From contig DAINBB010000002.1 in the NCBI GenBank assembly GCA_036733165.1, positions 8,223 through 72,222 on the forward strand: DNA of 64,000 nucleotides, written 5' to 3'. The stretch comes from Halobacteria archaeon (lineage in GTDB: Archaea; Methanobacteriota_B; Thermococci; Methanofastidiosales; NM3). The position numbers and the translations under genes are program-made. Shown here piece by piece: positions 1 through 64,000 of this stretch (position 1 is the stretch's first letter; each line of letters begins with the position of its first letter). Below the pieces are notes generated by a model. The model searched no databases. It saw only the letters and a list, made by a program, of their open reading frames with translations, and had not been told where the DNA came from.

Positions 1-816
1 GCGAAGGACGACGCCAAGCTTGCCGAGGTCGTGAGGAAGATAGAGGAGAAGAGCGTGGGGTATGATGACAAGGAGGAATTCTTCATCGAGAAGCTCAGCC
101 ACGGCGTTGCAAGGATAGCTGCCGGATTCTACCCCAACGACGTGATAGTGAGGCTTTCCGACTTCAAGACAAATGAATATGCCAACCTGATCGGAGGGTA
201 CCTGTACGAGCCGGAGGAACACAATCCCATGATCGGTTGGAGGGGCGCCTCCAGATATTACGATGAGGACTACAAGCCCGCCTTCGGTCTGGAATGCGAG
301 GCCATAAAGAGGGTCAGGAACGAGATGGGCCTCTCTAACGTTAAGACGATGGTCCCGTTCTGCAGGACCCCGGAGGAGGGAAGAAAGGTCATCGAGGTCA
401 TGAACGAATACGGTCTCAGGCAGGGCGACAACGGTCTCGAGGTCTATGTAATGGCCGAGATACCGTCCAACGTCATTGCCGCCGATGAGTTCTGCGATGT
501 CTTCGACGGATTCTCCATAGGATCAAACGACCTCACGCAGCTCACGCTAGGGTTGGACAGGGACTCGGAACTCGTGGCCCATATATACGACGAGAGGAAC
601 ATCGCCGTCAAGAGGATGGTCGCAAGCGTCATAAAGGTCGCGAAGGAGCGGGGCAGGAAGATAGGCATATGCGGTCAGGCGCCATCGGACTTCCCAGAGT
701 TCGCGGAATTCCTGGTCGAGTGCGGCATAGACTCGATGTCGCTCAACCCGGACACTGTCGTGAAGACGAAGCTGCTTGTAGCTGAAAAAGAGGAAAAAAT
801 GGGTATAAAACCATAA
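1..816 (+). CDS. ppsA: phosphoenolpyruvate synthase, C-terminal PEP-utilising TIM-barrel domain (5' partial, starts before the window)
   Basis: Reading frame is open from base 1. The translation has the PEP-utilising enzyme C-terminal signature (ICGQAPSDFPEF, SIGSNDLTQ) and a stop at 814-816. Confidence 0.75.
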   Translation, partial: AKDDAKLAEVVRKIEEKSVGYDDKEEFFIEKLSHGVARIAAGFYPNDVIVRLSDFKTNEYANLIGGYLYEPEEHNPMIGWRGASRYYDEDYKPAFGLECEAIKRVRNEMGLSNVKTMVPFCRTPEEGRKVIEVMNEYGLRQGDNGLEVYVMAEIPSNVIAADEFCDVFDGFSIGSNDLTQLTLGLDRDSELVAHIYDERNIAVKRMVASVIKVAKERGRKIGICGQAPSDFPEFAEFLVECGIDSMSLNPDTVVKTKLLVAEKEEKMGIKP

Positions 817-1146
817 TTCCTTCTTTATTTATTATTCAATCCCTTTCTCTTGTTTTTATATACAATCTTAGAAAGAGTGATCTTCATCGTGTCCCCTCGG
901 GGCCAGAGGTAATCGGGACAAAAGGAATGCTGTTCTGAACTTCTTGCCTTGAACTGACTGTCATGTGAAAAAAGTGACACTAAGATAAATTATCATATAA
1001 CTGTATTATATATTTTTAAGAAATATAAAAGAGCTTAACACAAAATATAAAAGTCAGTTAGAATCAATACCTCACTAATTAACAACGATAAAATTTCTGT
1101 AAGCAATGTCATCAACGAAGCGCTCTCCGTTGTTAGCAAACATCCA

Positions 1147-1791
1147 ATGATAATATTGATCTTCCTGATACCCGCCCTGATCTCCGTTCTGGGCGGTGCG
1201 GCCATCACCGGTGGTTCTGGAATCTTTGGTAACCTGGAAGATTTCCAGGCGGAAGACGGAAGCTTCGATATAGGTGACACTTTCAGTCTTGGCACATTCA
1301 TAGGTGTTGCAGCACTCGTATCGATCATAGTGAGTGTTATATCCATACTTGTGGGAGGCATAGCCATAGCAATGACCGCGGATGCTTTGGAAGGAAGGGA
1401 AGCGGATCTGTCCCGCGGTCTGGATGCCATCAAGGACAAGTGGCTCCTGCTCATCGTCGCGGCCATCGTGCTGGCGGTGCTTCAGTTCATCGGCGTTTTG
1501 GCCTGTTGCATAGGGTATGTGGTCGTTGTCATAGTAACGGTATTCGTCTATCAGGGACTGATATTGGACGACCTCGGACTGACAGAGTCTTTCAGCCATT
1601 CGTTCAATCTGGCCAAGAAAGTATGGCCAGACATATTGATCCTCTACATAATCGCCCTGATCGCGACAGTTGTATTGGCATTGATCCCATATTTGGGCAG
1701 CTTCCTCGGCGAACTCGTCACTGGATTCTTCACTGTGGCGTTCACGATATACTACCTCGGGATCACTCGCTCTGCCCCAACCGAACTATGA
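1147..1791 (+). CDS. hypothetical polytopic membrane protein
   Basis: 214 aa ORF that is strongly hydrophobic with several predicted TM helices and Gly/Ala/Ile/Val-rich segments. It is overlapped by an antisense ORF (1075-1599, minus) that I judge spurious. Confidence 0.4.
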   Translation: MIILIFLIPALISVLGGAAITGGSGIFGNLEDFQAEDGSFDIGDTFSLGTFIGVAALVSIIVSVISILVGGIAIAMTADALEGREADLSRGLDAIKDKWLLLIVAAIVLAVLQFIGVLACCIGYVVVVIVTVFVYQGLILDDLGLTESFSHSFNLAKKVWPDILILYIIALIATVVLALIPYLGSFLGELVTGFFTVAFTIYYLGITRSAPTEL

Positions 1792-2245
1792 CCAACGGAA
1801 GGAAGTAACTGATAAAGATAATGCCAAACAAGAATCCCGTGACAAGTCTCAACTCATTGGTGCTCTCCCGAAACCCCGCAAGCTGGGTGACCCCGTCGAC
1901 AGCAAGTGGGACGAGGGAAAGCAGGACGACCTTGAAGTCAGGGATTCTTGGATTTTCTATTTTATTGTATATAGGCATCAGGAACGTGCCTATGAGCAGC
2001 CCCAGATATATGCCAAAACATCTGGAACATACCGCCATCTTCTCGCCAAAGATGAACAACGATCGCTCCACCCTCTGGTGGCAGACGGTGCGATAGACCG
2101 AATAAAGGTTGTCCGAAGTGGCATCCAGCCCCCACGACTTCAAGAGCGGGGCGGATATTATGCCCATGAGCCAGACTATCTCCGCGCCCAGGGCCAGCAG
2201 GTAGACGGTCCTCATCCGCATATGGTAATAGGTGTGGAACGCCAT
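1763..2245 (-). CDS. DUF2085-family membrane protein
   Basis: 160 aa with a CHQ..RS....MAVCSRCFGIY motif typical of DUF2085, flanked by TM helices. Confidence 0.55.
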   Translation of the reverse strand: MAFHTYYHMRMRTVYLLALGAEIVWLMGIISAPLLKSWGLDATSDNLYSVYRTVCHQRVERSLFIFGEKMAVCSRCFGIYLGLLIGTFLMPIYNKIENPRIPDFKVVLLSLVPLAVDGVTQLAGFRESTNELRLVTGFLFGIIFISYFLPLVIVRLGQSE

Positions 2246-2303
2246 TTAATAATGTGATGCGTGAAGCTGGCAAGGTCGCAGAAATAAAAAGGGTATATTT
2301 ATC

Positions 2304-2930
2304 TTGTTCTCGTGCCGATATGTGACCATGCCCGAAACGATAAGGCTCCCCTCACCTCAGAAGGACCTTGATTTCCCTCTGATGAAAGCCTTGGAAAAAC
2401 GCAGATCCATCAGAAGGTGGGATGATGAACCCCCTTCATGCCAAGAACTCTCAAACCTTCTCTGGGCGGCCTGTGGAATCACCAAGGAAGGAACGAAGAG
2501 GATCAAGAGCAAAAGGACCTCCCCGTCCGCCTGTAATTCGCAGGCTATAAAGATATATGTTGCAATGAAGGAAGGGCTTTACCTCTATGATGAGAGGGAC
2601 CATCAATTGATTAAGATCCTCTCAAAGGACATTAGGGAGAGTATTGGCACCCAAAAAATGATGCATTCTGCCCCGATCGGACTTATCTATGTCTCTGATT
2701 ACTCCAAAATGAGGTCCCCTGTCTTCAAGGATGACGACCGAAGGTGGTTCATATCCGGGACTGATGCCGCATTTGTCAGCCAGAACGTCTATCTCTACTG
2801 CGCGGCTACGAAACTTAGCACGGTGATTCTCAGCCTGGTCGACAGGGACAGACTTCATGATATTATGGGCCTGGGAGGGAATGAGAAGGTTGTATACACG
2901 CAGGTGGTGGGCAGGGCATTGGATAGATAA
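2304..2930 (+). CDS. nitroreductase-family (SagB-type) oxidoreductase
   Basis: KRRSIRRW and LSNLLWAACG motifs typical of the nitroreductase fold. An alternative start is at 2328. Confidence 0.65.
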   Translation: MFSCRYVTMPETIRLPSPQKDLDFPLMKALEKRRSIRRWDDEPPSCQELSNLLWAACGITKEGTKRIKSKRTSPSACNSQAIKIYVAMKEGLYLYDERDHQLIKILSKDIRESIGTQKMMHSAPIGLIYVSDYSKMRSPVFKDDDRRWFISGTDAAFVSQNVYLYCAATKLSTVILSLVDRDRLHDIMGLGGNEKVVYTQVVGRALDR

Positions 2931-3040
2931 TTGCACTCATGACTCATATTGTATGCAAGAACCTATATTGTGCTGGTTGTCCCCACGATTAAATTTCTCT
3001 TTTGTATTCTTCATCGCCTCAACGGCCCCATAAACACAAA

Positions 3041-3052
3041 TCTTTTTAAACA
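3041..3052 (+). promoter_or_regulatory. putative TATA box (TTTTTAAA) upstream of the L13e-like gene, with an AGGTGA RBS at 3076-3081
   Basis: AT-rich octamer about 40 nt upstream of the ATG at 3087. A GGTGA Shine-Dalgarno sits 5 nt before that ATG. Confidence 0.3.
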
Positions 3053-3086
3053 ATGGTAGTTTACAACTGATATTCAGGTGATGTTT

Positions 3087-3653
3087 ATGTTTGAATCTAA
3101 GGTGAGAATTAACTATAACAACATGCATAAGATGAGAAATGGTAGGGGTTTTTCAAAAAAAGAACTAGAAGAGGCGGGATTGACCGTTGATGACGCCCTT
3201 TGGATGGGCATACCCGTCGACGTGAAGAGAAGAACTCTCTATGAGGAGAATGTGGAGACCATATCATCGCTTCTCGAACAGCTCAAAGTGCTGCAGGAAG
3301 AGTACGAGGAACAAAAGAAGGCAGAACTGGCAAGGCAGGAAGAGGTAAGGACCGAGAAGGAAAAGGATTCCAAGAAGAAAAAGAAGGCCAAGCCGGAGAA
3401 GAAGCCAAAGAAGGAGAAACCTGCAGAGGTCGAAGAGGTTGTTGAGGAGGAGCCTGTGGAAGAGGAATCCGAGGAATCGATTCCCTTGGAAATGATACCT
3501 GGTGTCGGTCCCAAGACCGCAGAGAGGTTGGTCGAGGCGGGTTACTCGACGGTGGACGATATCATGAATGCCACGGCCGAACAACTTGCCGAGATCAAGG
3601 GGATCTCCGAGAAGTCCGCCAAGGAAATAATAGAGAAAGCCAAGGGACTTTAG
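3087..3653 (+). CDS. ribosomal protein L13e-like domain fused to a K/E-rich linker and a C-terminal helix-hairpin-helix domain
   Basis: The N-terminus (RNGRGFSKKELEEAGL..GIPVDVKRRT..EENVETISSLLEQLK) matches the eukaryotic/archaeal L13e core (GRGFSLEEL..GISVDPRRRN..ESLQ.NVQRLKEY). The C-terminus (IPGVGPKTAERLVEAGYSTVDDI...LAEIKGISEKSAKEI) is a tandem HhH. A GGTGA RBS precedes the ATG at 3087; the listed ORF opens at a GTG at 3078. Confidence 0.55.
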   Translation: MFESKVRINYNNMHKMRNGRGFSKKELEEAGLTVDDALWMGIPVDVKRRTLYEENVETISSLLEQLKVLQEEYEEQKKAELARQEEVRTEKEKDSKKKKKAKPEKKPKKEKPAEVEEVVEEEPVEEESEESIPLEMIPGVGPKTAERLVEAGYSTVDDIMNATAEQLAEIKGISEKSAKEIIEKAKGL

Positions 3654-3663
3654 TTCCTTGCCC

Positions 3664-3675
3664 TTACTTTTTTTC
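3664..3675 (+). terminator. T7 tract between convergent genes (archaeal oligo-T terminator)
   Basis: TTTTTTT at 3668-3674 lies immediately after the L13e-like stop codon. Confidence 0.4.
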
Positions 3676-4541
3676 TAGAACATTTTCTCAGGTTGCCTTC
3701 CATCAAGGAACGGCAGTTCCATTGCTGACAGGTAGAGAGGCCTGTCGATGTCCTTCGCCCTGTCGAGCAAGAGCTCTTTCCCGATCTGGCTCAGAGCGAA
3801 GATGGGTATGGAAGAGCCTGCTTGGGCCATTATATGCCCTTTCAGATTCTCCCTCAACTGTCTCGAGGCGCAAGAGGTCACAAGGTCGCACCCGTCCAAT
3901 ATATCCTGGCTGAAGCAAAGACCAGTAGTGTGAACCAAAAAAGTAACGGCATCGTCGCCGAATGTCTCCTTGATACGTTTGGCCTCCTTAGGGTCCGCAA
4001 CGGTAACGCCGACCTTCGAATATCCAAGTTCCATGGCTCGTTTGACGCCAAGGAACTGGTCAATGCCGGCGTCTTCCGGGTCCAGAACAACACCTTCAAG
4101 TTGGGATATCCTATCTATAATCCCTCTTATTGGCGTGGTGCTGACCAGGCCTGAGAGCCTGGCGCCGATACCCTGGACCAGCTCCGGATTGGCGGATATC
4201 ACGGTCCCGGCGCCTTCGCATACGCATATTATGGCATCTAACCTATTTCTCTTGAGGGCGGACATGAAGATCTCGGAAGTGCCGAATCCGACGAAAACGT
4301 TCTGGAGAAGATTCCTCCTCTCAGTGAACAGCCCGAATTCCCGTATTCTCCCCTCTATGTTCTCCTTGATGATCTCCTTTGTGATCTTCTCAATTCCCTT
4401 GTGTTTGTAGAACAGCGGACAGAAGGATAACTTTGGTTCAGATACCGAGACCACAGTCCCGTTCTTGACTACCACTCTGGACATGCCGAGGGTCTCCATT
4501 ACATGTTCATCTTCCATAAAAAAGGAAGATAGTTTATCCAT
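3675..4541 (-). CDS. conserved archaeal hypothetical protein (possibly DUF2099 / methanogenesis-marker-8-like)
   Basis: 288 aa soluble protein with no hydrophobic segments. Family assignment is from memory only and is weak. Confidence 0.4.
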   Translation of the reverse strand: MDKLSSFFMEDEHVMETLGMSRVVVKNGTVVSVSEPKLSFCPLFYKHKGIEKITKEIIKENIEGRIREFGLFTERRNLLQNVFVGFGTSEIFMSALKRNRLDAIICVCEGAGTVISANPELVQGIGARLSGLVSTTPIRGIIDRISQLEGVVLDPEDAGIDQFLGVKRAMELGYSKVGVTVADPKEAKRIKETFGDDAVTFLVHTTGLCFSQDILDGCDLVTSCASRQLRENLKGHIMAQAGSSIPIFALSQIGKELLLDRAKDIDRPLYLSAMELPFLDGRQPEKMF

Positions 4542-4574
4542 ATAAAATTATGGAAAATACTATAAAAATAGTAG

Positions 4575-4648
4575 CGGGCCGTGAGGGATTCGAACCCCCG
4601 ACCGATGGATTAAGAGTCCATTGCTCTACCAGACTAAGCCAACGGCCC
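4575..4648 (-). tRNA. tRNA-Lys (anticodon CTT)
   Basis: 74 nt cloverleaf read on the minus strand. Acceptor stem is GGGCCGT/ACGGCCC, anticodon stem-loop is ATGGA-CTCTTAA-TCCAT, T-loop is GGGGGTTCGAATCCCTC, discriminator is G, and no CCA is encoded. Confidence 0.85.
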
Positions 4649-4794
4649 ATAGTAAAAAGAATATATCCCTTTTTAAAGTTTATGTTCAAATTTTATTTCT
4701 AGAAATGGTAATTCGCCATACTTATTAATAGATAACTTCCGGAATTGTATAGGCATTACGAGATGAAGAAACAACCTCTGGAATTGTTGCAAAT

Positions 4795-5163
4795 ATGAAG
4801 AATCCTGGGAAAGAAGATATCAAGGCATTGGAATCCGTGGCCTTGAAGTATGTTGAGGCCATCAACAATGGCGACTCAGAGTCTCTCGTTGCACTTCAGG
4901 CAGAAGACTTCACGTTCATCGATGTGGACGGAGTCCTGTCACAGGGCAAAATAAACTGGAAAGGATATTTTTCAGCCTATCCCAAATACAAAATCCATAT
5001 ACTAAAAGTATTGACAGGTGGCAACGGAGTGGCAATTATCGGCAAAACCACGGGTTCGCATGTGCCTCCTGAGATCGAAGAGAAAGAAACCGTTATTTGG
5101 ACCGCCGAGATTCGGGACGGCCTTATCGTTGAATGGAGAATATACACAGATGCGCGCTATTGA
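4795..5163 (+). CDS. NTF2-like / SnoaL-like small protein
   Basis: 122 aa ORF lying between the two tRNA genes. Sequence pattern fits a DUF4440/SnoaL-type fold (KYVEAINNGD..LVAL...DFTFI, and a WRIYTD C-terminus). Confidence 0.45.
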   Translation: MKNPGKEDIKALESVALKYVEAINNGDSESLVALQAEDFTFIDVDGVLSQGKINWKGYFSAYPKYKIHILKVLTGGNGVAIIGKTTGSHVPPEIEEKETVIWTAEIRDGLIVEWRIYTDARY

Positions 5164-5208
5164 ATGCCGGTAATTCTCCAACATCAAAAATCGATCTGTT
5201 TGTAATTA

Positions 5209-5287
5209 TGGGGCCAGGGCCGAGATTTGAACCCGAGTCAAAGGATCCACAGTCCTTTAGGATAGACCAAACTACCCTACCCCGGCC
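5209..5287 (-). tRNA. tRNA-His (anticodon GTG) with encoded G-1 and encoded 3' CCA
   Basis: Read on the minus strand as G-1, then acceptor GCCGGGG/CCCTGGC, anticodon loop CTGTGGA (GTG), T-loop GGGTTCAAATC, discriminator C paired with the extra 5' G-1, and CCA present in the DNA. Confidence 0.8.
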
Positions 5288-5429
5288 ACTAAAGCAATTC
5301 CAAAAGGTATTGATACACATTTAAATCTTTTGGTTTCATTTTTCTTGGAAAAATCTGTCAGGGAGACAATTTTCACTTTACCGCCGCTCTCTCTATAGGC
5401 TTATATTTAATTTTAACAAATCTCTATCA

Positions 5430-6650
5430 ATGGTCACTCTCGATAAGATGTTATCACTTGCCAAAGGCAGCAGATTCGACTCCACGGGGCCTGAAAAAAA
5501 CAGTGCCCCCGATCTTGAAAAGATATACGCCTTAGGGGATGCGACAAAACACGACATCTGCGTCTCAAGCGCCAGTTCCCGAAAGGTCACCGGCCTTGAC
5601 AGGATAGGGGATGTCGCAAAGGGGGGCATATGTCACTCCTTCTCCCATGACGGGAGATGTGTGAGCATGTTCAAGACATTGTTCACGAACGAGTGCAAAC
5701 ATCAATGCGCATATTGCTCCAACTCGACCACATGCAAGAAACATCACGCCAAGTTCTCATACGAACCACATGAACTCGCTAACCTGTTCATGAAGCTATA
5801 TCTGGGAAATTACGTGGAGGGCCTGTTCCTGTCCTCAGGGATAGGCGATGATGAGCATCGCACCATGGAACAGATGATCGAATCCACCAGGATATTGAGG
5901 GAGAGGCACAAGTTCGCAGGGTATGTGCACCTTAAGATACTGCCCGGCGCGGACAAGGAACATATCGCCCAGGCAGTTGAGCTGGCAGACAGGGTGAGTG
6001 TGAACATAGAGGTGCCAGATGCCGGATATATGGATGTCCTGAGCCCCACAAAGGACTACGACCTTGACATATTGAGAAGACAGAGATATATCAAGGGGCT
6101 TGAGAAAAGAAGGGGGCTGCCGGCAGGCCAGACCACACAGTTCGTCATCGGGGGGGCCAGCGAGAGCGACCGTGAGGTCTTCGATTCTGTCCTAAAGGAA
6201 TACGACGACATGAAGCTTAAGAGGGTCTATTATTCCTCATTCCTGCCTGTCGAGGGCACCGCACTGGAGGAAAACGCCGCACAGCCCACATGGAGGGAAC
6301 ATAGACTTTACCAGATAGATTGGTTGTATAGAGTTTATAAACTGGAGGACCGGGAGATATCGCTGGCGTTCAATGAAAACGACAATCTGCCCAACACCGA
6401 CCCCAAGGTCACGATAGCCAGAGAGACCATGGATTCCCCTATAGATCCAAATCTGGCCTCTTACGGCGAACTGCTCAGGGTGCCGGGGATAGGACCCATA
6501 AGCGCCAGACGGATAATATCTACAAGGAGGTCAGGGAGGATCAGGACCAGAAAAGAGCTCCACTATCTCGGCGTAAGGACGAAGAGGGCGGCCCCGTTCA
6601 TCAAGCTGGGCGGTTGGCAAGACTCGCTATTGGAAAGGTGGATCAATTGA
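5430..6650 (+). CDS. radical SAM protein of the putative DNA modification/repair family, with a C-terminal HhH
   Basis: C-x3-C-x2-C cluster (CKHQCAYC) and a C-terminal HhH (LRVPGIGPISARRIISTRR). Size and architecture match the TIGR03916-type radical SAM family. Confidence 0.6.
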   Translation: MVTLDKMLSLAKGSRFDSTGPEKNSAPDLEKIYALGDATKHDICVSSASSRKVTGLDRIGDVAKGGICHSFSHDGRCVSMFKTLFTNECKHQCAYCSNSTTCKKHHAKFSYEPHELANLFMKLYLGNYVEGLFLSSGIGDDEHRTMEQMIESTRILRERHKFAGYVHLKILPGADKEHIAQAVELADRVSVNIEVPDAGYMDVLSPTKDYDLDILRRQRYIKGLEKRRGLPAGQTTQFVIGGASESDREVFDSVLKEYDDMKLKRVYYSSFLPVEGTALEENAAQPTWREHRLYQIDWLYRVYKLEDREISLAFNENDNLPNTDPKVTIARETMDSPIDPNLASYGELLRVPGIGPISARRIISTRRSGRIRTRKELHYLGVRTKRAAPFIKLGGWQDSLLERWIN

Positions 6651-6664
6651 ACAAGAAGAACATC

Positions 6665-7237
6665 ATGAAATACCTATCATGCCACTGTGCATGCACTGAG
6701 GCCATATACAATCAGGCGATGAGGACAACGGCATCGGATATAGAGAACGCCAGGGACCAAAAGACCTCACGGATAAGATCCATGATATCTGCCGTCAGGC
6801 TCGAGGTGCACAAGATGAGGGGCTATGTAAGGCTTTCCCCATTGGGGGACAAGACACTGTACGGATATATGAGACCCAAACACAACATAGGAGAGATGGT
6901 CTCCAACATAATGGCGCACAGGTACCCCAACATGATAATAGTGCTTGGAAACTCCAACAAGAGCTGGATATCGCTCTATACGTCCGAGGGCATATCGTAC
7001 ATGTCCGATGGTCCATTGGAGAAGGTAGTTGAAAAACTTGGACAGCTCACAAAGACTTCCGGGGAAAAAACGGATATCGAAGGTGTGTGGGATGTATATT
7101 ACAAGAGCCAATACCGTCCCGAGAGGAGGAATCTGAAATATTTCCACCAGAACATGACTCTCACGTCCATGCGGTCCGTAAGGCCAAAACCAGAGTCCAA
7201 CAAGAACGGCGCCACGCTTGACTCATTTATGGAGTAA
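6665..7237 (+). CDS. possible partner protein of the radical SAM DNA modification/repair enzyme (DUF4130-like?)
   Basis: Immediately downstream on the same strand. The first in-frame ATG at 6614 would overlap the upstream gene, so the start is placed at 6665 (MKYLSCHC). The C-terminal segment WDVYYKSQYRPERRNLKYFHQNM resembles the DUF4130 core. This is from memory only. Confidence 0.4.
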   Translation: MKYLSCHCACTEAIYNQAMRTTASDIENARDQKTSRIRSMISAVRLEVHKMRGYVRLSPLGDKTLYGYMRPKHNIGEMVSNIMAHRYPNMIIVLGNSNKSWISLYTSEGISYMSDGPLEKVVEKLGQLTKTSGEKTDIEGVWDVYYKSQYRPERRNLKYFHQNMTLTSMRSVRPKPESNKNGATLDSFME

Positions 7238-7286
7238 CTGCCATTGGGTTCCTTACTTTTTTATAGTTCATCGCCATATTAATACC

Positions 7287-7625
7287 ATGAACATCATAAA
7301 GGTGTCAGATGTCCAAACGGCACAGACCCCACATAAGGTCGATGTCAGAAAACTGTTCGATAGCGAACATGTTCAACTGGTGCACATAGAGCTCAGGCCG
7401 GGGGAGAGCCTCAAGAAGCACATCACGCCGGTCGATGTGGCATTCTATGTCCTTGAGGGAGAGGGCACGGTGCTTATCGGCGAGGAAAAACAGAAAGTTG
7501 GTCCGGACTCCGTGGTCGAAAGCCCAAAGGGGATCGTTCATACCTGGTACAACGATGGCAAGGAAACGTTCAGAGTGCTGGTCATAAAGACGCCAAGGCC
7601 GACAGAAAACACAAGAACACTTTAA
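7287..7625 (+). CDS. cupin-domain protein
   Basis: ELRPGESLKKH....LEGEGTV pattern of a cupin_2 barrel. A longer ORF opens at 7218. Confidence 0.55.
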   Translation: MNIIKVSDVQTAQTPHKVDVRKLFDSEHVQLVHIELRPGESLKKHITPVDVAFYVLEGEGTVLIGEEKQKVGPDSVVESPKGIVHTWYNDGKETFRVLVIKTPRPTENTRTL

Positions 7626-7630
7626 TTTAC

Positions 7631-7652
7631 TTCATTTTTTATACTTTATTTT
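7631..7652 (+). terminator. oligo-T tracts after the cupin gene
   Basis: TTTTTT at 7635-7640 and TTTT at 7649-7652, directly after the stop at 7623-7625. Confidence 0.35.
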
Positions 7653-7750
7653 GTATAAATAGATGTAAAAATTTATAAGTGGTATTTTATCTCTATGAAA
7701 TAGTGTTTTACGACCATAAAATATATAAATAATCTCTTATCAATGAGGGA

Positions 7751-7759
7751 AAGGTGATA
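7751..7759 (+). promoter_or_regulatory. Shine-Dalgarno (AAGGTGATA) for the inositol-1-phosphate synthase gene, with an AT-rich TATA-like stretch at 7717-7730
   Basis: A GGTGA ends 4 nt upstream of the ATG at 7762. AAAATATATAAATA lies about 35-45 nt upstream. Confidence 0.4.
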
Positions 7760-7761
7760 GT

Positions 7762-8838
7762 ATGGGTAAGATCAGACTTGCTATAGCAGGAGTAGGCAAT
7801 TGCGCTTCATCTCTTATACAGGGACTTGAATATTACAAGGACGTCACAGAGAAGGACGACCTTGTGCCAGGTCTCATGCACAACGTGTTCGGTGACTACA
7901 AGATATCGGACATCGAACCGGTGGCAGCATTTGACGTTGATAACAGGAAGATAGGCCTAAAGCTTGAAGAGGCCATATTCGCGGGCGAGAACTGTACAAA
8001 GAAGTTCTCAGAAGGACTAAGGACCGATGTCGTGGTGCAAAGGGCGCCTGTCCTTGACGGGATCGGGAAGAAGCTCTCCGAGGTCATACCTGTTGACAAG
8101 AACGCTCCGACCGTCGATGTCGCACAGGTGTTGGAGGACACAAAGGCGGACATGCTCGTGTCTTACATGCCTGTCGGTTCTGAGAAGGCCGCCAGGTACT
8201 ATGCGGAGGAATGCCTGAAGTCGGGGACCGCGTTCGTGAACGGCATGCCGGAATTCATATGCTCTGATGAGGGATGGGCAAAGAGATTCGAGGAAGCCGG
8301 CATCCCCTGCGCAGGTGACGACATAAAGTCCCAAGTGGGGGCTACCATATTGCACAGGGTCCTCTCGAGGCTGTTTTTGGACCGTGGGGCGGAGATAGTC
8401 GAATCGTACCAGCTCAACATCGGCGGAAACACCGACTTCTACAACATGCTCGAGGAGGAGAGGCTAAAGTCCAAGAGAATATCAAAGACACAGGCGGTGC
8501 AATCTCTGGTACCATACAAGGTCCCGCTCAGGATAGGCCCGTCGGACTACGTTCCGTTCCTCAAGGACAACAAGGTCTGTTACATCAAGATGACCGGAAA
8601 GAAGTTCGGTGACATCCCGTTCGAGCTCGACCTCAAGCTGTCCGTCGAGGACTCTCCAAACTCCGCAGGTGTCATGATAGATGCGATAAGGGCAACAAAG
8701 ATCGCCCTGGACAGGAACATCTCTGGACAGTTGATCTCAATCTCATCGTACTCCTTCAAGCACCCGCCGCAGCAGTTCCCAGACGATGTCTGCAAGCGCA
8801 TGGTGGAAGAGTTCATCAAGGGCGAAAGGGAGAGATAG
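7762..8838 (+). CDS. myo-inositol-1-phosphate synthase (archaeal short form)
   Basis: 358 aa. Has the N-terminal Rossmann motif (IRLAIAGVGNCASSLIQG) and overall IPS-like layout. Confidence 0.75.
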   Translation: MGKIRLAIAGVGNCASSLIQGLEYYKDVTEKDDLVPGLMHNVFGDYKISDIEPVAAFDVDNRKIGLKLEEAIFAGENCTKKFSEGLRTDVVVQRAPVLDGIGKKLSEVIPVDKNAPTVDVAQVLEDTKADMLVSYMPVGSEKAARYYAEECLKSGTAFVNGMPEFICSDEGWAKRFEEAGIPCAGDDIKSQVGATILHRVLSRLFLDRGAEIVESYQLNIGGNTDFYNMLEEERLKSKRISKTQAVQSLVPYKVPLRIGPSDYVPFLKDNKVCYIKMTGKKFGDIPFELDLKLSVEDSPNSAGVMIDAIRATKIALDRNISGQLISISSYSFKHPPQQFPDDVCKRMVEEFIKGERER

Positions 8839-8840
8839 GA

Positions 8841-9110
8841 CTAACCTCCAAATGCCGGAGGTATCAGGGACAACGTGTCCCCATCCCTTATTTTTTCTTC
8901 TACATCGTTTATCAAGGTGCCATTCTTAAGAAATAGGATGTCCTCCATAATCCCACCATTCTCTAGTATCTCATCCAGGAACTTGCTCCCATACTTCAGT
9001 CCCAGTTGGTCTATCAGGTCCTTTATGGAAATGTTGTCAAGGTCCATGCTCACCTTCTGCACGCCGGTGGCAAGCCTGAAATGAGCTACGAATTCGACAG
9101 TGATGGTCAT
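8841..9110 (-). CDS. MoaD/ThiS-fold ubiquitin-like protein (SAMP-like) with a C-terminal Gly-Gly
   Basis: About 89 aa starting from the internal Met (MTITVEF...). The ORF ends ...IPPAFGG-stop, the -GG terminus typical of MoaD/SAMP. Confidence 0.5.
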   Translation of the reverse strand: MTITVEFVAHFRLATGVQKVSMDLDNISIKDLIDQLGLKYGSKFLDEILENGGIMEDILFLKNGTLINDVEEKIRDGDTLSLIPPAFGG

Positions 9111-9246
9111 CGTAGTGAAGAAAGGATAGAAATTAATAAATTTTTCTGATATCGGGCAAGGAACAAGTGACAAATAAGACCCGGACCCCCTTCTTCCTGT
9201 AAAAATTGCCAAGAAATCTTATATTGGCCAAACAACAATTAATCCT

Positions 9247-9963
9247 ATGACAAGATTGCTATTTCAAGAGGATTCCTACCTCAAGGAGGCGGATGCGGAG
9301 GTGTTGGAGATGGTCGATGGCAGCCTGGTCCTTGACAGGACGATCTTCTACCCCCAAGGAGGGGGACAGGATACCGACAGGGGGCATATGATGCTGAACG
9401 GCATCGTCCATCCCATCGACGAGGTCAAAAGGGCCTCCGGCAAGATACTGCACATGTCAAGCGTCCCATTCGTGGGCGCAGGGCCGGGGGATGTCGCAAG
9501 GATGACGCTGGACTGGGACAGGAGGTATACCATGATGAGGTACCATACGGCCCTCCATCTCCTCTCCTCAGTCGCTTACAAGGATTTCGGGGCCCAGATC
9601 ACCGGGAACAACATAGGCACCGAAAAGGCCAGGATAGACCTAAACCTGGAAGGGCTGTCGGAGGACGTAGTAAGGGACATAGAGAAAGGGACAAACGATC
9701 TGATATCGCGGGCCATTCCTGTTGATGTCAGGAACGTGGAGCGTTCTGAAGCCGAGTCGATGGTGGATCCAAAGAAGACCCGCCTTGACATGATCCCTCC
9801 CTCGGTGAGAAAGATAAGATTGATAGTTATCGGTGACAAGGACATAGACGCATGCGGCGGCACCCATGTGCACAACACCTCGGAGATAGCGGGCATAGAG
9901 ATATTCAATACCATCAACAAGGGAAGAGACAGGAAACGACTGGAGATAAGGCTGAAAAGATGA
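9247..9963 (+). CDS. alaX: alanyl-tRNA editing protein AlaX (AlaX-M type)
   Basis: Has the HxxxH (HTALHLL) and CGGTHV zinc-binding motifs of the AlaRS editing domain. Confidence 0.75.
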   Translation: MTRLLFQEDSYLKEADAEVLEMVDGSLVLDRTIFYPQGGGQDTDRGHMMLNGIVHPIDEVKRASGKILHMSSVPFVGAGPGDVARMTLDWDRRYTMMRYHTALHLLSSVAYKDFGAQITGNNIGTEKARIDLNLEGLSEDVVRDIEKGTNDLISRAIPVDVRNVERSEAESMVDPKKTRLDMIPPSVRKIRLIVIGDKDIDACGGTHVHNTSEIAGIEIFNTINKGRDRKRLEIRLKR

Positions 9964-10940
9964 TGTACAGAATGGGGCATTGCACATATGAGACCGGACT
10001 AGGGACCGACATCGTGGACAGCGGGCTGTGCTGCGGATGCGGAACGTGTGCCGCGATATGCCCAAAGGTGGGCGATATCAGGAAGTACAATCCCCTCATG
10101 CCACGTCATCTGCTAGGCACTGCCGAAGCGGATGGGGATGAGGTATGCGAAAGGTGCCTTGAGGTGTGCCCCATGAGGAACAGGGCCCTTGGAGAGGGCA
10201 TCGGGCCCGTTGTCTCGGCCTGGAGGGCAAGGGCCACCGACCCGGACATATTGTCAAGGTGCCAGGACGGCGGGGCATGCACAGCCTTCTTGAGGTCGTT
10301 GAACGGCATGGTGCCGCTGGGAATATCATCCAAGGAGGGGATGCCCCTTCCTGTCATGGGGGCTCCGATGGAATGCATGGGCACAAAGTATGGAGCCACC
10401 GCCTCGCTCTCCTTCCTGTCAAGGAAGACAAGGGATGTGGCGTTCGTCGGGTTGCCATGTCAGCTGACAGGCATTGAATTGTCGCAGAGACATGGCCTGT
10501 TGGATTCCATAAAGCTCAGGATCGGACTCTTCTGCACAAGGAACTTCCATCACAGGGAGCTCGAGAAGACGTTGGAAAGAGAAGGGGTCGACACCGGCGA
10601 TGTGGACAAGATAGAGATCAGGGGCAAGCTGATAGTGTCTATGAAAAACGGCGAGAGGACGACATTTCCCCTATCAAGATTCGACAACTGTGTCCTGGAC
10701 GGATGCAGGACGTGCCAGGACCTCTGCTGTTTCAATGGGGACATAGCCTTCGGGTCCCTGGGAAGCGATGACGGATATACGACCGTGTTGATAAGGAACG
10801 AGAAGGCGCAGATGTTGTTCGATGATGCCATCCAACGTGGTTTTATAAAGGCCGACGACAAGATTGATATGGACCTCATAGTCCGTTCCCAGGAGATCAA
10901 GAGGGTGCAGAATGGACAAGCTCATAATGATAGACCTTGA
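9960..10940 (+). CDS. coenzyme F420 hydrogenase/dehydrogenase beta-subunit family protein (FrhB/FdhB-like) with an N-terminal Cys cluster
   Basis: Start overlaps the alaX stop (ATGATG at 9960). N-terminal GLCCGCGTCAAICPKV Fe-S motif, with FrhB_FdhB-like N and C regions. Confidence 0.55.
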   Translation: MMYRMGHCTYETGLGTDIVDSGLCCGCGTCAAICPKVGDIRKYNPLMPRHLLGTAEADGDEVCERCLEVCPMRNRALGEGIGPVVSAWRARATDPDILSRCQDGGACTAFLRSLNGMVPLGISSKEGMPLPVMGAPMECMGTKYGATASLSFLSRKTRDVAFVGLPCQLTGIELSQRHGLLDSIKLRIGLFCTRNFHHRELEKTLEREGVDTGDVDKIEIRGKLIVSMKNGERTTFPLSRFDNCVLDGCRTCQDLCCFNGDIAFGSLGSDDGYTTVLIRNEKAQMLFDDAIQRGFIKADDKIDMDLIVRSQEIKRVQNGQAHNDRP

Positions 10941-11388
10941 GAAATGCATTGGATGCAGGCTATGCGAGCAGATGTGCTCTCTGCATCACGAGAATGCGAT
11001 AAGGCCCGCGTACTCAAGGATACATGCGATACTGTGGGAGGAGGAAGGTGTGAGCGTGCCTGTGGTATGCATCCAATGCGATGAGGCGCCATGTGTAGGC
11101 GCATGTAAGTACGATGCCCTGTGGAGGGACCCGTCGACCGGCGCGATCCTGGTGATGGAGGAAAACTGCATAGGCTGCAAGATGTGCATGGTCGCCTGCC
11201 CATACGGTTGCATGGGATATGACAAGGACAGACACAAGGTCTTCAAGTGCGACCTCTGCGGAGGGGACCCGAAATGCTGCGATATCTGTCCCAGCGGCGC
11301 CTTGAGCTACATAAAGGCGGAAAAGACGGCGATAGACAAGAAAAGGTCGTTCGCCAGGCCGTATGCAAGGCAGGTCTCGGGCCATTAG
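10912..11388 (+). CDS. 4Fe-4S dicluster ferredoxin-domain protein
   Basis: Two CxxCxxCxxxCP motifs (CIGCRLCEQMC, CIGCKMCMVACP) plus a Cys-rich tail (CDLCGGDPKCCDICP). Overlaps the upstream gene. Confidence 0.6.
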   Translation: MDKLIMIDLEKCIGCRLCEQMCSLHHENAIRPAYSRIHAILWEEEGVSVPVVCIQCDEAPCVGACKYDALWRDPSTGAILVMEENCIGCKMCMVACPYGCMGYDKDRHKVFKCDLCGGDPKCCDICPSGALSYIKAEKTAIDKKRSFARPYARQVSGH

Positions 11389-12164
11389 GACTGGTCGTCC
11401 GCGCTTTCAGGAACGATGGCGCCCTTCATTCTTTTCGCGTCATCGACGCTGACAAACCTTGACACTATCAGGTATATCCCGCCGAACACCAGCACAGACC
11501 CGGCCAGGTCCTCCCAGGTGTGTTCGCCAAGGTATAGCACGGTGAACGTTGTAAGTATCAGGTTCAGCAAGAGGAACCACATGTACTTGTTATAGACGCT
11601 CAGTTTTGTCTTGATGTGGTTGTATCTGGCTATGAGAAATCCAAGGAAGATGTAACCGAAGTGCCCCGATGGCATGCCACCGTACTTTACACTTACAAGG
11701 ATATCGGATATTGGCAGCGCCTCAAGCCTTATGGCCCTGGCGCCAGAGTCCCATCTCAGGGGCGGTGCCACGGGGAATATCATCTCAAGGCCGAAGTGCG
11801 CCAGCCAGCATGCGACCACTGCGATTCCCCATTTCCATCCATCCTTCCCCTGCTTGATCATAAGGTATTGAAGCAGTATGAGGCATATTATGAAACCTAT
11901 CGGATAATAGATTGACAGTATGAGGTCCAATGACGGCGTGGATAGGTGCTCTTGTATCCATATCGTCAGATTGGGCGAGAACGTGATATACCACGATGGG
12001 TGCTCTATGAGGAACTGGAGGGATTGGTAGAATATGAGGAACAGTACCACGAATGCGGCATAGACGCAATTCCTTCTGTATGAGAAGAATTCCCTCAGGT
12101 CCTTCAAAATGACAAAGAAATGGTCTTTGAACTTCCCCATAAAGAGAAGAAAAAACAAATCCAA
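11385..12164 (-). CDS. PAP2-superfamily membrane phosphatase (putative)
   Basis: Polytopic membrane protein with PSGH and HTWED motifs resembling PAP2 motifs 2 and 3. Confidence 0.4.
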   Translation of the reverse strand: MDLFFLLFMGKFKDHFFVILKDLREFFSYRRNCVYAAFVVLFLIFYQSLQFLIEHPSWYITFSPNLTIWIQEHLSTPSLDLILSIYYPIGFIICLILLQYLMIKQGKDGWKWGIAVVACWLAHFGLEMIFPVAPPLRWDSGARAIRLEALPISDILVSVKYGGMPSGHFGYIFLGFLIARYNHIKTKLSVYNKYMWFLLLNLILTTFTVLYLGEHTWEDLAGSVLVFGGIYLIVSRFVSVDDAKRMKGAIVPESADDQS

Positions 12165-12237
12165 TAAAAAGTTTTTGCTCTTTTATACTTTTTTCAATCG
12201 ATATTGTTTATCTGCCAACCGGCACATGAATCAACAT

Positions 12238-13404
12238 ATGCAGAAAACAAAAATGGTCATTCTAAGCCTCTTCTTTTCCATTGTCGGGGTAGGGTTCCTT
12301 TTTTTCGAGTCTGGCGCCCTCACGCCGATTGTGCCGCAGGGGCCCCTTGAATCGTTCATGGGGTCATACGTCTCGCTCGAAGGCGTTGTGTGCAGGAAGT
12401 TCGAGTCAAAGGGCAATCTGTTCATTGTGATAAGGGGAGACTATGAGGTGGAGGTACCGATTTTCTATGGGTTGAAGGAAAGTCTTGGAAGGGTGCCTGA
12501 CCTGGGGGACTGGGTAAATGTCCAGGGTGTCCTGGAGGAAGTGCCACAGGAATACCTCAGGGAGTACTGGCCCAAATTCTCCCTGTCCGTCAATGAGGCA
12601 TATGAGATAGAGGTGGGAGAGATACATCAGGCGTTCCTCGACAAGACGTATGACTATAGCCTTTCGAGGGCGGGGCTCGTGCTGTGCTTGGAGGGGAAGA
12701 TAGAACTTATCGAGGACGGTACCGCCTATGTGAACGGAGTGGGGGTCCCGGCGTCAGAGGAGATGAGTATCGCGGATAGGATCACCGGCAAGGTGCTCGT
12801 GGTCGAGAACGACCACAAACTGGAGAACATACCCATAGAGATGGACCTGCTACCCGCCGATGTGGTGCCATTGGGCAATGTTGTCTTGCAGGGGGAATCC
12901 TACCGGACAAGGGGCACCGTCGAAGAGATGAGACCGTACTACTCCGGGCTCCTTATCACGCTTGTAGAAGATGGTCGTTCGCTTGAGGTCTATGCAAGGA
13001 ACATGGCCCCAATATTCTTCAGGGACGTGATATGTGCCAGGGGGATATTCAAGGAGTTCAGGGGACGCGAACTGCTCTATGTCGGTTCATCGCTTGACAT
13101 TGTGGTCGAGGAAAGAGGTATTGAGGACCCGGTCTTGGCCATGTCGGCGGGACAGAGATCGCTGGTGGTCGCCAACGTGATCGGCGAGGACATGGTAGGC
13201 AAGCATAGGGTGGTCCAACTTTCGGTATCCGGACAGGCCATCAACTGCCATCTGTACTGCGACGAGCTTGAAGATATGGAAAAAATGGGAAGGGACCTGG
13301 GCCTTCTAGAGAAAGGGAGTGTTATTGTCGCGTATCTGGAGATTATAGAAAAAAATGGATTGATAGAGTCGAAACTAATCGACTTTCTGCCTTATTATAA
13401 ATAG
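12238..13404 (+). CDS. membrane-anchored or secreted hypothetical protein
   Basis: Start placed at MQKTKM to avoid overlapping the PAP2-like gene. Has an N-terminal TM/signal segment, then a soluble beta-rich region. Confidence 0.4.
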   Translation: MQKTKMVILSLFFSIVGVGFLFFESGALTPIVPQGPLESFMGSYVSLEGVVCRKFESKGNLFIVIRGDYEVEVPIFYGLKESLGRVPDLGDWVNVQGVLEEVPQEYLREYWPKFSLSVNEAYEIEVGEIHQAFLDKTYDYSLSRAGLVLCLEGKIELIEDGTAYVNGVGVPASEEMSIADRITGKVLVVENDHKLENIPIEMDLLPADVVPLGNVVLQGESYRTRGTVEEMRPYYSGLLITLVEDGRSLEVYARNMAPIFFRDVICARGIFKEFRGRELLYVGSSLDIVVEERGIEDPVLAMSAGQRSLVVANVIGEDMVGKHRVVQLSVSGQAINCHLYCDELEDMEKMGRDLGLLEKGSVIVAYLEIIEKNGLIESKLIDFLPYYK

Positions 13405-13438
13405 ATATAAATATGAAAAGGAAGACTATTAAAAAGCA

Positions 13439-13573
13439 ATGACTGGTACCTCTCCCAAAAAAAAGGAAAAGAAACTGCCCGAGGAGTTCATTCCAGTGCT
13501 TATGAAACATGCCAAGAAACATATGCTGGAAGAAGAGAAGAAGGGCATCTTTCGCAAACTTCCTATAAAATAA
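13439..13573 (+). CDS. candidate small basic protein (44 aa)
   Basis: ATG...TAA ORF (MTGTSPKKKEKKLPEEFIPVLMKHAKKHMLEEEKKGIFRKLPIK) in an intergenic AT-rich stretch. It falls below the ORF-track length cutoff. Confidence 0.2.
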   Translation: MTGTSPKKKEKKLPEEFIPVLMKHAKKHMLEEEKKGIFRKLPIK

Positions 13574-13623
13574 TGGCATGGGGTCCAGAAAACTTTTTAT
13601 TTATTGCTCATCACTTTTGTATA

Positions 13624-15101
13624 ATGAAACGTATAGCTCCGGTAGCTCTGCTCATAATGTTCCTGGTGTCCATGGGCGCTGCAATGGCCGATGAGAACGA
13701 CGTATACATATCCTCAGGGACCACTACAATAGAGCTATACCCCGGATGCTCGGAAACGTTCACCATCATCGTGAGGTCCATAGGACAGGAGGACAGCGGG
13801 ACCACGAGCACCACCACAAATCCGTCGACCACGAGTTCTCCAACCACCAGTCCGCCGACCACGAGTTCTCCAACCACACCAGGGCCACCTCCCCCACCCG
13901 GAGCGGTCGATTCGACCTTGGCAGGATCCGCCGCATCGTTTTCGATGCAGCAGAGCTCAATGTCTCTCTCCTCGCTGATGCTGACCCCCAGCTGACCCTT
14001 TCCGCGGAACCGCCCGAAGGGCTTGAGATCGAGTTCGAGAAAACGGCATTCTATGTGGAATACAACACGAATGTCGAGGTGTCTGTAAAAATCGAGGCGT
14101 CGGAGGACATAGAGCCTGGTGACTACACTATACCTATCAAAGTAAGGTCAAACTCCGGACATTACGACACGATAGAGGTCGGTGTGACAGTGCTCCCATA
14201 CATAGACATAATAATCAATGAGGTGACGGTGAGCGACACCCTCCCCGACGGGGGGGACAACGTGGTGTTTACGGTATCCGTCACGAACATGGGCGAGTCT
14301 CCGACCGGCGAGGTCACATGCGCCATCTACAACAAGGACACCAACGAGAGGATGGCCTCCGAGGTGGTATCGCTGTCCGCGAACGAGACAACGGAGTTCG
14401 ATGTGAACTGGACCGCCGTCGAGGGCGCCTACAGCTTCAGGGTGTTCATCTCGTCCCCCGCAAATGAGAAGATCACCGCAAACAACTATTACTTCCTTTC
14501 AATGAAGGTGGGCCCGGCGTTCATGCCCGTCGATCTTGGGGAGGAATACTTCTCAGAAGGACTGGTCTACTTCGAGTCCAAGAAATGGCAGGAGGCGATA
14601 GACATGTTCAATCTTGCCATAGTCGAGTTCCAGGAGGATGGAGAGGACAACAAGGTGACCACCGTGCAGAGCTATCTCGACATCTCCAGCAAGTACCTTG
14701 AGGCCCATAATCTCTACAACGAGGGCATCGATGCCATGGAGGCGGGCGACATTGCACTTGCAAAGGAAAAACTCCGTGCGGCAGAGACCATATACACGGA
14801 ACTTGGAGACCTGGAAAAGATAAATCTCTGTTTTGACCAGATAATATCGCTCAACGAACCGGAGGAGGACGCCAACCCCAAGGAAAGCTCCTTCCTGCCA
14901 TATCCTTGGTATACGTTCACTGTGCCCCTACTGATGATAATAGTGTTCTTGGGATACACCAGCAGATCGAAACCATCCACAGACCTGAACGCCTTGCTCC
15001 TGGACTTGGAAAGGATGTATGAGAAGGGACAGATCTCTGAAGGGACCTATGTCAAGGAAAAGTATAAGATAAAGCTTAAGATGCTTGAAAAGAATGCTTA
15101 G
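13624..15101 (+). pseudogene. surface/secreted protein gene interrupted by a frameshift in a C5 homopolymer. Architecture is signal peptide, S/T/P linker, large extracellular domain, C-terminal TM and SHOCT-like tail.
   Basis: Frame 1 (13624 onward) encodes a signal peptide and a TTSTTTNPSTTSSPTTSPPTTSSPTTPGPPPP linker. The protein-like reading continues in frame 0 after the C-run at 13891-13895 (..TRSGRFDLGRIRRIVFDAAELNVSLL..). Adding one C there joins both parts into a single ~490 aa protein that ends with a TM helix and an ..ERMYEKGQISEGTYVKEKYKIKLKML tail. Confidence 0.5.
13821..13880. repeat. 2 x 30 bp tandem repeat (TCCG[T/C]CGACCACGAGTTCTCCAACCAC...) encoding PSTTSSPTTS / PPTTSSPTTP
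   Basis: Two adjacent 30-mers differing at 3-4 positions, directly upstream of the C5 tract where the frame breaks. Confidence 0.7.
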
Positions 15102-15299
15102 TTTCCCTTTTGATATTTTTTATATTATATAAGTATTATTTATTCATTGTTCATTGTTTTATCTGTCATTAATTCATTAATTTATGTTATATATGACATT
15201 TTATAAACAATATGATTTTTAAGGGACTATTTTGGATATAATCAGGATTATAATAAGATTTATAAATATTTGATGTAAGATAGATAAGGAGGTCTTTGT

Positions 15300-15590
15300 T
15301 TGAACGGCAGTTACATACAAAGAAGTGTCGATTCTTCGGTATTTGAGGACTTTAGAAAACTTTCTATTCCCCTTTCAAAGAGTCCTGTCAGCGTCATTGA
15401 TAACAAAGATGAACTTGACATTGACGAGAGCCTTATGTTTCTCATCTACGAACTGATGACGAAAAATAAGATGTCCTACGACAACCTTGAAGAGATCGAT
15501 ATTTTCAAAAAGACACTGAAAGATATAGTTGATGAACTATACTCAGGCCCTGCAGTCGACTATGTTGTCTTGAATCTGGAAAAGAAGTAA
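15300..15590 (+). CDS. small acidic hypothetical protein (TTG start in the ORF track)
   Basis: 96-codon ORF following a 200 bp AT-rich region. No recognisable motif. Confidence 0.25.
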   Translation: MNGSYIQRSVDSSVFEDFRKLSIPLSKSPVSVIDNKDELDIDESLMFLIYELMTKNKMSYDNLEEIDIFKKTLKDIVDELYSGPAVDYVVLNLEKK

Positions 15591-15654
15591 ACCTTCAATG
15601 TTATATGATCACTGATTGGTATCCTATTAATCCAATCCCATCCTTCTTTTTTTT

Positions 15655-16869
15655 GTGTCCTTAGAGATAGTGCTGTACTGTGTATTGGGCGTGGCATGCG
15701 GAACGTTCACAGGGCTTGTGCCGGGCATACATGTCAACACCGCGGCCCCGATCGCCCTCGGAATGTCCCAAAAGGCGTATCTCGACCCGTTGTTCGCTTC
15801 CGTGTTCATATGCTCGATGTCAATAACCCATACATTCATTGACTTTATACCGGCCACGGTTCTTGGCGTCCCAGACCCAGATATGTCATTGGCGGTGCTG
15901 CCGGCGCACAGCATGGTGCTGTCTGGCAGGGGATGGGAGGCCATATCGCTCTCAGGCGTCGCCAGCCTGGTGGCTGTGGTGTTCATAGCGTTGTGCCTGC
16001 CGGTCCTTATGCCCGCTATCGAGGTCCTCTACCCGATGATATCCTCCTCGACCCTGCCGATACTCGTCCTCTTCTCGGGGGTCACGATATTCATTCACAG
16101 AGGGATCAAAAGAACTGCCATGGCCGCCTTTGTGTTCGGCCTCAGCGGCTTTTTCGGATATGTCGTCCTGGGGGCGAGTACCGTCTTCGACAATCCTCTG
16201 ATGCCTGTGTTTTCAGGCATGTTCGGCCTCAGTTCGCTTCTCATGGGCATGATGGGGGGAAACCAGATCCCCCCTCAACAGATAGATAATGTGATGTTGC
16301 TGGACAGGATAGGGATACTCTCCTCGACCCTGAAGGGAACCCTTTCGGGCATCCTGGTGTCCACGGTGCCAGGCATAGGCGCCAGCCAGGCTACGACCCT
16401 CTCAAACGTGTTCTCAAGAAGCGGCGGAGAGCGGGGCAAGAGGGAGTTCATAGCCTCCTGCTGCTCCATCAATACGTCCAATGCCTTCTTCGCCATTATC
16501 GTCCTATACCTGTTCGGCAAGGCAAGGAACGGTGCGTTGGTCTGCGTTCAGGGTATACTGGACCCGTTCCTGCGCCAAGAGTTCATCGTCATCCTTTCCG
16601 TGTCGATAGTGACGGCCTTCATGGCATATGTGAGCCTCATATTCTTCGGCAGGCTGGCCCTTGACAACATATCCAGGATAAATTACACTCAGCTCTGCGT
16701 CTTCGGGGTCGTGTTCCAAGTTATCGTGGTGTTTGTCCTATGCGGCGGCACCGGACTATTGCTCTGTTCCATCTCGACCGCCATGGGCATGATCCCTCCA
16801 TCCGTGAACGTCAACAGGTCGACGCTGATGGGATTCCTGATGGTGCCCGTGATGACATACTACATTTAA
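15655..16869 (+). CDS. TctA-family / DUF112 polytopic membrane transporter-like protein
   Basis: 404 aa with at least 10 TM segments, Gly-rich helices, and a VPGIHVNTAAP / VPGIGASQ pattern reminiscent of TctA. Confidence 0.5.
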   Translation: MSLEIVLYCVLGVACGTFTGLVPGIHVNTAAPIALGMSQKAYLDPLFASVFICSMSITHTFIDFIPATVLGVPDPDMSLAVLPAHSMVLSGRGWEAISLSGVASLVAVVFIALCLPVLMPAIEVLYPMISSSTLPILVLFSGVTIFIHRGIKRTAMAAFVFGLSGFFGYVVLGASTVFDNPLMPVFSGMFGLSSLLMGMMGGNQIPPQQIDNVMLLDRIGILSSTLKGTLSGILVSTVPGIGASQATTLSNVFSRSGGERGKREFIASCCSINTSNAFFAIIVLYLFGKARNGALVCVQGILDPFLRQEFIVILSVSIVTAFMAYVSLIFFGRLALDNISRINYTQLCVFGVVFQVIVVFVLCGGTGLLLCSISTAMGMIPPSVNVNRSTLMGFLMVPVMTYYI

Positions 16870-16904
16870 AAACTATTATTAATGTGAACGAAAGAAGTGT
16901 ATGG

Positions 16905-18287
16905 ATGGTCGTCCTCAATCCGTTCGATGAAAAATACAAACGCTATCTGAATATAGATCTGAACAAGATCGACCCGAAGATGATAAGGCTGGCAATAGCC
17001 AGGTCAAATGAGGCAAACAATGAAAAATACGTCGATCTTGATGAAAAGGAGGATATCATCTCTCTCTTTCTCCTGTTGCAGAGCCTGTCGAGGACGCCCC
17101 ATGCCCCGGAGGTCCAAGGCGCGCTTGCGACATTGGAAAAATTACTGATACTGAGGACATCGAGGAACCTTGATGAGGACGGGATAGCGGAGATGTCCGG
17201 ACTCCTGGAGATACACGACCTGCCCGAACTCAAAGACCCCAAGAATCGCATGAAGAGATTCATCGAACTTGAAGAACTTGGACTGCTCGTCTCCAAGGAG
17301 GACCTCTTCAGGCTCAAGGGAGCCAAGGGGGGCGAGATAGAGTATACACTGGCCTGGGACGAGGCATATGGCGTAGTGGATATCACGAAACAGTACATCA
17401 TGGGAAAATACATGTTCATCACCAGGGCGGAACTTGTGGAGTTCTATTCCAAGTTCGTCAGGAAGATCTGCTACGATTATATGCAGAGGATCTCATCCAG
17501 GATACAAGAACATCCGCATCAAGTATATGATAAGATCACAAACATGGTCAAGTCGGTCCTGCGGGTCTCAAAACGGGTGGAAAAGGTCTCGGGTACCCTT
17601 ACGGAGGACGCCTTTCCCCCATGCATAAAGCTTTCCTTGATGGGTGTTTCCTCCGGACAGAGAAACTACTCGATCACGATACTCCTGACATCATTCCTCT
17701 CGTATGCCCGTCTGATGCCCTCAACGAAGATATTCGACAGGGATACGTCGTTCGACCTGAATCAAGAGGATATCGGTGTCCTTCTTGACGAGGTGGTCCC
17801 CGCCATATTCGAGGCCGGTGACAGCTGCGAGCCGCCATTCTTCAAGGAACAGCCTTTGGAACGGATGAACATATTCTACCATCTGGGGTTCGGGATGACC
17901 GAAAAGCCAAACCCCCAGGATTTCGGAAGGTCCAAGTGGTATCTGCCGCCATCATGCGCCAAGGTCGCAGAGAACGCCCCTTACCTCTGCCAGCCCGACG
18001 AGTTCTGCAAGAAGGTCACATGGGGCATCAAGGACCGGAAGACCGTTGATGAGCTCTTGAACAAGGCAAGGGAGGGGGGAAGAATGGCAGAGGGCGAGAT
18101 GGTCCTGGAGACGCTCTCCAAGGGCGCAAGGCCCTTCGACTCCCTGCAGGAGGAGACCGGGATAGACAAAAAAGAGCTTACAGGCCTTCTCACCACGCTG
18201 TCAAAGAACCAGCTGATAGGCAGAAGGAAGATCACGAATCCCCTGATATACTACATAAGAAAAAAATGGATGCTCAGTCAGAGATGA
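16905..18287 (+). CDS. priL: DNA primase large subunit PriL, with a C-terminal winged-helix-like extension
   Basis: Conserved FPPCIKLSLMGVSSGQRNYSITILLTSFL motif (the FPPCM box of PriL/p58). Start set at MVVLNPF to avoid overlapping the upstream gene. Confidence 0.6.
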   Translation: MVVLNPFDEKYKRYLNIDLNKIDPKMIRLAIARSNEANNEKYVDLDEKEDIISLFLLLQSLSRTPHAPEVQGALATLEKLLILRTSRNLDEDGIAEMSGLLEIHDLPELKDPKNRMKRFIELEELGLLVSKEDLFRLKGAKGGEIEYTLAWDEAYGVVDITKQYIMGKYMFITRAELVEFYSKFVRKICYDYMQRISSRIQEHPHQVYDKITNMVKSVLRVSKRVEKVSGTLTEDAFPPCIKLSLMGVSSGQRNYSITILLTSFLSYARLMPSTKIFDRDTSFDLNQEDIGVLLDEVVPAIFEAGDSCEPPFFKEQPLERMNIFYHLGFGMTEKPNPQDFGRSKWYLPPSCAKVAENAPYLCQPDEFCKKVTWGIKDRKTVDELLNKAREGGRMAEGEMVLETLSKGARPFDSLQEETGIDKKELTGLLTTLSKNQLIGRRKITNPLIYYIRKKWMLSQR

Positions 18288-19404
18288 CAAACTGGTCTAT
18301 CATATCCTTTGCCTTTTCTCTTCTCTCCTGATGGCCCCGCAGGAACTCTGCAACCTTCTCCGCAAGGTATTTTTTGCAATTGCCGCACATCTCCTCTCCG
18401 CTGATGCACCTTTGCCTCCTTTTCTCCAGATCCTCGTCGTTTTCCTCGAACAGTATGTAAAGATACTGGAAGATGGTGCATATGTTAGGATTTCCGCCCT
18501 TTTCCCTTTGTTCGGCAAGGCTTTGACAACCGCCAGTGAATGCGTTCATGACCTTCTTCTTGGCCGTCTTGGGGGAATCCACGGTAAATATAGCGGTGTT
18601 CTGCTTTGAGGCCGACATCTTTGAATCAGGCCCTTCCAGCGAGGGAAGGAACATGCTCTGAATCAGGGCAGGTTTGTAATAGCCTAGTTTTTCCGCCACA
18701 TCCCTGGTGATCCTGAAGTGGGGATCCTGGTCAATGGCGCATGGGATCAGGACGGGGATGTTCTTGCCGGATTTGATCGATGGGAGGAACGCAGGGACGG
18801 ATTGCATTGAAGTGAAGAATATCAATCCAATGTTCGTTGAGTTGTCAAATCCGAACACCGCCTTGGCCGTTGAGAACGTGACCTTCTTCGCCACCCTTAT
18901 GGCGTGCCTATAGAGGGTCTTTGCGTTCTGGAGGTCTGATATTATCTTCGTCCTCTCGGGGTCGAAACCCATTGCAATGATATCTAGCGTGTTATCATAA
19001 GTGAACTGATCGACGTCCTCTATGCTGAGGTTCGGAGAGAGAACGAACTTCTCATCGTCGGTCAGCTGGAACCACAGCTCACAACCGAACCTGTCCTGCA
19101 GGTACTTTGTGAATATCCACGGGAGGACGTGACCAAGATGGGTCTGTCCGGAAGGTCCCCTGCCCGTGTATAGCGCAAAGGGGATCCCCTTCTCGTATTG
19201 GGACAGTATCCAGTCAAAGTCCCTGTGCGAGAAGAACACCTTTCTCCTAAGAAATGGGTGGACTTCCCCGACCAACCGCTCTACCTTGTCGACTATGTCC
19301 TCGGTAATGGGTTGTGTGCCGAACTGCTCAATAAGTTTGTTATAGTCGATGTCGCCTTCGACTTCCCAAGGTGTAACCTTGAAATCGGTCACTTGGATCA
19401 TCAC
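18274..19404 (-). CDS. trpS: tryptophanyl-tRNA synthetase (archaeal/eukaryotic type)
   Basis: Class I motifs HLGH and KMSAS are present (the latter in SKMSASK). 376 aa. Confidence 0.85.
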   Translation of the reverse strand: MMIQVTDFKVTPWEVEGDIDYNKLIEQFGTQPITEDIVDKVERLVGEVHPFLRRKVFFSHRDFDWILSQYEKGIPFALYTGRGPSGQTHLGHVLPWIFTKYLQDRFGCELWFQLTDDEKFVLSPNLSIEDVDQFTYDNTLDIIAMGFDPERTKIISDLQNAKTLYRHAIRVAKKVTFSTAKAVFGFDNSTNIGLIFFTSMQSVPAFLPSIKSGKNIPVLIPCAIDQDPHFRITRDVAEKLGYYKPALIQSMFLPSLEGPDSKMSASKQNTAIFTVDSPKTAKKKVMNAFTGGCQSLAEQREKGGNPNICTIFQYLYILFEENDEDLEKRRQRCISGEEMCGNCKKYLAEKVAEFLRGHQERREKAKDMIDQFVISD

Positions 19405-19540
19405 ACTGTACTATCGTTGGCCTTCTTTTTCTTGTCGCTCTTGACAGAGCTGGCAAGTCCCTTCATCGACCTTTTGTTGGTTTGTTTCTCTCTTCTCAAC
19501 TGGGTCCTCGATTTGTGTTTAAGCCCCTTCATCATAACGA

Positions 19541-19894
19541 TCACTCACCATAATATGTAATACCATCATCACAGACGCAGACAGTCTTAAAAGGTTTGTT
19601 ATTGCTGATAAGAGCCGATATCAGCGCCAGATGTTCCGATCCGCTTCCTGATGTCACGTTGACAAAGACATCCCCTAGGTCTTCCGGAAGATTTTCGATA
19701 ATGTCCATGACCTGTTGGCAGACGTCCTTCTCATCCTCTAGTAAAATCCATTCATAAGCTAAATCAGACTTGAATGTGTCCTTTGCCCAGGAATTGCCAA
19801 GCAATACTATCTTATCCCAGTCTTCACCGCTTATGCGCTTGACCTTTCCCCAAGTGCCTTTTCCCTTGCCCAAGGTAGCAATAAAAGTCCTCAT
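19541..19894 (-). CDS. hypothetical protein
   Basis: 117 aa soluble ORF with no motif I can name. Confidence 0.35.
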   Translation of the reverse strand: MRTFIATLGKGKGTWGKVKRISGEDWDKIVLLGNSWAKDTFKSDLAYEWILLEDEKDVCQQVMDIIENLPEDLGDVFVNVTSGSGSEHLALISALISNNKPFKTVCVCDDGITYYGE

Positions 19895-19981
19895 GAATTC
19901 ACCTCTCTATAAATCGATAATGGTTGTTTTTTAAGCTTTGCTATAAAGAGGCTTTAATTAAAAGAAAAAATAGAGGTTGGA

Positions 19982-20935
19982 TCACAGATTTTCAACTATT
20001 GCCGGGACACAGTCCAACGCGGTGTCCTTGAACGTCTCGGTATGGACCGTGTTGGTCACATAGACCCTGTCCTCAAATGATCTCCTGATCTTCATAAGAT
20101 TCTCTTCCCCGCCCCATACGGGCATTGCATGGGTAATCGCCGCGCCTATATCATTGGCGCCCAGTTCCTTGAGCTTTTCCCTTGTCCTTCTGAGGGTCCC
20201 CCCCGAGAGCACCATGTCATCGACGATCAGAACATCCTTTCCATCGACATCGAAAGACCCTGAAATTGTCGCCTCCACGGATGATATCCTGGACTTGGAG
20301 AACGATTTGATGCCCAGTCTGGCCGCGGCGCCTTCATCAGGACCAAGAATGACCGCACCCCCCATTTCCTCATTGGCCTTCATGAGCAGCGGGTCTATCA
20401 TGCTGATAATACCTAACTTGCCCTCTCTCTTGAGGTCCGACATCCAGCCAAGCGTTTCGGGAGGATGAGGGTCCACTATGAGCGCCCTGTCCGCCATGGA
20501 CAGTATGAGGTCCATCGCAAGCTTGGCAGAATTGACCTCTCCGGTAAGGCAGGCATGGTCCTGTTTTGCGCAAGGCATGCAGGTCAGCACCACCTCAAGG
20601 GAGCGTGGCGGATCAAGTTCCTCATAGGAGTACTGTTTATGCCCAGTCTGGGAAACCTTTTGGGCGTTCCTTAGTATCGACAAGAACTGCAGTAGCTCAA
20701 AGATCCTGTCCTGAGTATTGTACCAAACACCGTCAAGCTGGGACAGCGTAGCGCTTTGAACCACGACAACGTCCTCTCCTGAGAGTTCCTCCACAGGCAA
20801 GCGGGCGTATATGTCCGAGTTCATGAAGAATCTCTTCCCATCATAGTTGTCAAACGAGACAAAGGTATCGTGATCAAGTTGCCTAAAGCTCTCTTCCAAA
20901 TGTTGTGCACCTGTGCATAAGACTATCTTTTTCAT
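19982..20935 (-). CDS. prs: ribose-phosphate pyrophosphokinase (PRPP synthetase)
   Basis: PRPP-binding loop DVLIVDDMVLSGGTLRRT and type I PRTase fold layout. Confidence 0.6.
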   Translation of the reverse strand: MKKIVLCTGAQHLEESFRQLDHDTFVSFDNYDGKRFFMNSDIYARLPVEELSGEDVVVVQSATLSQLDGVWYNTQDRIFELLQFLSILRNAQKVSQTGHKQYSYEELDPPRSLEVVLTCMPCAKQDHACLTGEVNSAKLAMDLILSMADRALIVDPHPPETLGWMSDLKREGKLGIISMIDPLLMKANEEMGGAVILGPDEGAAARLGIKSFSKSRISSVEATISGSFDVDGKDVLIVDDMVLSGGTLRRTREKLKELGANDIGAAITHAMPVWGGEENLMKIRRSFEDRVYVTNTVHTETFKDTALDCVPAIVENL

Positions 20936-20966
20936 AGTATCCCCGGGTCCTTTCAGAAAAGTTTGA

Positions 20967-21194
20967 TCATATGGAGATCATAGTCGAGGTCATCTGAACA
21001 GATTTTATTGAACGAATCTTTTCGGTGATGAACTTATCGAGATTTGCCAATTCATTTACATGAACCTTGGCTATGACGTCATACTCGCCATATACCACAT
21101 ATGCCTCTTCAATTTCGTCAAACTTCTCCAGTTTGTTTACAACGTCCCTTTCCATTCCCGCATCTGTGACGCAGAGTACAAATGCCACGACCAT
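20967..21194 (-). CDS. stand-alone Lrp/AsnC ligand-binding (RAM) domain protein
   Basis: 75 aa with a ...YVVYGEYDVIAKVHV... pattern of the AsnC C-terminal domain, and no HTH. Confidence 0.55.
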   Translation of the reverse strand: MVVAFVLCVTDAGMERDVVNKLEKFDEIEEAYVVYGEYDVIAKVHVNELANLDKFITEKIRSIKSVQMTSTMISI

Positions 21195-21459
21195 TGCAGT
21201 TCACCTATTGATGAATTATCTCAATATCAATATAAATTTTTCCAAAAACTGTCCAAATGGTAATATGATGAAATCTAATTCAACTACGGATTTCTTTGAC
21301 AATGATTGCTATTTCGATAATCCGGCATTGAAATCATGTGAATTTATGTTTTTTAATTAAAAAGATACGATTAATTTTTATCAACAAACTAATCGGGCCT
21401 GGGGGTAAAACATTACGATGAGGTGTCCTATGACAGGGGGCATTGATAGGGAAACAACA

Positions 21460-22251
21460 TTAGATACCCCCCCTTTCTCTCTTATCCTTTCTGGAGGCCG
21501 TGAAGTATATTGCTCCGTCCCCACTCCTGTCCTTTATCTTCAAATTCCCCCATATGCCAATGTCCTCACCCATCAGGGCGACGACGCCTATGACGCCGGG
21601 GATGTCCTTGGCACTCCTTATCGCCATCTCAATGTCCTGAGGACATTTTATCATGTTGCATATAGACGTGGCCAAGGCATCGGCCAATATCGCAGAACTA
21701 GATAGGACGGTAACGGCATCGGCATTCCCATAGCTGAGGGAATGCCCGATTGTTCCGGAGGATGTGCAAATGCCCAACGGCGTTGTCTTGGGGTCTATGG
21801 TAAAGAAGACGCGGTTGCTGAACGACGAATCACCCGCGAATGTGCCGACAGTCCTCTCCTTTACTATCCGTAGGAATATGTCGCCACCGTTCTCGATTAT
21901 GACCTCTTCACACCCCTTGAGCAGTTCCTTGCCCACATATTCTGCAATGGCGCCGGCCACAGATGCCATTGGGCCCACCCCTGCCACAAAGGATGCCTGT
22001 ATCATCGACATCACTATGTCGGTCGGGTGGTCATCTGGAGTGAATGGAACAAGTGTCTTCCCAAACTCGGGATTCTTTGCAATATATCTTATTATTTCGT
22101 CACGATATTCCTTGGTACACTGGTAGGCCTTGGTCGCCAGCATCTTATCAGACCTGATGTATAGGTCACTTTCATCTACGACCACGCTATAGTTGAAAAG
22201 GTCTGTATTGTATTGTCTTCTATAATCCCGGGGATAGTCTTTCTTTTTCAA
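21460..22251 (-). CDS. UPF0280 / ApbE-like family protein
   Basis: 263 aa with a GPMASVAGAIAEYVG motif typical of the UPF0280 archaeal family. Confidence 0.55.
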   Translation of the reverse strand: MKKKDYPRDYRRQYNTDLFNYSVVVDESDLYIRSDKMLATKAYQCTKEYRDEIIRYIAKNPEFGKTLVPFTPDDHPTDIVMSMIQASFVAGVGPMASVAGAIAEYVGKELLKGCEEVIIENGGDIFLRIVKERTVGTFAGDSSFSNRVFFTIDPKTTPLGICTSSGTIGHSLSYGNADAVTVLSSSAILADALATSICNMIKCPQDIEMAIRSAKDIPGVIGVVALMGEDIGIWGNLKIKDRSGDGAIYFTASRKDKRERGGI

Positions 22252-22260
22252 GACCCTTAC

Positions 22261-22674
22261 CTAATAATTTAATGATAAGGCGTTTACAGGGCACACCTTT
22301 GCACACTTGCCGCACGCGACGCACTTGTTGAAATCTATGTGCAGCTCGAAGTCGTCGCGATCTATAGAGATGGCCTGGTAGGGACAGGCTGAGATACATG
22401 CTCCACAATCCTCACAGAGGTCCTTTGCCCATACGAGGTCATCGTCGAGAGATGATACAAGGACTCCGTTGTTTTTGGCTTCCTCGATGCCCTTCTCTAT
22501 CTTGTCCTCATCCCCATAGAACTCCAATATGAGTTTTCCGCCTACATTGGGTTCTATCTTGGCCCTAAGGACATTGAACCAGAAATCAAAGCCCTTTACC
22601 AGTCTGTTGAAAACAAAAAGGCCTAAGATCCCTGGAGGGAACGTGAAAATGTATTTCTTTCTCATCTTTCGCAC
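22261..22674 (-). CDS. NIL-domain protein fused to a 4Fe-4S ferredoxin
   Basis: N-terminal NIL-like region followed by CEDCGACISACP and CVACGKCAKVCP motifs. Confidence 0.5.
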   Translation of the reverse strand: MRKMRKKYIFTFPPGILGLFVFNRLVKGFDFWFNVLRAKIEPNVGGKLILEFYGDEDKIEKGIEEAKNNGVLVSSLDDDLVWAKDLCEDCGACISACPYQAISIDRDDFELHIDFNKCVACGKCAKVCPVNALSLNY

Positions 22675-22803
22675 CGTTTTTTATAGCACTAATATGATAA
22701 TGAAATGCTCATTTATAATCTTTCTTCCGGGACCAAGAGGTCTGTCGATTGTATTAATCCCCCCAGGAATAATATAAATAATCAACAAATTATATTGATA
22801 GGT

Positions 22804-23280
22804 ATGACAAGCCAGGTTGCCACATTCGCTGCAGGATGCTTTTGGGGTGTTGAAGCGTCTTTCATGAAGATACATGGGGTCATATCAACCACGGTGGGAT
22901 ACACTGGAGGGTGTACGGAAAATCCCACATATGAGGAAGTGTGCACAGACAGGACAGGACATGCAGAATCCGTTCAAGTGGTCTTCGATCCAGAAAAGGT
23001 CAGCTATGATGGGCTACTTGATGTGTTCTGGAGTTCCCACGACCCTACAACAAGGAACAGGCAGGGGCCAGACGAGGGAACACAGTACAGGTCAGTGATA
23101 TTCTATCATGACGAGGAGCAAAGGAAAGCTGCCATCAGGTCGAAGGAGATGATAGAGACCAAGAAAGGCCTCAAAGGCAGGATAGTTACGGAGATAGTGC
23201 CCCTCAAAAAGTTTTATCGTGCGGAGGATTATCATCAAAAATATTTTGAGAGGAGGGGTATCGACTCCTGTGGGATATGA
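22804..23280 (+). CDS. msrA: peptide methionine sulfoxide reductase MsrA
   Basis: The GCFWGVE active-site motif follows the Met at 22804. Confidence 0.8.
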
Positions 23281-23307
23281 AACTTGAAAAATAAACCCTC
23301 AGGCAGC

Positions 23308-24201
23308 CTACAAGGACGCCCTCAGGACATCCGCCCTGCGCCTTATCTCCTTCTCGTCTATCGGGAAATGGGGACCTATGTTCTCCACTACGATCGAAGA
23401 TGTGCAAGTAGCGAACAGAGCGGCCTCGAAAAGGTCTTTATTGTTCCCCTGCTCAAAGATGAATCCGCCCATGTAGGTGTCCCCGGCGCCGGTGGGGTCC
23501 TTCGCAAAGGTCTTGTATGCAGGGAGCTGTATCCTCTCGGACCCGTCGTAGATAACCGAACCATGTTCGCCCAACGTGACGATGACTATATCGGGGCCCC
23601 ATGAATACAGGGTCTCACAGACCTTTCCTATATCATCATATGGGTCATAGCCCGTCATTATCTTGGCCTCGTACTCGTTTGGCTTGACTATATCTATGTT
23701 GCCGACAACATCCTTGATCTGGGGATTTTCTGTCCTGACGGCCTTGCCGTCCTGTATCTTCCTGACAAATCCTTGGGGATCCAAGAACAGTTTTGCATCG
23801 GTCCTGGACCTGATGTCCGCAAGAAGCTCCAAGGATATCTCACCAAGTATCGGGCCTACAACAATATAACTTGCATCGAGATATTTTTCGGGGAAGTATG
23901 TTATGGGGTCGGCCACCCCGAGGAGATTCAGCTTTCTATCGCCGGATTCGTAATATTCCAGATGGAATCCCCCTGTTTCCCTGCTATCCTGTATCTCATG
24001 ATCTATTCCAAAATGGTCAAGGTCGCCGACGAACTTGTCCCTGAAGTCCTCGCCGACACTGCCAGATATTGAGCACTTCCTTCCAAGCATCGAGAGCACT
24101 ATACAGGCGTTTGTAGAACAGCCTGACAAAACTCGCCCGCCAGTATCTAGATAGGGGGTCACTATTATGTCATAAACCGGATTTCCAATAGCAGATATCA
24201 T
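23308..24201 (-). CDS. PfkB-family carbohydrate/nucleoside kinase
   Basis: DPTGAGDTYMGGF anion-hole motif near the C-terminus. 297 aa. Confidence 0.65.
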   Translation of the reverse strand: MISAIGNPVYDIIVTPYLDTGGRVLSGCSTNACIVLSMLGRKCSISGSVGEDFRDKFVGDLDHFGIDHEIQDSRETGGFHLEYYESGDRKLNLLGVADPITYFPEKYLDASYIVVGPILGEISLELLADIRSRTDAKLFLDPQGFVRKIQDGKAVRTENPQIKDVVGNIDIVKPNEYEAKIMTGYDPYDDIGKVCETLYSWGPDIVIVTLGEHGSVIYDGSERIQLPAYKTFAKDPTGAGDTYMGGFIFEQGNNKDLFEAALFATCTSSIVVENIGPHFPIDEKEIRRRADVLRASL

Positions 24202-24782
24202 TTATTAACCTCTAACTGTCTCTTCGCATAATGCAACCTTTGAATAACGGTTATGTGAGAAAGGGCTCCGACCAGCAGCAAGGCATAATCAATGGATGAT
24301 GCATACCATTTGAACAGAATACATCCCGCCATTATTATCAGCAACTTTTCCGCCCGGTCCATGAGTCCGATGTCACATTTCTCCGCCCCTTCCGATTCGG
24401 CCTTGGCACGGACATATGATGCCATTATCATGCCGGAAATGGCAACGAATCCGCTCAGGGGCCTGGCCAATCCTCCAGATACCAGTCCCGCGATCATTAT
24501 GAACTCCACATAACGGTCCACGCTATGATCAAATACCTTCCCAAACACAGTGACATTTCCGGTGGCCCTGGCCACATTTCCGTCGATAACGTCCACTAGG
24601 GCCGAGATGACTATGAATATAAGGCCCCATACAACATTGCCGACATAGAAGAAGTAACCCATGATAAGTGCCGGTATCAGGGAAATCGCCGTGAAGACGT
24701 TTGGTGAGAGGCCTGTGCGTGCCATGGCCCTTCCCAGCCCAGAGAATATCGTCTGGTATTTTTCCCTATATCTGGCAAGCAT
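24198..24782 (-). CDS. CDP-alcohol phosphatidyltransferase (possibly archaetidylinositol-phosphate synthase)
   Basis: Membrane protein with D..AR....G...D...D-type motifs (DGNVARATGNVTVFGKVFDHSVDR). Start placed at the internal Met (MLARYREK) so it does not overlap the NUDIX gene. Confidence 0.6.
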   Translation of the reverse strand: MLARYREKYQTIFSGLGRAMARTGLSPNVFTAISLIPALIMGYFFYVGNVVWGLIFIVISALVDVIDGNVARATGNVTVFGKVFDHSVDRYVEFIMIAGLVSGGLARPLSGFVAISGMIMASYVRAKAESEGAEKCDIGLMDRAEKLLIIMAGCILFKWYASSIDYALLLVGALSHITVIQRLHYAKRQLEVNK

Positions 24783-24796
24783 GAGTAATCGTCTCT

Positions 24797-25234
24797 TTAT
24801 TTTACAATCGTAAAATATCCAGAACCGTTTAAATGTTTTTTGCCATCCTTGATAATCCTCATGTGATCGAAGGCCACGAACTCTGGTAACTTGTCCAAGG
24901 GAAATGCCTTCACGTCCGAAGCATCGCTGCCGGCCAGGTAATTTTCCAATGTGTGATTGCACAGGTAGGCGCAAGAGACCACATGTTCCCTCGGATCCCT
25001 TTGTGGGTCGGAGTATACCCCGATCAGCACGGTGGCGAACACCACCAGTCCGGTCTCCTCCTTTATTTCCCTTATCAGGGCCTGTTCGGTGGTCTCGCCA
25101 TATTCAACGAACCCTCCGGGCAATGCCCAATAAGAGGCAAAGGGGGGATTCTTTCTTCTTACCAACAATATGTTCCTGCCATCCGTCAAGAACCCGTCCA
25201 CTGCCAGAGATGGCCCCTTCTTCCTTGTCATCAA
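24797..25234 (-). CDS. NUDIX hydrolase
   Basis: Nudix box GGFVEYGETTEQALIREIKEETGL. Confidence 0.7.
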   Translation of the reverse strand: MMTRKKGPSLAVDGFLTDGRNILLVRRKNPPFASYWALPGGFVEYGETTEQALIREIKEETGLVVFATVLIGVYSDPQRDPREHVVSCAYLCNHTLENYLAGSDASDVKAFPLDKLPEFVAFDHMRIIKDGKKHLNGSGYFTIVK

Positions 25235-25776
25235 AGGACGCCCCTAAAGAAAAGAGTTATCTTTCCAACTTCGGGAAGTATCCCGCTTACCTTCCCGATG
25301 ACATAGGATTCATGAACACCGGAAATTCCATTTGTCTGAAAATTGTCCGCGATGGGATTATAATCACCCTTGGTCACAAAATATTTCTCCCCACCATATG
25401 TGTTGATGGAGACCACCCTGTGCACAATAGGTATGGTATCGTCACCTCTACTGAAGACTATGACATCCCCCACCTCGATATCGGCGGTATCTACATCCGT
25501 TATGAACAATATGTCTCCTTTCTCAAATCCATCGCTGTATCCATAACTCAGGAAGTCCTCCTTTGAGATGCCATATTCCAAATACTCATCATATTTTAAT
25601 TCCCACCACTGGTCAAAATCGTATCCGCGATGGTCCATGCTGCCGGATATCACAACAGACACTGGATCATCCACGCCCGTGGCGACCACCAAGGATATTT
25701 GTATTATAAAATAGAGTATTATCGCCATCAAAATGCCTTTGATGATCTCCTTGGACTCCTTCCTAATGTCCGACAT
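25231..25776 (-). CDS. signal peptidase I (archaeal Sec11 type)
   Basis: N-terminal TM helix and a VISGSMDH catalytic-Ser motif. Confidence 0.6.
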   Translation of the reverse strand: MSDIRKESKEIIKGILMAIILYFIIQISLVVATGVDDPVSVVISGSMDHRGYDFDQWWELKYDEYLEYGISKEDFLSYGYSDGFEKGDILFITDVDTADIEVGDVIVFSRGDDTIPIVHRVVSINTYGGEKYFVTKGDYNPIADNFQTNGISGVHESYVIGKVSGILPEVGKITLFFRGVL

Positions 25777-25825
25777 TATATGCTAGCAGTAGCATTGCCT
25801 AATTAATAAGTTTCGGTTATGTGGA

Positions 25826-26389
25826 CTATCTCTTGGAGGCCTCCCCCCTGGATATTCCAGAGGCGATTATGTGACTGACCCTCAAAGGTTCGGGTATGTT
25901 GGAATGAGTGCTGGTCTTCCGTATGACCTTGCGGGCCAAATCCTCGCTGATGCCATGGACCTGGAAATAGATGCCGTTTTCCCCCATGTAGACCTCGCCG
26001 GCACGTTCCATGCACCGTATCCTCTCCTCATGGCCATGGACGTTCTTCACGGCATTGACGATATCCTCAAGATCAGGCTTTCTTTCTATGACAACCACTA
26101 CAGGGAGTCCCGTCTCCTTCGATAGTCTTTCTATGTCCACCACGTTGAATCCACCAAATGTTACACCAGATAGCATTATGATCCTTAGGTCCTTGTACTT
26201 GCATCCTGTGATCATTTCAATGAGGTTGTCGGTGGCGTCCATTCCATCGATCTTGATATAAGTTGAGACCAGGCCGTCTATCCAATATCCCCCCCGGAAT
26301 ATGACACCTATGATGATGGTCTCGTCATCATCCTTGTTGAACGACCCGTCATCTATGCCCATTATCCTGGTCTCGGGTTTTAGCCGCAT
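25826..26389 (-). CDS. DUF99 / UPF0215 family protein (endonuclease V-like fold)
   Basis: RIMGIDDGSF N-terminus and overall UPF0215 pattern. Confidence 0.55.
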   Translation of the reverse strand: MRLKPETRIMGIDDGSFNKDDDETIIIGVIFRGGYWIDGLVSTYIKIDGMDATDNLIEMITGCKYKDLRIIMLSGVTFGGFNVVDIERLSKETGLPVVVVIERKPDLEDIVNAVKNVHGHEERIRCMERAGEVYMGENGIYFQVHGISEDLARKVIRKTSTHSNIPEPLRVSHIIASGISRGEASKR

Positions 26390-26452
26390 AAGACAATTTC
26401 AATAAGAAGGTTATTAATATATCTCATTGGATTGCATTCTGTGGTGTGACTA

Positions 26453-27049
26453 TTGTACGAAAAAAAGGATGCATACTACAGGAAATCCAAAGAAGAGGGT
26501 TACAGGGCGCGGTCCGCCTACAAGTTAAAACAGATCAATAATAAATTCAGGATAATCAAGAAAGGTTCTACGGTCCTGGACATCGGCGCCTCCCCGGGCG
26601 GATGGTCGCAGGTCGCCAGTTCCATTGTCGGTCCCGAAGGGAGGGTGATAGCCGTGGACAAGGAATGGATGGACCCCCTCAAAAACGAGAACTTTACATT
26701 CATCCAGGGGGACATCACGGATGAGTCCACCATCGATAACATAATCGGCAATGTTGGCAATATAGATGCGCTCATATCTGATATAGCACCAAAGACAACA
26801 GGTATAATAGACATAGACAGGTCAAGGTCGGCAATCCTGTCCATGATGGCCCTGGACATCGGGAAAAGGTTGTTGAAACCCAAAGGCAATTTCCTTACAA
26901 AGGTGTTCCAAAGCCAGGAAAGCGAGGAACTGTTCTCCGAGATGAAAAACTGTTTCTCATATACGAAAAGGTTCAGGCCTCCCTCTACCAGAAAGAGAAG
27001 TTCAGAGATCTATCTGATCGGCAAAAACTACTTTGAAGAGAATATATGA
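26453..27049 (+). CDS. rlmE: 23S rRNA (uridine-2'-O)-methyltransferase RlmE/FtsJ
   Basis: YRARSAYKLKQIN and VLDIGASPGGWSQV SAM-binding motifs. Confidence 0.8.
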   Translation: MYEKKDAYYRKSKEEGYRARSAYKLKQINNKFRIIKKGSTVLDIGASPGGWSQVASSIVGPEGRVIAVDKEWMDPLKNENFTFIQGDITDESTIDNIIGNVGNIDALISDIAPKTTGIIDIDRSRSAILSMMALDIGKRLLKPKGNFLTKVFQSQESEELFSEMKNCFSYTKRFRPPSTRKRSSEIYLIGKNYFEENI

Positions 27050-28116
27050 ACCAGTTCTTCATGACTGGCATCCGTTTTAAATCCCGTAGGTTTGAAATGT
27101 GTCCTTGAAGCCTCAAATCCATTATCTATGATCTTTTCCAATATCGCGTTCATTGCCGGCACATGTATTTTCAAATGTGAAAACAGGTTATGCGAATCCC
27201 AGAAGAATGGAACATCCACTTCCTCCATGAGAAGTGAGATAAAGGAACGGACCCTCGTCTCATCGTGCAACGCCGCCGTTTCCAAAGAGCCCAACATGCC
27301 GCATAGGGCCTCTTTGTCATTTATCCTGCCCCCCCATACGGGATGGGCAGCCCTTAGCTTCCCCCCACAGCCGCATTCGCATTGTATCCTACTGCTGAAA
27401 AATCTGTTCAAACATTTGTCACAATAATAAATAAACCCCAGATTGGCTATTGAAGTGTCTGCCCTTTGTTTTCCTTTCTCTAGGTCTATGTGCGTCCTCA
27501 TATAATGGTCTTTGAAAAAAGAGACCCTTGGAACGATGCCATAGTCCCACGATGCGGCCTGCCTCGCAATGTATCCTATAAGTATCCTGAGCCCAATTTC
27601 ATGGCAAAAACCGGTCATGAGGGGGTGGGCGGAATATTTTCTCAGGCAAGCCTTTTTTGAGGATCCACAAAGGGCTGCCGTGTCGGTGGCGGTCACAAGA
27701 AGCGTTCCTGTCTTCCCAAACATACCGAATGCGGGATGAACATATCTAACCGGCGCCCCAAAGGGATCTATATCTATTATGTCATATTTACCTTTGATCA
27801 AGTTGAAATCCATGTTGAGAGATTTGATGTCGACCTTGTTGAGTGAGGAATTCCTCTTGATCAGTTCATATGCCTTAGGATTGATATCGTTGGCTGTGAC
27901 ATTTGTAAAACCGCTCAGGGCGTATCTTATAGGACGTATTCCAGTTCCCGCCATGCCACAGAGTATCGAAGAATCAAATGATTTTTGCATTATATATAGT
28001 AAAGATATGTCCCTATTGAAACTCATTAAAGGGTTATAAAAAACTTCATTTCTAGAGGTCACTTTTTCATAGTCTGGAACAAAGAAATTTACATTAGACT
28101 CTGAAACATCTGCCAC
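27028..28116 (-). CDS. trm1: tRNA (guanine26-N2)-dimethyltransferase Trm1
   Basis: FYNPLMSFNRDIS and ALSGFTNVTANDIN motifs. C-terminal Cys cluster (CDKCLNRF...CECGCGG). Confidence 0.8.
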   Translation of the reverse strand: MADVSESNVNFFVPDYEKVTSRNEVFYNPLMSFNRDISLLYIMQKSFDSSILCGMAGTGIRPIRYALSGFTNVTANDINPKAYELIKRNSSLNKVDIKSLNMDFNLIKGKYDIIDIDPFGAPVRYVHPAFGMFGKTGTLLVTATDTAALCGSSKKACLRKYSAHPLMTGFCHEIGLRILIGYIARQAASWDYGIVPRVSFFKDHYMRTHIDLEKGKQRADTSIANLGFIYYCDKCLNRFFSSRIQCECGCGGKLRAAHPVWGGRINDKEALCGMLGSLETAALHDETRVRSFISLLMEEVDVPFFWDSHNLFSHLKIHVPAMNAILEKIIDNGFEASRTHFKPTGFKTDASHEELVHIFSSK

Positions 28117-28125
28117 ATGAATCCC

Positions 28126-29793
28126 TCAAATGACATCCATCATATCGTTGAGCTTGGATTGAATCTGTTGAAGCCTTGACTTGGCAATGTCCATCAACCC
28201 CTGATCCAAATACGCCTCATCGCTGCTAAATGATCTAGCATAGAAAGCATATAACTCATCGAAACGCTCTCGGTATATGAAGTAATTATCCTTATTTGAC
28301 GGATCGAGTTCATCGAAAAACTCATCGACCCATTGAACAAAGTTGACAAGAAGGCTGTTCTTGATATTGATGGTTTTTTCTTGAAATGATACAAAAGAGT
28401 CCAATTCCTCATTTGCGGCAGGGGGGCGTTCCTCTAAGGTCTGTTGTACGCCTTCACTGCCCAGATCGATAGAAGAAGGCGCCCCTTCGTCTTCTGTGAA
28501 CTGTTCTGAGGCCCTTTTTATTGCAGAGACATTCTTCTTTGGCTTTTCTTTTGGTATGTAAGTTTTATTTCCGTTTGACCTAGCATGGACAAACAAGGCC
28601 AAGAATATCAATAATAGGGCAAAGCCACCCCCACCATATAAAAGATATTTTCTATCTATGTTAAAGGTACTATTCGACGGCGGCGTTGTGGGTACGGGTG
28701 TTTGGAGATTCAGAAATTGTTGTGCGATTGCAATATTCTGATCACATAACGACACCTTCTCAGAATCTGAGTAATCCTCATAAATATCCTTGGCATATTG
28801 GTATTTAGATATTGCAAGCTCGTAATTTTGATTGTTCAGCGCACTAGTGGCCTCGCTGTAATAATTGGCAGCCAGTATATAATCATTGCATTTGTTTATC
28901 AAGACATCGATATCAGACACCACTTCATCCTCTTCCAGGGAACTGTATCCTGTCTTAACGTATCCCAATAATGTAAGAGCGGAAGCATAGTCATTGGCAG
29001 ACATCAATAAGAGGGCGTCGTCATAATCGGATTGTAGGGAGGGGTAAAGCTCACATTTCTGAATCTGTGAGTTACAATATGAAACCTTTGCGTCATCCGA
29101 TAGAAAGTCAAAATTGGTCAAGGCAGATTGGTACTGTTCCTTGGCAAGAACGTAACTCCCCTCAGAATAATAGTCATCGGCACTGGATAAATCAGCGTTG
29201 GCCTCAATATATTTATCACATTTGATTATTCTTTGAGAGCACGTAATCGAATTGTAAACGTCTCCCAAATCATCATATATCTCCTTTGCACTTTCATAAT
29301 AATATTTAGAAGTATCATACTCTTCCAAATCAAAATAACGTTCGGCATTAAGATAAAAGGTTTCTGCAGATGCCCTTAAATTGTCATCATATACTAATGC
29401 CTCGTTTATCTTAGAGGAATAATATGCGAAAGTTTTTAGACCTCGAAGAATGGCATATGGTTCATCGGTTAGATGTTCAGCTAATTCATCGTATATCACA
29501 ACAGTGGGCAATTCCTCGATATCGTAAAGATTGACCAATGTCGTCTCTCCGTTATCTAAATTCAAACTTATAATATAGACAGATGTACCATAATAATCTT
29601 CAATATCGTCCATTATATCATCGCTAGTTGAACAATCAGCGCATGTAGAGTCCCAAAAATAGACCATTATGACAAGACCATTTCCCAATGCATTTTCAAC
29701 ATTGCTTGAAGAATCAGTGGCAGTTGTATATTGAAAAGACGATAACATCAATAACATCATCAAAACAACAGTGATGAGCCAACAACTGCGCAT
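28126..29793 (-). CDS. membrane-spanning surface protein: signal peptide, thioredoxin-like CxxC domain, Tyr-rich TPR-like repeats, one TM helix, cytoplasmic tail
   Basis: MVYFWDSTCADCS thioredoxin-like motif, repeated ..YY..A...Y.. helices, a TM at GGGGFALLLIFLALFV, and a ~170 aa C-terminal domain. Confidence 0.45.
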   Translation of the reverse strand: MRSCWLITVVLMMLLMLSSFQYTTATDSSSNVENALGNGLVIMVYFWDSTCADCSTSDDIMDDIEDYYGTSVYIISLNLDNGETTLVNLYDIEELPTVVIYDELAEHLTDEPYAILRGLKTFAYYSSKINEALVYDDNLRASAETFYLNAERYFDLEEYDTSKYYYESAKEIYDDLGDVYNSITCSQRIIKCDKYIEANADLSSADDYYSEGSYVLAKEQYQSALTNFDFLSDDAKVSYCNSQIQKCELYPSLQSDYDDALLLMSANDYASALTLLGYVKTGYSSLEEDEVVSDIDVLINKCNDYILAANYYSEATSALNNQNYELAISKYQYAKDIYEDYSDSEKVSLCDQNIAIAQQFLNLQTPVPTTPPSNSTFNIDRKYLLYGGGGFALLLIFLALFVHARSNGNKTYIPKEKPKKNVSAIKRASEQFTEDEGAPSSIDLGSEGVQQTLEERPPAANEELDSFVSFQEKTINIKNSLLVNFVQWVDEFFDELDPSNKDNYFIYRERFDELYAFYARSFSSDEAYLDQGLMDIAKSRLQQIQSKLNDMMDVI

Positions 29794-29835
29794 AATATAG
29801 ATATATATAAAAATTATAAAAAGGTTTTTACTTCT

Positions 29836-30504
29836 ATGAAAGAGGAAAAAGAGAAGAGAATGGTGGGGGTCTACGCATCCAAATTTGTCAAAGACGGACA
29901 GGTCATCGGACTTGGCACTGGAAGCACCGTTGCATACTTTGCAGAGGCGTTGGGTGAAAGGATTCTCAATGGAGAAAGTTTTCTTGCTGTTCCAACCTCA
30001 TATCAATCAATAGATCTATGTAAAAAATATGGAATTACCTTAACAACGCTGGATGAACACCGCCCAGAATGTGCATTTGATGGTGCCGATGAAGTGGATA
30101 AGAGCAATAATCTTATCAAGGGGCGTGGCGGGGCCATGACTCAAGAAAAGATAGTAGACTATTATTCAAATGAATTCTTTGTTCTTGTGGATAAATCAAA
30201 ACTAGTTAAGATACTAGGTTCTAACTTTCCTCTACCAATTGAAGTGATCCCCAAGGCCATAAAACCGGTTATAGATAAATTATCCGAAATGGGGAGTCCC
30301 ATGGTAAGGCCTGCAATAAATAAGGACGGTCCAGTGATTACCGATAATGGTAATTTTATCGTTGACCTAAAAACAATAATAAAAAATCCAAAAGAAATGG
30401 AAATTAATATAAATAATATACCAGGGGTCGTGGAGAATGGCATTTTTACACGAAAATGTAAAATAATAGTGCCAAATGACAACGACATCATTGATGTTAT
30501 TTAA
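29836..30504 (+). CDS. rpiA: ribose-5-phosphate isomerase A
   Basis: GLGTGSTVAYF and DGADEVD motifs. Confidence 0.8.
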   Translation: MKEEKEKRMVGVYASKFVKDGQVIGLGTGSTVAYFAEALGERILNGESFLAVPTSYQSIDLCKKYGITLTTLDEHRPECAFDGADEVDKSNNLIKGRGGAMTQEKIVDYYSNEFFVLVDKSKLVKILGSNFPLPIEVIPKAIKPVIDKLSEMGSPMVRPAINKDGPVITDNGNFIVDLKTIIKNPKEMEININNIPGVVENGIFTRKCKIIVPNDNDIIDVI

Positions 30505-30518
30505 CATCAATAACATCA
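30492..30518. promoter_or_regulatory. perfect 10 bp inverted repeat TGATGTTATT-N7-AATAACATCA overlapping the rpiA stop codon
   Basis: Read directly from the sequence. Lies upstream of the coiled-coil wHTH gene and shares the GATGTTAT core with repeats at 31250-31287. Confidence 0.5.
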
Positions 30519-30540
30519 CCGTTTATAATTAATTAGAAAA

Positions 30541-31242
30541 TTGTCTTTTTTTTTAGATTTAATCAATAATTATAAATTATTCGATAACATCATCGAAAAC
30601 TATTTATTATATCATATATTACTATACCTCATGGGATTACTATCTGCTCTTGGATTGAAAAGAAATGATGACAAGCTAGAACAAGAAATCACAAAATTGA
30701 AGGAAACTGTAGAAATACAAAGTCAACAGAATATTGAAGGAATAAGAAATGATATAAGATCTCTGTTTTCAGAAGTTCAGAATATAAAGACTGGACTCAA
30801 GGACTGTTCATCAGGGATTGAGAAAAGTGAATTTAAAATATCCAAACTAGCCGAAAAGATGGTAGAAATCGAAAATAATATGCTAAAAGTTGTATACAGA
30901 GACGAAATCGACTTAATAAAGAAAGAATTCGATTATATACAGGAAGATATTAAAAATATAAAAGAATCACAAGCGAAAATCACTGATAAAGTGATTAATT
31001 TTGCCTTAGATAAAGGCAAAAGTACCAATGTTGAACCCTCAGAAAGTGTGATTTTAGAACCATTAACCGATTTTGAAAAAGAAGTCCTTTCAGAATACAA
31101 AAATGATATCACTTCGGACGCCATAGTTAAGGATACTGGCATGTCCAAAGGGCACATTTCAAGAACTCTGAAAGGCCTCTATAAGAAAGGATATCTTTCC
31201 AGAAAGAGAAAAGGTAAAGAATATATATATTACAAAAAATGA
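30541..31242 (+). CDS. coiled-coil protein with a C-terminal winged-HTH (MarR/TrmB-like)
   Basis: Long heptad-rich central region, and a C-terminal ..DTGMSKGHISRTLKGLYKKGYLSRKRKGKEYIY wHTH. The start codon is uncertain. Confidence 0.45.
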   Translation: MSFFLDLINNYKLFDNIIENYLLYHILLYLMGLLSALGLKRNDDKLEQEITKLKETVEIQSQQNIEGIRNDIRSLFSEVQNIKTGLKDCSSGIEKSEFKISKLAEKMVEIENNMLKVVYRDEIDLIKKEFDYIQEDIKNIKESQAKITDKVINFALDKGKSTNVEPSESVILEPLTDFEKEVLSEYKNDITSDAIVKDTGMSKGHISRTLKGLYKKGYLSRKRKGKEYIYYKK

Positions 31243-31249
31243 TAAGAAT

Positions 31250-31287
31250 GACATCGATGATGTTATTGTGATATCATTGATGTTATA
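31250..31287. repeat. two direct copies of an 18 nt motif (GACATCGATGATGTTATT / GATATCATTGATGTTATA) that also occurs at 30484-30501
   Basis: Direct reading: 30484 GACATCATTGATGTTATT; 31250 GACATCGATGATGTTATT; 31270 GATATCATTGATGTTATA. Confidence 0.6.
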
Positions 31288-31696
31288 ATACATCATCAAG
31301 AATTGTTATCATTTTTTTTCTCATATTTTGAAATGTACGTTCACTTTCACTTTCTTTGGCATCCTTCAATAATTCGAGCAATTCGATGTAAATATCGATG
31401 GATTCAACCGGGATCAGGTTCGCGTATATACCTAAAATGAAGGTGGCCATTGACTTGTCGATGTTGGCTTTTGCTAAGCGAATGTTATCCGATATCGCTT
31501 GTTTTGTAACTAAACGGTGCTCAGCAATGTCTTGTACTGTCACAGAATCTCCAAATTCCTTGTTCCAAATATAAGAAACGTAATCTTTTAGCTGTATTTT
31601 ACTAAAAAAACTGATTTTCATTAATTTATTAGCAAAATAATCAGAATCTAACCATTTATCTATATAATTATATGAGTATTTCATGAAATCATCCAA
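31283..31696 (-). CDS. hypothetical protein with a putative HTH
   Basis: 137 aa. VTVQDIAEHRLVTKQAISDNIRLAKANI looks like an HTH. Confidence 0.35.
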   Translation of the reverse strand: MDDFMKYSYNYIDKWLDSDYFANKLMKISFFSKIQLKDYVSYIWNKEFGDSVTVQDIAEHRLVTKQAISDNIRLAKANIDKSMATFILGIYANLIPVESIDIYIELLELLKDAKESESERTFQNMRKKMITILDDVL

Positions 31697-31788
31697 GTCA
31701 AGGCATTTTACTTGACAAGTATATTTCAGAAGACTATTTAAATATTATCATAATCTTATAGTTATATAATTTTCAATATACTAGGTAT

Positions 31789-32274
31789 GTGAATTCTATG
31801 AAGAAGGTTTATCTTAATTGGACTAAGGTGGACGAAGCCATCTGGACTCTAAAGGATGAGATATGGAAAGAATTCGTTCCAGACATCATTGTTGGTGTGG
31901 CCAGGGGCGGACTAATACCTGCAGTGAGACTATCACATATAACAAACAACACTTTGATGAGAGTTGTAGATGTCAAGTTTTATACAGATATAGAAAAAAG
32001 AACTGAAAAACCTACCATTACTGTCCCTTTAACTGAAAATATCACTGATCTCAACGTTTTAATCGCTGATGACGTAGCAGATACAGGAAAAACGTTAGTA
32101 GAGGTCAAAAAACACATTAAATCATTAAATCCTAAGAAAATTAAGGTGGCCGTTATAGCAAAAAAGCCTCAAAGCATAATTGATCCAGACTATTATGTAT
32201 TTGAAACGGACAAGTGGATTATATTCCCCTGGGAAAAGATGCCCGTTGAAAGGGGAAGTGGAGAAATGGTATGA
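31789..32274 (+). CDS. type I phosphoribosyltransferase (purine PRTase-like)
   Basis: PRPP-binding motif VLIADDVADTGKTL. Confidence 0.55.
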   Translation: MNSMKKVYLNWTKVDEAIWTLKDEIWKEFVPDIIVGVARGGLIPAVRLSHITNNTLMRVVDVKFYTDIEKRTEKPTITVPLTENITDLNVLIADDVADTGKTLVEVKKHIKSLNPKKIKVAVIAKKPQSIIDPDYYVFETDKWIIFPWEKMPVERGSGEMV

Positions 32275-32822
32275 CAAGGTTATTTGTAGCGATAAATCTA
32301 GACGATGAAATAAAAAAGACCATTGTGTCCATAGATGATCTATTTTCAAAAAGTAGCATAAATGCAAAATTCACATCCCCTGAAAATATGCACATGACTT
32401 TGAAGTTTATTGGTGAATGGCCCTTCAATGATGTTAATGATGTCATCGATATCCTCAATGATGTCAAGACATCATTCAAGCCTTTCAATGTCGATTTCGA
32501 AGGAATTGGGGGATTCCCAAATGATCATGCTCCTCGTATCATATGGGTTGGTGGAAAATCAAGGACATTGGTCGATATGGCAGGTAAAATTGATAAAAAT
32601 CTATCAACGTTGGGTATAAAAAAGGAAAATAGGCCCTTCTCCTCCCATATAACCTTGGCAAGGGTAAAAAATATCTTGAATAGAGATGATATCATTAACA
32701 TCATTCATGCCAATAAAGATGTCGCCATAGGCAGCCAACATGTCACGGAGTTCTGTCTCAAGAAAAGTGAATTGACCCCAAATGGGCCAATATATTCTGA
32801 TGTGGAGGTATTTACCCTATGA
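32271..32822 (+). CDS. thpR: RNA 2',3'-cyclic phosphodiesterase (LigT/ThpR, 2H family)
   Basis: Two H-x-T/S-x motifs (HMTLKF, HITLAR). Start overlaps the upstream gene by 4 nt. Confidence 0.75.
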   Translation: MTRLFVAINLDDEIKKTIVSIDDLFSKSSINAKFTSPENMHMTLKFIGEWPFNDVNDVIDILNDVKTSFKPFNVDFEGIGGFPNDHAPRIIWVGGKSRTLVDMAGKIDKNLSTLGIKKENRPFSSHITLARVKNILNRDDIINIIHANKDVAIGSQHVTEFCLKKSELTPNGPIYSDVEVFTL

Positions 32823-34060
32823 ACATGGAAGAGGTCTTAAGATTAATAGTCCCTGATCAGGAAGAAAAGGAAGAGGCCCTGAAAAAATATGGAGAAGTAT
32901 CTGACTACATAGAAAAGAGATTCGGAAGAGAAACCATCCTAGTGGGGTCGGTTGCCAAAGATACCTTCCTAAAGGGAGACAAAGACCTTGACATATTCGT
33001 TTACTTCAATATTGATGAAAAACGCGAGGAGATGGAGAAAGAAGCCCTGCTGATTGGCAAATCGGTGTTTGAACATTTTGGGAATGAATACCAAGTTGAA
33101 TATGCCGAACACCCTTATGTATCGGGGATCGTCGATGGATATGATATAGAGATCGTGCCCTGCTACAAGATCAAGAATGCTCACAACATAATCTCAGCGG
33201 TAGATAGAACGCCATTCCATTTGTCATTTGTCAAAGACCATCTGAGAGACTGCCAGAAAGATGATGTCAGGCTGCTCAAAAAATTTTTAAAGGCACAAAA
33301 AATGTACGGCGCCGACTCAAAGGTCAATGGATTCTCGGGATATCTATGCGAACTGTTGATAATACATTATGGTTCCTTCGAAGGATTGGCAAGGTCGGCC
33401 ATTAATTGGGAAGTAGGGGAAACGATAGAGTTTTTAAGGCCAGTCAATGTGTTTAAAGACCCCCTGATCATTATTGATCCCGTTGATCCAAATCGCAATG
33501 TGGCTTCCCCGGTATCCTTGGACACGTATTCAAGATTCGTGCTGGAATGTAAGAGATACTTTGACACGAAGGACGAGGGCATGTTCGCAGGGCCCGAGAT
33601 GGGTTATGAACCCATTGAAGGCGGCAGGTTGATCGTCATCCAGGTCGATATGGACGTGCTTGAAGATATTTTTTATTCCCAATGTAGAAAGTTTCTTGCC
33701 ACAATCAAAAGGTCCTTCAAGAGCGAGGGATTCACTTTGTATAGGTCAGGCATATTCTCCAAAGGTCTCGTGCTGGACATCGAGACTGGGGACCTGCCTA
33801 CCATAAAGAAACACATGGGGCCAAGGATTGGCAATGTGGAGAACATGCAAAGATTCCTTTCGAAGAATAGATGCGTCTTTGCAGAGGGGGGACATCTCTT
33901 CTCCTTCAGAGAGAGAAGATACAATGATGTCATTGATGTCATCAATGATATTATAAAAGATAAGGTAGGGATGGGAAATCATCTTAAAAAGGCAAATTTA
34001 AAAATATTATCAAAAGAAAGTGCATATTTATCTATAAAAGATGAAATTATTTATTATTAA
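32819..34060 (+). CDS. cca: CCA-adding tRNA nucleotidyltransferase (archaeal class I)
   Basis: GSVAKDTFLKGDKDLDIFV polymerase-beta-like motif. 413 aa. Start overlaps the upstream stop. Confidence 0.8.
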   Translation: MNMEEVLRLIVPDQEEKEEALKKYGEVSDYIEKRFGRETILVGSVAKDTFLKGDKDLDIFVYFNIDEKREEMEKEALLIGKSVFEHFGNEYQVEYAEHPYVSGIVDGYDIEIVPCYKIKNAHNIISAVDRTPFHLSFVKDHLRDCQKDDVRLLKKFLKAQKMYGADSKVNGFSGYLCELLIIHYGSFEGLARSAINWEVGETIEFLRPVNVFKDPLIIIDPVDPNRNVASPVSLDTYSRFVLECKRYFDTKDEGMFAGPEMGYEPIEGGRLIVIQVDMDVLEDIFYSQCRKFLATIKRSFKSEGFTLYRSGIFSKGLVLDIETGDLPTIKKHMGPRIGNVENMQRFLSKNRCVFAEGGHLFSFRERRYNDVIDVINDIIKDKVGMGNHLKKANLKILSKESAYLSIKDEIIYY

Positions 34061-35172
34061 AGAGTAATTACCTCATCGGATGCACAATCTAATTTAGTAT
34101 ATATATTATCTCCATTATAATAGATGTATATGGTGTCAATGATGTCAGGAAGGTCAAAGTACAATGTAAGGCCATCTATGTTTTCCTCGCTTGTTATCGT
34201 CACTAAAAGCTCGTTGAGGGATTCCTTATAATCAACTTCAATCCCAGAAAGCATGTTGTACCATTCCAGATATTCATGGATTGTTGGCATCCATATGTTA
34301 TTCTCGTTTGCATGCTCCAAGAACCGCTCCATCATCTCCAACGCCTCGTATCTTCCAGTTATCTCATTGACTGCCATCAATCGCGGCAGATGCGTGAAGA
34401 CCAAGAAGGGGGTTCCTTTCTTCAGGCAGGCATCGAATCTCGTTGTCAGTTCATGGTATACTGTTGAAGAGTTCTCAGGTGTGACATCCCAAAAATAATC
34501 CTCTGGAAAACAGGGGATCTCGATGATGTCAATATCATCACCAAAAAAAGGATGGAAAGTGTCCTTTGGATTGTATGGAAAAACATTGAATATGGAAGCT
34601 GAGGAACAATATTGGAATCCCGCCTCTTCCAAAGCCTTGTAAGTATTGGTATTTTTCCAGAAGGAGGGCGGCCTGAACCCGTATATCTCCCCAAATAGGG
34701 ACTCAAGATCCTCTTTCCCACTGCTTATTATGGAAAGTTGCTCATCGTACGACTTTCCCTTCAACTCCATGGTTGGATAGTGTATATATCCATGAAGGGC
34801 CATCTCGTCTCCCTGAGACAGGGCCTCGTTCAGGGCTTCGATCAATTCCTGGTTCTGAGACAGCGTTCTTTCCTCTCCGCCGTATCTGGGTATTATGAAA
34901 TATGTCACGTCGGCCTGATATTTTTCCGTAAGTTCCATAATCATCTGGATCTCTTCAGCAGAGGTCATATAGGAAACATCGTCAATCGTCAATATGGCGA
35001 CGCCTTCGTTTCCGGAGGGGAATCTACCTATAGAACAATATTCGTTGTCTAGGTCAAATGGGTCCCAATAAGATGAGAAAGGAGAAAAGTATCTTTGGAC
35101 ATTGATCGTGTAAAGATAAGAACTAACTAAAATTATTAGGAACAGAATAAACAGGTATCTTCTCCTTATCAT
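34057..35172 (-). CDS. putative polysaccharide deacetylase-like protein (DUF2334-like?) with an N-terminal TM anchor
   Basis: N-terminal hydrophobic anchor. The DDVSYMTS...YFIIP region resembles a deacetylase-like fold. This assignment is weak. Confidence 0.35.
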   Translation of the reverse strand: MIRRRYLFILFLIILVSSYLYTINVQRYFSPFSSYWDPFDLDNEYCSIGRFPSGNEGVAILTIDDVSYMTSAEEIQMIMELTEKYQADVTYFIIPRYGGEERTLSQNQELIEALNEALSQGDEMALHGYIHYPTMELKGKSYDEQLSIISSGKEDLESLFGEIYGFRPPSFWKNTNTYKALEEAGFQYCSSASIFNVFPYNPKDTFHPFFGDDIDIIEIPCFPEDYFWDVTPENSSTVYHELTTRFDACLKKGTPFLVFTHLPRLMAVNEITGRYEALEMMERFLEHANENNIWMPTIHEYLEWYNMLSGIEVDYKESLNELLVTITSEENIDGLTLYFDLPDIIDTIYIYYNGDNIYTKLDCASDEVITL

Positions 35173-35177
35173 CACTT

Positions 35178-35411
35178 TCACTTTGATAGATTGCTGAGGG
35201 CAACAGTATATAGCGCTATTAGCAAGTCCTGATTCTCCTCTGCATCTCCGACCAGCGCCGATGCCGCGATCTGTTTGAGGGCGATGCACTTTATCATTGC
35301 CATCCTAACGGATTCGGTCTCGTTGTCCTTGAGCTTTATACCATTAAGGTCGAATATATGCTTGATGTTCTGCCTGTCGGTCTCTGCAATTTCATCTGGT
35401 GTCATTTCCAT
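35178..35411 (-). CDS. small hypothetical protein
   Basis: 77 aa ORF in the otherwise empty gap upstream of the deacetylase-like gene. Confidence 0.3.
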   Translation of the reverse strand: MEMTPDEIAETDRQNIKHIFDLNGIKLKDNETESVRMAMIKCIALKQIAASALVGDAEENQDLLIALYTVALSNLSK

Positions 35412-35549
35412 TTATAAGTCACCTTTTGCCTTAGGTATCCTCTGGGTTATATTAAATTTTTCCATAAGATTTTTAAATTCTGCAAAACGGGTTACTTCAG
35501 CCGTCGGGATACTATTAATAAATTATTTATTGTGTAGTTCTCATACTGT

Positions 35550-36236
35550 GTGGAGAAAATGCTTTCTTTAGGAACGTCATTCTATGAGCTCATAGGGGCA
35601 ATAGCCTTGATCCTGATAGTTTTTACAATATTATTGATAGTGTTCGGATTGATACAGCTCATGATCTCCATGAGGATAAACAAGTTCATATTTCCTAATC
35701 TTCAGTCTTTTCTGGTGGATACATTCTATTCCGTGTTTGAGAGCGCCTTCGGCATTTTCAATGTTCCCTCCGACGTGTTGGAAGAGTGGAGCATAACTCT
35801 CAAGAATCATGCGAACCGGGAGCACTTCATCAAGGTCCCGGTTTCTAAAAGGATAGTGGTGTTGCCCCAATGTCTTAGATCCATAAACTGTCCAGCGAAT
35901 CTGTCTGCAAAGGATGGCATTCGATGTCTTGATTGCGGGAGATGTATGATAAAAGAGTTCAGGAAAAGGGCAGAGGAGCTTGGCTACAAGGTCTTCGTGG
36001 TCCCTGGAGGGACCTTTGTAAAACGGATCATCAAGAAAGAAAGGCCCGAAGCCGTGATAGGTGTCGGTTGCTTTCCCGACCTCGTGGAGGGGATGAAGAT
36101 ATCAAAACGGGCCGGTATAGCATCCCAAGGAGTGCTGTTAGAGACCAGCGGGTGCATCGAGACCATCATAGAATGGAGCAAATTGTATGAAAAGTTATAT
36201 CTTGGATTAGATATAAATAAGGAGGTCATCGCTTGA
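35550..36236 (+). CDS. DUF116-family membrane protein (conserved Cys pairs)
   Basis: N-terminal TM helices, then LRSINCPANL...CLDCGRCMIKEF and a conserved C-terminal block typical of DUF116. Confidence 0.5.
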   Translation: MEKMLSLGTSFYELIGAIALILIVFTILLIVFGLIQLMISMRINKFIFPNLQSFLVDTFYSVFESAFGIFNVPSDVLEEWSITLKNHANREHFIKVPVSKRIVVLPQCLRSINCPANLSAKDGIRCLDCGRCMIKEFRKRAEELGYKVFVVPGGTFVKRIIKKERPEAVIGVGCFPDLVEGMKISKRAGIASQGVLLETSGCIETIIEWSKLYEKLYLGLDINKEVIA

Positions 36237-36754
36237 GAAGGTTAGGATTGTGTCTTGTCCTGATCATAATATCCTTTTCACTCATCTATGTTGGTGCCAT
36301 GGAACAGGACGTTAAAAGATCACGGAACATATCTTCAGCCCTCTGCCTAGCATGTCTGGGCATAACGAACACGTTCGAGGATAAGCTCATCATCGACGAC
36401 CTTACGCGCATCCAATATTCTGGAATCGACAATGATGTCACCATCTATATCTATTCCACTGAGACCTGCACCACCTGCCCCCATGTGATAGAGATGTGCG
36501 AAGAGATGGAGAAGTTCTCAGATAGGATAACTGTGGAAGAGATAAAGCTGGAAGAGGACGAAGAGAAGTTCTATGAGATGGCAAACGAATACGGTGTCGA
36601 GGTCAGCCAAGGGGTGCCTTGGATAACAATAGACAATGGCACTGAAACAATCACATGGAGATATGAGGAGTATCTCGATGGGTATCCCAAGAACAATGAT
36701 CCAAGATTCATTACGCAAGTTATCGACATGGTGATAAAGTTTGGAACGGCGTAG
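36233..36754 (+). CDS. secreted thioredoxin-fold protein with a CxxC motif
   Basis: Signal peptide (MRRLGLCLVLIIISFSLIYVGA), then IYIYSTETCTTCPHV. Start overlaps the DUF116 stop. Confidence 0.5.
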   Translation: MRRLGLCLVLIIISFSLIYVGAMEQDVKRSRNISSALCLACLGITNTFEDKLIIDDLTRIQYSGIDNDVTIYIYSTETCTTCPHVIEMCEEMEKFSDRITVEEIKLEEDEEKFYEMANEYGVEVSQGVPWITIDNGTETITWRYEEYLDGYPKNNDPRFITQVIDMVIKFGTA

Positions 36755-39008
36755 GATAAAGAGAATGGCATCCGTCTTTCTAACAAAGACGGCCCTCATG
36801 GCTGGCCTTATCATTATGGTCAGCATGCCCATTCTTAGCTTGCTAAACATAGTGGAAACGGCCGTCTACTCGATAAACGTCCTAGTGCCGGCATATGTGG
36901 GGTTCGTCATTGTATTGGTCGCCGTCACCAAAATCTTCAGAAAGAGACGTTCTTTTTTCCAGATGTCTTTCCTTGGGGCGTCCGTGCTCGCTGTTCTCGC
37001 CGCCGTTGATATGGTCTACGATCCAGCCTTAACTGAACTTAGTGCGGTCAGGGGCACCATATTCTTCCTGTTAATAGTTGCCTTCGTCTCGTTCCTCATC
37101 CTTATAGCGTTTAAATCGTTGTCCAACAAAAGACGGGTATACCAGTCCTTCTCATTGGTATTGTTTAATCTCGGCGCATTTGGGATAGTTGTCAAGCACC
37201 TGGTTGCTCCCGGGCTCAACTGCTATGCTTGCCCTTGGGCAAGCGCTGGATGCCCAATAGGCCTATTACAGAACTGGATCATTATGGGAGAAGTACCGTA
37301 TTATCTGATCGGGAGTTCGATGGCCGTGTTCACTCTCTTTGGGAGGGCGTTCTGCGGTTGGGCCTGCCCCTTTGGTTTCCTACACGATATCATGGACACG
37401 ATTACCTCAATAAGATTCGGTAGAAAAGATATCAATAAGTTGCTGAGGGTAAAGAGCAACGACCCTTGGAAAGACAGGGCGGGTGTCCTGAGCTACCTCA
37501 CAAGGTCCATCGTGCTGATTGTGCTGATTGTGGCCGCCTGGAATTATTCGGCAACGTGGTTTTGCAAGCTATGCCCCGCAGGATTTATAGAGGCCGCCCT
37601 GCCATACAGGCTGAGCCATACCGTGACACCAGATCCGCTTTATGTCTTCAGGGTCGTGATATTCTTCTCCCTCATGATGATAACGCTGATAATATCGAGA
37701 TTTTGGTGTAGATATTTCTGCCCATTGGGGCACCTGGCAGGCCACTTCAACAGGGTTTCCATGTTAAGGTTAGAGCTGGATGAGGAAAAATGCAACAATT
37801 GCGGGCTTTGCGGAAAGGCATGCCCCATGGACTTGAAGCCAGATTTCTTCCTGAAAAAGGAAAGGGAACCCGACAGTGACGTGTTCACAAAGGTCAAGAA
37901 CATGATCAAGAAAGAACGCTCGAACTGCATCCTTTGCGGCGAATGCGTAGAGAAGTGCCATCATGATGCCCTGAAACTCACTTTCCTGCCCTCTGCTGCC
38001 ACCGGAAGCATAAAGATGGCACAGAACATAAGGGACAAGTTCCTAGGTGAGATAGAGAGCTCTGGCAACAAGCTCATCAAGAACGTTCAGAGCGAACTCG
38101 GGCCGAAACCGGAAAGGGCATCGCCCCTGTCGGACGATGATGGTGAAGCTCAGAGGTGGGAGAAGGGCATGGGGCGAACCCCCTACCCAAGAAGGACTGT
38201 TCAGAAACCTGGGAGCGGTGCCTATAACTGGCCTTTCCCCGTGTCCATCTATGTTATATATAAGTCCGTGACCGAGATCCCTAAGATGGTCGATCATCTG
38301 AAATCGAGTCCAGGGTATTCTGTCAGGTTCATGGGGATCTTTGAAGATGACAGATATTACAAATTCTATAATTCTGTGTACAATGGGTTCATCGAAACGC
38401 CGATCATATACGTCAACGGGCAGCTATATCTCGGTAATCTAGAAGACAGCAACGAGCTGTTGCAATTCGTTGAAGATGTCCAGGACACCTACAAGGATAT
38501 ATACATCTATTGTAATTCCGATAATTGCATGGAAGGACCAAATAGCAATCTCCTGAGAAACGCTATCGGGGACATGTTGCTAACACGGGGCGAACAATAT
38601 CCATTGACCTTGTTCAGGACCGAGTCGCCGGGGGCTCTGATATCCGCATGCCTCCCCGGGACGCTATATGCCTTATATGGGAAGAGTTCCCATTCAAGCA
38701 AAAAACTCTCAGATTATATCAGATACAAGGTCAGCGAACATGACGAGAAAGAGCTTGATTCTTTCGCGAACATACCGATGACCAGAATAGAGCTCTACAT
38801 GAAAAAGGACGACGATCTCTCCAACGAACTTTTGAACATCGTGGCGAAGGCTTCCTACCATTCAGGCGGGAAATTGAGATTCAGGATCACAGAATGGGAC
38901 AATAGCATTCCATCAATGGTCATCAACGGCAACGAACTTCCAAAACGATACTATCCTACATCATACAATACCCTATTGATGATGATACGAAAATATGGTA
39001 GAATGTGA
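36741..39008 (+). CDS. NapH/MauN-like polytopic ferredoxin membrane protein fused to about three C-terminal thioredoxin/glutaredoxin-like domains
   Basis: TM region carrying CYACPWASAGCP, FCGWACPFG, FCKLCPAGF and WCRYFCPLG motifs. A 2x[4Fe-4S] domain follows (CNNCGLCGKACP...CILCGECVEKC). Then Trx-like segments (IYIYCNSDNC..., PIIYVNGQLYLG, MVINGNELP). Confidence 0.55.
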   Translation: MERRRIKRMASVFLTKTALMAGLIIMVSMPILSLLNIVETAVYSINVLVPAYVGFVIVLVAVTKIFRKRRSFFQMSFLGASVLAVLAAVDMVYDPALTELSAVRGTIFFLLIVAFVSFLILIAFKSLSNKRRVYQSFSLVLFNLGAFGIVVKHLVAPGLNCYACPWASAGCPIGLLQNWIIMGEVPYYLIGSSMAVFTLFGRAFCGWACPFGFLHDIMDTITSIRFGRKDINKLLRVKSNDPWKDRAGVLSYLTRSIVLIVLIVAAWNYSATWFCKLCPAGFIEAALPYRLSHTVTPDPLYVFRVVIFFSLMMITLIISRFWCRYFCPLGHLAGHFNRVSMLRLELDEEKCNNCGLCGKACPMDLKPDFFLKKEREPDSDVFTKVKNMIKKERSNCILCGECVEKCHHDALKLTFLPSAATGSIKMAQNIRDKFLGEIESSGNKLIKNVQSELGPKPERASPLSDDDGEAQRWEKGMGRTPYPRRTVQKPGSGAYNWPFPVSIYVIYKSVTEIPKMVDHLKSSPGYSVRFMGIFEDDRYYKFYNSVYNGFIETPIIYVNGQLYLGNLEDSNELLQFVEDVQDTYKDIYIYCNSDNCMEGPNSNLLRNAIGDMLLTRGEQYPLTLFRTESPGALISACLPGTLYALYGKSSHSSKKLSDYIRYKVSEHDEKELDSFANIPMTRIELYMKKDDDLSNELLNIVAKASYHSGGKLRFRITEWDNSIPSMVINGNELPKRYYPTSYNTLLMMIRKYGRM

Positions 39009-40408
39009 CCGATATTGGACAATATGTCAAAAATGACAATGTTTATAAATTTAGTAAGATATTGTTCAATGGCGATAAAACCATGAAAAGGACCAAAGTC
39101 ATAATCCTTGGGGCCGCGGGTAGGGACTTCCATAACTTCAATGTTTTCTTTAGGGATAATCCATCCTATGAGGTGGTGGCCTTCACGGCGGCACAGATCC
39201 CGGACATAGAGAAAAGATATTATCCAAAGGAGCTCTCGGGCGAGTTATACCCTAATGGAATACCCATACATCCGGAAGATGATCTTGAGGAGTTGGTTAG
39301 CAGATACGGGGCCGAAGAGGTGATAATGGCATATTCCGATCTTCCTCATGAGAAGGTGATGCAGCTTGGCTCCAGGGCCCTGGCCGCGGGTGCAGACTAC
39401 AGGCTGATGGGACCGGGGTCCACGATGTTGAGGTCCAAGAAACCCATAATCTCGGTATGTGCCGCCAGAACCGGCAGCGGGAAGAGCCAAGTGTCCAGGA
39501 AACTGGCGTCCATCCTCAAGAGGATGGGACTCAAGGTGGTTGTCATCAGGCATCCGATGCCATATGGTGTTCTGAGAAAGCAGGCGTGCCAGAGATTCGA
39601 GACATATGCCGATCTCGAAAAAAACGAATGCACGATAGAGGAGAGGGAGGAATATGAACCCCATATAGACATGGGCACGATCGTCTATGCGGGAGTTGAC
39701 TATGGACTAATTTTGGCAGAGGCCGAGAAAGAGGCAGACGTGATAATATGGGACGGAGGGAACAACGATTTTTCATTTTATCGCTCTGACCTGTACATTG
39801 TTGTGGTCGACCCCCTGCGCTCTGGGAACGAACTGACATACTATCCCGGGGAGACGAATGTCAGGATGGCAGACCTATGCATCGTGAACAAGGTGGACAC
39901 CGCCTCCGGCGATGAGGTGCTGAGGGTGATCAACAACATCTACAACCTCAACCCCCGGGCAAGGATAATCGAGGCCGCATCCCCGATATCCGTGGACGAC
40001 CCGTCCCTGATCAAGGGAAAGAGGGTGTTGGTGGTGGAGGACGGACCTACGATCACGCACGGCGGCATGAAGTACGGAGCAGGTTACATCGTGGCGAGGA
40101 AGTACGGCGCCAAGGAGATAGTTGACCCAAGACCTTATCTGGTGGGGTCGTTGGAGCGGACGTTTAAGAAGTACCCCCATATAGAGAACGTCCTGCCTGC
40201 CATGGGATACAGCGAAGAACAGGTAAGGGACCTGCAGGAGACCATCCGCAACGTGAAATGCGACACCGTCGTCGCAGGGACCCCCATAGACTTGGATAGG
40301 ATAATGGAAATAGGGAAACCCCATGTGAGGGCGCATTACAGGCTCGATGAGATCGGCGACCTGAATCTGGAAGATGTCGTGCGGGAACTATTCAAAAACA
40401 AGGGATAG
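39005..40408 (+). CDS. P-loop protein resembling cyclic 2,3-diphosphoglycerate synthetase (tentative)
   Basis: N-terminal Rossmann-like GAAGRDFHNF, then a Walker A (ARTGSGKS). About 460 aa. GTG start overlaps the upstream stop; an alternative ATG is at 39083. Confidence 0.4.
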   Translation: MTDIGQYVKNDNVYKFSKILFNGDKTMKRTKVIILGAAGRDFHNFNVFFRDNPSYEVVAFTAAQIPDIEKRYYPKELSGELYPNGIPIHPEDDLEELVSRYGAEEVIMAYSDLPHEKVMQLGSRALAAGADYRLMGPGSTMLRSKKPIISVCAARTGSGKSQVSRKLASILKRMGLKVVVIRHPMPYGVLRKQACQRFETYADLEKNECTIEEREEYEPHIDMGTIVYAGVDYGLILAEAEKEADVIIWDGGNNDFSFYRSDLYIVVVDPLRSGNELTYYPGETNVRMADLCIVNKVDTASGDEVLRVINNIYNLNPRARIIEAASPISVDDPSLIKGKRVLVVEDGPTITHGGMKYGAGYIVARKYGAKEIVDPRPYLVGSLERTFKKYPHIENVLPAMGYSEEQVRDLQETIRNVKCDTVVAGTPIDLDRIMEIGKPHVRAHYRLDEIGDLNLEDVVRELFKNKG

Positions 40409-40416
40409 GGGATTGT

Positions 40417-40845
40417 TCATCCCCCTTGTACATTTTCCTGTTGATCGGATATCTTCAGCGGTAGCGGGCTCGGAAGACCAAGTTCCCTTGCCATGGTCAT
40501 CGTTATCAGCATGCTTCGCTGTGTCATCTGGGTCAATATCTCTGTGGAAATTTCCTTCGGGAGATTGTTGCTCTTCCATGAGGCCAGTATGTTCTTCCTG
40601 ACATCCTCGTTTGCCTGATACAGGACAGTCCCATCGACCCTTATGTTACCAAGTGCGGGATCGTAATTAGTGTAGTATTCGAAAGAGAACTCGACTACCT
40701 TTACCTTGCCCGTGCCGCTGGTCATCTGACTCTCTGATACGGAGAGAATCCTTGGGGACGACCCTATCCTTACAGGCCCGTCAATCTTAGCGTTTTCATT
40801 TCTGGACCCTTCGATCTTGTTTACCTTAATACCTATAATAGCCAT
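40417..40845 (-). CDS. hypothetical protein
   Basis: About 142 aa from MAIIGIKV. Family unknown. Confidence 0.35.
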   Translation of the reverse strand: MAIIGIKVNKIEGSRNENAKIDGPVRIGSSPRILSVSESQMTSGTGKVKVVEFSFEYYTNYDPALGNIRVDGTVLYQANEDVRKNILASWKSNNLPKEISTEILTQMTQRSMLITMTMARELGLPSPLPLKISDQQENVQGG

Positions 40846-40918
40846 TATTTCACCTATTCGTTGTAAATTTCTCAAAACTATTTAAATATAGCGGTATATA
40901 AAAAATAATGCCTATTTC

Positions 40919-40947
40919 CGTTCCCGGCCAACATAAAACCGGGGAAC
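40919..40947. promoter_or_regulatory. imperfect hairpin / inverted repeat (CGTTCCCGG-N11-CCGGGGAAC) in the divergent promoter region upstream of the histidine-kinase gene
   Basis: Read directly. TATA-like TATTTAAATATA and TATATAAAAAATA elements lie at 40879-40908. Confidence 0.35.
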
Positions 40948-41017
40948 ATCCGACAAATAGGAGGGTGAACTTCCCTTTTTGGAGTATAATTATAAACTTT
41001 CAATTTATATAGGAATT

Positions 41018-44000
41018 ATGTCCAGTGACGACGATGGCCCCGACCCGCTTACCATACTCTACGTAGATGACGAAGAGGAATTCCGGGAACTCACAAAACG
41101 ATATCTCGAGCGCAAGGGCGATGTCATCGTGCACACGGCCGCATCTGCCGCCGAGGCGTTGAACATGCTTCGAAAACGTTCATATGACGCGATCGTGTCC
41201 GACTATCAGATGCCAAGGATCGACGGTGTGGAATTTCTTAAAAAGCTCCGCTCCTCCGGAGACAACAGCCCGTTCATCCTATTTACCGGCAAGGGCAGGG
41301 AAGATGTGGCGGTAGAGGCCTTTGAGAGTGGTGCCGACCACTATCTGCAAAAGGGGGGAGACCCGCGACCGCAATATGCGGAACTCCTGCACAAGGTGCA
41401 CCAGACCGTGAGATTGAACAAGGCGAAGCATGCGCTTTGGGAAAGCGAGAAGCGCTATCGAAGATTGTTTCAAGAAACCCCCCTGGGCATAATCAACTAT
41501 GACACCCATGGCACCATACTCGATTGCAACAAGAGATTTGTGGAAATAGTTGGTTCTTCAAAAAAGGAACTGTTGGGCCTCAACATGATAAACGACCTTG
41601 TTAACAAGGACGTGATAGAAGAGATCAAGAAATCCCTGAAGTCTGGAAAGGGGTATTACGAAGGTTTGTATACCTCCATGACGGCAGGCAAGACCACGTC
41701 ATTAAGGGCGATTTTCAAAGGCATAAAAGATACCAACGGAAGGATATATGCAGGATTGGCGCTTATAGAGGATATCACAGAAAGGTCAAAGATAGAGAAG
41801 GACCTGCGGGAGAGCGAAAGGAAGTACCGTACCATAATCGAAAAGACCCCAGTGGGCCTTCTTAAATTCAAAATGTCCCCGGAAGGCATTTTTTATCCCG
41901 CCTTCATCAGTAACAATATCGCCTCCTTCACCGGCGTTTCCACAAGTGAGGCATATGAGGATATCAACAATCTGATAGAGCATATACACCCTGATCACCG
42001 TGATATGATCTACAACAAGATGAAACATGCAGAGCATAACATAGGATATGACGAGTTCACCATCGCATGCAATGCAAAGGATGGCCTGAGGTGGCTCGAT
42101 GTGCGTGTTACCCCATCAAGGGAGGAAGACGGGACCCTTGTCTGGGACGTGGTCTTCATGGACATCACGGAACGGAAGAACGCCGAGGAAAAGTTATCAT
42201 CACTGGCCACAGAATACGAGACCGTGTTCACAGGCACCCAAGATTCGATGTTCCTGGTGGAGGTTGTCAGTGATGGGTTCAGGTATATAAGGACGAATAA
42301 GTCGCACCAGGAAAGCACGGGGTTTACTCTCGATGACATTATGGGAAAGACCCCACAGGAGCTCTTGGGCAAGCGCATGGGCGATGTCATCGCGTCCAAC
42401 TATCGGCGCAGCATAGACACCAAGGGTCCAGTGACCTATAAGGAAACGCTTGATCTGCCAGCCGGGAAGAAGATATGGAGAACAACGTTGACGCCTGTGT
42501 TCGAGAATGGAAGAGCCAGATATATAGTGGGCTCAAGCCAGGATGTCACAGAACACGAGAATGCGCTGGAGGCCCTTGCACAGACGGCCGATAGGCAACA
42601 GGTGCTGCTTGACAACATCGACATGCAGGTCTGGTACATGACCGATGAACATACATATGGTATGGTGAACGAGGCGCATGCGGCCTTCTGCTGTATGCGT
42701 AAAGAGGACCTGGCATATAAGGATATACGCGAGGTCTGTCCGAAGGACATATCAGGGTTCTTTCAACAATCCATTGAAAAGGTGTTCTCAACCGGCATAA
42801 GGGAGAGGGGGGAGGTCTGGGTGACAAACAAATCTGGAGAGAAACGTCTCCTGCTGATGACCAAATCGCCCAAGGCCAACGCCAACAGTTCGGTGAAATA
42901 TGTGATCTGTACTGCGGAAGACATAACTGAGTACAGAGAGGCGGAAGAGAACGCCAAGGCCAGCGAGATGAAGTACAGGTCGCTTGTCGAGAATCTCAAC
43001 GATGTCGTTTACATCCTCAATGAAAAAGCGGAAGTGGCCTATATCTCGCCCAACATAGAGGCGATAGGCGGATACCCGGTGTCAGAGATCCTGAACAAGA
43101 GCTTCATCAATTTCGTCCATCCCGAAGACAGGATCAATAGGACAGAACAATTTCTGAAGGTCCTCTCTGGTGTCAATGAACCTACCGAATACAGGTTTTT
43201 GAAAAAGGATGGCAGTATCGTTTGGGTGAGGACTACCGCCCGACCGATCGTCAAGGGGGGCCGTGTGGTCGGGGTACAGGGAGTGATAATAGATATCACA
43301 GAAAGAAAGTATGCTGAACAGGCACTGAGGGAAAACGAAATCAAGTATCGTACCCTTTTCGAGGATTCCAGAGATGCAATATGGTTCACATCGTCCGAGA
43401 ACCGTGTCATGGAAGCAAATTCTGCGGCCTTCAAGCTTCTTGGTTACCCCAGGAAGGAGTTCATCGGGATAGATGCCAAACGCCTGTATGCCGAACCTTC
43501 TGACCGGGAGAAGTTCCTCGAGCGCATCCTCGAGAACGGTTTCGTGAAGGACTATGAGGTAAGGCTCCGACACAAGGACGGGAGCGTTGTCCTCTGCGCA
43601 TTCACGTCGCACGTTTGGAGAAACGAACAAGGCGACATACTTGGTTACCGTGGCATCGTCAGGAACATCACGGAGAGCAGGCGCGCAGAAGAGGCGCTGA
43701 GGGAGAGCGAGGAGAAATATCGCCTTATCACTGAGAACACTGCCGACAACATAAGCTTGCTGGACTTTTCACTAAGTGTCGTGTATACCAGTCCCTCGAT
43801 AGAGAAGATACGCGGCTATTCAGTTGATGAGTCTGTGGGACAGACGATAGACGACATAATGACACCAAGATCCAGAGAGGATGTCCTGGCCCTTTTCTCT
43901 GAACAGATGATGCTAGAGTCGTCCGGCACTGCCGATCCAAATCGTTCCTTCACCATCGAGGTGGAGGAATATCACAAGAACGGCTCTATCGTGGATGTGG

Positions 44001-44752
44001 AGATCACCCTCTCTTTCATGCGTGACGCGGATGGCAGGCCGACCGGCATAATCGCCGTGTCCCGAGACATAACCGAGCGCAAGCGCGCCGAGAGGGCATT
44101 GAATCACGCCAATAAGAAACTCGCCATACTTTCAGGCATCACCAGGCATGACGTGAACAACAGGCTTACGGCGCTCATGGGGTACCTGGAGCTCTCGCTG
44201 TGCACGGTGTCCGATGGGGCGCTACGCAAATACCTAGAAAGGGTGAAGAACGAGGCGCTGACCATACGCGAACAAATAGCGTTTACCAAGAAATACGAGG
44301 AAATAGGGGGAATGGATCCCAACTGGCAGGACATCTCCGGGCTCTTCACATCGCTCCCGCTCCCGGAAGGAACCGAGAAACCGAGATCCTGCAAAGGTAT
44401 CCTAGTCTATGCAGACCCCATGCTGAAGCAGGTCTTCATCACCCTCCTTGACAACTCCCTCCGTCATGGCCAGACCGTGACCAAGATAACCCTCAGGTGC
44501 GGGGAAACGGATGCCGGCCTTTTGGTATATTGGGAAGACAACGGCATAGGCATCCCCGAAAGCGATAAGGAACGTATCTTCGAGCGGGGATATGGGACCA
44601 ATACGGGGCTCGGCCTTTTCCTCGCCAAGGAGATACTCGAGATCACTGGCATCTCGTTCAGGGAGACCGGGATTCCCGGGAAGGGCGCCAGATTCGAATT
44701 CCTGGTGCCCAAGGGCCAATATCGCATGGTTGATAATGCCCCTGGTCGATGA
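41018..44752 (+). CDS. hybrid sensor: N-terminal response-regulator receiver, about 8 PAS/PAC domains, HisKA-like dimerisation domain, HATPase_c
   Basis: REC motifs (ILYVDDEEE...DAIVSDYQMPRIDG...K). Repeated ..DITERK..E..LRESE.KYR PAC endings, seven by my count. H-box ITRHDVNNRLTALMGYLEL. G-box EDNGIGIPE....GTNTGLGLF. Confidence 0.75.
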   Translation: MSSDDDGPDPLTILYVDDEEEFRELTKRYLERKGDVIVHTAASAAEALNMLRKRSYDAIVSDYQMPRIDGVEFLKKLRSSGDNSPFILFTGKGREDVAVEAFESGADHYLQKGGDPRPQYAELLHKVHQTVRLNKAKHALWESEKRYRRLFQETPLGIINYDTHGTILDCNKRFVEIVGSSKKELLGLNMINDLVNKDVIEEIKKSLKSGKGYYEGLYTSMTAGKTTSLRAIFKGIKDTNGRIYAGLALIEDITERSKIEKDLRESERKYRTIIEKTPVGLLKFKMSPEGIFYPAFISNNIASFTGVSTSEAYEDINNLIEHIHPDHRDMIYNKMKHAEHNIGYDEFTIACNAKDGLRWLDVRVTPSREEDGTLVWDVVFMDITERKNAEEKLSSLATEYETVFTGTQDSMFLVEVVSDGFRYIRTNKSHQESTGFTLDDIMGKTPQELLGKRMGDVIASNYRRSIDTKGPVTYKETLDLPAGKKIWRTTLTPVFENGRARYIVGSSQDVTEHENALEALAQTADRQQVLLDNIDMQVWYMTDEHTYGMVNEAHAAFCCMRKEDLAYKDIREVCPKDISGFFQQSIEKVFSTGIRERGEVWVTNKSGEKRLLLMTKSPKANANSSVKYVICTAEDITEYREAEENAKASEMKYRSLVENLNDVVYILNEKAEVAYISPNIEAIGGYPVSEILNKSFINFVHPEDRINRTEQFLKVLSGVNEPTEYRFLKKDGSIVWVRTTARPIVKGGRVVGVQGVIIDITERKYAEQALRENEIKYRTLFEDSRDAIWFTSSENRVMEANSAAFKLLGYPRKEFIGIDAKRLYAEPSDREKFLERILENGFVKDYEVRLRHKDGSVVLCAFTSHVWRNEQGDILGYRGIVRNITESRRAEEALRESEEKYRLITENTADNISLLDFSLSVVYTSPSIEKIRGYSVDESVGQTIDDIMTPRSREDVLALFSEQMMLESSGTADPNRSFTIEVEEYHKNGSIVDVEITLSFMRDADGRPTGIIAVSRDITERKRAERALNHANKKLAILSGITRHDVNNRLTALMGYLELSLCTVSDGALRKYLERVKNEALTIREQIAFTKKYEEIGGMDPNWQDISGLFTSLPLPEGTEKPRSCKGILVYADPMLKQVFITLLDNSLRHGQTVTKITLRCGETDAGLLVYWEDNGIGIPESDKERIFERGYGTNTGLGLFLAKEILEITGISFRETGIPGKGARFEFLVPKGQYRMVDNAPGR

Positions 44753-44846
44753 CATCCACCATTTTCATCAGACTTGTGTTGCACGGCGGTGTCAAACGCG
44801 AAGCGCGACGATAAAACTTATCTACATCTTGGGACATCTTTTCCAC

Positions 44847-45857
44847 ATGTACAATTCCTTGTCTCGATTGGTCTCTGCCTTCGGTGTCGCCGGGCACGAG
44901 GAGGATGTTAGAAAGGTCATACTGGACGAAGGGTCTTTTTCCGATTACCGCGTGGACAAGATAGGAAATCTAATATGTAGGAATACCTATGATGACTCCG
45001 CCCCCTCAGTTCTTCTCGACGCCCATATGGATGAGGTGGGGTTCATTGTCAGGTACATCGATGATGCGGGTATGATCTATGTGAATGCCGTTGGGGGAAT
45101 AGATTCCCGCGCGCTGATAGGAAAAGAACTTCTGATCAGAGGCGAGGAGGACCTCGTTGGCATCGTCGCCAACATTCCGCCCCATATGTCAAAGGACAAC
45201 AAGGTGCCTGGAGTCTCCGAGCTACAGGTCGATACAGGACTGACCAAGGAGGAGTTGCAGGACATTGTGAGGATCGGCACCCCTATCGGATATGTGCCGC
45301 ACATGGAGCGGCTGGGCGGAACGGCGGTGTCAGGGAAGGCTTTTGACAATAGGGTGGGCTGCCTGGCCCTATGCGAACTCTCCAAGAGACTAGGGGACAA
45401 ACGCAATGTGACATACCTTTTCTCAACACAGGAAGAGGTGGGGACAAGGGGAGCCACGGTGGCCCTTAAGGATATCTCCCCGGACATCGCCATATGCGTC
45501 GACGCCACCCAGGGGGACATGCACTTCATAGACTCGCCTATTACAAGGAGCCTTGGGAGCGGGGCTATAATCGGGACCGGACCTAACATAGATCCCGGGG
45601 TCTTCAGATGGTTGGTGAATTCTGCAAGATCGTCAGGAGTCCCATACACCACCAAGGCGTACCCTGCCCCTACGCCCACCAATTTAAGAAGCATGCAGCT
45701 ATTGGCGGGAGGGGTGGTCTCCGGCCTCGTGGCGATCCCTTGCAGATATATGCATAGTCCTAGTGAAGTCGTTGATGTCAATGACATCATTTCTGTCATT
45801 TCCCTTCTGGAACGTTTTATCGATGATGTCGATGATGTCATCAGGGGGGATTTTTGA
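44847..45857 (+). CDS. M42-family (TET/FrvX-like) aminopeptidase, paralogue 1
   Basis: FGVAGHEEDVRK start, metal-binding HMDEVGF and GKAFDNRVG motifs. Start chosen downstream of the kinase stop. Confidence 0.7.
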   Translation: MYNSLSRLVSAFGVAGHEEDVRKVILDEGSFSDYRVDKIGNLICRNTYDDSAPSVLLDAHMDEVGFIVRYIDDAGMIYVNAVGGIDSRALIGKELLIRGEEDLVGIVANIPPHMSKDNKVPGVSELQVDTGLTKEELQDIVRIGTPIGYVPHMERLGGTAVSGKAFDNRVGCLALCELSKRLGDKRNVTYLFSTQEEVGTRGATVALKDISPDIAICVDATQGDMHFIDSPITRSLGSGAIIGTGPNIDPGVFRWLVNSARSSGVPYTTKAYPAPTPTNLRSMQLLAGGVVSGLVAIPCRYMHSPSEVVDVNDIISVISLLERFIDDVDDVIRGDF

Positions 45858-46849
45858 TGTCATTGGGGGAACTGTCTTGCCTCAGAGGAATATCTGGACA
45901 AGAAAAAGAGGTCAGATCCTACATTATAAGGGAGATAGAGGGTCATTGCGAGGACATACGGACAGACAGCATTGGAAACCTCTACGCAAAGAGTGGTGGG
46001 GACAGCAAATCGAGAATTGGGCTCTTCGCCCACATGGACGAGGTCGGCATGATGGTCACCAGAATCGATGGACACCTGCTACACTTCGACCCGGTCGGAG
46101 GCATTAATCCCGTGCTGCTGCCAGGCACAAAGGTAAGGATAGGGGAGAACGCGACTCCCGGCGTCGTAGGATGCCCCCCCAAACATCTTCAGAAGAAGGG
46201 AGAGGGAGAACTGAGCATCCCTCTGGAAGACCTCAGGATAGACGTGGGCGATTTTGTTGAAGAGATTGAAATCGGTGACATGGTGACATTTGACACAGAA
46301 TACAGGGAAAGGTCGGGCGTGGCCAAGGGCAAGGCATTTGATGACAGGATAGGATGTCAATGCCTCATAGACATCATCAAGAAAGGCGTAGACGCCGATT
46401 GCACGTTCGTCTTCACCGTTCAGGAAGAGGCGGGACTGAGGGGGGCACAGGTCGCATCGCAGAACGTTGATATCGATTATGGCATGGCTTGCGAGGGCAC
46501 CTTTGCCCTGGACCAGCCCGGGGTTCCGGACTATGATAAGATGCCAATGATGGGACACGGCCCTGTGATAACCATAGCGGACAGGAGCGTGATATCCAGC
46601 AGGGAGATGGTCGATGCCATGGCCTCCGTGGCCGGGACGTTCGGGATACCCTACCAGTTCAAGCGACCTTTCGCCGGTGGGACGGATGCCGGGATGGTGC
46701 ATCTCTCCGGATTTGGGGTTCCGAGCTGCGTGGTCTCAAACCCGTGCAGATACATTCATTCCCCCTGCGCCATGGCAAGGCTCGAGGACCTAAATATGAT
46801 GTCAAAGCTTATCTATGAATCGATTGGCAGGATCTCGGAGGGGATATGA
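45854..46849 (+). CDS. M42-family (TET) aminopeptidase, paralogue 2
   Basis: GISGQEKEVR, HMDEVGMMV and GKAFDDRIG motifs. ATGA overlap with paralogue 1. Confidence 0.75.
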   Translation: MMSLGELSCLRGISGQEKEVRSYIIREIEGHCEDIRTDSIGNLYAKSGGDSKSRIGLFAHMDEVGMMVTRIDGHLLHFDPVGGINPVLLPGTKVRIGENATPGVVGCPPKHLQKKGEGELSIPLEDLRIDVGDFVEEIEIGDMVTFDTEYRERSGVAKGKAFDDRIGCQCLIDIIKKGVDADCTFVFTVQEEAGLRGAQVASQNVDIDYGMACEGTFALDQPGVPDYDKMPMMGHGPVITIADRSVISSREMVDAMASVAGTFGIPYQFKRPFAGGTDAGMVHLSGFGVPSCVVSNPCRYIHSPCAMARLEDLNMMSKLIYESIGRISEGI

Positions 46850-47853
46850 TGGAGGAACTACTGGAAAGATTATGTAAGGCCAAGGGTGTCTCCGGAAATG
46901 AGCGGGAGGTGGCAAAGATCCTTGAGGAGGAGCTTGCCCCGTTCGTTGAGAAGACTTGGAAAGACAATTTTGGAAACCTCATCTTTGAGAGTGGAGGCAA
47001 CGGCCCCGCGGTGGTTATCGTGGCCCATATGGATGAGATAGGCGGTATGGTAAAGCATGTGGACAAGGAAGGGTTCCTTTATTTTGTCGACATAGGCTCC
47101 AACAACCCGCAACAGCTCGTTGGCAGCAGGGTGCTTGTTGGCGAAGGGTTGCCAGGGGTGATACAGACAAAGAAGAAAGGGAAAGACCTTAAGGTGGAGG
47201 ACCTCTATATCGATGCCGGGGCGGGTGGCCCTGATGAACTCAAAGAGCTCGGTATAGGGCCCGGGACACTTATCGTCAGGGGCCCTTCATACGACAGATT
47301 GATGGGTCAGAGAAGAATCTCAAAATCCTTCGACAACAGGGCGGGGGTGTGTGTGATGGCAGAGACCATGAAAAGGGCGGCGGACACCGGTTGCCGCCTC
47401 ATCGCCGCCGCGTCCTGTCAGGAAGAGGTCGGTGTCAGGGGGGCGAAGGTGCTCTCGAACTACATTGAGGCAGACTATGTATTTGCCCTTGATGTCACCT
47501 TTGCCGTCGACACGCCGCAGAGATCCTCAGACAGGGACATGAACACCTGCCTGGGCAAGGGGCCCGCAATAACGCTCAAGGACGACCACTATCTCATGCG
47601 TCCAGACGTTAGGAGATTCGTCGAGGGCGTTGCGGAGAGGCACGGCATACCGCTGCAATATGACATTTCCACCGGAGGCACAGATGCCGGTCCCCTGTAC
47701 GTGTCCAAGGGCGTGTCGGTGACCGTGCCTATACTTATTCCATTGAGGTATATGCACACCAGCAGCGAGGTCCTCGACCTAGGGGACCTGGAACAGTGCG
47801 TAAGGTTGCTACTGGGATTGATAGAGGAAATAGATTCCCATGCCAAAAAATAA
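46846..47853 (+). CDS. M42-family (TET) aminopeptidase, paralogue 3
   Basis: GVSGNEREVA, HMDEIGGMV and SKSFDNRAG motifs. ATGA overlap with paralogue 2. Confidence 0.75.
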   Translation: MMEELLERLCKAKGVSGNEREVAKILEEELAPFVEKTWKDNFGNLIFESGGNGPAVVIVAHMDEIGGMVKHVDKEGFLYFVDIGSNNPQQLVGSRVLVGEGLPGVIQTKKKGKDLKVEDLYIDAGAGGPDELKELGIGPGTLIVRGPSYDRLMGQRRISKSFDNRAGVCVMAETMKRAADTGCRLIAAASCQEEVGVRGAKVLSNYIEADYVFALDVTFAVDTPQRSSDRDMNTCLGKGPAITLKDDHYLMRPDVRRFVEGVAERHGIPLQYDISTGGTDAGPLYVSKGVSVTVPILIPLRYMHTSSEVLDLGDLEQCVRLLLGLIEEIDSHAKK

Positions 47854-48484
47854 GGTACAGGACTTCTTCAGCAGGAAGAACGTAGCATCATTGGTGGACA
47901 TAGACGGGGAACTCTATGTGTCAAAGAAGTATGTGATAGGGGACGCGACGATCGAGTGGGACATGCTGAAAAAGTGCTTTGAGCGGGGAGTCAGGGTGCC
48001 AAGGCCCATCAAGATCGACGATGGGACCATATTGATGGAATATGTGGACGGGAGCCCCTTGTCGGACAGGAAGTGTCTCTCGTCAGACCAATGCAGGGGC
48101 ATCGCAGAATGGCTTCATGAATTCCATGCCGCACTTCCCGGGATGAAGAGGGGGGACGCGATGCTAAGGAACTTCTTGGAGCATGAGGAAAAAATATACG
48201 GCATCGACTTTGAGGAGGCGGGTGCCGGCGATCAGCTCGAGGACGTTTCAATGCTGTGCGCCTCGATCCTTACGGAGAGCCCCATCTTCGAAGCGAGCAA
48301 GATAATGTGCGCAAGGAAGATAGTGGGCATCTATTCGATGTTGTCAGGGACGGATGTGCATGACAGATGCGTGGATTTGATAGGAAGGGACCTTTTCGCC
48401 ATATACAGGAGATGGAGGGACCATAGGGGCAGAAAAGATAAAAATCTCCTTCAGTGGACGGCGTTTTACAAAACTGTTTTATAA
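47840..48484 (+). CDS. small atypical protein kinase-like protein (Bud32/RIO/Kdo-kinase-like fold), tentative
   Basis: LMEYVDGSPL hinge-like and IYGIDFEEAG DFG-like segments. There is no Gly-rich loop. Confidence 0.35.
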   Translation: MPKNKVQDFFSRKNVASLVDIDGELYVSKKYVIGDATIEWDMLKKCFERGVRVPRPIKIDDGTILMEYVDGSPLSDRKCLSSDQCRGIAEWLHEFHAALPGMKRGDAMLRNFLEHEEKIYGIDFEEAGAGDQLEDVSMLCASILTESPIFEASKIMCARKIVGIYSMLSGTDVHDRCVDLIGRDLFAIYRRWRDHRGRKDKNLLQWTAFYKTVL

Positions 48485-48486
48485 CA

Positions 48487-48825
48487 ATGGAGAGAATAAG
48501 CATTATGAAGGTCTTCCCCAAATTCAAACTATGGCTGGAAAACGACAAAGGACAATTCCTTATCGGAGAGGGGACCTTCAAATTGCTAAAAGACATAGAA
48601 GACACCGGTTCATTGTCCGACGCTGCCAAAAAAAGCAATATCTCTTATGCCCATGCTTGGAAGAAGATCAGGAAGGTTGAGAAGATCCTTAACAAGACAC
48701 TGGTCGAAAGGACTAGGGGGGGTGTCGGCGGCGGCCATTCACAGCTTGCCGATGAGGGCAAGGAACTTCTTGATAAATTCATGAAGACCAGAGAGATATT
48801 ATCTGCTTCATTGAAAGACGAATAA
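48487..48825 (+). CDS. ModE N-terminal-like winged HTH (LysR-type HTH) protein
   Basis: GEGTFKLLKDIEDTGSLSDAAKKSNISYAHAWKKI matches the ModE/molybdate-regulator N-terminal domain pattern. Confidence 0.55.
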   Translation: MERISIMKVFPKFKLWLENDKGQFLIGEGTFKLLKDIEDTGSLSDAAKKSNISYAHAWKKIRKVEKILNKTLVERTRGGVGGGHSQLADEGKELLDKFMKTREILSASLKDE

Positions 48826-48902
48826 ACGCTTCTATCATATCATGGATTCAGCGCCGTTGCCCGTATCAGATATATTTATAAGCCGAGCTCAAAAGTGATT
48901 CC

Positions 48903-50081
48903 ATGAGCCATTGCAAGACAAGAATGCCATTCATCTCTCTAGTGACTTTTCTGCTGATTTCCATTATACTCGTCTCAGGATGCCTGTCCCAACAGACAGA
49001 GGTAGATGGCATTGTCACCCTTTCGTTCTCGGTAACGCATTCACATGGATACGGTACCATAACGATAAATGGCGTTGAATACGGAGATGGAGATTCCGTC
49101 GAACTTGAGCCTGGAAACTATTCGGTCGTTGGGGTCGCTGCATCTGACAGCACATTCCTAAATTGGAAAAAGGAGGGCGATATCAGCTTTACAATGCCCA
49201 CTTCCTCATCGACCTTCATTGAGATAGACGGTGATGGCACCCTCATCATGGTCCAGACGGAGAGGGAAACCTTCAGGGATCCTACGACCATACCTCTTCA
49301 AGAGCTAGGGACCTCCACCTTCGAGGAGTCCGAGATAGACCGTCTAGGGATATACAAGACCATGGAAGAGCCTTTTGATTTCTGCAATGGAATCGGTGCC
49401 AAGGTCGTGAACATAGCCGAATATGAGACCTTTTTCGTGTATTACCTGCCAGAGGGTTGGGAAGACCTCGAGGAGAAGAAGGTCATGGTGTTGCTTCATG
49501 ACTCTGACGAATGCGCGTATTCCAGGATACAGGGCCTGTATGAGAGTGCCGAGAAATACTCGTTCGCTATCGTTTCCCTGCAGTGGGGTTGGAGACCGAT
49601 GAAGAACGGTGATTACAAATACTTGGACCAGGATGTGCTCTACGATGCGTCCATAATGGCCCTTCGTTATCTTGAAGAACGATATGATATCGATGAGGAC
49701 GACGTTGCATGGAACGGATACGGCAGGAGTGGCGGCGTGTCGATCGCTCAAGCCTATTACGATGTGGAGAAGAACGGCTGGTTCAGCCTCTTTATGGAGA
49801 TATCGGGTGGTCTCGACACCAGTGTCTCCATGGTGGACGACCTCATAGAAGGCGCCTACGGCGAAAGCCCCATAGAAGGTAAGTCCTTCTACCTCTGGTG
49901 CGGTACCGCGGACAATGGAGGCCTGACATGCGAGGACATGACACTGGACTGTGATCTGCTCGTGGGGATGGGGGCTGTTGTGGATTATTTCGATATCGGC
50001 CAGGACATGGATAAGACGTACTGGAACAACACCCCGGAGTCGCAGGAACACGCAATAGAGCTTTGGCTAAATATAATATAA
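48903..50081 (+). CDS. lipoprotein with a putative alpha/beta-hydrolase (esterase-like) domain
   Basis: Signal peptide plus lipobox-like LVSGC. GxSxG-type GYGRSGG nucleophile elbow. An Ig-like N-terminal part. Confidence 0.4.
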   Translation: MSHCKTRMPFISLVTFLLISIILVSGCLSQQTEVDGIVTLSFSVTHSHGYGTITINGVEYGDGDSVELEPGNYSVVGVAASDSTFLNWKKEGDISFTMPTSSSTFIEIDGDGTLIMVQTERETFRDPTTIPLQELGTSTFEESEIDRLGIYKTMEEPFDFCNGIGAKVVNIAEYETFFVYYLPEGWEDLEEKKVMVLLHDSDECAYSRIQGLYESAEKYSFAIVSLQWGWRPMKNGDYKYLDQDVLYDASIMALRYLEERYDIDEDDVAWNGYGRSGGVSIAQAYYDVEKNGWFSLFMEISGGLDTSVSMVDDLIEGAYGESPIEGKSFYLWCGTADNGGLTCEDMTLDCDLLVGMGAVVDYFDIGQDMDKTYWNNTPESQEHAIELWLNII

Positions 50082-50118
50082 CAAAAAAACTATTATGTGA
50101 GCCCGCCAATCATAAACT

Positions 50119-50937
50119 GTGTATAAACATTTCTTGGCCTGTGTCGACGGTTCCTACGACAGCGAGGTCGCTGCAAAGTACGCCATGGAAATGGCGAGGG
50201 AAGCAAAAGCGAAGCTCTCGATCCTCACTGTGATAGACAGTAGGAATCCAGAAGGTGAGATGTCCCTCGAGAGACTTAAAAGAATCTCCGAGAGAAGGGG
50301 CATCAAACCGATCTTCGTGCGGGAGGAAGGAGACCAGCTAAAGAGGACCGCGTCCTTTGCGGAAGCGAACGGTGTGGATGCCATAGTGGCATCGTCCGGC
50401 GGCAAGGTAAAGGTAAGCGGTGTTTTCCCAGACAACTTCTCCCAGCGGTTGATCACCAGCATCGACAAGACGGTCTTCATAATCAAGTCTGTCAAGGCCA
50501 GCACGGGCAGGTCCCACAAGAAGGTGCTCTGCCCGATACAGAGCGCCACCCAATCCGTCACTGAAAGGGTGGAGGCGCTCTCTCTCATCGCCAGGACGTA
50601 CGATTGCCCGATATCCCTGTTCAGATGCCACAAGACAAGACCTGACGAGTATCTGGACTCGGATCAAAAGACCCTCATATACGATGAGATGAGGGAATAC
50701 CTCTCTGACATGAAGGGGAGGCTTGACGCCGAGAACGTCAGAACGTATCTGAACATGAGGATGTGCCCCTCCATCAAGGAGGAGATACTCAATTACATCG
50801 AGAGGAACAACTACGACCTTCTTTTTCTCAGGGTAACACCGGGAAGATTTCCTTCATTCGCCAGGAAGGACTTCTCCATGGAGATCATGAAGGACTCAGA
50901 GTGCAATGTGATATTGTGGAAACCAAAGGGAGCGTGA
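50119..50937 (+). CDS. tandem universal stress protein (UspA) domain protein
   Basis: ACVDGSYDSEVAAKYA start and two UspA-like halves. Confidence 0.6.
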   Translation: MYKHFLACVDGSYDSEVAAKYAMEMAREAKAKLSILTVIDSRNPEGEMSLERLKRISERRGIKPIFVREEGDQLKRTASFAEANGVDAIVASSGGKVKVSGVFPDNFSQRLITSIDKTVFIIKSVKASTGRSHKKVLCPIQSATQSVTERVEALSLIARTYDCPISLFRCHKTRPDEYLDSDQKTLIYDEMREYLSDMKGRLDAENVRTYLNMRMCPSIKEEILNYIERNNYDLLFLRVTPGRFPSFARKDFSMEIMKDSECNVILWKPKGA

Positions 50938-50941
50938 ATCC

Positions 50942-53677
50942 TTGGAGATCCATAGGCTGGAAGCAAACGAGGTATATGACGAAATAGGTACCACCGAAAG
51001 GGGCCTCTCAGAAAGCGAGGCGATACGGAGACTGGAAAGGTTCGGAAGGAACGAGATACAGAGGAAGGAGACAACGCCCCTCTGGAAGAAGTTCCTAAAA
51101 CAGCTTACGAACTTTTTCGCAATATTGTTGTGGGTGGCCTCCATTATGGCGTTTCTTGGTGAGATGCTGTCACCCGGGGAAGGCATGCTGAACCTTGGGA
51201 TGGCGCTTGTCGCCGTGGTACTGATAAATGGGACCTTCACGTTCTACCAGGAATACAAGGCCGAAAAGGCCGTAGAGGCGCTTCAGAACATGATGGCCTT
51301 CACCGCCGTTGTCATTCGGGACGGGAAGGAACGGGAGATACCCTCTGCCGAGATAGTGCCAGGCGACCTTGTGAAGCTGGCCGAAGGGAACAGGGTCCCC
51401 GCGGACGCCCGCCTTCTGGAGGCCTATGAACTGAAGGTCAACAACTCGATCCTTACAGGGGAGTCGCGCCCGAGCAAGAGGAACTCTAATGTGTCTGACG
51501 ATGACCTCATAGAGTCCGAGAACGTGGTCTTTTCGGGGACCACCGTCGTCTCCGGGAGCGGGTTGGGGGCCGTCTACGCCACGGGCTCGTCCACAGAGTT
51601 CGGCAGGATAGCGGACCTCACGTCCGAGATAAGGGAAACGCTCACACCCCTCCAAAAGGAGATATCGAAGTTCATCAAGGTGATATCTGCGATAGCGATA
51701 ATGCTGGGTATAGTCTTCTTCTCGACCGGGCTGTTGATAGGCAACTCGTTCTGGGTGTCCTTCATATTCGCGATAGGCATAATAGTCGCCAATGTGCCCG
51801 AAGGCCTGTTGCCCACGGTAACGTTGACGCTGTCGCTTGGAAGCCAGAGGATGGCCAGGAGAAACGCGTTGATAAAGTCCCTCAATTCCGTCGAAACCCT
51901 TGGCTCGACCACCGTGATATGCACTGACAAGACAGGCACTCTCACGCAGAATCAGATGACAGTGAGGGCAATGTATGCCAACGGCAGGCGCTACTCCGTG
52001 ACTGGCGGCGGATATGAACCCGTAGGCGGGATAATGGATGGTAATGATGAGATACCTATAGAAAAAGAGGGTTCTATAGACAGACTGATCAAATGCTGCA
52101 GCCTATGCAACGATTCCACGATCACCAACGAGGAAGGCCTGTGGGGCATAATAGGCGACCCCACCGAGGGCGCTATGAAGGTGCTCGCGGCCAAGGTAAT
52201 GGACACGGACATGCTGGATGATAAAAACAAAAGGGCGTTTCAGGTGCCATTCGACTCGGACAGGAAGAGGATGAGCGTGGTCGTCAAGACGGACCAAGGC
52301 ACAATATGTTATGTCAAGGGGGCCCCGGAGTCCATCTTGGAACGTTCGACGAACATCATGCTGGACGGACGGACCGTTCCTCTGGACGACAGGACAAGAA
52401 AGGAAATTGAGACCGAGGCCCAAGAGTTCTCCGACCAGGCCCTGCGTGTGATCGCCCTGTCCTACAAGGTCATCGATACGGAAAAGGAGAACTACGACAA
52501 GGAGGATCTGGAGAACGGGCTCGTGTTCCTGGGCCTTGTCGGGATGATAGACCCTCCAAGGACGGAGGTTCGAGAGGCAATAGAGAAATGCAAGACGGCA
52601 GGGATCAAAATAATCATAATCACCGGCGACAATCCCCAGACCGCCCAGGCGATAGCCAAGGCCACGGGCGTGGTTGAGGGGGACTCCTGCGTGGCCGTCA
52701 CAGGAAAGGAGCTAAACGCCATGGGCGATGACGAGCTTAAGGAAGTCCTTGGCCAGAGCGAAGTGATATTCGCAAGGACCACGCCAGAACACAAGATGAG
52801 GATAGTCACGGCCCTCAGGGAGATGGACGAGGTCGTGGCAGTGACCGGTGACGGGGTCAACGACGCCCCCGCCCTCAAGGCCGCCGACATAGGTGTTGCA
52901 ATGGGGGTGTCTGGCACCGATGTCGCTAAAGAGGCTGCCGACATGATACTGGTCGACGACAACTTCGCCTCCATCGTCAACGCCATCGAGGAGGGCAGGG
53001 CGGTCTTTGCAAACATCAGGAAGTTCATATCCTACATACTCACCTCCAACATACCGGAGATCGTTCCGTACATCGTGTACGTGCTTGCTGGCGTGCCCCT
53101 GCCGCTTACGGTCATCCAGATACTCACGGTGGACCTGGGGACCGATCTTGCCCCTGCCATTGCCATAGGTGCGGAGCCCCCGGAACCTGGGGTGATGGAA
53201 CAGAAACCACGCTCAAGGACCGAGCGACTGCTGAAAAAGAACACCCTGTTGCGCTCCTATGGATTCGTGGGGCCCATCGAGGCCGCTGCCGGCCTCATCG
53301 CATTCTTCTGGCTGCTTCAGCAGGGCGGATGGACAGGGGGCGACCTTCCCGCATCGGACCTCCTTTACCAGAAGGCGACGACCATCTGCCTGACCGCAAT
53401 AATCGTCTGCCAGATAGCCAACGTCTTCGTTATTAGAAGTCCGAGACTGTCAATATTCAGGCAGGGGTTCTTCTCGAACAAGAAGATCATAGTCGGGATA
53501 ATAGTGGAGATAGTGCTGATAATGCTGTTCGTCTACGTCCCCCCTATACAGGCGATACTCGGCACCCAGGCCCTAGGATTCAAGGAATGGCTGTTCCTCG
53601 TGCCCTTCGCCGTGTTCCTCTTCGTGGCAGAAGAGTTCAGGAAGTACATGCTCAGGAAAAGGGAAGGGATCGTTTAG
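50942..53677 (+). CDS. P-type cation-transporting ATPase (type II, Ca2+/cation-ATPase-like)
   Basis: DKTGTLT phosphorylation site, TGDGVNDAPALKAADIGVAMG hinge, and about 10 TM helices. Confidence 0.8.
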   Translation: MEIHRLEANEVYDEIGTTERGLSESEAIRRLERFGRNEIQRKETTPLWKKFLKQLTNFFAILLWVASIMAFLGEMLSPGEGMLNLGMALVAVVLINGTFTFYQEYKAEKAVEALQNMMAFTAVVIRDGKEREIPSAEIVPGDLVKLAEGNRVPADARLLEAYELKVNNSILTGESRPSKRNSNVSDDDLIESENVVFSGTTVVSGSGLGAVYATGSSTEFGRIADLTSEIRETLTPLQKEISKFIKVISAIAIMLGIVFFSTGLLIGNSFWVSFIFAIGIIVANVPEGLLPTVTLTLSLGSQRMARRNALIKSLNSVETLGSTTVICTDKTGTLTQNQMTVRAMYANGRRYSVTGGGYEPVGGIMDGNDEIPIEKEGSIDRLIKCCSLCNDSTITNEEGLWGIIGDPTEGAMKVLAAKVMDTDMLDDKNKRAFQVPFDSDRKRMSVVVKTDQGTICYVKGAPESILERSTNIMLDGRTVPLDDRTRKEIETEAQEFSDQALRVIALSYKVIDTEKENYDKEDLENGLVFLGLVGMIDPPRTEVREAIEKCKTAGIKIIIITGDNPQTAQAIAKATGVVEGDSCVAVTGKELNAMGDDELKEVLGQSEVIFARTTPEHKMRIVTALREMDEVVAVTGDGVNDAPALKAADIGVAMGVSGTDVAKEAADMILVDDNFASIVNAIEEGRAVFANIRKFISYILTSNIPEIVPYIVYVLAGVPLPLTVIQILTVDLGTDLAPAIAIGAEPPEPGVMEQKPRSRTERLLKKNTLLRSYGFVGPIEAAAGLIAFFWLLQQGGWTGGDLPASDLLYQKATTICLTAIIVCQIANVFVIRSPRLSIFRQGFFSNKKIIVGIIVEIVLIMLFVYVPPIQAILGTQALGFKEWLFLVPFAVFLFVAEEFRKYMLRKREGIV

Positions 53678-53721
53678 ATATGTCGTGTTTCTAATGTCCC
53701 AAATCGAATAACTATAAATAC

Positions 53722-55167
53722 GTGGCAATGTTTGATTTATCAATGAGAATGCGACCTATTGCACTGTTGGTGCTGGCATCCTTGTTCCTTTTCTCCATGA
53801 TGCCACAGACCGTCTCGGCCTACGATACCCTGACGGACATGGAGATAAAGGTGGACCCCGCCAGCCTCGAGATGCAGCTGGGGGATACCGCATCGCTACA
53901 GGTGACCATCGTCATCATCCATTCCAACTGCCCCCTTGAGATAGACGACACGGAGATAGTTCTGCCTGACTTCCTCTCCATCGCCGGCGAGACCGAGTGG
54001 CAGAAAACCGAAAGCAACGTCTTTGAGAAGGTCCTGTCGCTGGAAGCGGTCGCAGAGGGTTCGGGTTATATAAAGATAATAAGGGACTGTCCCAGGTACG
54101 GTATCTTGGAGAAAATGGTCCCCGTTCTGGTCGGGGAAGGCACGCTTCCCGGCATGACAGGCGAGGGAAGTCCGCCCGAATTTGAATGGTCGGCCGTCAA
54201 GAACATGACGCTCACGGAGGCCGCGGAATACTATGGCGTCAAGGTCGCAGACGTCGTGTCAAGGCTTGGTCTCAACGATGTGGAGAACCTGACGCTGGTC
54301 CAGATAAAGAAGCTGTACGACATACCGAACGAACAGTTCCAGACCGTCCTGGAGGACCTCTACAATGAAAGCTACCAGACGCCCGATGAAGGGAAGACCA
54401 TAGACACAGAGATATATCAGAAAGATTACGTGTTCTTTTTGCTGTTGGCGGTCTCATTCTTGATATTCCTCCTAAAAAGGTACAATGCCAGGTACCTCAC
54501 CCTACTCTTCGCCCTCTTGTACTTCGGATTCTATCAGGAGGGGTGCATGTGCCACATTGGGGCCATAGGCAACATATTCTTAAGAAACATAACGATCATC
54601 AAGCTTCACTGGTTGCTGCTGGTCCTTGTTCCCATCGTCTTCAGTCTGTTGTTCGGCAGGGTGTTCTGCGGATGGGTGTGCTTCTTTGGCGCCCTCCAGC
54701 AGTTTATATACGAAGTGAGAAAAAGGGCGTTCCCAAAGATGAAAAGGTACGACCTTCCCTTATATGCGCACTATTTCAAGTTCCCGGTATTGTTGATATT
54801 CATATATTATGCATACATGCTATCGATACCGCTCTTCTGCGACTATGATCCGTTCATATACATCTTCACGCTGTCGTTCGCCCTTGATGTGCTCGGCATT
54901 CTGACGATAGCGCTCGTCGTGTCCTCGTTCTTTATAGAAAGGCCTTTCTGCAGGTATGTATGTCCCCTCGGCGCCCTGTTGTGGCTGACAGAAAAGGTGC
55001 CCCTGTACAGGGTGAAGGTGGACAGGGAGAAATGCGTCTCCTGCAATCTCTGCAACCGGGTCTGTCCCATGAACAAGGACATACCAAAAGACCAGGGAGA
55101 GTGCATCTGTTGCGGGGAATGTATCAGGAAGTGTAGAAAAGGACTGCTCAAATACAGATTTCATTAA
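53722..55167 (+). CDS. NapH/MauN-like ferredoxin-type membrane protein with a ~230 aa N-terminal secreted domain
   Basis: Signal peptide, then TM helices with FCGWVCFFG and FCRYVCPLG motifs. C-terminal CVSCNLCNRVCP...CICCGECIRKC. This is a paralogue of the membrane part of 36741-39008. Confidence 0.55.
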   Translation: MAMFDLSMRMRPIALLVLASLFLFSMMPQTVSAYDTLTDMEIKVDPASLEMQLGDTASLQVTIVIIHSNCPLEIDDTEIVLPDFLSIAGETEWQKTESNVFEKVLSLEAVAEGSGYIKIIRDCPRYGILEKMVPVLVGEGTLPGMTGEGSPPEFEWSAVKNMTLTEAAEYYGVKVADVVSRLGLNDVENLTLVQIKKLYDIPNEQFQTVLEDLYNESYQTPDEGKTIDTEIYQKDYVFFLLLAVSFLIFLLKRYNARYLTLLFALLYFGFYQEGCMCHIGAIGNIFLRNITIIKLHWLLLVLVPIVFSLLFGRVFCGWVCFFGALQQFIYEVRKRAFPKMKRYDLPLYAHYFKFPVLLIFIYYAYMLSIPLFCDYDPFIYIFTLSFALDVLGILTIALVVSSFFIERPFCRYVCPLGALLWLTEKVPLYRVKVDREKCVSCNLCNRVCPMNKDIPKDQGECICCGECIRKCRKGLLKYRFH

Positions 55168-55184
55168 AAAAGAGAAAATTGATA

Positions 55185-55541
55185 TCAGTCCGAACGTATC
55201 ATGACCAACATCATCTTATATGGTGTGAGAGCCTCTAGGGCATGGGGTTCGTTGGCAGGCATTATGGTCATCTGCCCTCCATCAAGCTCAATTGATTCTC
55301 CGCTTATCGTGATGCGGACCTTGCCGTCTATGATGTAGACCAGCGCATCGTATGGCGCCGTGTGCTCACTCAGACCCTCGCCCTCATCGAAGGAAAATAC
55401 CGTCACTGTGCCGGCCTTTTTTTGAAGTATGGTCCTGCTTACCACGCTGCCGTCCTGATAGTCGACAAGCGAGGAGAGTCCGCTGACCCTCGACATGAGC
55501 TCTTCATTTTCGTTTTCCTTGTTGTATTCCAATTCCATCAC
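55185..55541 (-). CDS. cupin-domain protein
   Basis: 118 aa cupin_2-like barrel. Paralogous in pattern to 7287-7625. Confidence 0.5.
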   Translation of the reverse strand: MMELEYNKENENEELMSRVSGLSSLVDYQDGSVVSRTILQKKAGTVTVFSFDEGEGLSEHTAPYDALVYIIDGKVRITISGESIELDGGQMTIMPANEPHALEALTPYKMMLVMIRSD

Positions 55542-57131
55542 CTAGTTCAGCAATTCCTTCATGTCATGCTCAACATTCGTGTTAAGCTTGATTCCGAAGG
55601 CGTTTACAAGAACATTTAAGACATCCTCCGACAGGAACGCCGGGAGCCGCGGGCCGAGCATTATATTTTTTACGCCAAGATGCAGGAGAGACAGGAGGAC
55701 CAGAACCGCCTTTTGTTCGTACCATGCTATGTTGTATGAGATAGGTAGCAGATTTATGTCATTGAGACCCAGTGCCTCAGCAAGTTTCAGCGCGACGACC
55801 ACCAACGAGTAGGAATCGTTGCATTGCCCGGCATCGAGCACCCTGGGTATGCCCTCTATGTTCCCAAGGCCCAGCTTGTTGTACCTATACTTCGCGCATC
55901 CGGCGGTAAGTATGATCGTGTCTTTAGGAAGGGCCTTTGCAAACTCTGTGTAATATGACCTCTCCTTGTGTCTGCCGTCGCAACCGGCCATGACAACGAA
56001 TCTTTTGATCTTGCCATCCTTGACGGCCGTGAGGACCTTATCGGCAACGGAGAGGACAGCAGCATGGGCAAACCCCGTCCATATGGTGCCATCCTCCAAT
56101 TGCCTTGGGGGCTTGCTGTTCCTCGCAAGCTCTATGATCTTGCTGAAGTCCTTTGCCCCATCGACCGCGTCTATGTGTTCCACGCCCACATATCCAGCGG
56201 CGCCCGTTGTGAATATCCTATCCGAGTATGTCCCCTTCGGTCCTACAATGCAGTTGGTGGTCATGAGGATGGGTCCATTGAAACTTTCGAACTCCTCTCT
56301 CTGCCTGTGCCAGGGCCCGCCGTAGTTCCCGACAAGATTATCATATTTCTTGAAGGCGGGATAAGCGTTCGCAGGCATCATCTCGCCGTGGGTGTATATG
56401 TCTACTCCGGTTCCCCTAGTCTGTTCCAAAAGTTCGTGAAGGTCCTTGAGATCGTGCCCGCTGACAAGTATGCCCGGATTGCTCCTTGTGCCTATAAAAA
56501 CCTGCGTCGGCTCTGGGTTGCCGTATGTCTCCGTGTGCGCCCGATCAAGCAAGGACATTGCCTCAACGCCATGCCTCCCGCACTCAAGCGCCAACGATAT
56601 CAACTCATCCATGGAAAGGTTCCGCAACGTGGAATCAAGGGCGAGATAGATGAACTTCGCAATCGAGTCTTCATGATATCCCAACATTTCTGCGTGATAG
56701 GCATATGCCGCGAGTCCCTTGACGCCATAGGTGATCAATTCTATCAATGACCTGATGTTTTCGTCGCTTTCGGAAAGAACGCCCACATCAGTGGACATGA
56801 GCTCATCCAGGCTTAAGGTAGCGGCGTATGGGGGGTTGGGCCTTTCCAGACCCTTTGCTATAGAGTCCCTCAACTCCACCGTCTTGACAATTCTGGCCTT
56901 CAGACCCTCCGAATCAAAGTTGGTGTTGGTCAGGGTCGCAAAAAGGGATTCCATGACGAATGTGTCCATTTCCCTATTTTCATCAGAGTGCATGTTTCTG
57001 TAATGGGCCAGGCCCTTCAAAGCAAATATCAGCTTGTCCTGTATATCTGCCGTCTGCTCAGTCTTCCCACATGCACCAGTCTTGGTGCACCCCTCTCCAT
57101 TGAGTGCCTCTTCACATTGGTAGCAAAACAT
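55542..57131 (-). CDS. hcp: hybrid-cluster protein / hydroxylamine reductase
   Basis: N-terminal MFCYQCEE...CTKTGACGK cubane-cluster motif. 529 aa. Confidence 0.85.
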
Positions 57132-57205
57132 GTTTTTCTATCTCCATGATATCTTTATTATACTTAGTATACTAACGATACCTTTAAATAATAGAAAGTA
57201 TCCAA

Positions 57206-57571
57206 ATGTATATCATGAAGGGATGCACGGTTTACAAGACCCTGTCCATAATCGGAAAGAAGTGGACACTTCTCATACTTCTGGAACTTTACAAGGGTAA
57301 AGATGAGGAAAAACAGTTCAATCATCTAAAAAAACACGTTGAAGGAATAACTCCAAAGGTATTATCAGAGAGATTGAGTGAACTGGAATTTGAAGGCCTG
57401 GTCAACAGACGGGTCGATGACGACCGAATCCCTGTTCGTTGCCTTTACTCCCTGACAGAAAGCGGCAAGGAGCTTATCAAGGTCCTTCAGGACATAAAGG
57501 GGTGGGGGCTTAAATGGAAGTTCGAAAACGACGAATGTATGACGACGCAGTGCAAGAGATGCGTCCTATAG
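57206..57571 (+). CDS. HxlR-family transcriptional regulator
   Basis: CTVYKTLSIIGKKWTLLILLEL winged-helix signature. Confidence 0.7.
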   Translation: MYIMKGCTVYKTLSIIGKKWTLLILLELYKGKDEEKQFNHLKKHVEGITPKVLSERLSELEFEGLVNRRVDDDRIPVRCLYSLTESGKELIKVLQDIKGWGLKWKFENDECMTTQCKRCVL

Positions 57572-57605
57572 GGGCATGGACAAGAACATATGGAAGTGAT
57601 AAACA

Positions 57606-58166
57606 TTGAAAGAGTACAATAGAGAGTATCCCATGTTCTCGTTGTGTGGACTTAACTGCGGACTCTGCCCACGCCACCATACAGAAGGGAGTTCAAGATG
57701 CCCCGGGTGCGGCGGAGAAGATTTCCATTTGAAACATCCCGCCTGCTCTGTCATTACATGCAACAGACATCATGATAATGTTGAATATTGTTTCCAATGT
57801 TCTTCTTTTCCCTGCGAAAGATATGAAAATGTGAGTAAATCGGATTCCTTTATCTCCTATCGGAACGTGTTGTCCGACTTTGAGAAGGCGAGGGGGGATG
57901 GAATAGAGAGATACAGGGCGGAATTAGCTGAAAAAATAGAGATTCTCGTGTTTCTGATCGACAATTATAATGACGGAAGAAGAAAATCCTTCTACTGCAA
58001 CGCCGTCAACATGTTGAGATTGGATGATGTCAGAGAAATAGTGTGTGAGATAAGAAAGAACGTCAGTGATCCGGGCATGGATATTAAACGCAAAACTGAA
58101 TATGTTGTCCTGTTGTTCGAGGCGAAAGCGAAGAAAAAGAACATTGAACTAAAACTGAGAAAATAG
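57606..58166 (+). CDS. DUF3795-like Cys-rich protein
   Basis: CGLNCGLCPRHH...CPGCGG and C-x2-C ... C-x2-C pattern. Confidence 0.45.
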   Translation: MKEYNREYPMFSLCGLNCGLCPRHHTEGSSRCPGCGGEDFHLKHPACSVITCNRHHDNVEYCFQCSSFPCERYENVSKSDSFISYRNVLSDFEKARGDGIERYRAELAEKIEILVFLIDNYNDGRRKSFYCNAVNMLRLDDVREIVCEIRKNVSDPGMDIKRKTEYVVLLFEAKAKKKNIELKLRK

Positions 58167-58170
58167 CTGT

Positions 58171-59841
58171 TCATTGCCGTAACGGCCTGGACATGTATGG
58201 CCCGTCCCTCTCGTAACCGTGCTTGCGGTAGTACTCCCTTACCCCGATGCCGGATATGATGGCCATCTTTTTCATGTCATAGTCCTCGATAGCTATCCTC
58301 TCCGCTTCCTTAAGCAGCTTGTTCCCATAACCCCTGTGCTGCCACCATGCCCCGTCCGACATGCCTATTGGCACCATGGGACCATAAACGTGAAGTTCCC
58401 TGATAAGGCCTGTCCTGTCCGTTATCTCTTTCCTGAACACATGCTGTCCCGGAGACCTCAGCCTAATGAATCCTATCAGGGCGTCGTTCTTGACGTCCTC
58501 AAAGCTGAGGAATTCCTCCGTGCCCCCCGATGCCTCATAGGCCCTTCTTATCAGCTCTACATCCTCTTCCCTGGGATCTATGCCATCCTTGTAGCATCTC
58601 TGTCCTATCTCCCTGCACCTGATGCACTTGCAGCTCTTTCCCCTCCTCTTCATCTCGTCCTCGACCATCTGCCCCATGTTGGACCTCATCACGCCGGCGG
58701 CGATCCTATTGGTGGGGATATCCCTCTGTATGCGCATGGTCCTTGCCCATTCCGGCATCAGGGACTTTGCCTTCACCAGCAGCTCCACAGTCTCCTCGGT
58801 GGTGTATGGAGTGTAGACTCCTTTCTTATAGTCATTATAGAGCTCCGTGTTCTCCAGGACGAGGCAGGTATAGAACTTGACCATATCGGGCCTGTACGAG
58901 GGATCTTCAAATATCCTCTCGAACGCCCTTAGGTCCCTCTCGGGGTCGGATCCCGGAAGGCCGGGCATCATGTGGTAGTTTATCTTGAAGGCCTGGTCCT
59001 TGAGGAAGGCCGTGGCCTCCTTCACGTCCTTTGTCGTGTGCCCCCGTTTCACCCTGGCGTATATATAATCGTAAACCGTCTGCACGCCGAGTTCCACCCT
59101 CGTTCCGCCGTATGATAGCATGCGGTCTATGTGGGGGGCCATGGCCCAGTCCGGTCTTGTCTCGAATGTCATGCCTATGCATCTGTTGTCCGCCGTCTCG
59201 TTGGCCTCCTGGGCCTGTTCAATCAGCAAGGGACGGCGCCCCAGAAGCGCGGCCGCCTCTTCGCTGCATGTCCCCCCCTCTGTCGGGAACAGGCAATCGT
59301 GCACATCATCCGAAGGCACGCCCCTGTCATGCAGATTCATCGCGCTGAGGCATTCCCTTACAAAGTATTCCTGATAATCGAGGTCCTGTGACGGAAAGGT
59401 CCCTCCCATAACTATGAGTTCTATCTTGTCGGTAGGATGTCCTACCGCCTGCAGTTGTTCTATCCTTCTGTACACCTGAAGAAATGGATGGAAGTTGTTC
59501 TGTATCGCGCGCATGGCCGCCGGTTCATGCCCTGTGTAGGACTGTGGAACGTCCTGTTCAGGGCCGCCAGGGCAATAGGTGCACTTGCCATGCGGGCAGG
59601 GAGCTGGGCGCGTCATGACGGCGATCACCGCCACGCCCGACATCGTTCTCATGGGTTTTCTCTGCAGGAAATGAAGGGCTTTCCCGATGTGGGAGATGAT
59701 GTCCGAGTTTGAGGGTATCCTGTCCAGTTCGTACTTCTTCGCGACCCTGACCTTCTCCCTTTGAAGGGAGTTCTTATCAACGATGACGCCCGTATCTATC
59801 AGGGAGGAAATCTCATCCAATGCGTCCTTGAGGCCGCCCAT
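58171..59841 (-). CDS. elp3: Elp3 homologue (radical SAM plus GNAT; tRNA wobble-uridine modification)
   Basis: SGVAVIAVMTRPAPCPHGKCTYCPGGPE radical-SAM segment and a C-terminal GNAT domain. 556 aa. Confidence 0.8.
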   Translation of the reverse strand: MGGLKDALDEISSLIDTGVIVDKNSLQREKVRVAKKYELDRIPSNSDIISHIGKALHFLQRKPMRTMSGVAVIAVMTRPAPCPHGKCTYCPGGPEQDVPQSYTGHEPAAMRAIQNNFHPFLQVYRRIEQLQAVGHPTDKIELIVMGGTFPSQDLDYQEYFVRECLSAMNLHDRGVPSDDVHDCLFPTEGGTCSEEAAALLGRRPLLIEQAQEANETADNRCIGMTFETRPDWAMAPHIDRMLSYGGTRVELGVQTVYDYIYARVKRGHTTKDVKEATAFLKDQAFKINYHMMPGLPGSDPERDLRAFERIFEDPSYRPDMVKFYTCLVLENTELYNDYKKGVYTPYTTEETVELLVKAKSLMPEWARTMRIQRDIPTNRIAAGVMRSNMGQMVEDEMKRRGKSCKCIRCREIGQRCYKDGIDPREEDVELIRRAYEASGGTEEFLSFEDVKNDALIGFIRLRSPGQHVFRKEITDRTGLIRELHVYGPMVPIGMSDGAWWQHRGYGNKLLKEAERIAIEDYDMKKMAIISGIGVREYYRKHGYERDGPYMSRPLRQ

Positions 59842-59845
59842 TGTC

Positions 59846-60592
59846 TCACGACCGGAGGGAAAGATAAGCGATCGCGTTGACTATAACGGAATATGGTATA
59901 AAGAACAATGCTACCATTGGCGCGATTATGAATGTGTATGCAGGGAAATAGCTCACTGAGAAATAGAGGGCCGCGCCAGTCGGCACGAACACTATGGCCA
60001 ACGGGACTATATACGCTATCATCGAATAGAGGGGATGTTTCAGGGTTGCTCTCATGCTGAGCATCACGTTCTTGCCTATCAGGCTTCCGTCCACTATGCT
60101 GGATGCTATCGTGTAGTTCCAGAGATATCCAAGAACAAAGGGTATCGCTATGTAATATTTTCCGTAAGTGGATGCGAGATAATATGCAATAAGCATGAGT
60201 ATCGCAAAGGGTATCAACGAAAAGGCGAATCCGTTCGCCCCCCTTCTTCCGCCGATATCGAAGGATATGTTCCCTCTCTTGAGTCCGTCGACTATCATTC
60301 CGGATATCGCACATATCGCATATAGCACAAAGATGACATATACGATAAAGCTGATGAGGAACAGGTTGTACCATATGCCCAGTATGTTCTCAAGGGTCTG
60401 GTAGGACGTTAGGGAGTAGTATTGTGATATGTCCCTTATCTCAAAGGCGGGCAGCGTTGTGAAATTGAATATCAAGGAGACACCTACGATGAAGATCGTG
60501 GGAATGAACATCGGGGAGAGTATCTTTAGGAAGCTTTCCATGTATACGTCCCATGACATTCCATATATCTGTGAGATCGTGGGTTTCTGCAA
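59846..60592 (-). CDS. hypothetical polytopic membrane protein
   Basis: 248 aa with about 6 TM helices. Confidence 0.4.
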   Translation of the reverse strand: MQKPTISQIYGMSWDVYMESFLKILSPMFIPTIFIVGVSLIFNFTTLPAFEIRDISQYYSLTSYQTLENILGIWYNLFLISFIVYVIFVLYAICAISGMIVDGLKRGNISFDIGGRRGANGFAFSLIPFAILMLIAYYLASTYGKYYIAIPFVLGYLWNYTIASSIVDGSLIGKNVMLSMRATLKHPLYSMIAYIVPLAIVFVPTGAALYFSVSYFPAYTFIIAPMVALFFIPYSVIVNAIAYLSLRS

Positions 60593-60680
60593 TATTTCCG
60601 CCTCATTATTAAATTAAAATATTAGTATATATGTATTTTTTCTTACAATATCTATTTAAATAACTTTTCGAGAGTATTTT

Positions 60681-61787
60681 TTGGTATTAATGAAAGTAAT
60701 CACTACCTTTTTGGGCATGATTTTGCTGGACGATGAAGGCAAGATAATCTCGACAATAGACTTCCCAAGGAATCCCGATGAAATATCAGAGGTACTCTTC
60801 CAGATCGACCAGGGCAATCTTCCGGGCCAGCTTGAAGCTCTTAGGACCATGGACATCTCGCATTGCGACAGTGCCAGCATTGCGGAGAATCTCGGATGCA
60901 GATTGATGTCTGTTGAGGATAGGGAATGGTTGATGAGTACATTGGATAAAAATAGCCTGATGGGGGGAGAAGGCATGGCAAAGCTAAAAAGGGATGCCGC
61001 CATGTCGCTCGTCAGGAAACAGATGAACATAGCCTCCTCGTCAAAGGACCTCTCCGTCTCACAGGCCATCAACGCCGTGGACGAACTGGACCAGACGATG
61101 AATCTCTTCACTGAGAGGTTGGTGGAGTGGTACGGTATACATTTCCCAGAGCTTGAGAGGATTGTGACAGACAACGTCAAGTACTGCGAGCTTATCGAGA
61201 GATACGGATTCAGAGAGGATATAGATGGGGACGATGAAATAACTAGGGCCGCAAAGGACAGTATCGGCGCACAGATGTCCTCCGAGGATATGGAGGAGAT
61301 AAGGAAGCTGGCACGGTCCGCACTGCAACTCGGCAAGATACGAGAGGAATACTCCAAATATATAGAGGAGAACGTTGCCATTTTGGCCCCGAACATGACA
61401 CAGCTCGTGGGGCCATTGATAACGGCTAGGCTCATATCATTGGCCGGCGGGCTTAGGAATCTGGCCCAGAAACCGGCATCCACCATCCAGATGCTGGGCG
61501 CGGAGAAGGCCTTGTTCAGACACCTCAAGACGGGGGCCAAGCCTCCAAAGCACGGTATCATATTCCAACACCCTGAGATACATAACGCCAAACCGTGGCA
61601 TCGGGGCAAGATAGCCAGGACGCTGGCGTCGGAACTTGCCATTGCGGCGAGGGTCGATTACAATTCCGGCGGGATGGTGGCCGAATCGCTTTCCAAGAAG
61701 ATCGAGGACAGGATCGTGGAAATCAAGGAGAAGTATCCATATCCTCCAAGGGCCAAATCAAGGAAGAAGGGGGGAAGGAAAAGATGA
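60681..61787 (+). CDS. nop5: C/D box sRNP protein Nop5 (Nop56/58)
   Basis: Nop domain LGAEKALFRHLKTGAKPPKHGIIFQHPEI, a coiled-coil middle, and a K/R-rich tail. Confidence 0.8.
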   Translation: MVLMKVITTFLGMILLDDEGKIISTIDFPRNPDEISEVLFQIDQGNLPGQLEALRTMDISHCDSASIAENLGCRLMSVEDREWLMSTLDKNSLMGGEGMAKLKRDAAMSLVRKQMNIASSSKDLSVSQAINAVDELDQTMNLFTERLVEWYGIHFPELERIVTDNVKYCELIERYGFREDIDGDDEITRAAKDSIGAQMSSEDMEEIRKLARSALQLGKIREEYSKYIEENVAILAPNMTQLVGPLITARLISLAGGLRNLAQKPASTIQMLGAEKALFRHLKTGAKPPKHGIIFQHPEIHNAKPWHRGKIARTLASELAIAARVDYNSGGMVAESLSKKIEDRIVEIKEKYPYPPRAKSRKKGGRKR

Positions 61788-62434
61788 AAGAGATCTTTCA
61801 CAATGTCTTCAGGGATGAGCAAGGCATCCTGACACGGAATCTCGTGAAGGGTGTCAGGGTGTACGGCGAGAAGCTTGTCGATCACCAGGGAGAGGAGTAC
61901 AGGGTGTGGAATCCCTACAGGTCGAAGCTGGCCTCTGCCATCATGTGCGGACTTGAGAGCTTGCCGATCGACCAGGACAGCAAGGTCCTGTATCTCGGTT
62001 CCGCAACCGGCACTACGGTGTCGCATGTGTCTGACATAGCAACAAGGGGCACCATCTATTGCGTTGAGTTCGCCCCGAGGTCCATGAGGGACTTCCTACC
62101 CCTTGCCGAGGCCAGGGACAACATCATCCCCATACTGGGAAACGCCAAGGACCCGCAGCAGTACGCGCCCTTGCTAGAGACCGTAGACCTCATATACCAG
62201 GATGTCGCGCAGGTGGAACAAGCTGAGATACTGCTCAGGAATCTCCCCTTCCTAAAGAGGGGCGGTTATGTGATGCTTTGCATCAAGGCCAGGAGCATCG
62301 ATGTCACCAAGGACCCCGAGAAGGTGTTCCGGCAGGAGATCTCAAAGCTCAGGGAAAGGGTGGATATAAGAGGCTCTATAGACATATCGAACTACGAGAA
62401 GGACCATTCATTTGTCGTGGGGGTCAAAACCTAG
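61784..62434 (+). CDS. flpA: fibrillarin (rRNA/tRNA 2'-O-methyltransferase)
   Basis: VLYLGSATGTTVSHVSDI SAM motif. 4 nt ATGA overlap with nop5, the conserved archaeal gene pair. Confidence 0.85.
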   Translation: MKEIFHNVFRDEQGILTRNLVKGVRVYGEKLVDHQGEEYRVWNPYRSKLASAIMCGLESLPIDQDSKVLYLGSATGTTVSHVSDIATRGTIYCVEFAPRSMRDFLPLAEARDNIIPILGNAKDPQQYAPLLETVDLIYQDVAQVEQAEILLRNLPFLKRGGYVMLCIKARSIDVTKDPEKVFRQEISKLRERVDIRGSIDISNYEKDHSFVVGVKT

Positions 62435-62522
62435 TATGGTTTCCCTTAATCATGTTCAGAAGGCCTCATGTTCTTCCATCGGTCGTCCGCGTTATAAAAA
62501 CGAGAATGGCAAAAGGTGAACA

Positions 62523-63524
62523 TTGCATATGGATAGCATATCACTGACTATCGTGGCATTGTCCATAATCGTGCTTCTCTATCTTTCAGCTTGGTTTTCA
62601 AGGGCCGAGACGGCGCTTACCCTCACAACATCGGCACAAATAGCGTCGATGTCGGAGGCGGGGATAAACGTGTCCCATCTGATCTATGTTAAAAAAGATC
62701 TCAACAGGGCGATTGTCGCCATCCTGATAGGCAACAACGTGGTCAATGTGATGCTGTCCGCACTTACGGCGTTGGTGGCAAACGCGTTCTTTAGAGTATG
62801 GGGCGTGACCGTGGCTGTTGGAATTCTCACCTTTGTGTTGATAGTCTTCGGTGAGATAACACCAAAATCCCATGCTGTGATGTCCCATGAGCGCGTGGCG
62901 GTGAAGAACTCCCACAAGCTATATGTCCTGCTCCGTGTTCTTGGGCCGGTGATATCCTTTCTAATGATGTTGTCGGACTATGTTCTCCGCGCAGCCGGTG
63001 AAAGGGTGGAAAGAAACCGCATGTTGTTCTCCGATGACGCCATAAAGGACCTGGCCACCCTCGGTGAACAGGAAGGTGCCATCAAACCTATCGAAAAAGA
63101 CATCATTCACAATGTCTTCTCCTTTGGCGACCTGAAGATCCGTGACATCATGTTGCCGATAGAGAAGGTTGTCACTGTGAAGGACAATACAGATATCGAA
63201 AAGGCCAAACAGGCCGTTATCGACCACGGTTACACAAGGATCCCCGTTGAGGATGTAAGTGGTGACATAATAGGCGTCATGTACAGCAAGGACATACTCG
63301 CTGCAGTGGAAGGGGCCGCCAGGGAATGGATGCGCGAACCGTTCTACATCCCCGAATCGGAAGACATCACGACGGTCTTTGATCAGATGAAAAGGGACAG
63401 GGTCCATATAGGCATCGTACGCGACAAAGACTTTCGCGTCATCGGGATTGTAACGCTGGAAGACATAATCGAGGAACTGGTCGGCAGCATACGCGACGAG
63501 TTCTATGAACAGCACAAAGGATAA
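62523..63524 (+). CDS. CNNM/CorC-type protein (DUF21 transmembrane domain plus tandem CBS domains)
   Basis: N-terminal 4 TM helices, then a CBS pair. Confidence 0.65.
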   Translation: MHMDSISLTIVALSIIVLLYLSAWFSRAETALTLTTSAQIASMSEAGINVSHLIYVKKDLNRAIVAILIGNNVVNVMLSALTALVANAFFRVWGVTVAVGILTFVLIVFGEITPKSHAVMSHERVAVKNSHKLYVLLRVLGPVISFLMMLSDYVLRAAGERVERNRMLFSDDAIKDLATLGEQEGAIKPIEKDIIHNVFSFGDLKIRDIMLPIEKVVTVKDNTDIEKAKQAVIDHGYTRIPVEDVSGDIIGVMYSKDILAAVEGAAREWMREPFYIPESEDITTVFDQMKRDRVHIGIVRDKDFRVIGIVTLEDIIEELVGSIRDEFYEQHKG

Positions 63525-63762
63525 GGCATGTCTATGGATCATCTATGATGTCAGGTGTACTTTCCACGCCCGAAACCCAAAACGCTATCGCAATGAGGAC
63601 AATAGTACATGACCTCCTGTTTTAGTAGCCCCGCGCCCTTCGTTTTTATAAGTATGTTATCAAGATCCAGCTCTCCCTTGCAGAATGGACAGACCGGCAT
63701 GTGGATACTATGTCATTCCACTATATATAATGCCCCTTTACCACATTGAACAGCCCATACTA

Positions 63763-64000
63763 TCAAAGATCCAATTTCAACTGCCTGAACCTTCCCACGG
63801 TCTTCCATGACCTCCTAACAAAGAAGGGCATTTCCTCGCCGCTCTCGTCAATGAACTCGAGAAACCTGCAGGTGGCCGGGTCGCTGGGATAACCGCTGCC
63901 GATGCTGACGCCCCATCTCTCCTGTGAGAGCTCATCGAGATGAGAGATCGCGGAATCCCGGTTCACCTTTGCGACTATGGATGCCGCGGAAACGCAGGGA
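63763..64000 (-). CDS. rnhB: ribonuclease HII (3' portion only; the gene starts beyond the window end)
   Basis: C-terminal ...GSGYPSDPATCRFL... motif typical of RNase HII. The minus-strand frame is open to base 64000. Confidence 0.55.
   Translation of the reverse strand, partial: PCVSAASIVAKVNRDSAISHLDELSQERWGVSIGSGYPSDPATCRFLEFIDESGEEMPFFVRRSWKTVGRFRQLKLDL

Follow-up and report, generated by a model that had tools for sequence, protein, structure and literature searches.

We found a conserved core that consists of a NapH-like polyferredoxin, whose outer loops carry five additional cysteines, and an adjoining or fused extracytoplasmic thioredoxin fold. We consider it somewhat probable (roughly 0.55) that this pair is an Fe-S-based functional analogue of DsbD/CcdA, which would pass cytoplasmic electrons to an outward-facing thioredoxin. 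Our literature search found no published description of a pairing between NapH-like proteins and extracytoplasmic thioredoxins.

Organization of the operon

The window analyzed here, a 64,000-nucleotide stretch of DNA, comes from a Candidatus Methanofastidiosa MAG. The original prediction described three same-strand genes with overlapping or coupled starts at 35550-39008, and our check of the ORFs located them exactly there. All features are on the plus strand:

35412..35549, +, candidate archaeal promoter of the operon: AT-rich upstream intergenic region whose sequence shows TATA-like stretches (e.g. TTAATAAATT near 35514)
35550..36236, +, gene 1, DUF116 protein, 228 aa from GTG 35550 (PF01976 match)
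35865..35945, +, gene 1 Cys-rich insert, PQC108LRSINC114P...C126LDC129GRC132 (invariant columns, alignment A5)
36233..36754, +, gene 2, membrane-anchored extracytoplasmic thioredoxin-fold protein, 173 aa, two invariant CxxC
36242..36298, +, gene 2 N-terminal signal-anchor or TM helix, aa 4-22, MRR just before (hydropathy)
36344..36355, +, gene 2 membrane-proximal C38-L-A-C41, consensus C-x-[AS]-C-[LVI]-G (alignments A2, A4)
36467..36478, +, gene 2 invariant active site C79-T-T-C82(-P) (alignments A2, A4)
36741..39008, +, gene 3, NapH-like polyferredoxin, 755 aa; its cytoplasmic C-terminal part is a Grx-like / relic-ferredoxin / Trx-like array
36741..37115, +, gene 3 N-terminal extension, aa 1-125, about four TM helices
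37119..37745, +, NapH-like 4-TM core, aa 127-335 (TIGR02163 and Fer4_5; E. coli NapH alignment A3)
37221..37256, +, outer-loop motif 1, C161-Y-A-C164-P-W-A-S-A-G-C171-P, between core TM1 and TM2
37353..37370, +, canonical CX3CP motif 1, C205-G-W-A-C209-P, cytoplasmic side past core TM2
37563..37577, +, outer-loop motif 2, C275-K-L-C278-P, between core TM3 and TM4
37707..37724, +, canonical CX3CP motif 2, C323-R-Y-F-C327-P
37773..37982, +, cytoplasmic 2x[4Fe-4S] domain, aa 345-414, C351/354/357/361 and C396/399/402/406 (Fer4, Fer4_10 matches)
37992..38225, +, non-hydrophobic linker, aa 418-495, disordered after a long charged helix (AF2, hydropathy)
38241..38492, +, D1 (501-584), glutaredoxin-like fold b-a-b-a-b-b-a
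38499..38771, +, D2 (587-677), relic dicluster-ferredoxin domain, C591, C596, C637 ('CNSDNC')
38781..38996, +, D3 (681-752), thioredoxin-like fold

The stop codon of gene 1 and the TTG start of gene 2 share the tetranucleotide TTGA, with a Shine-Dalgarno-like GGAGGT 7 nt before it. Gene 3 may begin either at TTG 36741, with a 14-nt overlap with gene 2, or at ATG 36765, leaving a 10-nt spacer past the gene 2 stop and yielding 747 aa, as in the database entry P0001. The database copy of gene 1 (P0110, 100% identical) starts at ATG 35559 and has 225 aa. The operon is kept in related MAGs at a protein identity of 43-60%.

The small anchored thioredoxin

Gene 2 had been proposed to encode a secreted thioredoxin-fold protein with a CTTC motif, and this assignment is borne out by the N-terminal hydrophobic anchor, by C79/C82 and by its orthologs, which clear the Pfam cut-offs (Thioredoxin_9 28.0 bits vs 25; Thioredoxin 26.4 vs 23.5), the Trx/Grx matches of gene 2 itself being sub-cut-off. 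The most frequent form of the active site among homologs is W-C-x-[ST]-C-P. Placement of the domain outside the membrane agrees with the bacterial fusions of the type signal peptide-TlpA-TM hairpin and with fusions in which the module follows a ferredoxin domain and a TM helix. The protein also has a second CxxC, C38/C41, which was not mentioned earlier and is invariant in 19/19 aligned homologs.

The NapH-like membrane core

NapH-like proteins have been described as modular conduits that carry electrons through the membrane to a redox partner outside the cytosol (Meheust et al. 2021, PMC8238504). Like NapH/MauN/NosR/PceC (Fer4_5, PF12801), gene 3 combines a 4-TM core, CX3CP motifs after TM2 and TM4, and a C-terminal 2x[4Fe-4S] domain; the profile searches returned two Fer4_5 matches and the 2x[4Fe-4S] domain at residues 345-414, whose eight cysteines are invariant and to which all PDB sequence matches of gene 3 are confined. 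The AF2 model of the membrane core is of low confidence (pLDDT about 50), and the topology was read from hydropathy and the positive-inside pattern, which put the CxxCP loops outside, with the ferredoxin domain and the C-terminus on the inner side.

The earlier description of a NapH-like domain with a 2x[4Fe-4S] ferredoxin thus stands, but its four CxxxCP-type motifs fall into two classes. One class, C205x3C209P and C323x3C327P, is the canonical pair of NapH motifs and is conserved universally, its first member being invariant in all homologs examined, E. coli NapH included. The other two lie in the outer loops and contribute five cysteines, none of which is present in E. coli NapH: motif 1 is kept in the window's clade, in A2 and B, in Methanofastidiosum and in bacterial and Bathyarchaeial cores, and is absent from the aligned E. 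coli NapH and Theionarchaea; motif 2 (C275xxC278P) is likewise absent from E. coli NapH. Gene 3 further differs from NapH by its cytoplasmic Grx-like / ferredoxin / Trx-like array and by the four extra TM helices of its clade, an extension that Theionarchaea, Methanofastidiosum and bacterial cores lack.

NapH/MauN is the top named family match of gene 3 (TIGR02163, E 4e-21), which would be expected of an ordinary quinol dehydrogenase subunit serving a periplasmic reductase, with the thioredoxin gene as an unrelated neighbor. We regard this as very improbable: the match scores 75.6 bits vs a curated cut-off of 213, neither the window operon nor any of the nine loci for which gene calls were listed contains a gene for NapG, NapA or another reductase, and the adjacency of the thioredoxin gene is far above chance. 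To our knowledge, Methanofastidiosa are not quinone makers either.

Linkage of NapH-like proteins and thioredoxins across lineages

We surveyed 85 NapH-like loci, 18 with at least four of the five outer-loop cysteines and 67 controls without them. A Trx-fold gene lies within 1.5 kb in 16/18 of the former and in 1/67 of the latter (Fisher p = 3e-14; p = 4e-9 with one count per lineage), the HMMs used for detection having been seeded from the neighbors themselves, yet still detecting more distant TlpA-like genes in controls. A relaxed search of the control loci still found no adjacent thioredoxin. The pairing spans eight archaeal and bacterial lineages, and the pair is translationally coupled in the differing genomic contexts of Methanofastidiosum, Theionarchaea, a 'Thermococci' MAG and Bathyarchaeia.

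The partner is always an extracytoplasmic Trx fold, although its type varies. In archaea it is the 2xCxxC module; in Thermotogae and Bipolaricaulota this module is embedded in larger periplasmic proteins (signal peptide, TlpA-like domain, TM hairpin) adjoining the NapH-like gene; a TlpA/AhpC-TSA-like or Thioredoxin_7 protein substitutes for it in Dehalococcoidia and an MCG archaeon. "Rosetta-stone" fusions link the two proteins covalently: P0042-P0046 comprise the NapH-like core, the ferredoxin domain, one TM helix and the 2xCxxC Trx module (E 3e-9 to 3e-6), and in P0041 and P0047 a TlpA-like domain (E 1e-11) follows the core, ferredoxin domain and TM helix. In Hydrothermarchaeota loci the outer-loop cysteines are partly lost (C164 to S) and the Trx neighbor is absent. 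Theionarchaea have lost all five outer-loop cysteines but keep a Trx partner with both CxxC motifs, hence a relay through the outer loops is not universal.

Comparative genomics, by adjacency and by fusion, therefore upholds the proposed transmembrane redox link between the NapH-like protein and the thioredoxin, but not the roles assigned in it to DUF116 and to the C-terminal Trx folds. In ancestry, the pair is a NapH-like conduit with an extracytoplasmic thioredoxin partner in place of the NapG or flavinylated FMN-binding domain of other such conduits; in gene 3 neither FMN_bind nor FixG_C was matched in the profile search.

DUF116 and the C-terminal array

Gene 1 matches PF01976 (E 1.2e-46) and has seven invariant cysteines (C108, C114, C126, C129, C132, C174 and C202) in an alignment with 54 homologs, as anticipated for a DUF116 membrane protein with conserved Cys pairs. 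It has a long N-terminal TM helix and a flavodoxin-like alpha/beta domain (AF2 pLDDT 92.5), and comparison with PDB folds gave no significant match. The Cys-rich insert is probably a metal or Fe-S site.

If the three genes formed an obligate module, DUF116 would belong to its core, and gene 3 would use its three C-terminal Trx domains as relay stations for thiol-disulfide exchange. Translational coupling, joint conservation in the window's clade and the invariant cysteines of DUF116 speak in favor of such a scheme. Nevertheless, it is largely contradicted and we give it little credence. DUF116 homologs at four other archaeal loci have no adjoining Trx or NapH-like genes, the three-gene arrangement was not found at any examined locus beyond the window's clade, and the wider conserved core comprises two genes only. 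From its sequence and context, DUF116 appears to be a clade-specific accessory, membrane-anchored, Cys-rich and flavodoxin-like, linked to the pair only in the window's own clade, rather than an integral member.

The C-terminal array argues in the same direction. Neither hydropathy nor AF2 revealed a TM segment in the linker between the ferredoxin domain and D1 (pLDDT <50 for residues 438-495), hence the array is cytoplasmic. Two of the three predicted Trx/Grx-like segments, D1 and D3, do have such folds, but without redox cysteines. D1 carries the Grx-like motif T-P-I-I-Y-V-N-G-Q-x-Y-x-G, with TEIP replacing the active-site CxxC, and has no cysteine at this position in any lineage examined. 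D3 retains a conserved cis-Pro-like P734, and its CxxC position reads D-D-L-S in the window, where the site has the form SxxS; clade B and most Theionarchaea have S-x-x-C, the closest approach to CxxC in any lineage examined. D2, the third segment, is a degenerate dicluster ferredoxin: it matches Fer4_10 end to end (E 5e-5), the C-terminal profile also matches genuine Fer4 domains, and of the 8-Cys pattern of Methanofastidiosum and Theionarchaea (CxxCx4Cx3C...CxxCxxCx3C) the window protein keeps three. The 'CNSDNC' motif is a vestige of Fe-S ligands. Compared with archaeal and Aquifex protein disulfide oxidoreductase (PDO; 1j08, 2ayt, 2hls, 1a8l) and the AhpF N-terminal domain, which are among the closest known systems, the array lacks both CxxC active sites and has a ferredoxin-type domain lodged between its two units. 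The array of the window protein is most likely a docking or regulatory module for a cytoplasmic donor.

Proposed function of the pair

In the DsbD/CcdA-like scheme that we favor, the NapH-like protein would take electrons from a presumed cytoplasmic donor via its 2x[4Fe-4S] domain and the two CX3CP sites, and in relatives D2 would lengthen this chain by one or two further clusters. Electrons would cross the 4-TM core, and with it about 30 A of membrane, to the five outer-loop cysteines (C161xxC164P...C171P, C275xxC278P), which, if redox-active rather than metal ligands, could reduce C38xxC41 of the anchored thioredoxin by thiol-disulfide exchange. C38xxC41 would in turn reduce C79xxC82 of the same protein, which may serve envelope clients such as TlpA/peroxiredoxin-like proteins or Cys-bearing surface proteins.

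We infer the outward, reductive direction by analogy, because the partners resemble TlpA/CcmG/cDsbD (W-C-x-x-C-P; AhpC-TSA/Redoxin E 1e-21; Thioredoxin_7) and not DsbA, because a TrxR-like flavoprotein gene heads the Methanofastidiosum operon, and because the clusters are expected to be of low potential. Low-potential [4Fe-4S] chains favor the reduction of disulfides; in ferredoxin:thioredoxin reductase and heterodisulfide reductase, for example, one-electron Fe-S carriers reduce a disulfide. Both enzymes are soluble or cytoplasm-facing, and the likeness is chemical, with no homology claimed.

Electrons could instead flow inward, the outer-loop CxxC pairs re-oxidizing an anchored DsbA-like thioredoxin, as DsbB/VKOR do, and delivering electrons to the Fe-S chain and then to a cytoplasmic acceptor; quinone-free anaerobes could then form disulfides. 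The four-helix core, where one outer loop has a CxxC and the other a Cys pair, does parallel the DsbB/VKOR topology and likewise has an extracytoplasmic Trx-fold partner, and a surface protein encoded in the same window, which combines a Trx-like domain and numerous paired cysteines, might need disulfides. We consider this unlikely, since the partner types and the TrxR-like gene noted above speak against it and ferredoxin-type clusters are, on thermodynamic grounds, poor electron acceptors in thiol oxidation. Gene 3 is also non-homologous to DsbB/VKOR, and its cofactor would be Fe-S rather than quinone. The argument that no DsbB/VKOR is evident in the window carries no weight, as this is only a 64-kb fragment.

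The three outer-loop 'CP' motifs could equally be Fe-S or metal ligands, and with the four invariant cysteines of the partner they could form metal sites. CcoG, a cupric reductase of the NapH-like superfamily, has a substrate other than a respiratory reductase, and the pair might similarly reduce an extracytoplasmic metal ion or sulfur species. The outer loops and both CxxC motifs of the small protein would then bind or chaperone that species, much as Sco or TlpA-type copper chaperones do. Some TlpA-like neighbors have weak SCO1/SenC matches (2e-7). However, the partners match AhpC-TSA/Redoxin/Thioredoxin far better, the CxxxC-plus-His signature of Sco is missing, gene 3 differs from CcoG/FixG in lacking FixG_C and in its thioredoxin partner, and we know of no obvious copper enzymes in these strictly anaerobic hosts; such chemistry seems to us quite improbable.

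In the DsbD/CcdA-like reading, the pair would do the same job as DsbD/CcdA/ScsB, bringing cytoplasmic reducing power to extracytoplasmic Trx folds, with the same partner types (TlpA-like, Thioredoxin_7; known partners are TlpA, ResA, CcmG and cDsbD), and the bacterial fusion proteins recall the modular layout of DsbD (Trx module, beta-sandwich with a Cys pair, TlpA-like domain). Gene 3 is nonetheless unrelated to DsbD/CcdA in sequence, and PF02683, the DsbD transmembrane family, was not matched in the profile results for the three window proteins. Whereas DsbD/CcdA use Cys pairs only and receive electrons from thioredoxin, gene 3 has predicted Fe-S clusters and presumably takes single electrons. 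The recurrence of this pairing in eight lineages suggests that electrons reach the cysteine chemistry of the cell surface by a transmembrane route not described before.

Organization of the operon

The original prediction, made without database searches, placed three genes with coupled starts on one strand, and the ORF listing bears out their positions:

35550-36236, same strand as genes 2 and 3: gene 1, DUF116 protein, 228 aa
36233-36754, same strand as genes 1 and 3: gene 2, small anchored thioredoxin (Trx), 173 aa
36741-39008, same strand as genes 1 and 2: gene 3, NapH-like polyferredoxin, 755 aa

The coupling holds for the first pair, where the stop codon of gene 1 overlaps the TTG start of gene 2 in the tetranucleotide TTGA (with a GGAGGT site 7 nt upstream), while for gene 3 it depends on the codon chosen: TTG 36741 gives a 14-nt overlap with gene 2, and ATG 36765 leaves a 10-nt spacer after its stop. 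A downstream ORF, which would be 467 aa long if it began at GTG 39005 overlapping the stop of gene 3, was considered as a fourth coupled gene and rejected. Its homologues are 441–447 aa long and a TATA-like element (TTTATAAA) precedes ATG 39083; both suggest that the ORF starts at ATG 39083 behind its own promoter, so that the operon comprises three genes. Rfam and tRNA scans gave no match within or close to it. Proteins identical to those of the window are labelled Candidatus Methanofastidiosa archaeon in public data, and the entire neighbourhood is syntenic in relatives, with protein identities of 43–60%. The flanking genes are as follows:

35178-35411, minus strand: divergent 77-aa ORF upstream of the operon, no family match
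39083-40408, plus strand: P-loop protein of ~441 aa, weak cobW/HypB-like match (E 2.6e-5), no NCBIfam family
40979-44752, plus strand: 1257-aa response-regulator/histidine-kinase-like ORF with many repeated sensor segments

The position of the divergent ORF is kept in the related loci L001, L002 and L003 (77–82 aa). The P-loop gene, whose TATA-like promoter probably lies at ~39043, directly follows the operon in L001 and L003; the kinase-like ORF separates the region of the P-loop gene from the M42 peptidase genes, and L001 and L003 have no gene at that place. The GC content dips at 28001-34000 of the window (0.32–0.41 vs ~0.48–0.55 elsewhere), with its minimum at 30–32 kb, where genes for a ribose-5-phosphate isomerase and a MarR-like HTH protein lie; no RNA genes were found in the dip.

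Membrane half of the NapH-like protein

NapH/MauN is the best named family for gene 3, yet the score of 75.6 bits falls short of the TIGR02163 cut-off (213.05), and the NapH model NF007013 gives 50.8 bits against a cut-off of 234. Fer4_5 motifs occur twice in gene 3, together with a dicluster ferredoxin domain at residues 345–414, and the NapH-type architecture is present: a core of four transmembrane (TM) helices, two CX3CP motifs and a C-terminal 2x[4Fe-4S] domain with 8 invariant Cys. The motifs C205x3C209P and C323x3C327P align with those of E. coli NapH. These features would agree with a plain NapH quinol dehydrogenase; against this reading stand the sub-threshold scores and the lack of NapG-type partners, as neither the window operon nor the related loci carry genes for NapG/MauM or for a periplasmic reductase or dehydrogenase; the neighbours encode Trx-fold proteins.

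The topology predicted from hydropathy and the positive-inside rule is N-in, with four clade-specific TM helices (aa 1–125) ahead of the four-helix NapH core. The canonical pairs C205/C209 and C323/C327 and the ferredoxin domain then lie on the cytoplasmic side, and two outer loops carry C161xxC164P...C171P and C275xxC278P, which are missing from E. coli NapH in the alignment. Hence, only two of the four CxxxCP-type motifs originally described are canonical NapH motifs, and the other two consist of outer-loop cysteines foreign to the E. coli protein. In a per-clade comparison, all five outer-loop Cys are fully kept in the window clade and its sister A2, in clade B and in Methanofastidiosum, and none is present in Theionarchaea. 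The AF2 model of the membrane half is poor (pLDDT ~50), and a PDB sequence search with gene 3 returned only ferredoxin-domain matches and no solved homologue of the membrane core. One database homologue, P0013 (658 aa), is out of register over residues ~140–210 and lacks its C-terminal end; a frameshift or misassembly probably underlies this gene call, which was left out of the profiles.

The small anchored thioredoxin

Gene 2 starts with MRR followed by a hydrophobic anchor. Its own family scores are weak (TIGR02187 E 3e-8; Pfam Trx/Grx E ~0.01, below cut-off), and its orthologues exceed the Pfam cut-offs for Thioredoxin and Thioredoxin_9. The Trx fold with a CTTC motif was recognized correctly from the start: among 19 archaeal and bacterial homologues only five columns are invariant, namely G21 in the TM helix, C38, C41, C79 and C82, and a "VP" ahead of strand 3 marks the cis-Pro loop, so that both the C79xxC82 pair and this loop are as in the thioredoxin superfamily. 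A membrane-proximal motif, C38xxC41-[LVI]-G, which had been overlooked, is as conserved as C79TTC82.

Linkage of NapH-like proteins with thioredoxin folds

A small Trx gene of this type lies immediately upstream of the NapH-like gene, overlapping or abutting its start, in a "Thermococci" MAG, in Theionarchaea and in Methanofastidiosum; DUF116 is missing there, and the other neighbours are unrelated. When species-representative genomes were scanned, 80 NapH-like loci emerged, and at each we recorded the five outer-loop Cys and any neighbouring Trx-fold genes with HMMs built in this analysis. A Trx-fold gene was found within 1.5 kb at 16/18 loci with at least four of these cysteines vs 1/67 loci without them (Fisher p = 3e-14; 4e-9 with each lineage counted once). 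Even with relaxed thresholds, the control loci had no adjacent Trx at E <= 1e-3, only TlpA-like genes at 1.6–2.8 kb and one marginal match (E 0.015) 81 nt away from the core gene. The two exceptions that have the Cys pattern without a Trx neighbour are from Hydrothermarchaeota, in which C164 is replaced by Ser.

The partners vary. In Bathyarchaeia it is the same 150-aa Trx module, in an MCG archaeon a TlpA-like protein and in Dehalococcoidia Thioredoxin_7 (cDsbD-type) proteins; in Thermotogae (~342 aa) and Bipolaricaulota (~695 aa) the module forms the C-terminus of a larger protein. The rest of this larger bacterial protein is made up of a signal peptide, a TlpA/AhpC-TSA-like domain (E 1e-21), a beta-sandwich containing the motif YCIxxxCFQ and a TM hairpin. 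The sandwich-containing fusion proteins are encoded at three loci:

L013, 2908-4998
L015, 2905-4986
L020, 1397-3493

Flanked by the TlpA-like domain on one side and the TM hairpin on the other, and bearing a conserved Cys pair, the sandwich recalls the N-terminal Ig-like domain of DsbD; Pfam DsbD_N gave no match in these proteins, and only weak NPCBM_assoc matches were seen, in the Thermotogae versions. Both partners also occur fused in one chain: the database proteins P0042-P0046 consist of the NapH-like core, the ferredoxin domain, one TM helix and then the TM-CxxC-Trx module, and in P0041 and P0047 the core, ferredoxin domain and TM helix are followed by a TlpA-like domain. The entity of interest, a Trx paired with a NapH-like protein bearing outer-loop Cys, is narrower than the one originally proposed and far more widespread, in archaea and deep-branching bacteria.

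The DUF116 protein

Gene 1 belongs to DUF116 (PF01976, E 1.2e-46, 158.4 bits vs a gathering threshold of 25), and seven Cys (C108, C114, C126, C129, C132, C174, C202) are invariant in an alignment of 54 homologues. In the AF2 model (pLDDT 92.5), a flavodoxin-like alpha/beta domain follows a long TM helix at the N-terminus. Foldseek found no significant match in the PDB, only generic flavodoxin-like, CheY-like and B12-binding-domain folds (best E 0.018), from which no function can be derived, and a literature search returned mostly papers on "DUF1162" of VPS13.

In the original prediction, DUF116 is part of a possible three-gene thiol relay. The tight overlap of genes 1 and 2 and the invariant Cys agree with such a role; among the loci related through the NapH-like protein, though, only those of the window's own clade have DUF116 alongside, and at four other archaeal loci its neighbours are unrelated (e.g. 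aminotransferases, MOSC, MobB/FeS, lipoate ligase), with no Trx or NapH-like gene beside it. Thus DUF116 is co-transcribed here and lies outside the conserved core, as a lineage-specific addition. One homologue lacks the N-terminal TM helix:

L048 (Bathyarchaeia MAG), 1272-1832, minus strand: soluble form of DUF116

This soluble form supports a cytoplasmic location of the Cys-rich DUF116 domain. Judged by sequence, its gene adjoins a lipoate-protein-ligase-like gene.

The C-terminal array of the NapH-like protein

A non-hydrophobic, partly disordered linker (residues 418–495) leads to a C-terminal array of three successive domains, D1, D2 and D3, modelled confidently over residues 500–755 (AF2 pLDDT 83–92). 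Its best PDB matches are multi-Trx proteins, namely PDI, calsequestrin, ERp44 and archaeal PDO (Foldseek E 2.5e-4 to 3e-3, probability 0.99). D1 (501–584) has the order b-a-b-a-b-b-a and a Grx-like TP...NGQxYxG motif, with TEIP at the CxxC position and no Cys at the active site in any lineage examined. D3 (681–752) is a short Trx fold with DDLS at this position (SxxC in clade B and most Theionarchaea), weakly related to D1 (hhalign E ~3e-5). The array thus has the two tandem Trx-fold units of PDO (TIGR02187), but not a redox-active CxxC in each, which no lineage possesses.

D2 (587–677), which holds the CNSDNC motif, has a different origin. In Methanofastidiosum and Theionarchaea all 8 Cys are present, in the pattern CxxCx4Cx3C...CxxCxxCx3C, and the alignment to Fer4 dicluster profiles extends from end to end (positions 2–52 of 53 in Fer4_10, E 5e-5); the profile of the C-terminal array also cross-matches genuine ferredoxin domains. 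In clades A2 and B the survivors are precisely C1, C2, C3 and C8, the full ligand set of a single cluster in a dicluster ferredoxin, and of the 8 Cys the window protein retains only C596 (C1) and C637 (C8), with C591 new. The array is therefore a PDO-like arrangement on the cytoplasmic side: two redox-dead Trx folds and, inserted between them, a ferredoxin domain, which decayed in the window lineage. Of the three Trx segments proposed earlier, D1 and D3 are upheld as folds by structure prediction, and D2 has to be given up; with no CxxC in D1 and D3 and with a D2 homologous to ferredoxins, the array is not a set of three thiol-active Trx domains. The array is a lineage-specific addition whose redox residues are lost in this genome. 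It is also rare: a phmmer search with the C-terminal 260 aa against 1.8 billion representatives retrieved just 4 proteins and revealed no other architectures.

Companion genes

At several related loci the NapH-like ORF overlaps at its 3' end with an ORF for an undecaprenyl-diphosphatase (UppP/BacA), when ORFs are taken from their first potential start codon:

L006/L007, 8070-8846
L010, 7049-7825
L013, 5764-6528
L014, 3383-4165
L015, 5752-6510
L020, 4256-5020

The trio of Trx, NapH-like and UppP genes recurs in Methanofastidiosum, Thermotogae and Bipolaricaulota, which hints at a link to envelope biogenesis; UppP is absent from the window operon. The Methanofastidiosum operon (L006, 3140-8846; L010, 2122-7825) has a much richer envelope thiol set than that of the window: besides the anchored 2xCxxC Trx, UppP and a NapH-like protein whose D2 has all 8 Cys, it encodes a TrxR-like flavoprotein at its head and two lipoproteins, a PDO-like double-Trx of ~240 aa and a Trx of ~210 aa. 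Another candidate lies in the window, 6 kb from the operon:

28126-29793, minus strand: signal-peptide protein of 555 aa with a Trx-like domain on the extracytoplasmic side (WDSTC51ADC54; Thioredoxin_2 below cut-off at E 2.8e-5)

The Trx-like domain is followed by about five helical repeats, most of which have Cys in pairs (ITCSQRIIKC and VSYCNSQIQKC, for example); a TM helix and a tail on the cytoplasmic side complete the chain. It is plausible that this protein is a client or partner of an envelope thiol system.

Proposed function

Three independent lines of sequence analysis put the Trx module on the outer side of the membrane, and the ferredoxin domain and the C-terminal array on the inner side: charge and hydropathy; the larger bacterial partners, where the module comes after a signal peptide, a periplasmic TlpA-like domain and two TM helices; and the fusions with a single TM helix between the cytoplasmic ferredoxin domain and the module. 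The best-supported reading of the pair is a putative Fe-S-based transmembrane conduit to an anchored thioredoxin. The cytoplasmic Fe-S chain of the NapH-like protein would receive the electrons, and its core would carry them across to the outer-loop cysteines; thiol-disulfide exchange would then hand them to C38/C41 and next to C79/C82 of the thioredoxin, which would serve envelope clients. We infer a reductive, outward flow from the TlpA-, CcmG- and cDsbD-like partners, from the TrxR-like flavoprotein that heads the Methanofastidiosum operon with its two lipoprotein Trx/PDO-like proteins, and from cluster chemistry, as low-potential clusters favour disulfide reduction. An oxidative DsbB/VKOR-like role would employ the same cysteines in the opposite direction, and these three points speak against it. 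The main points against the conduit are the Theionarchaea, which retain the Trx partner without any outer-loop Cys, the unreliable AF2 membrane model, and the CP-type outer-loop motifs, which could instead be metal ligands, as might suit a metal or sulfur reductase.

The failed NapH/MauN cut-off and the lack of NapG, FMN or DsbD features make the system a member of no named one. In published work, NapH-like proteins (PF12801) figure as modular conduits across the membrane whose partners are flavinylated FMN domains, NosR and PceC being examples, and DsbD is listed as the conduit for thioredoxin-like partners (PMC8238504). The window system differs from the former in having no FMN-binding domains (FMN_bind and ApbE had no match in the three proteins or flanking genes) and from DsbD/CcdA in having no DsbD-type domain (PF02683 is absent from the Pfam matches of all three proteins at E <= 1); it is linked genomically to TlpA/ResA/cDsbD-like partners, and its likeness to the latter would lie in function. 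It would thus be a NapH-like conduit by ancestry and a DsbD/CcdA analogue by function. That this is not a described system agrees with our literature searches, in which no paper linked NapH-like proteins to thioredoxin, TlpA, ResA, CcdA or DsbD partners, and those on Methanofastidiosa with thioredoxin, PF12801 and CcdA in archaea did not describe the pairing. Overall, the original observation was largely right and its interpretation half right.

To our knowledge, only two kinds of membrane electron carriers for extracytoplasmic cysteines have been described: the thioredoxin-fed cysteine relay of DsbD/CcdA/ScsB and the quinone-linked DsbB/VKOR. With slightly less than even odds (roughly 0.45), NapH-like proteins with outer-loop Cys and Trx partners constitute a third, Fe-S-based class for extracellular thiol-disulfide chemistry, independent of both and supplied with electrons at the level of ferredoxin, not thioredoxin, in anaerobic archaea that are poor in quinones (Methanofastidiosa, Bathyarchaeia and related groups) as well as in deep-branching bacteria (Bipolaricaulota, Thermotogae, Dehalococcoidia). 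This hypothesis lends itself to direct testing, since there are natural fusions, the cysteines are defined and simple complementation assays exist. The redox control of extracytoplasmic cysteines in strict anaerobes and archaea is a poorly understood field, for which such a class would represent a mechanistically different solution, with one-electron Fe-S carriers meeting two-electron disulfide chemistry across the membrane. If true, it would also assign a function to widespread genes annotated only as "4Fe-4S binding protein" and extend the modular-conduit view of NapH-like proteins from flavin to thioredoxin partners.
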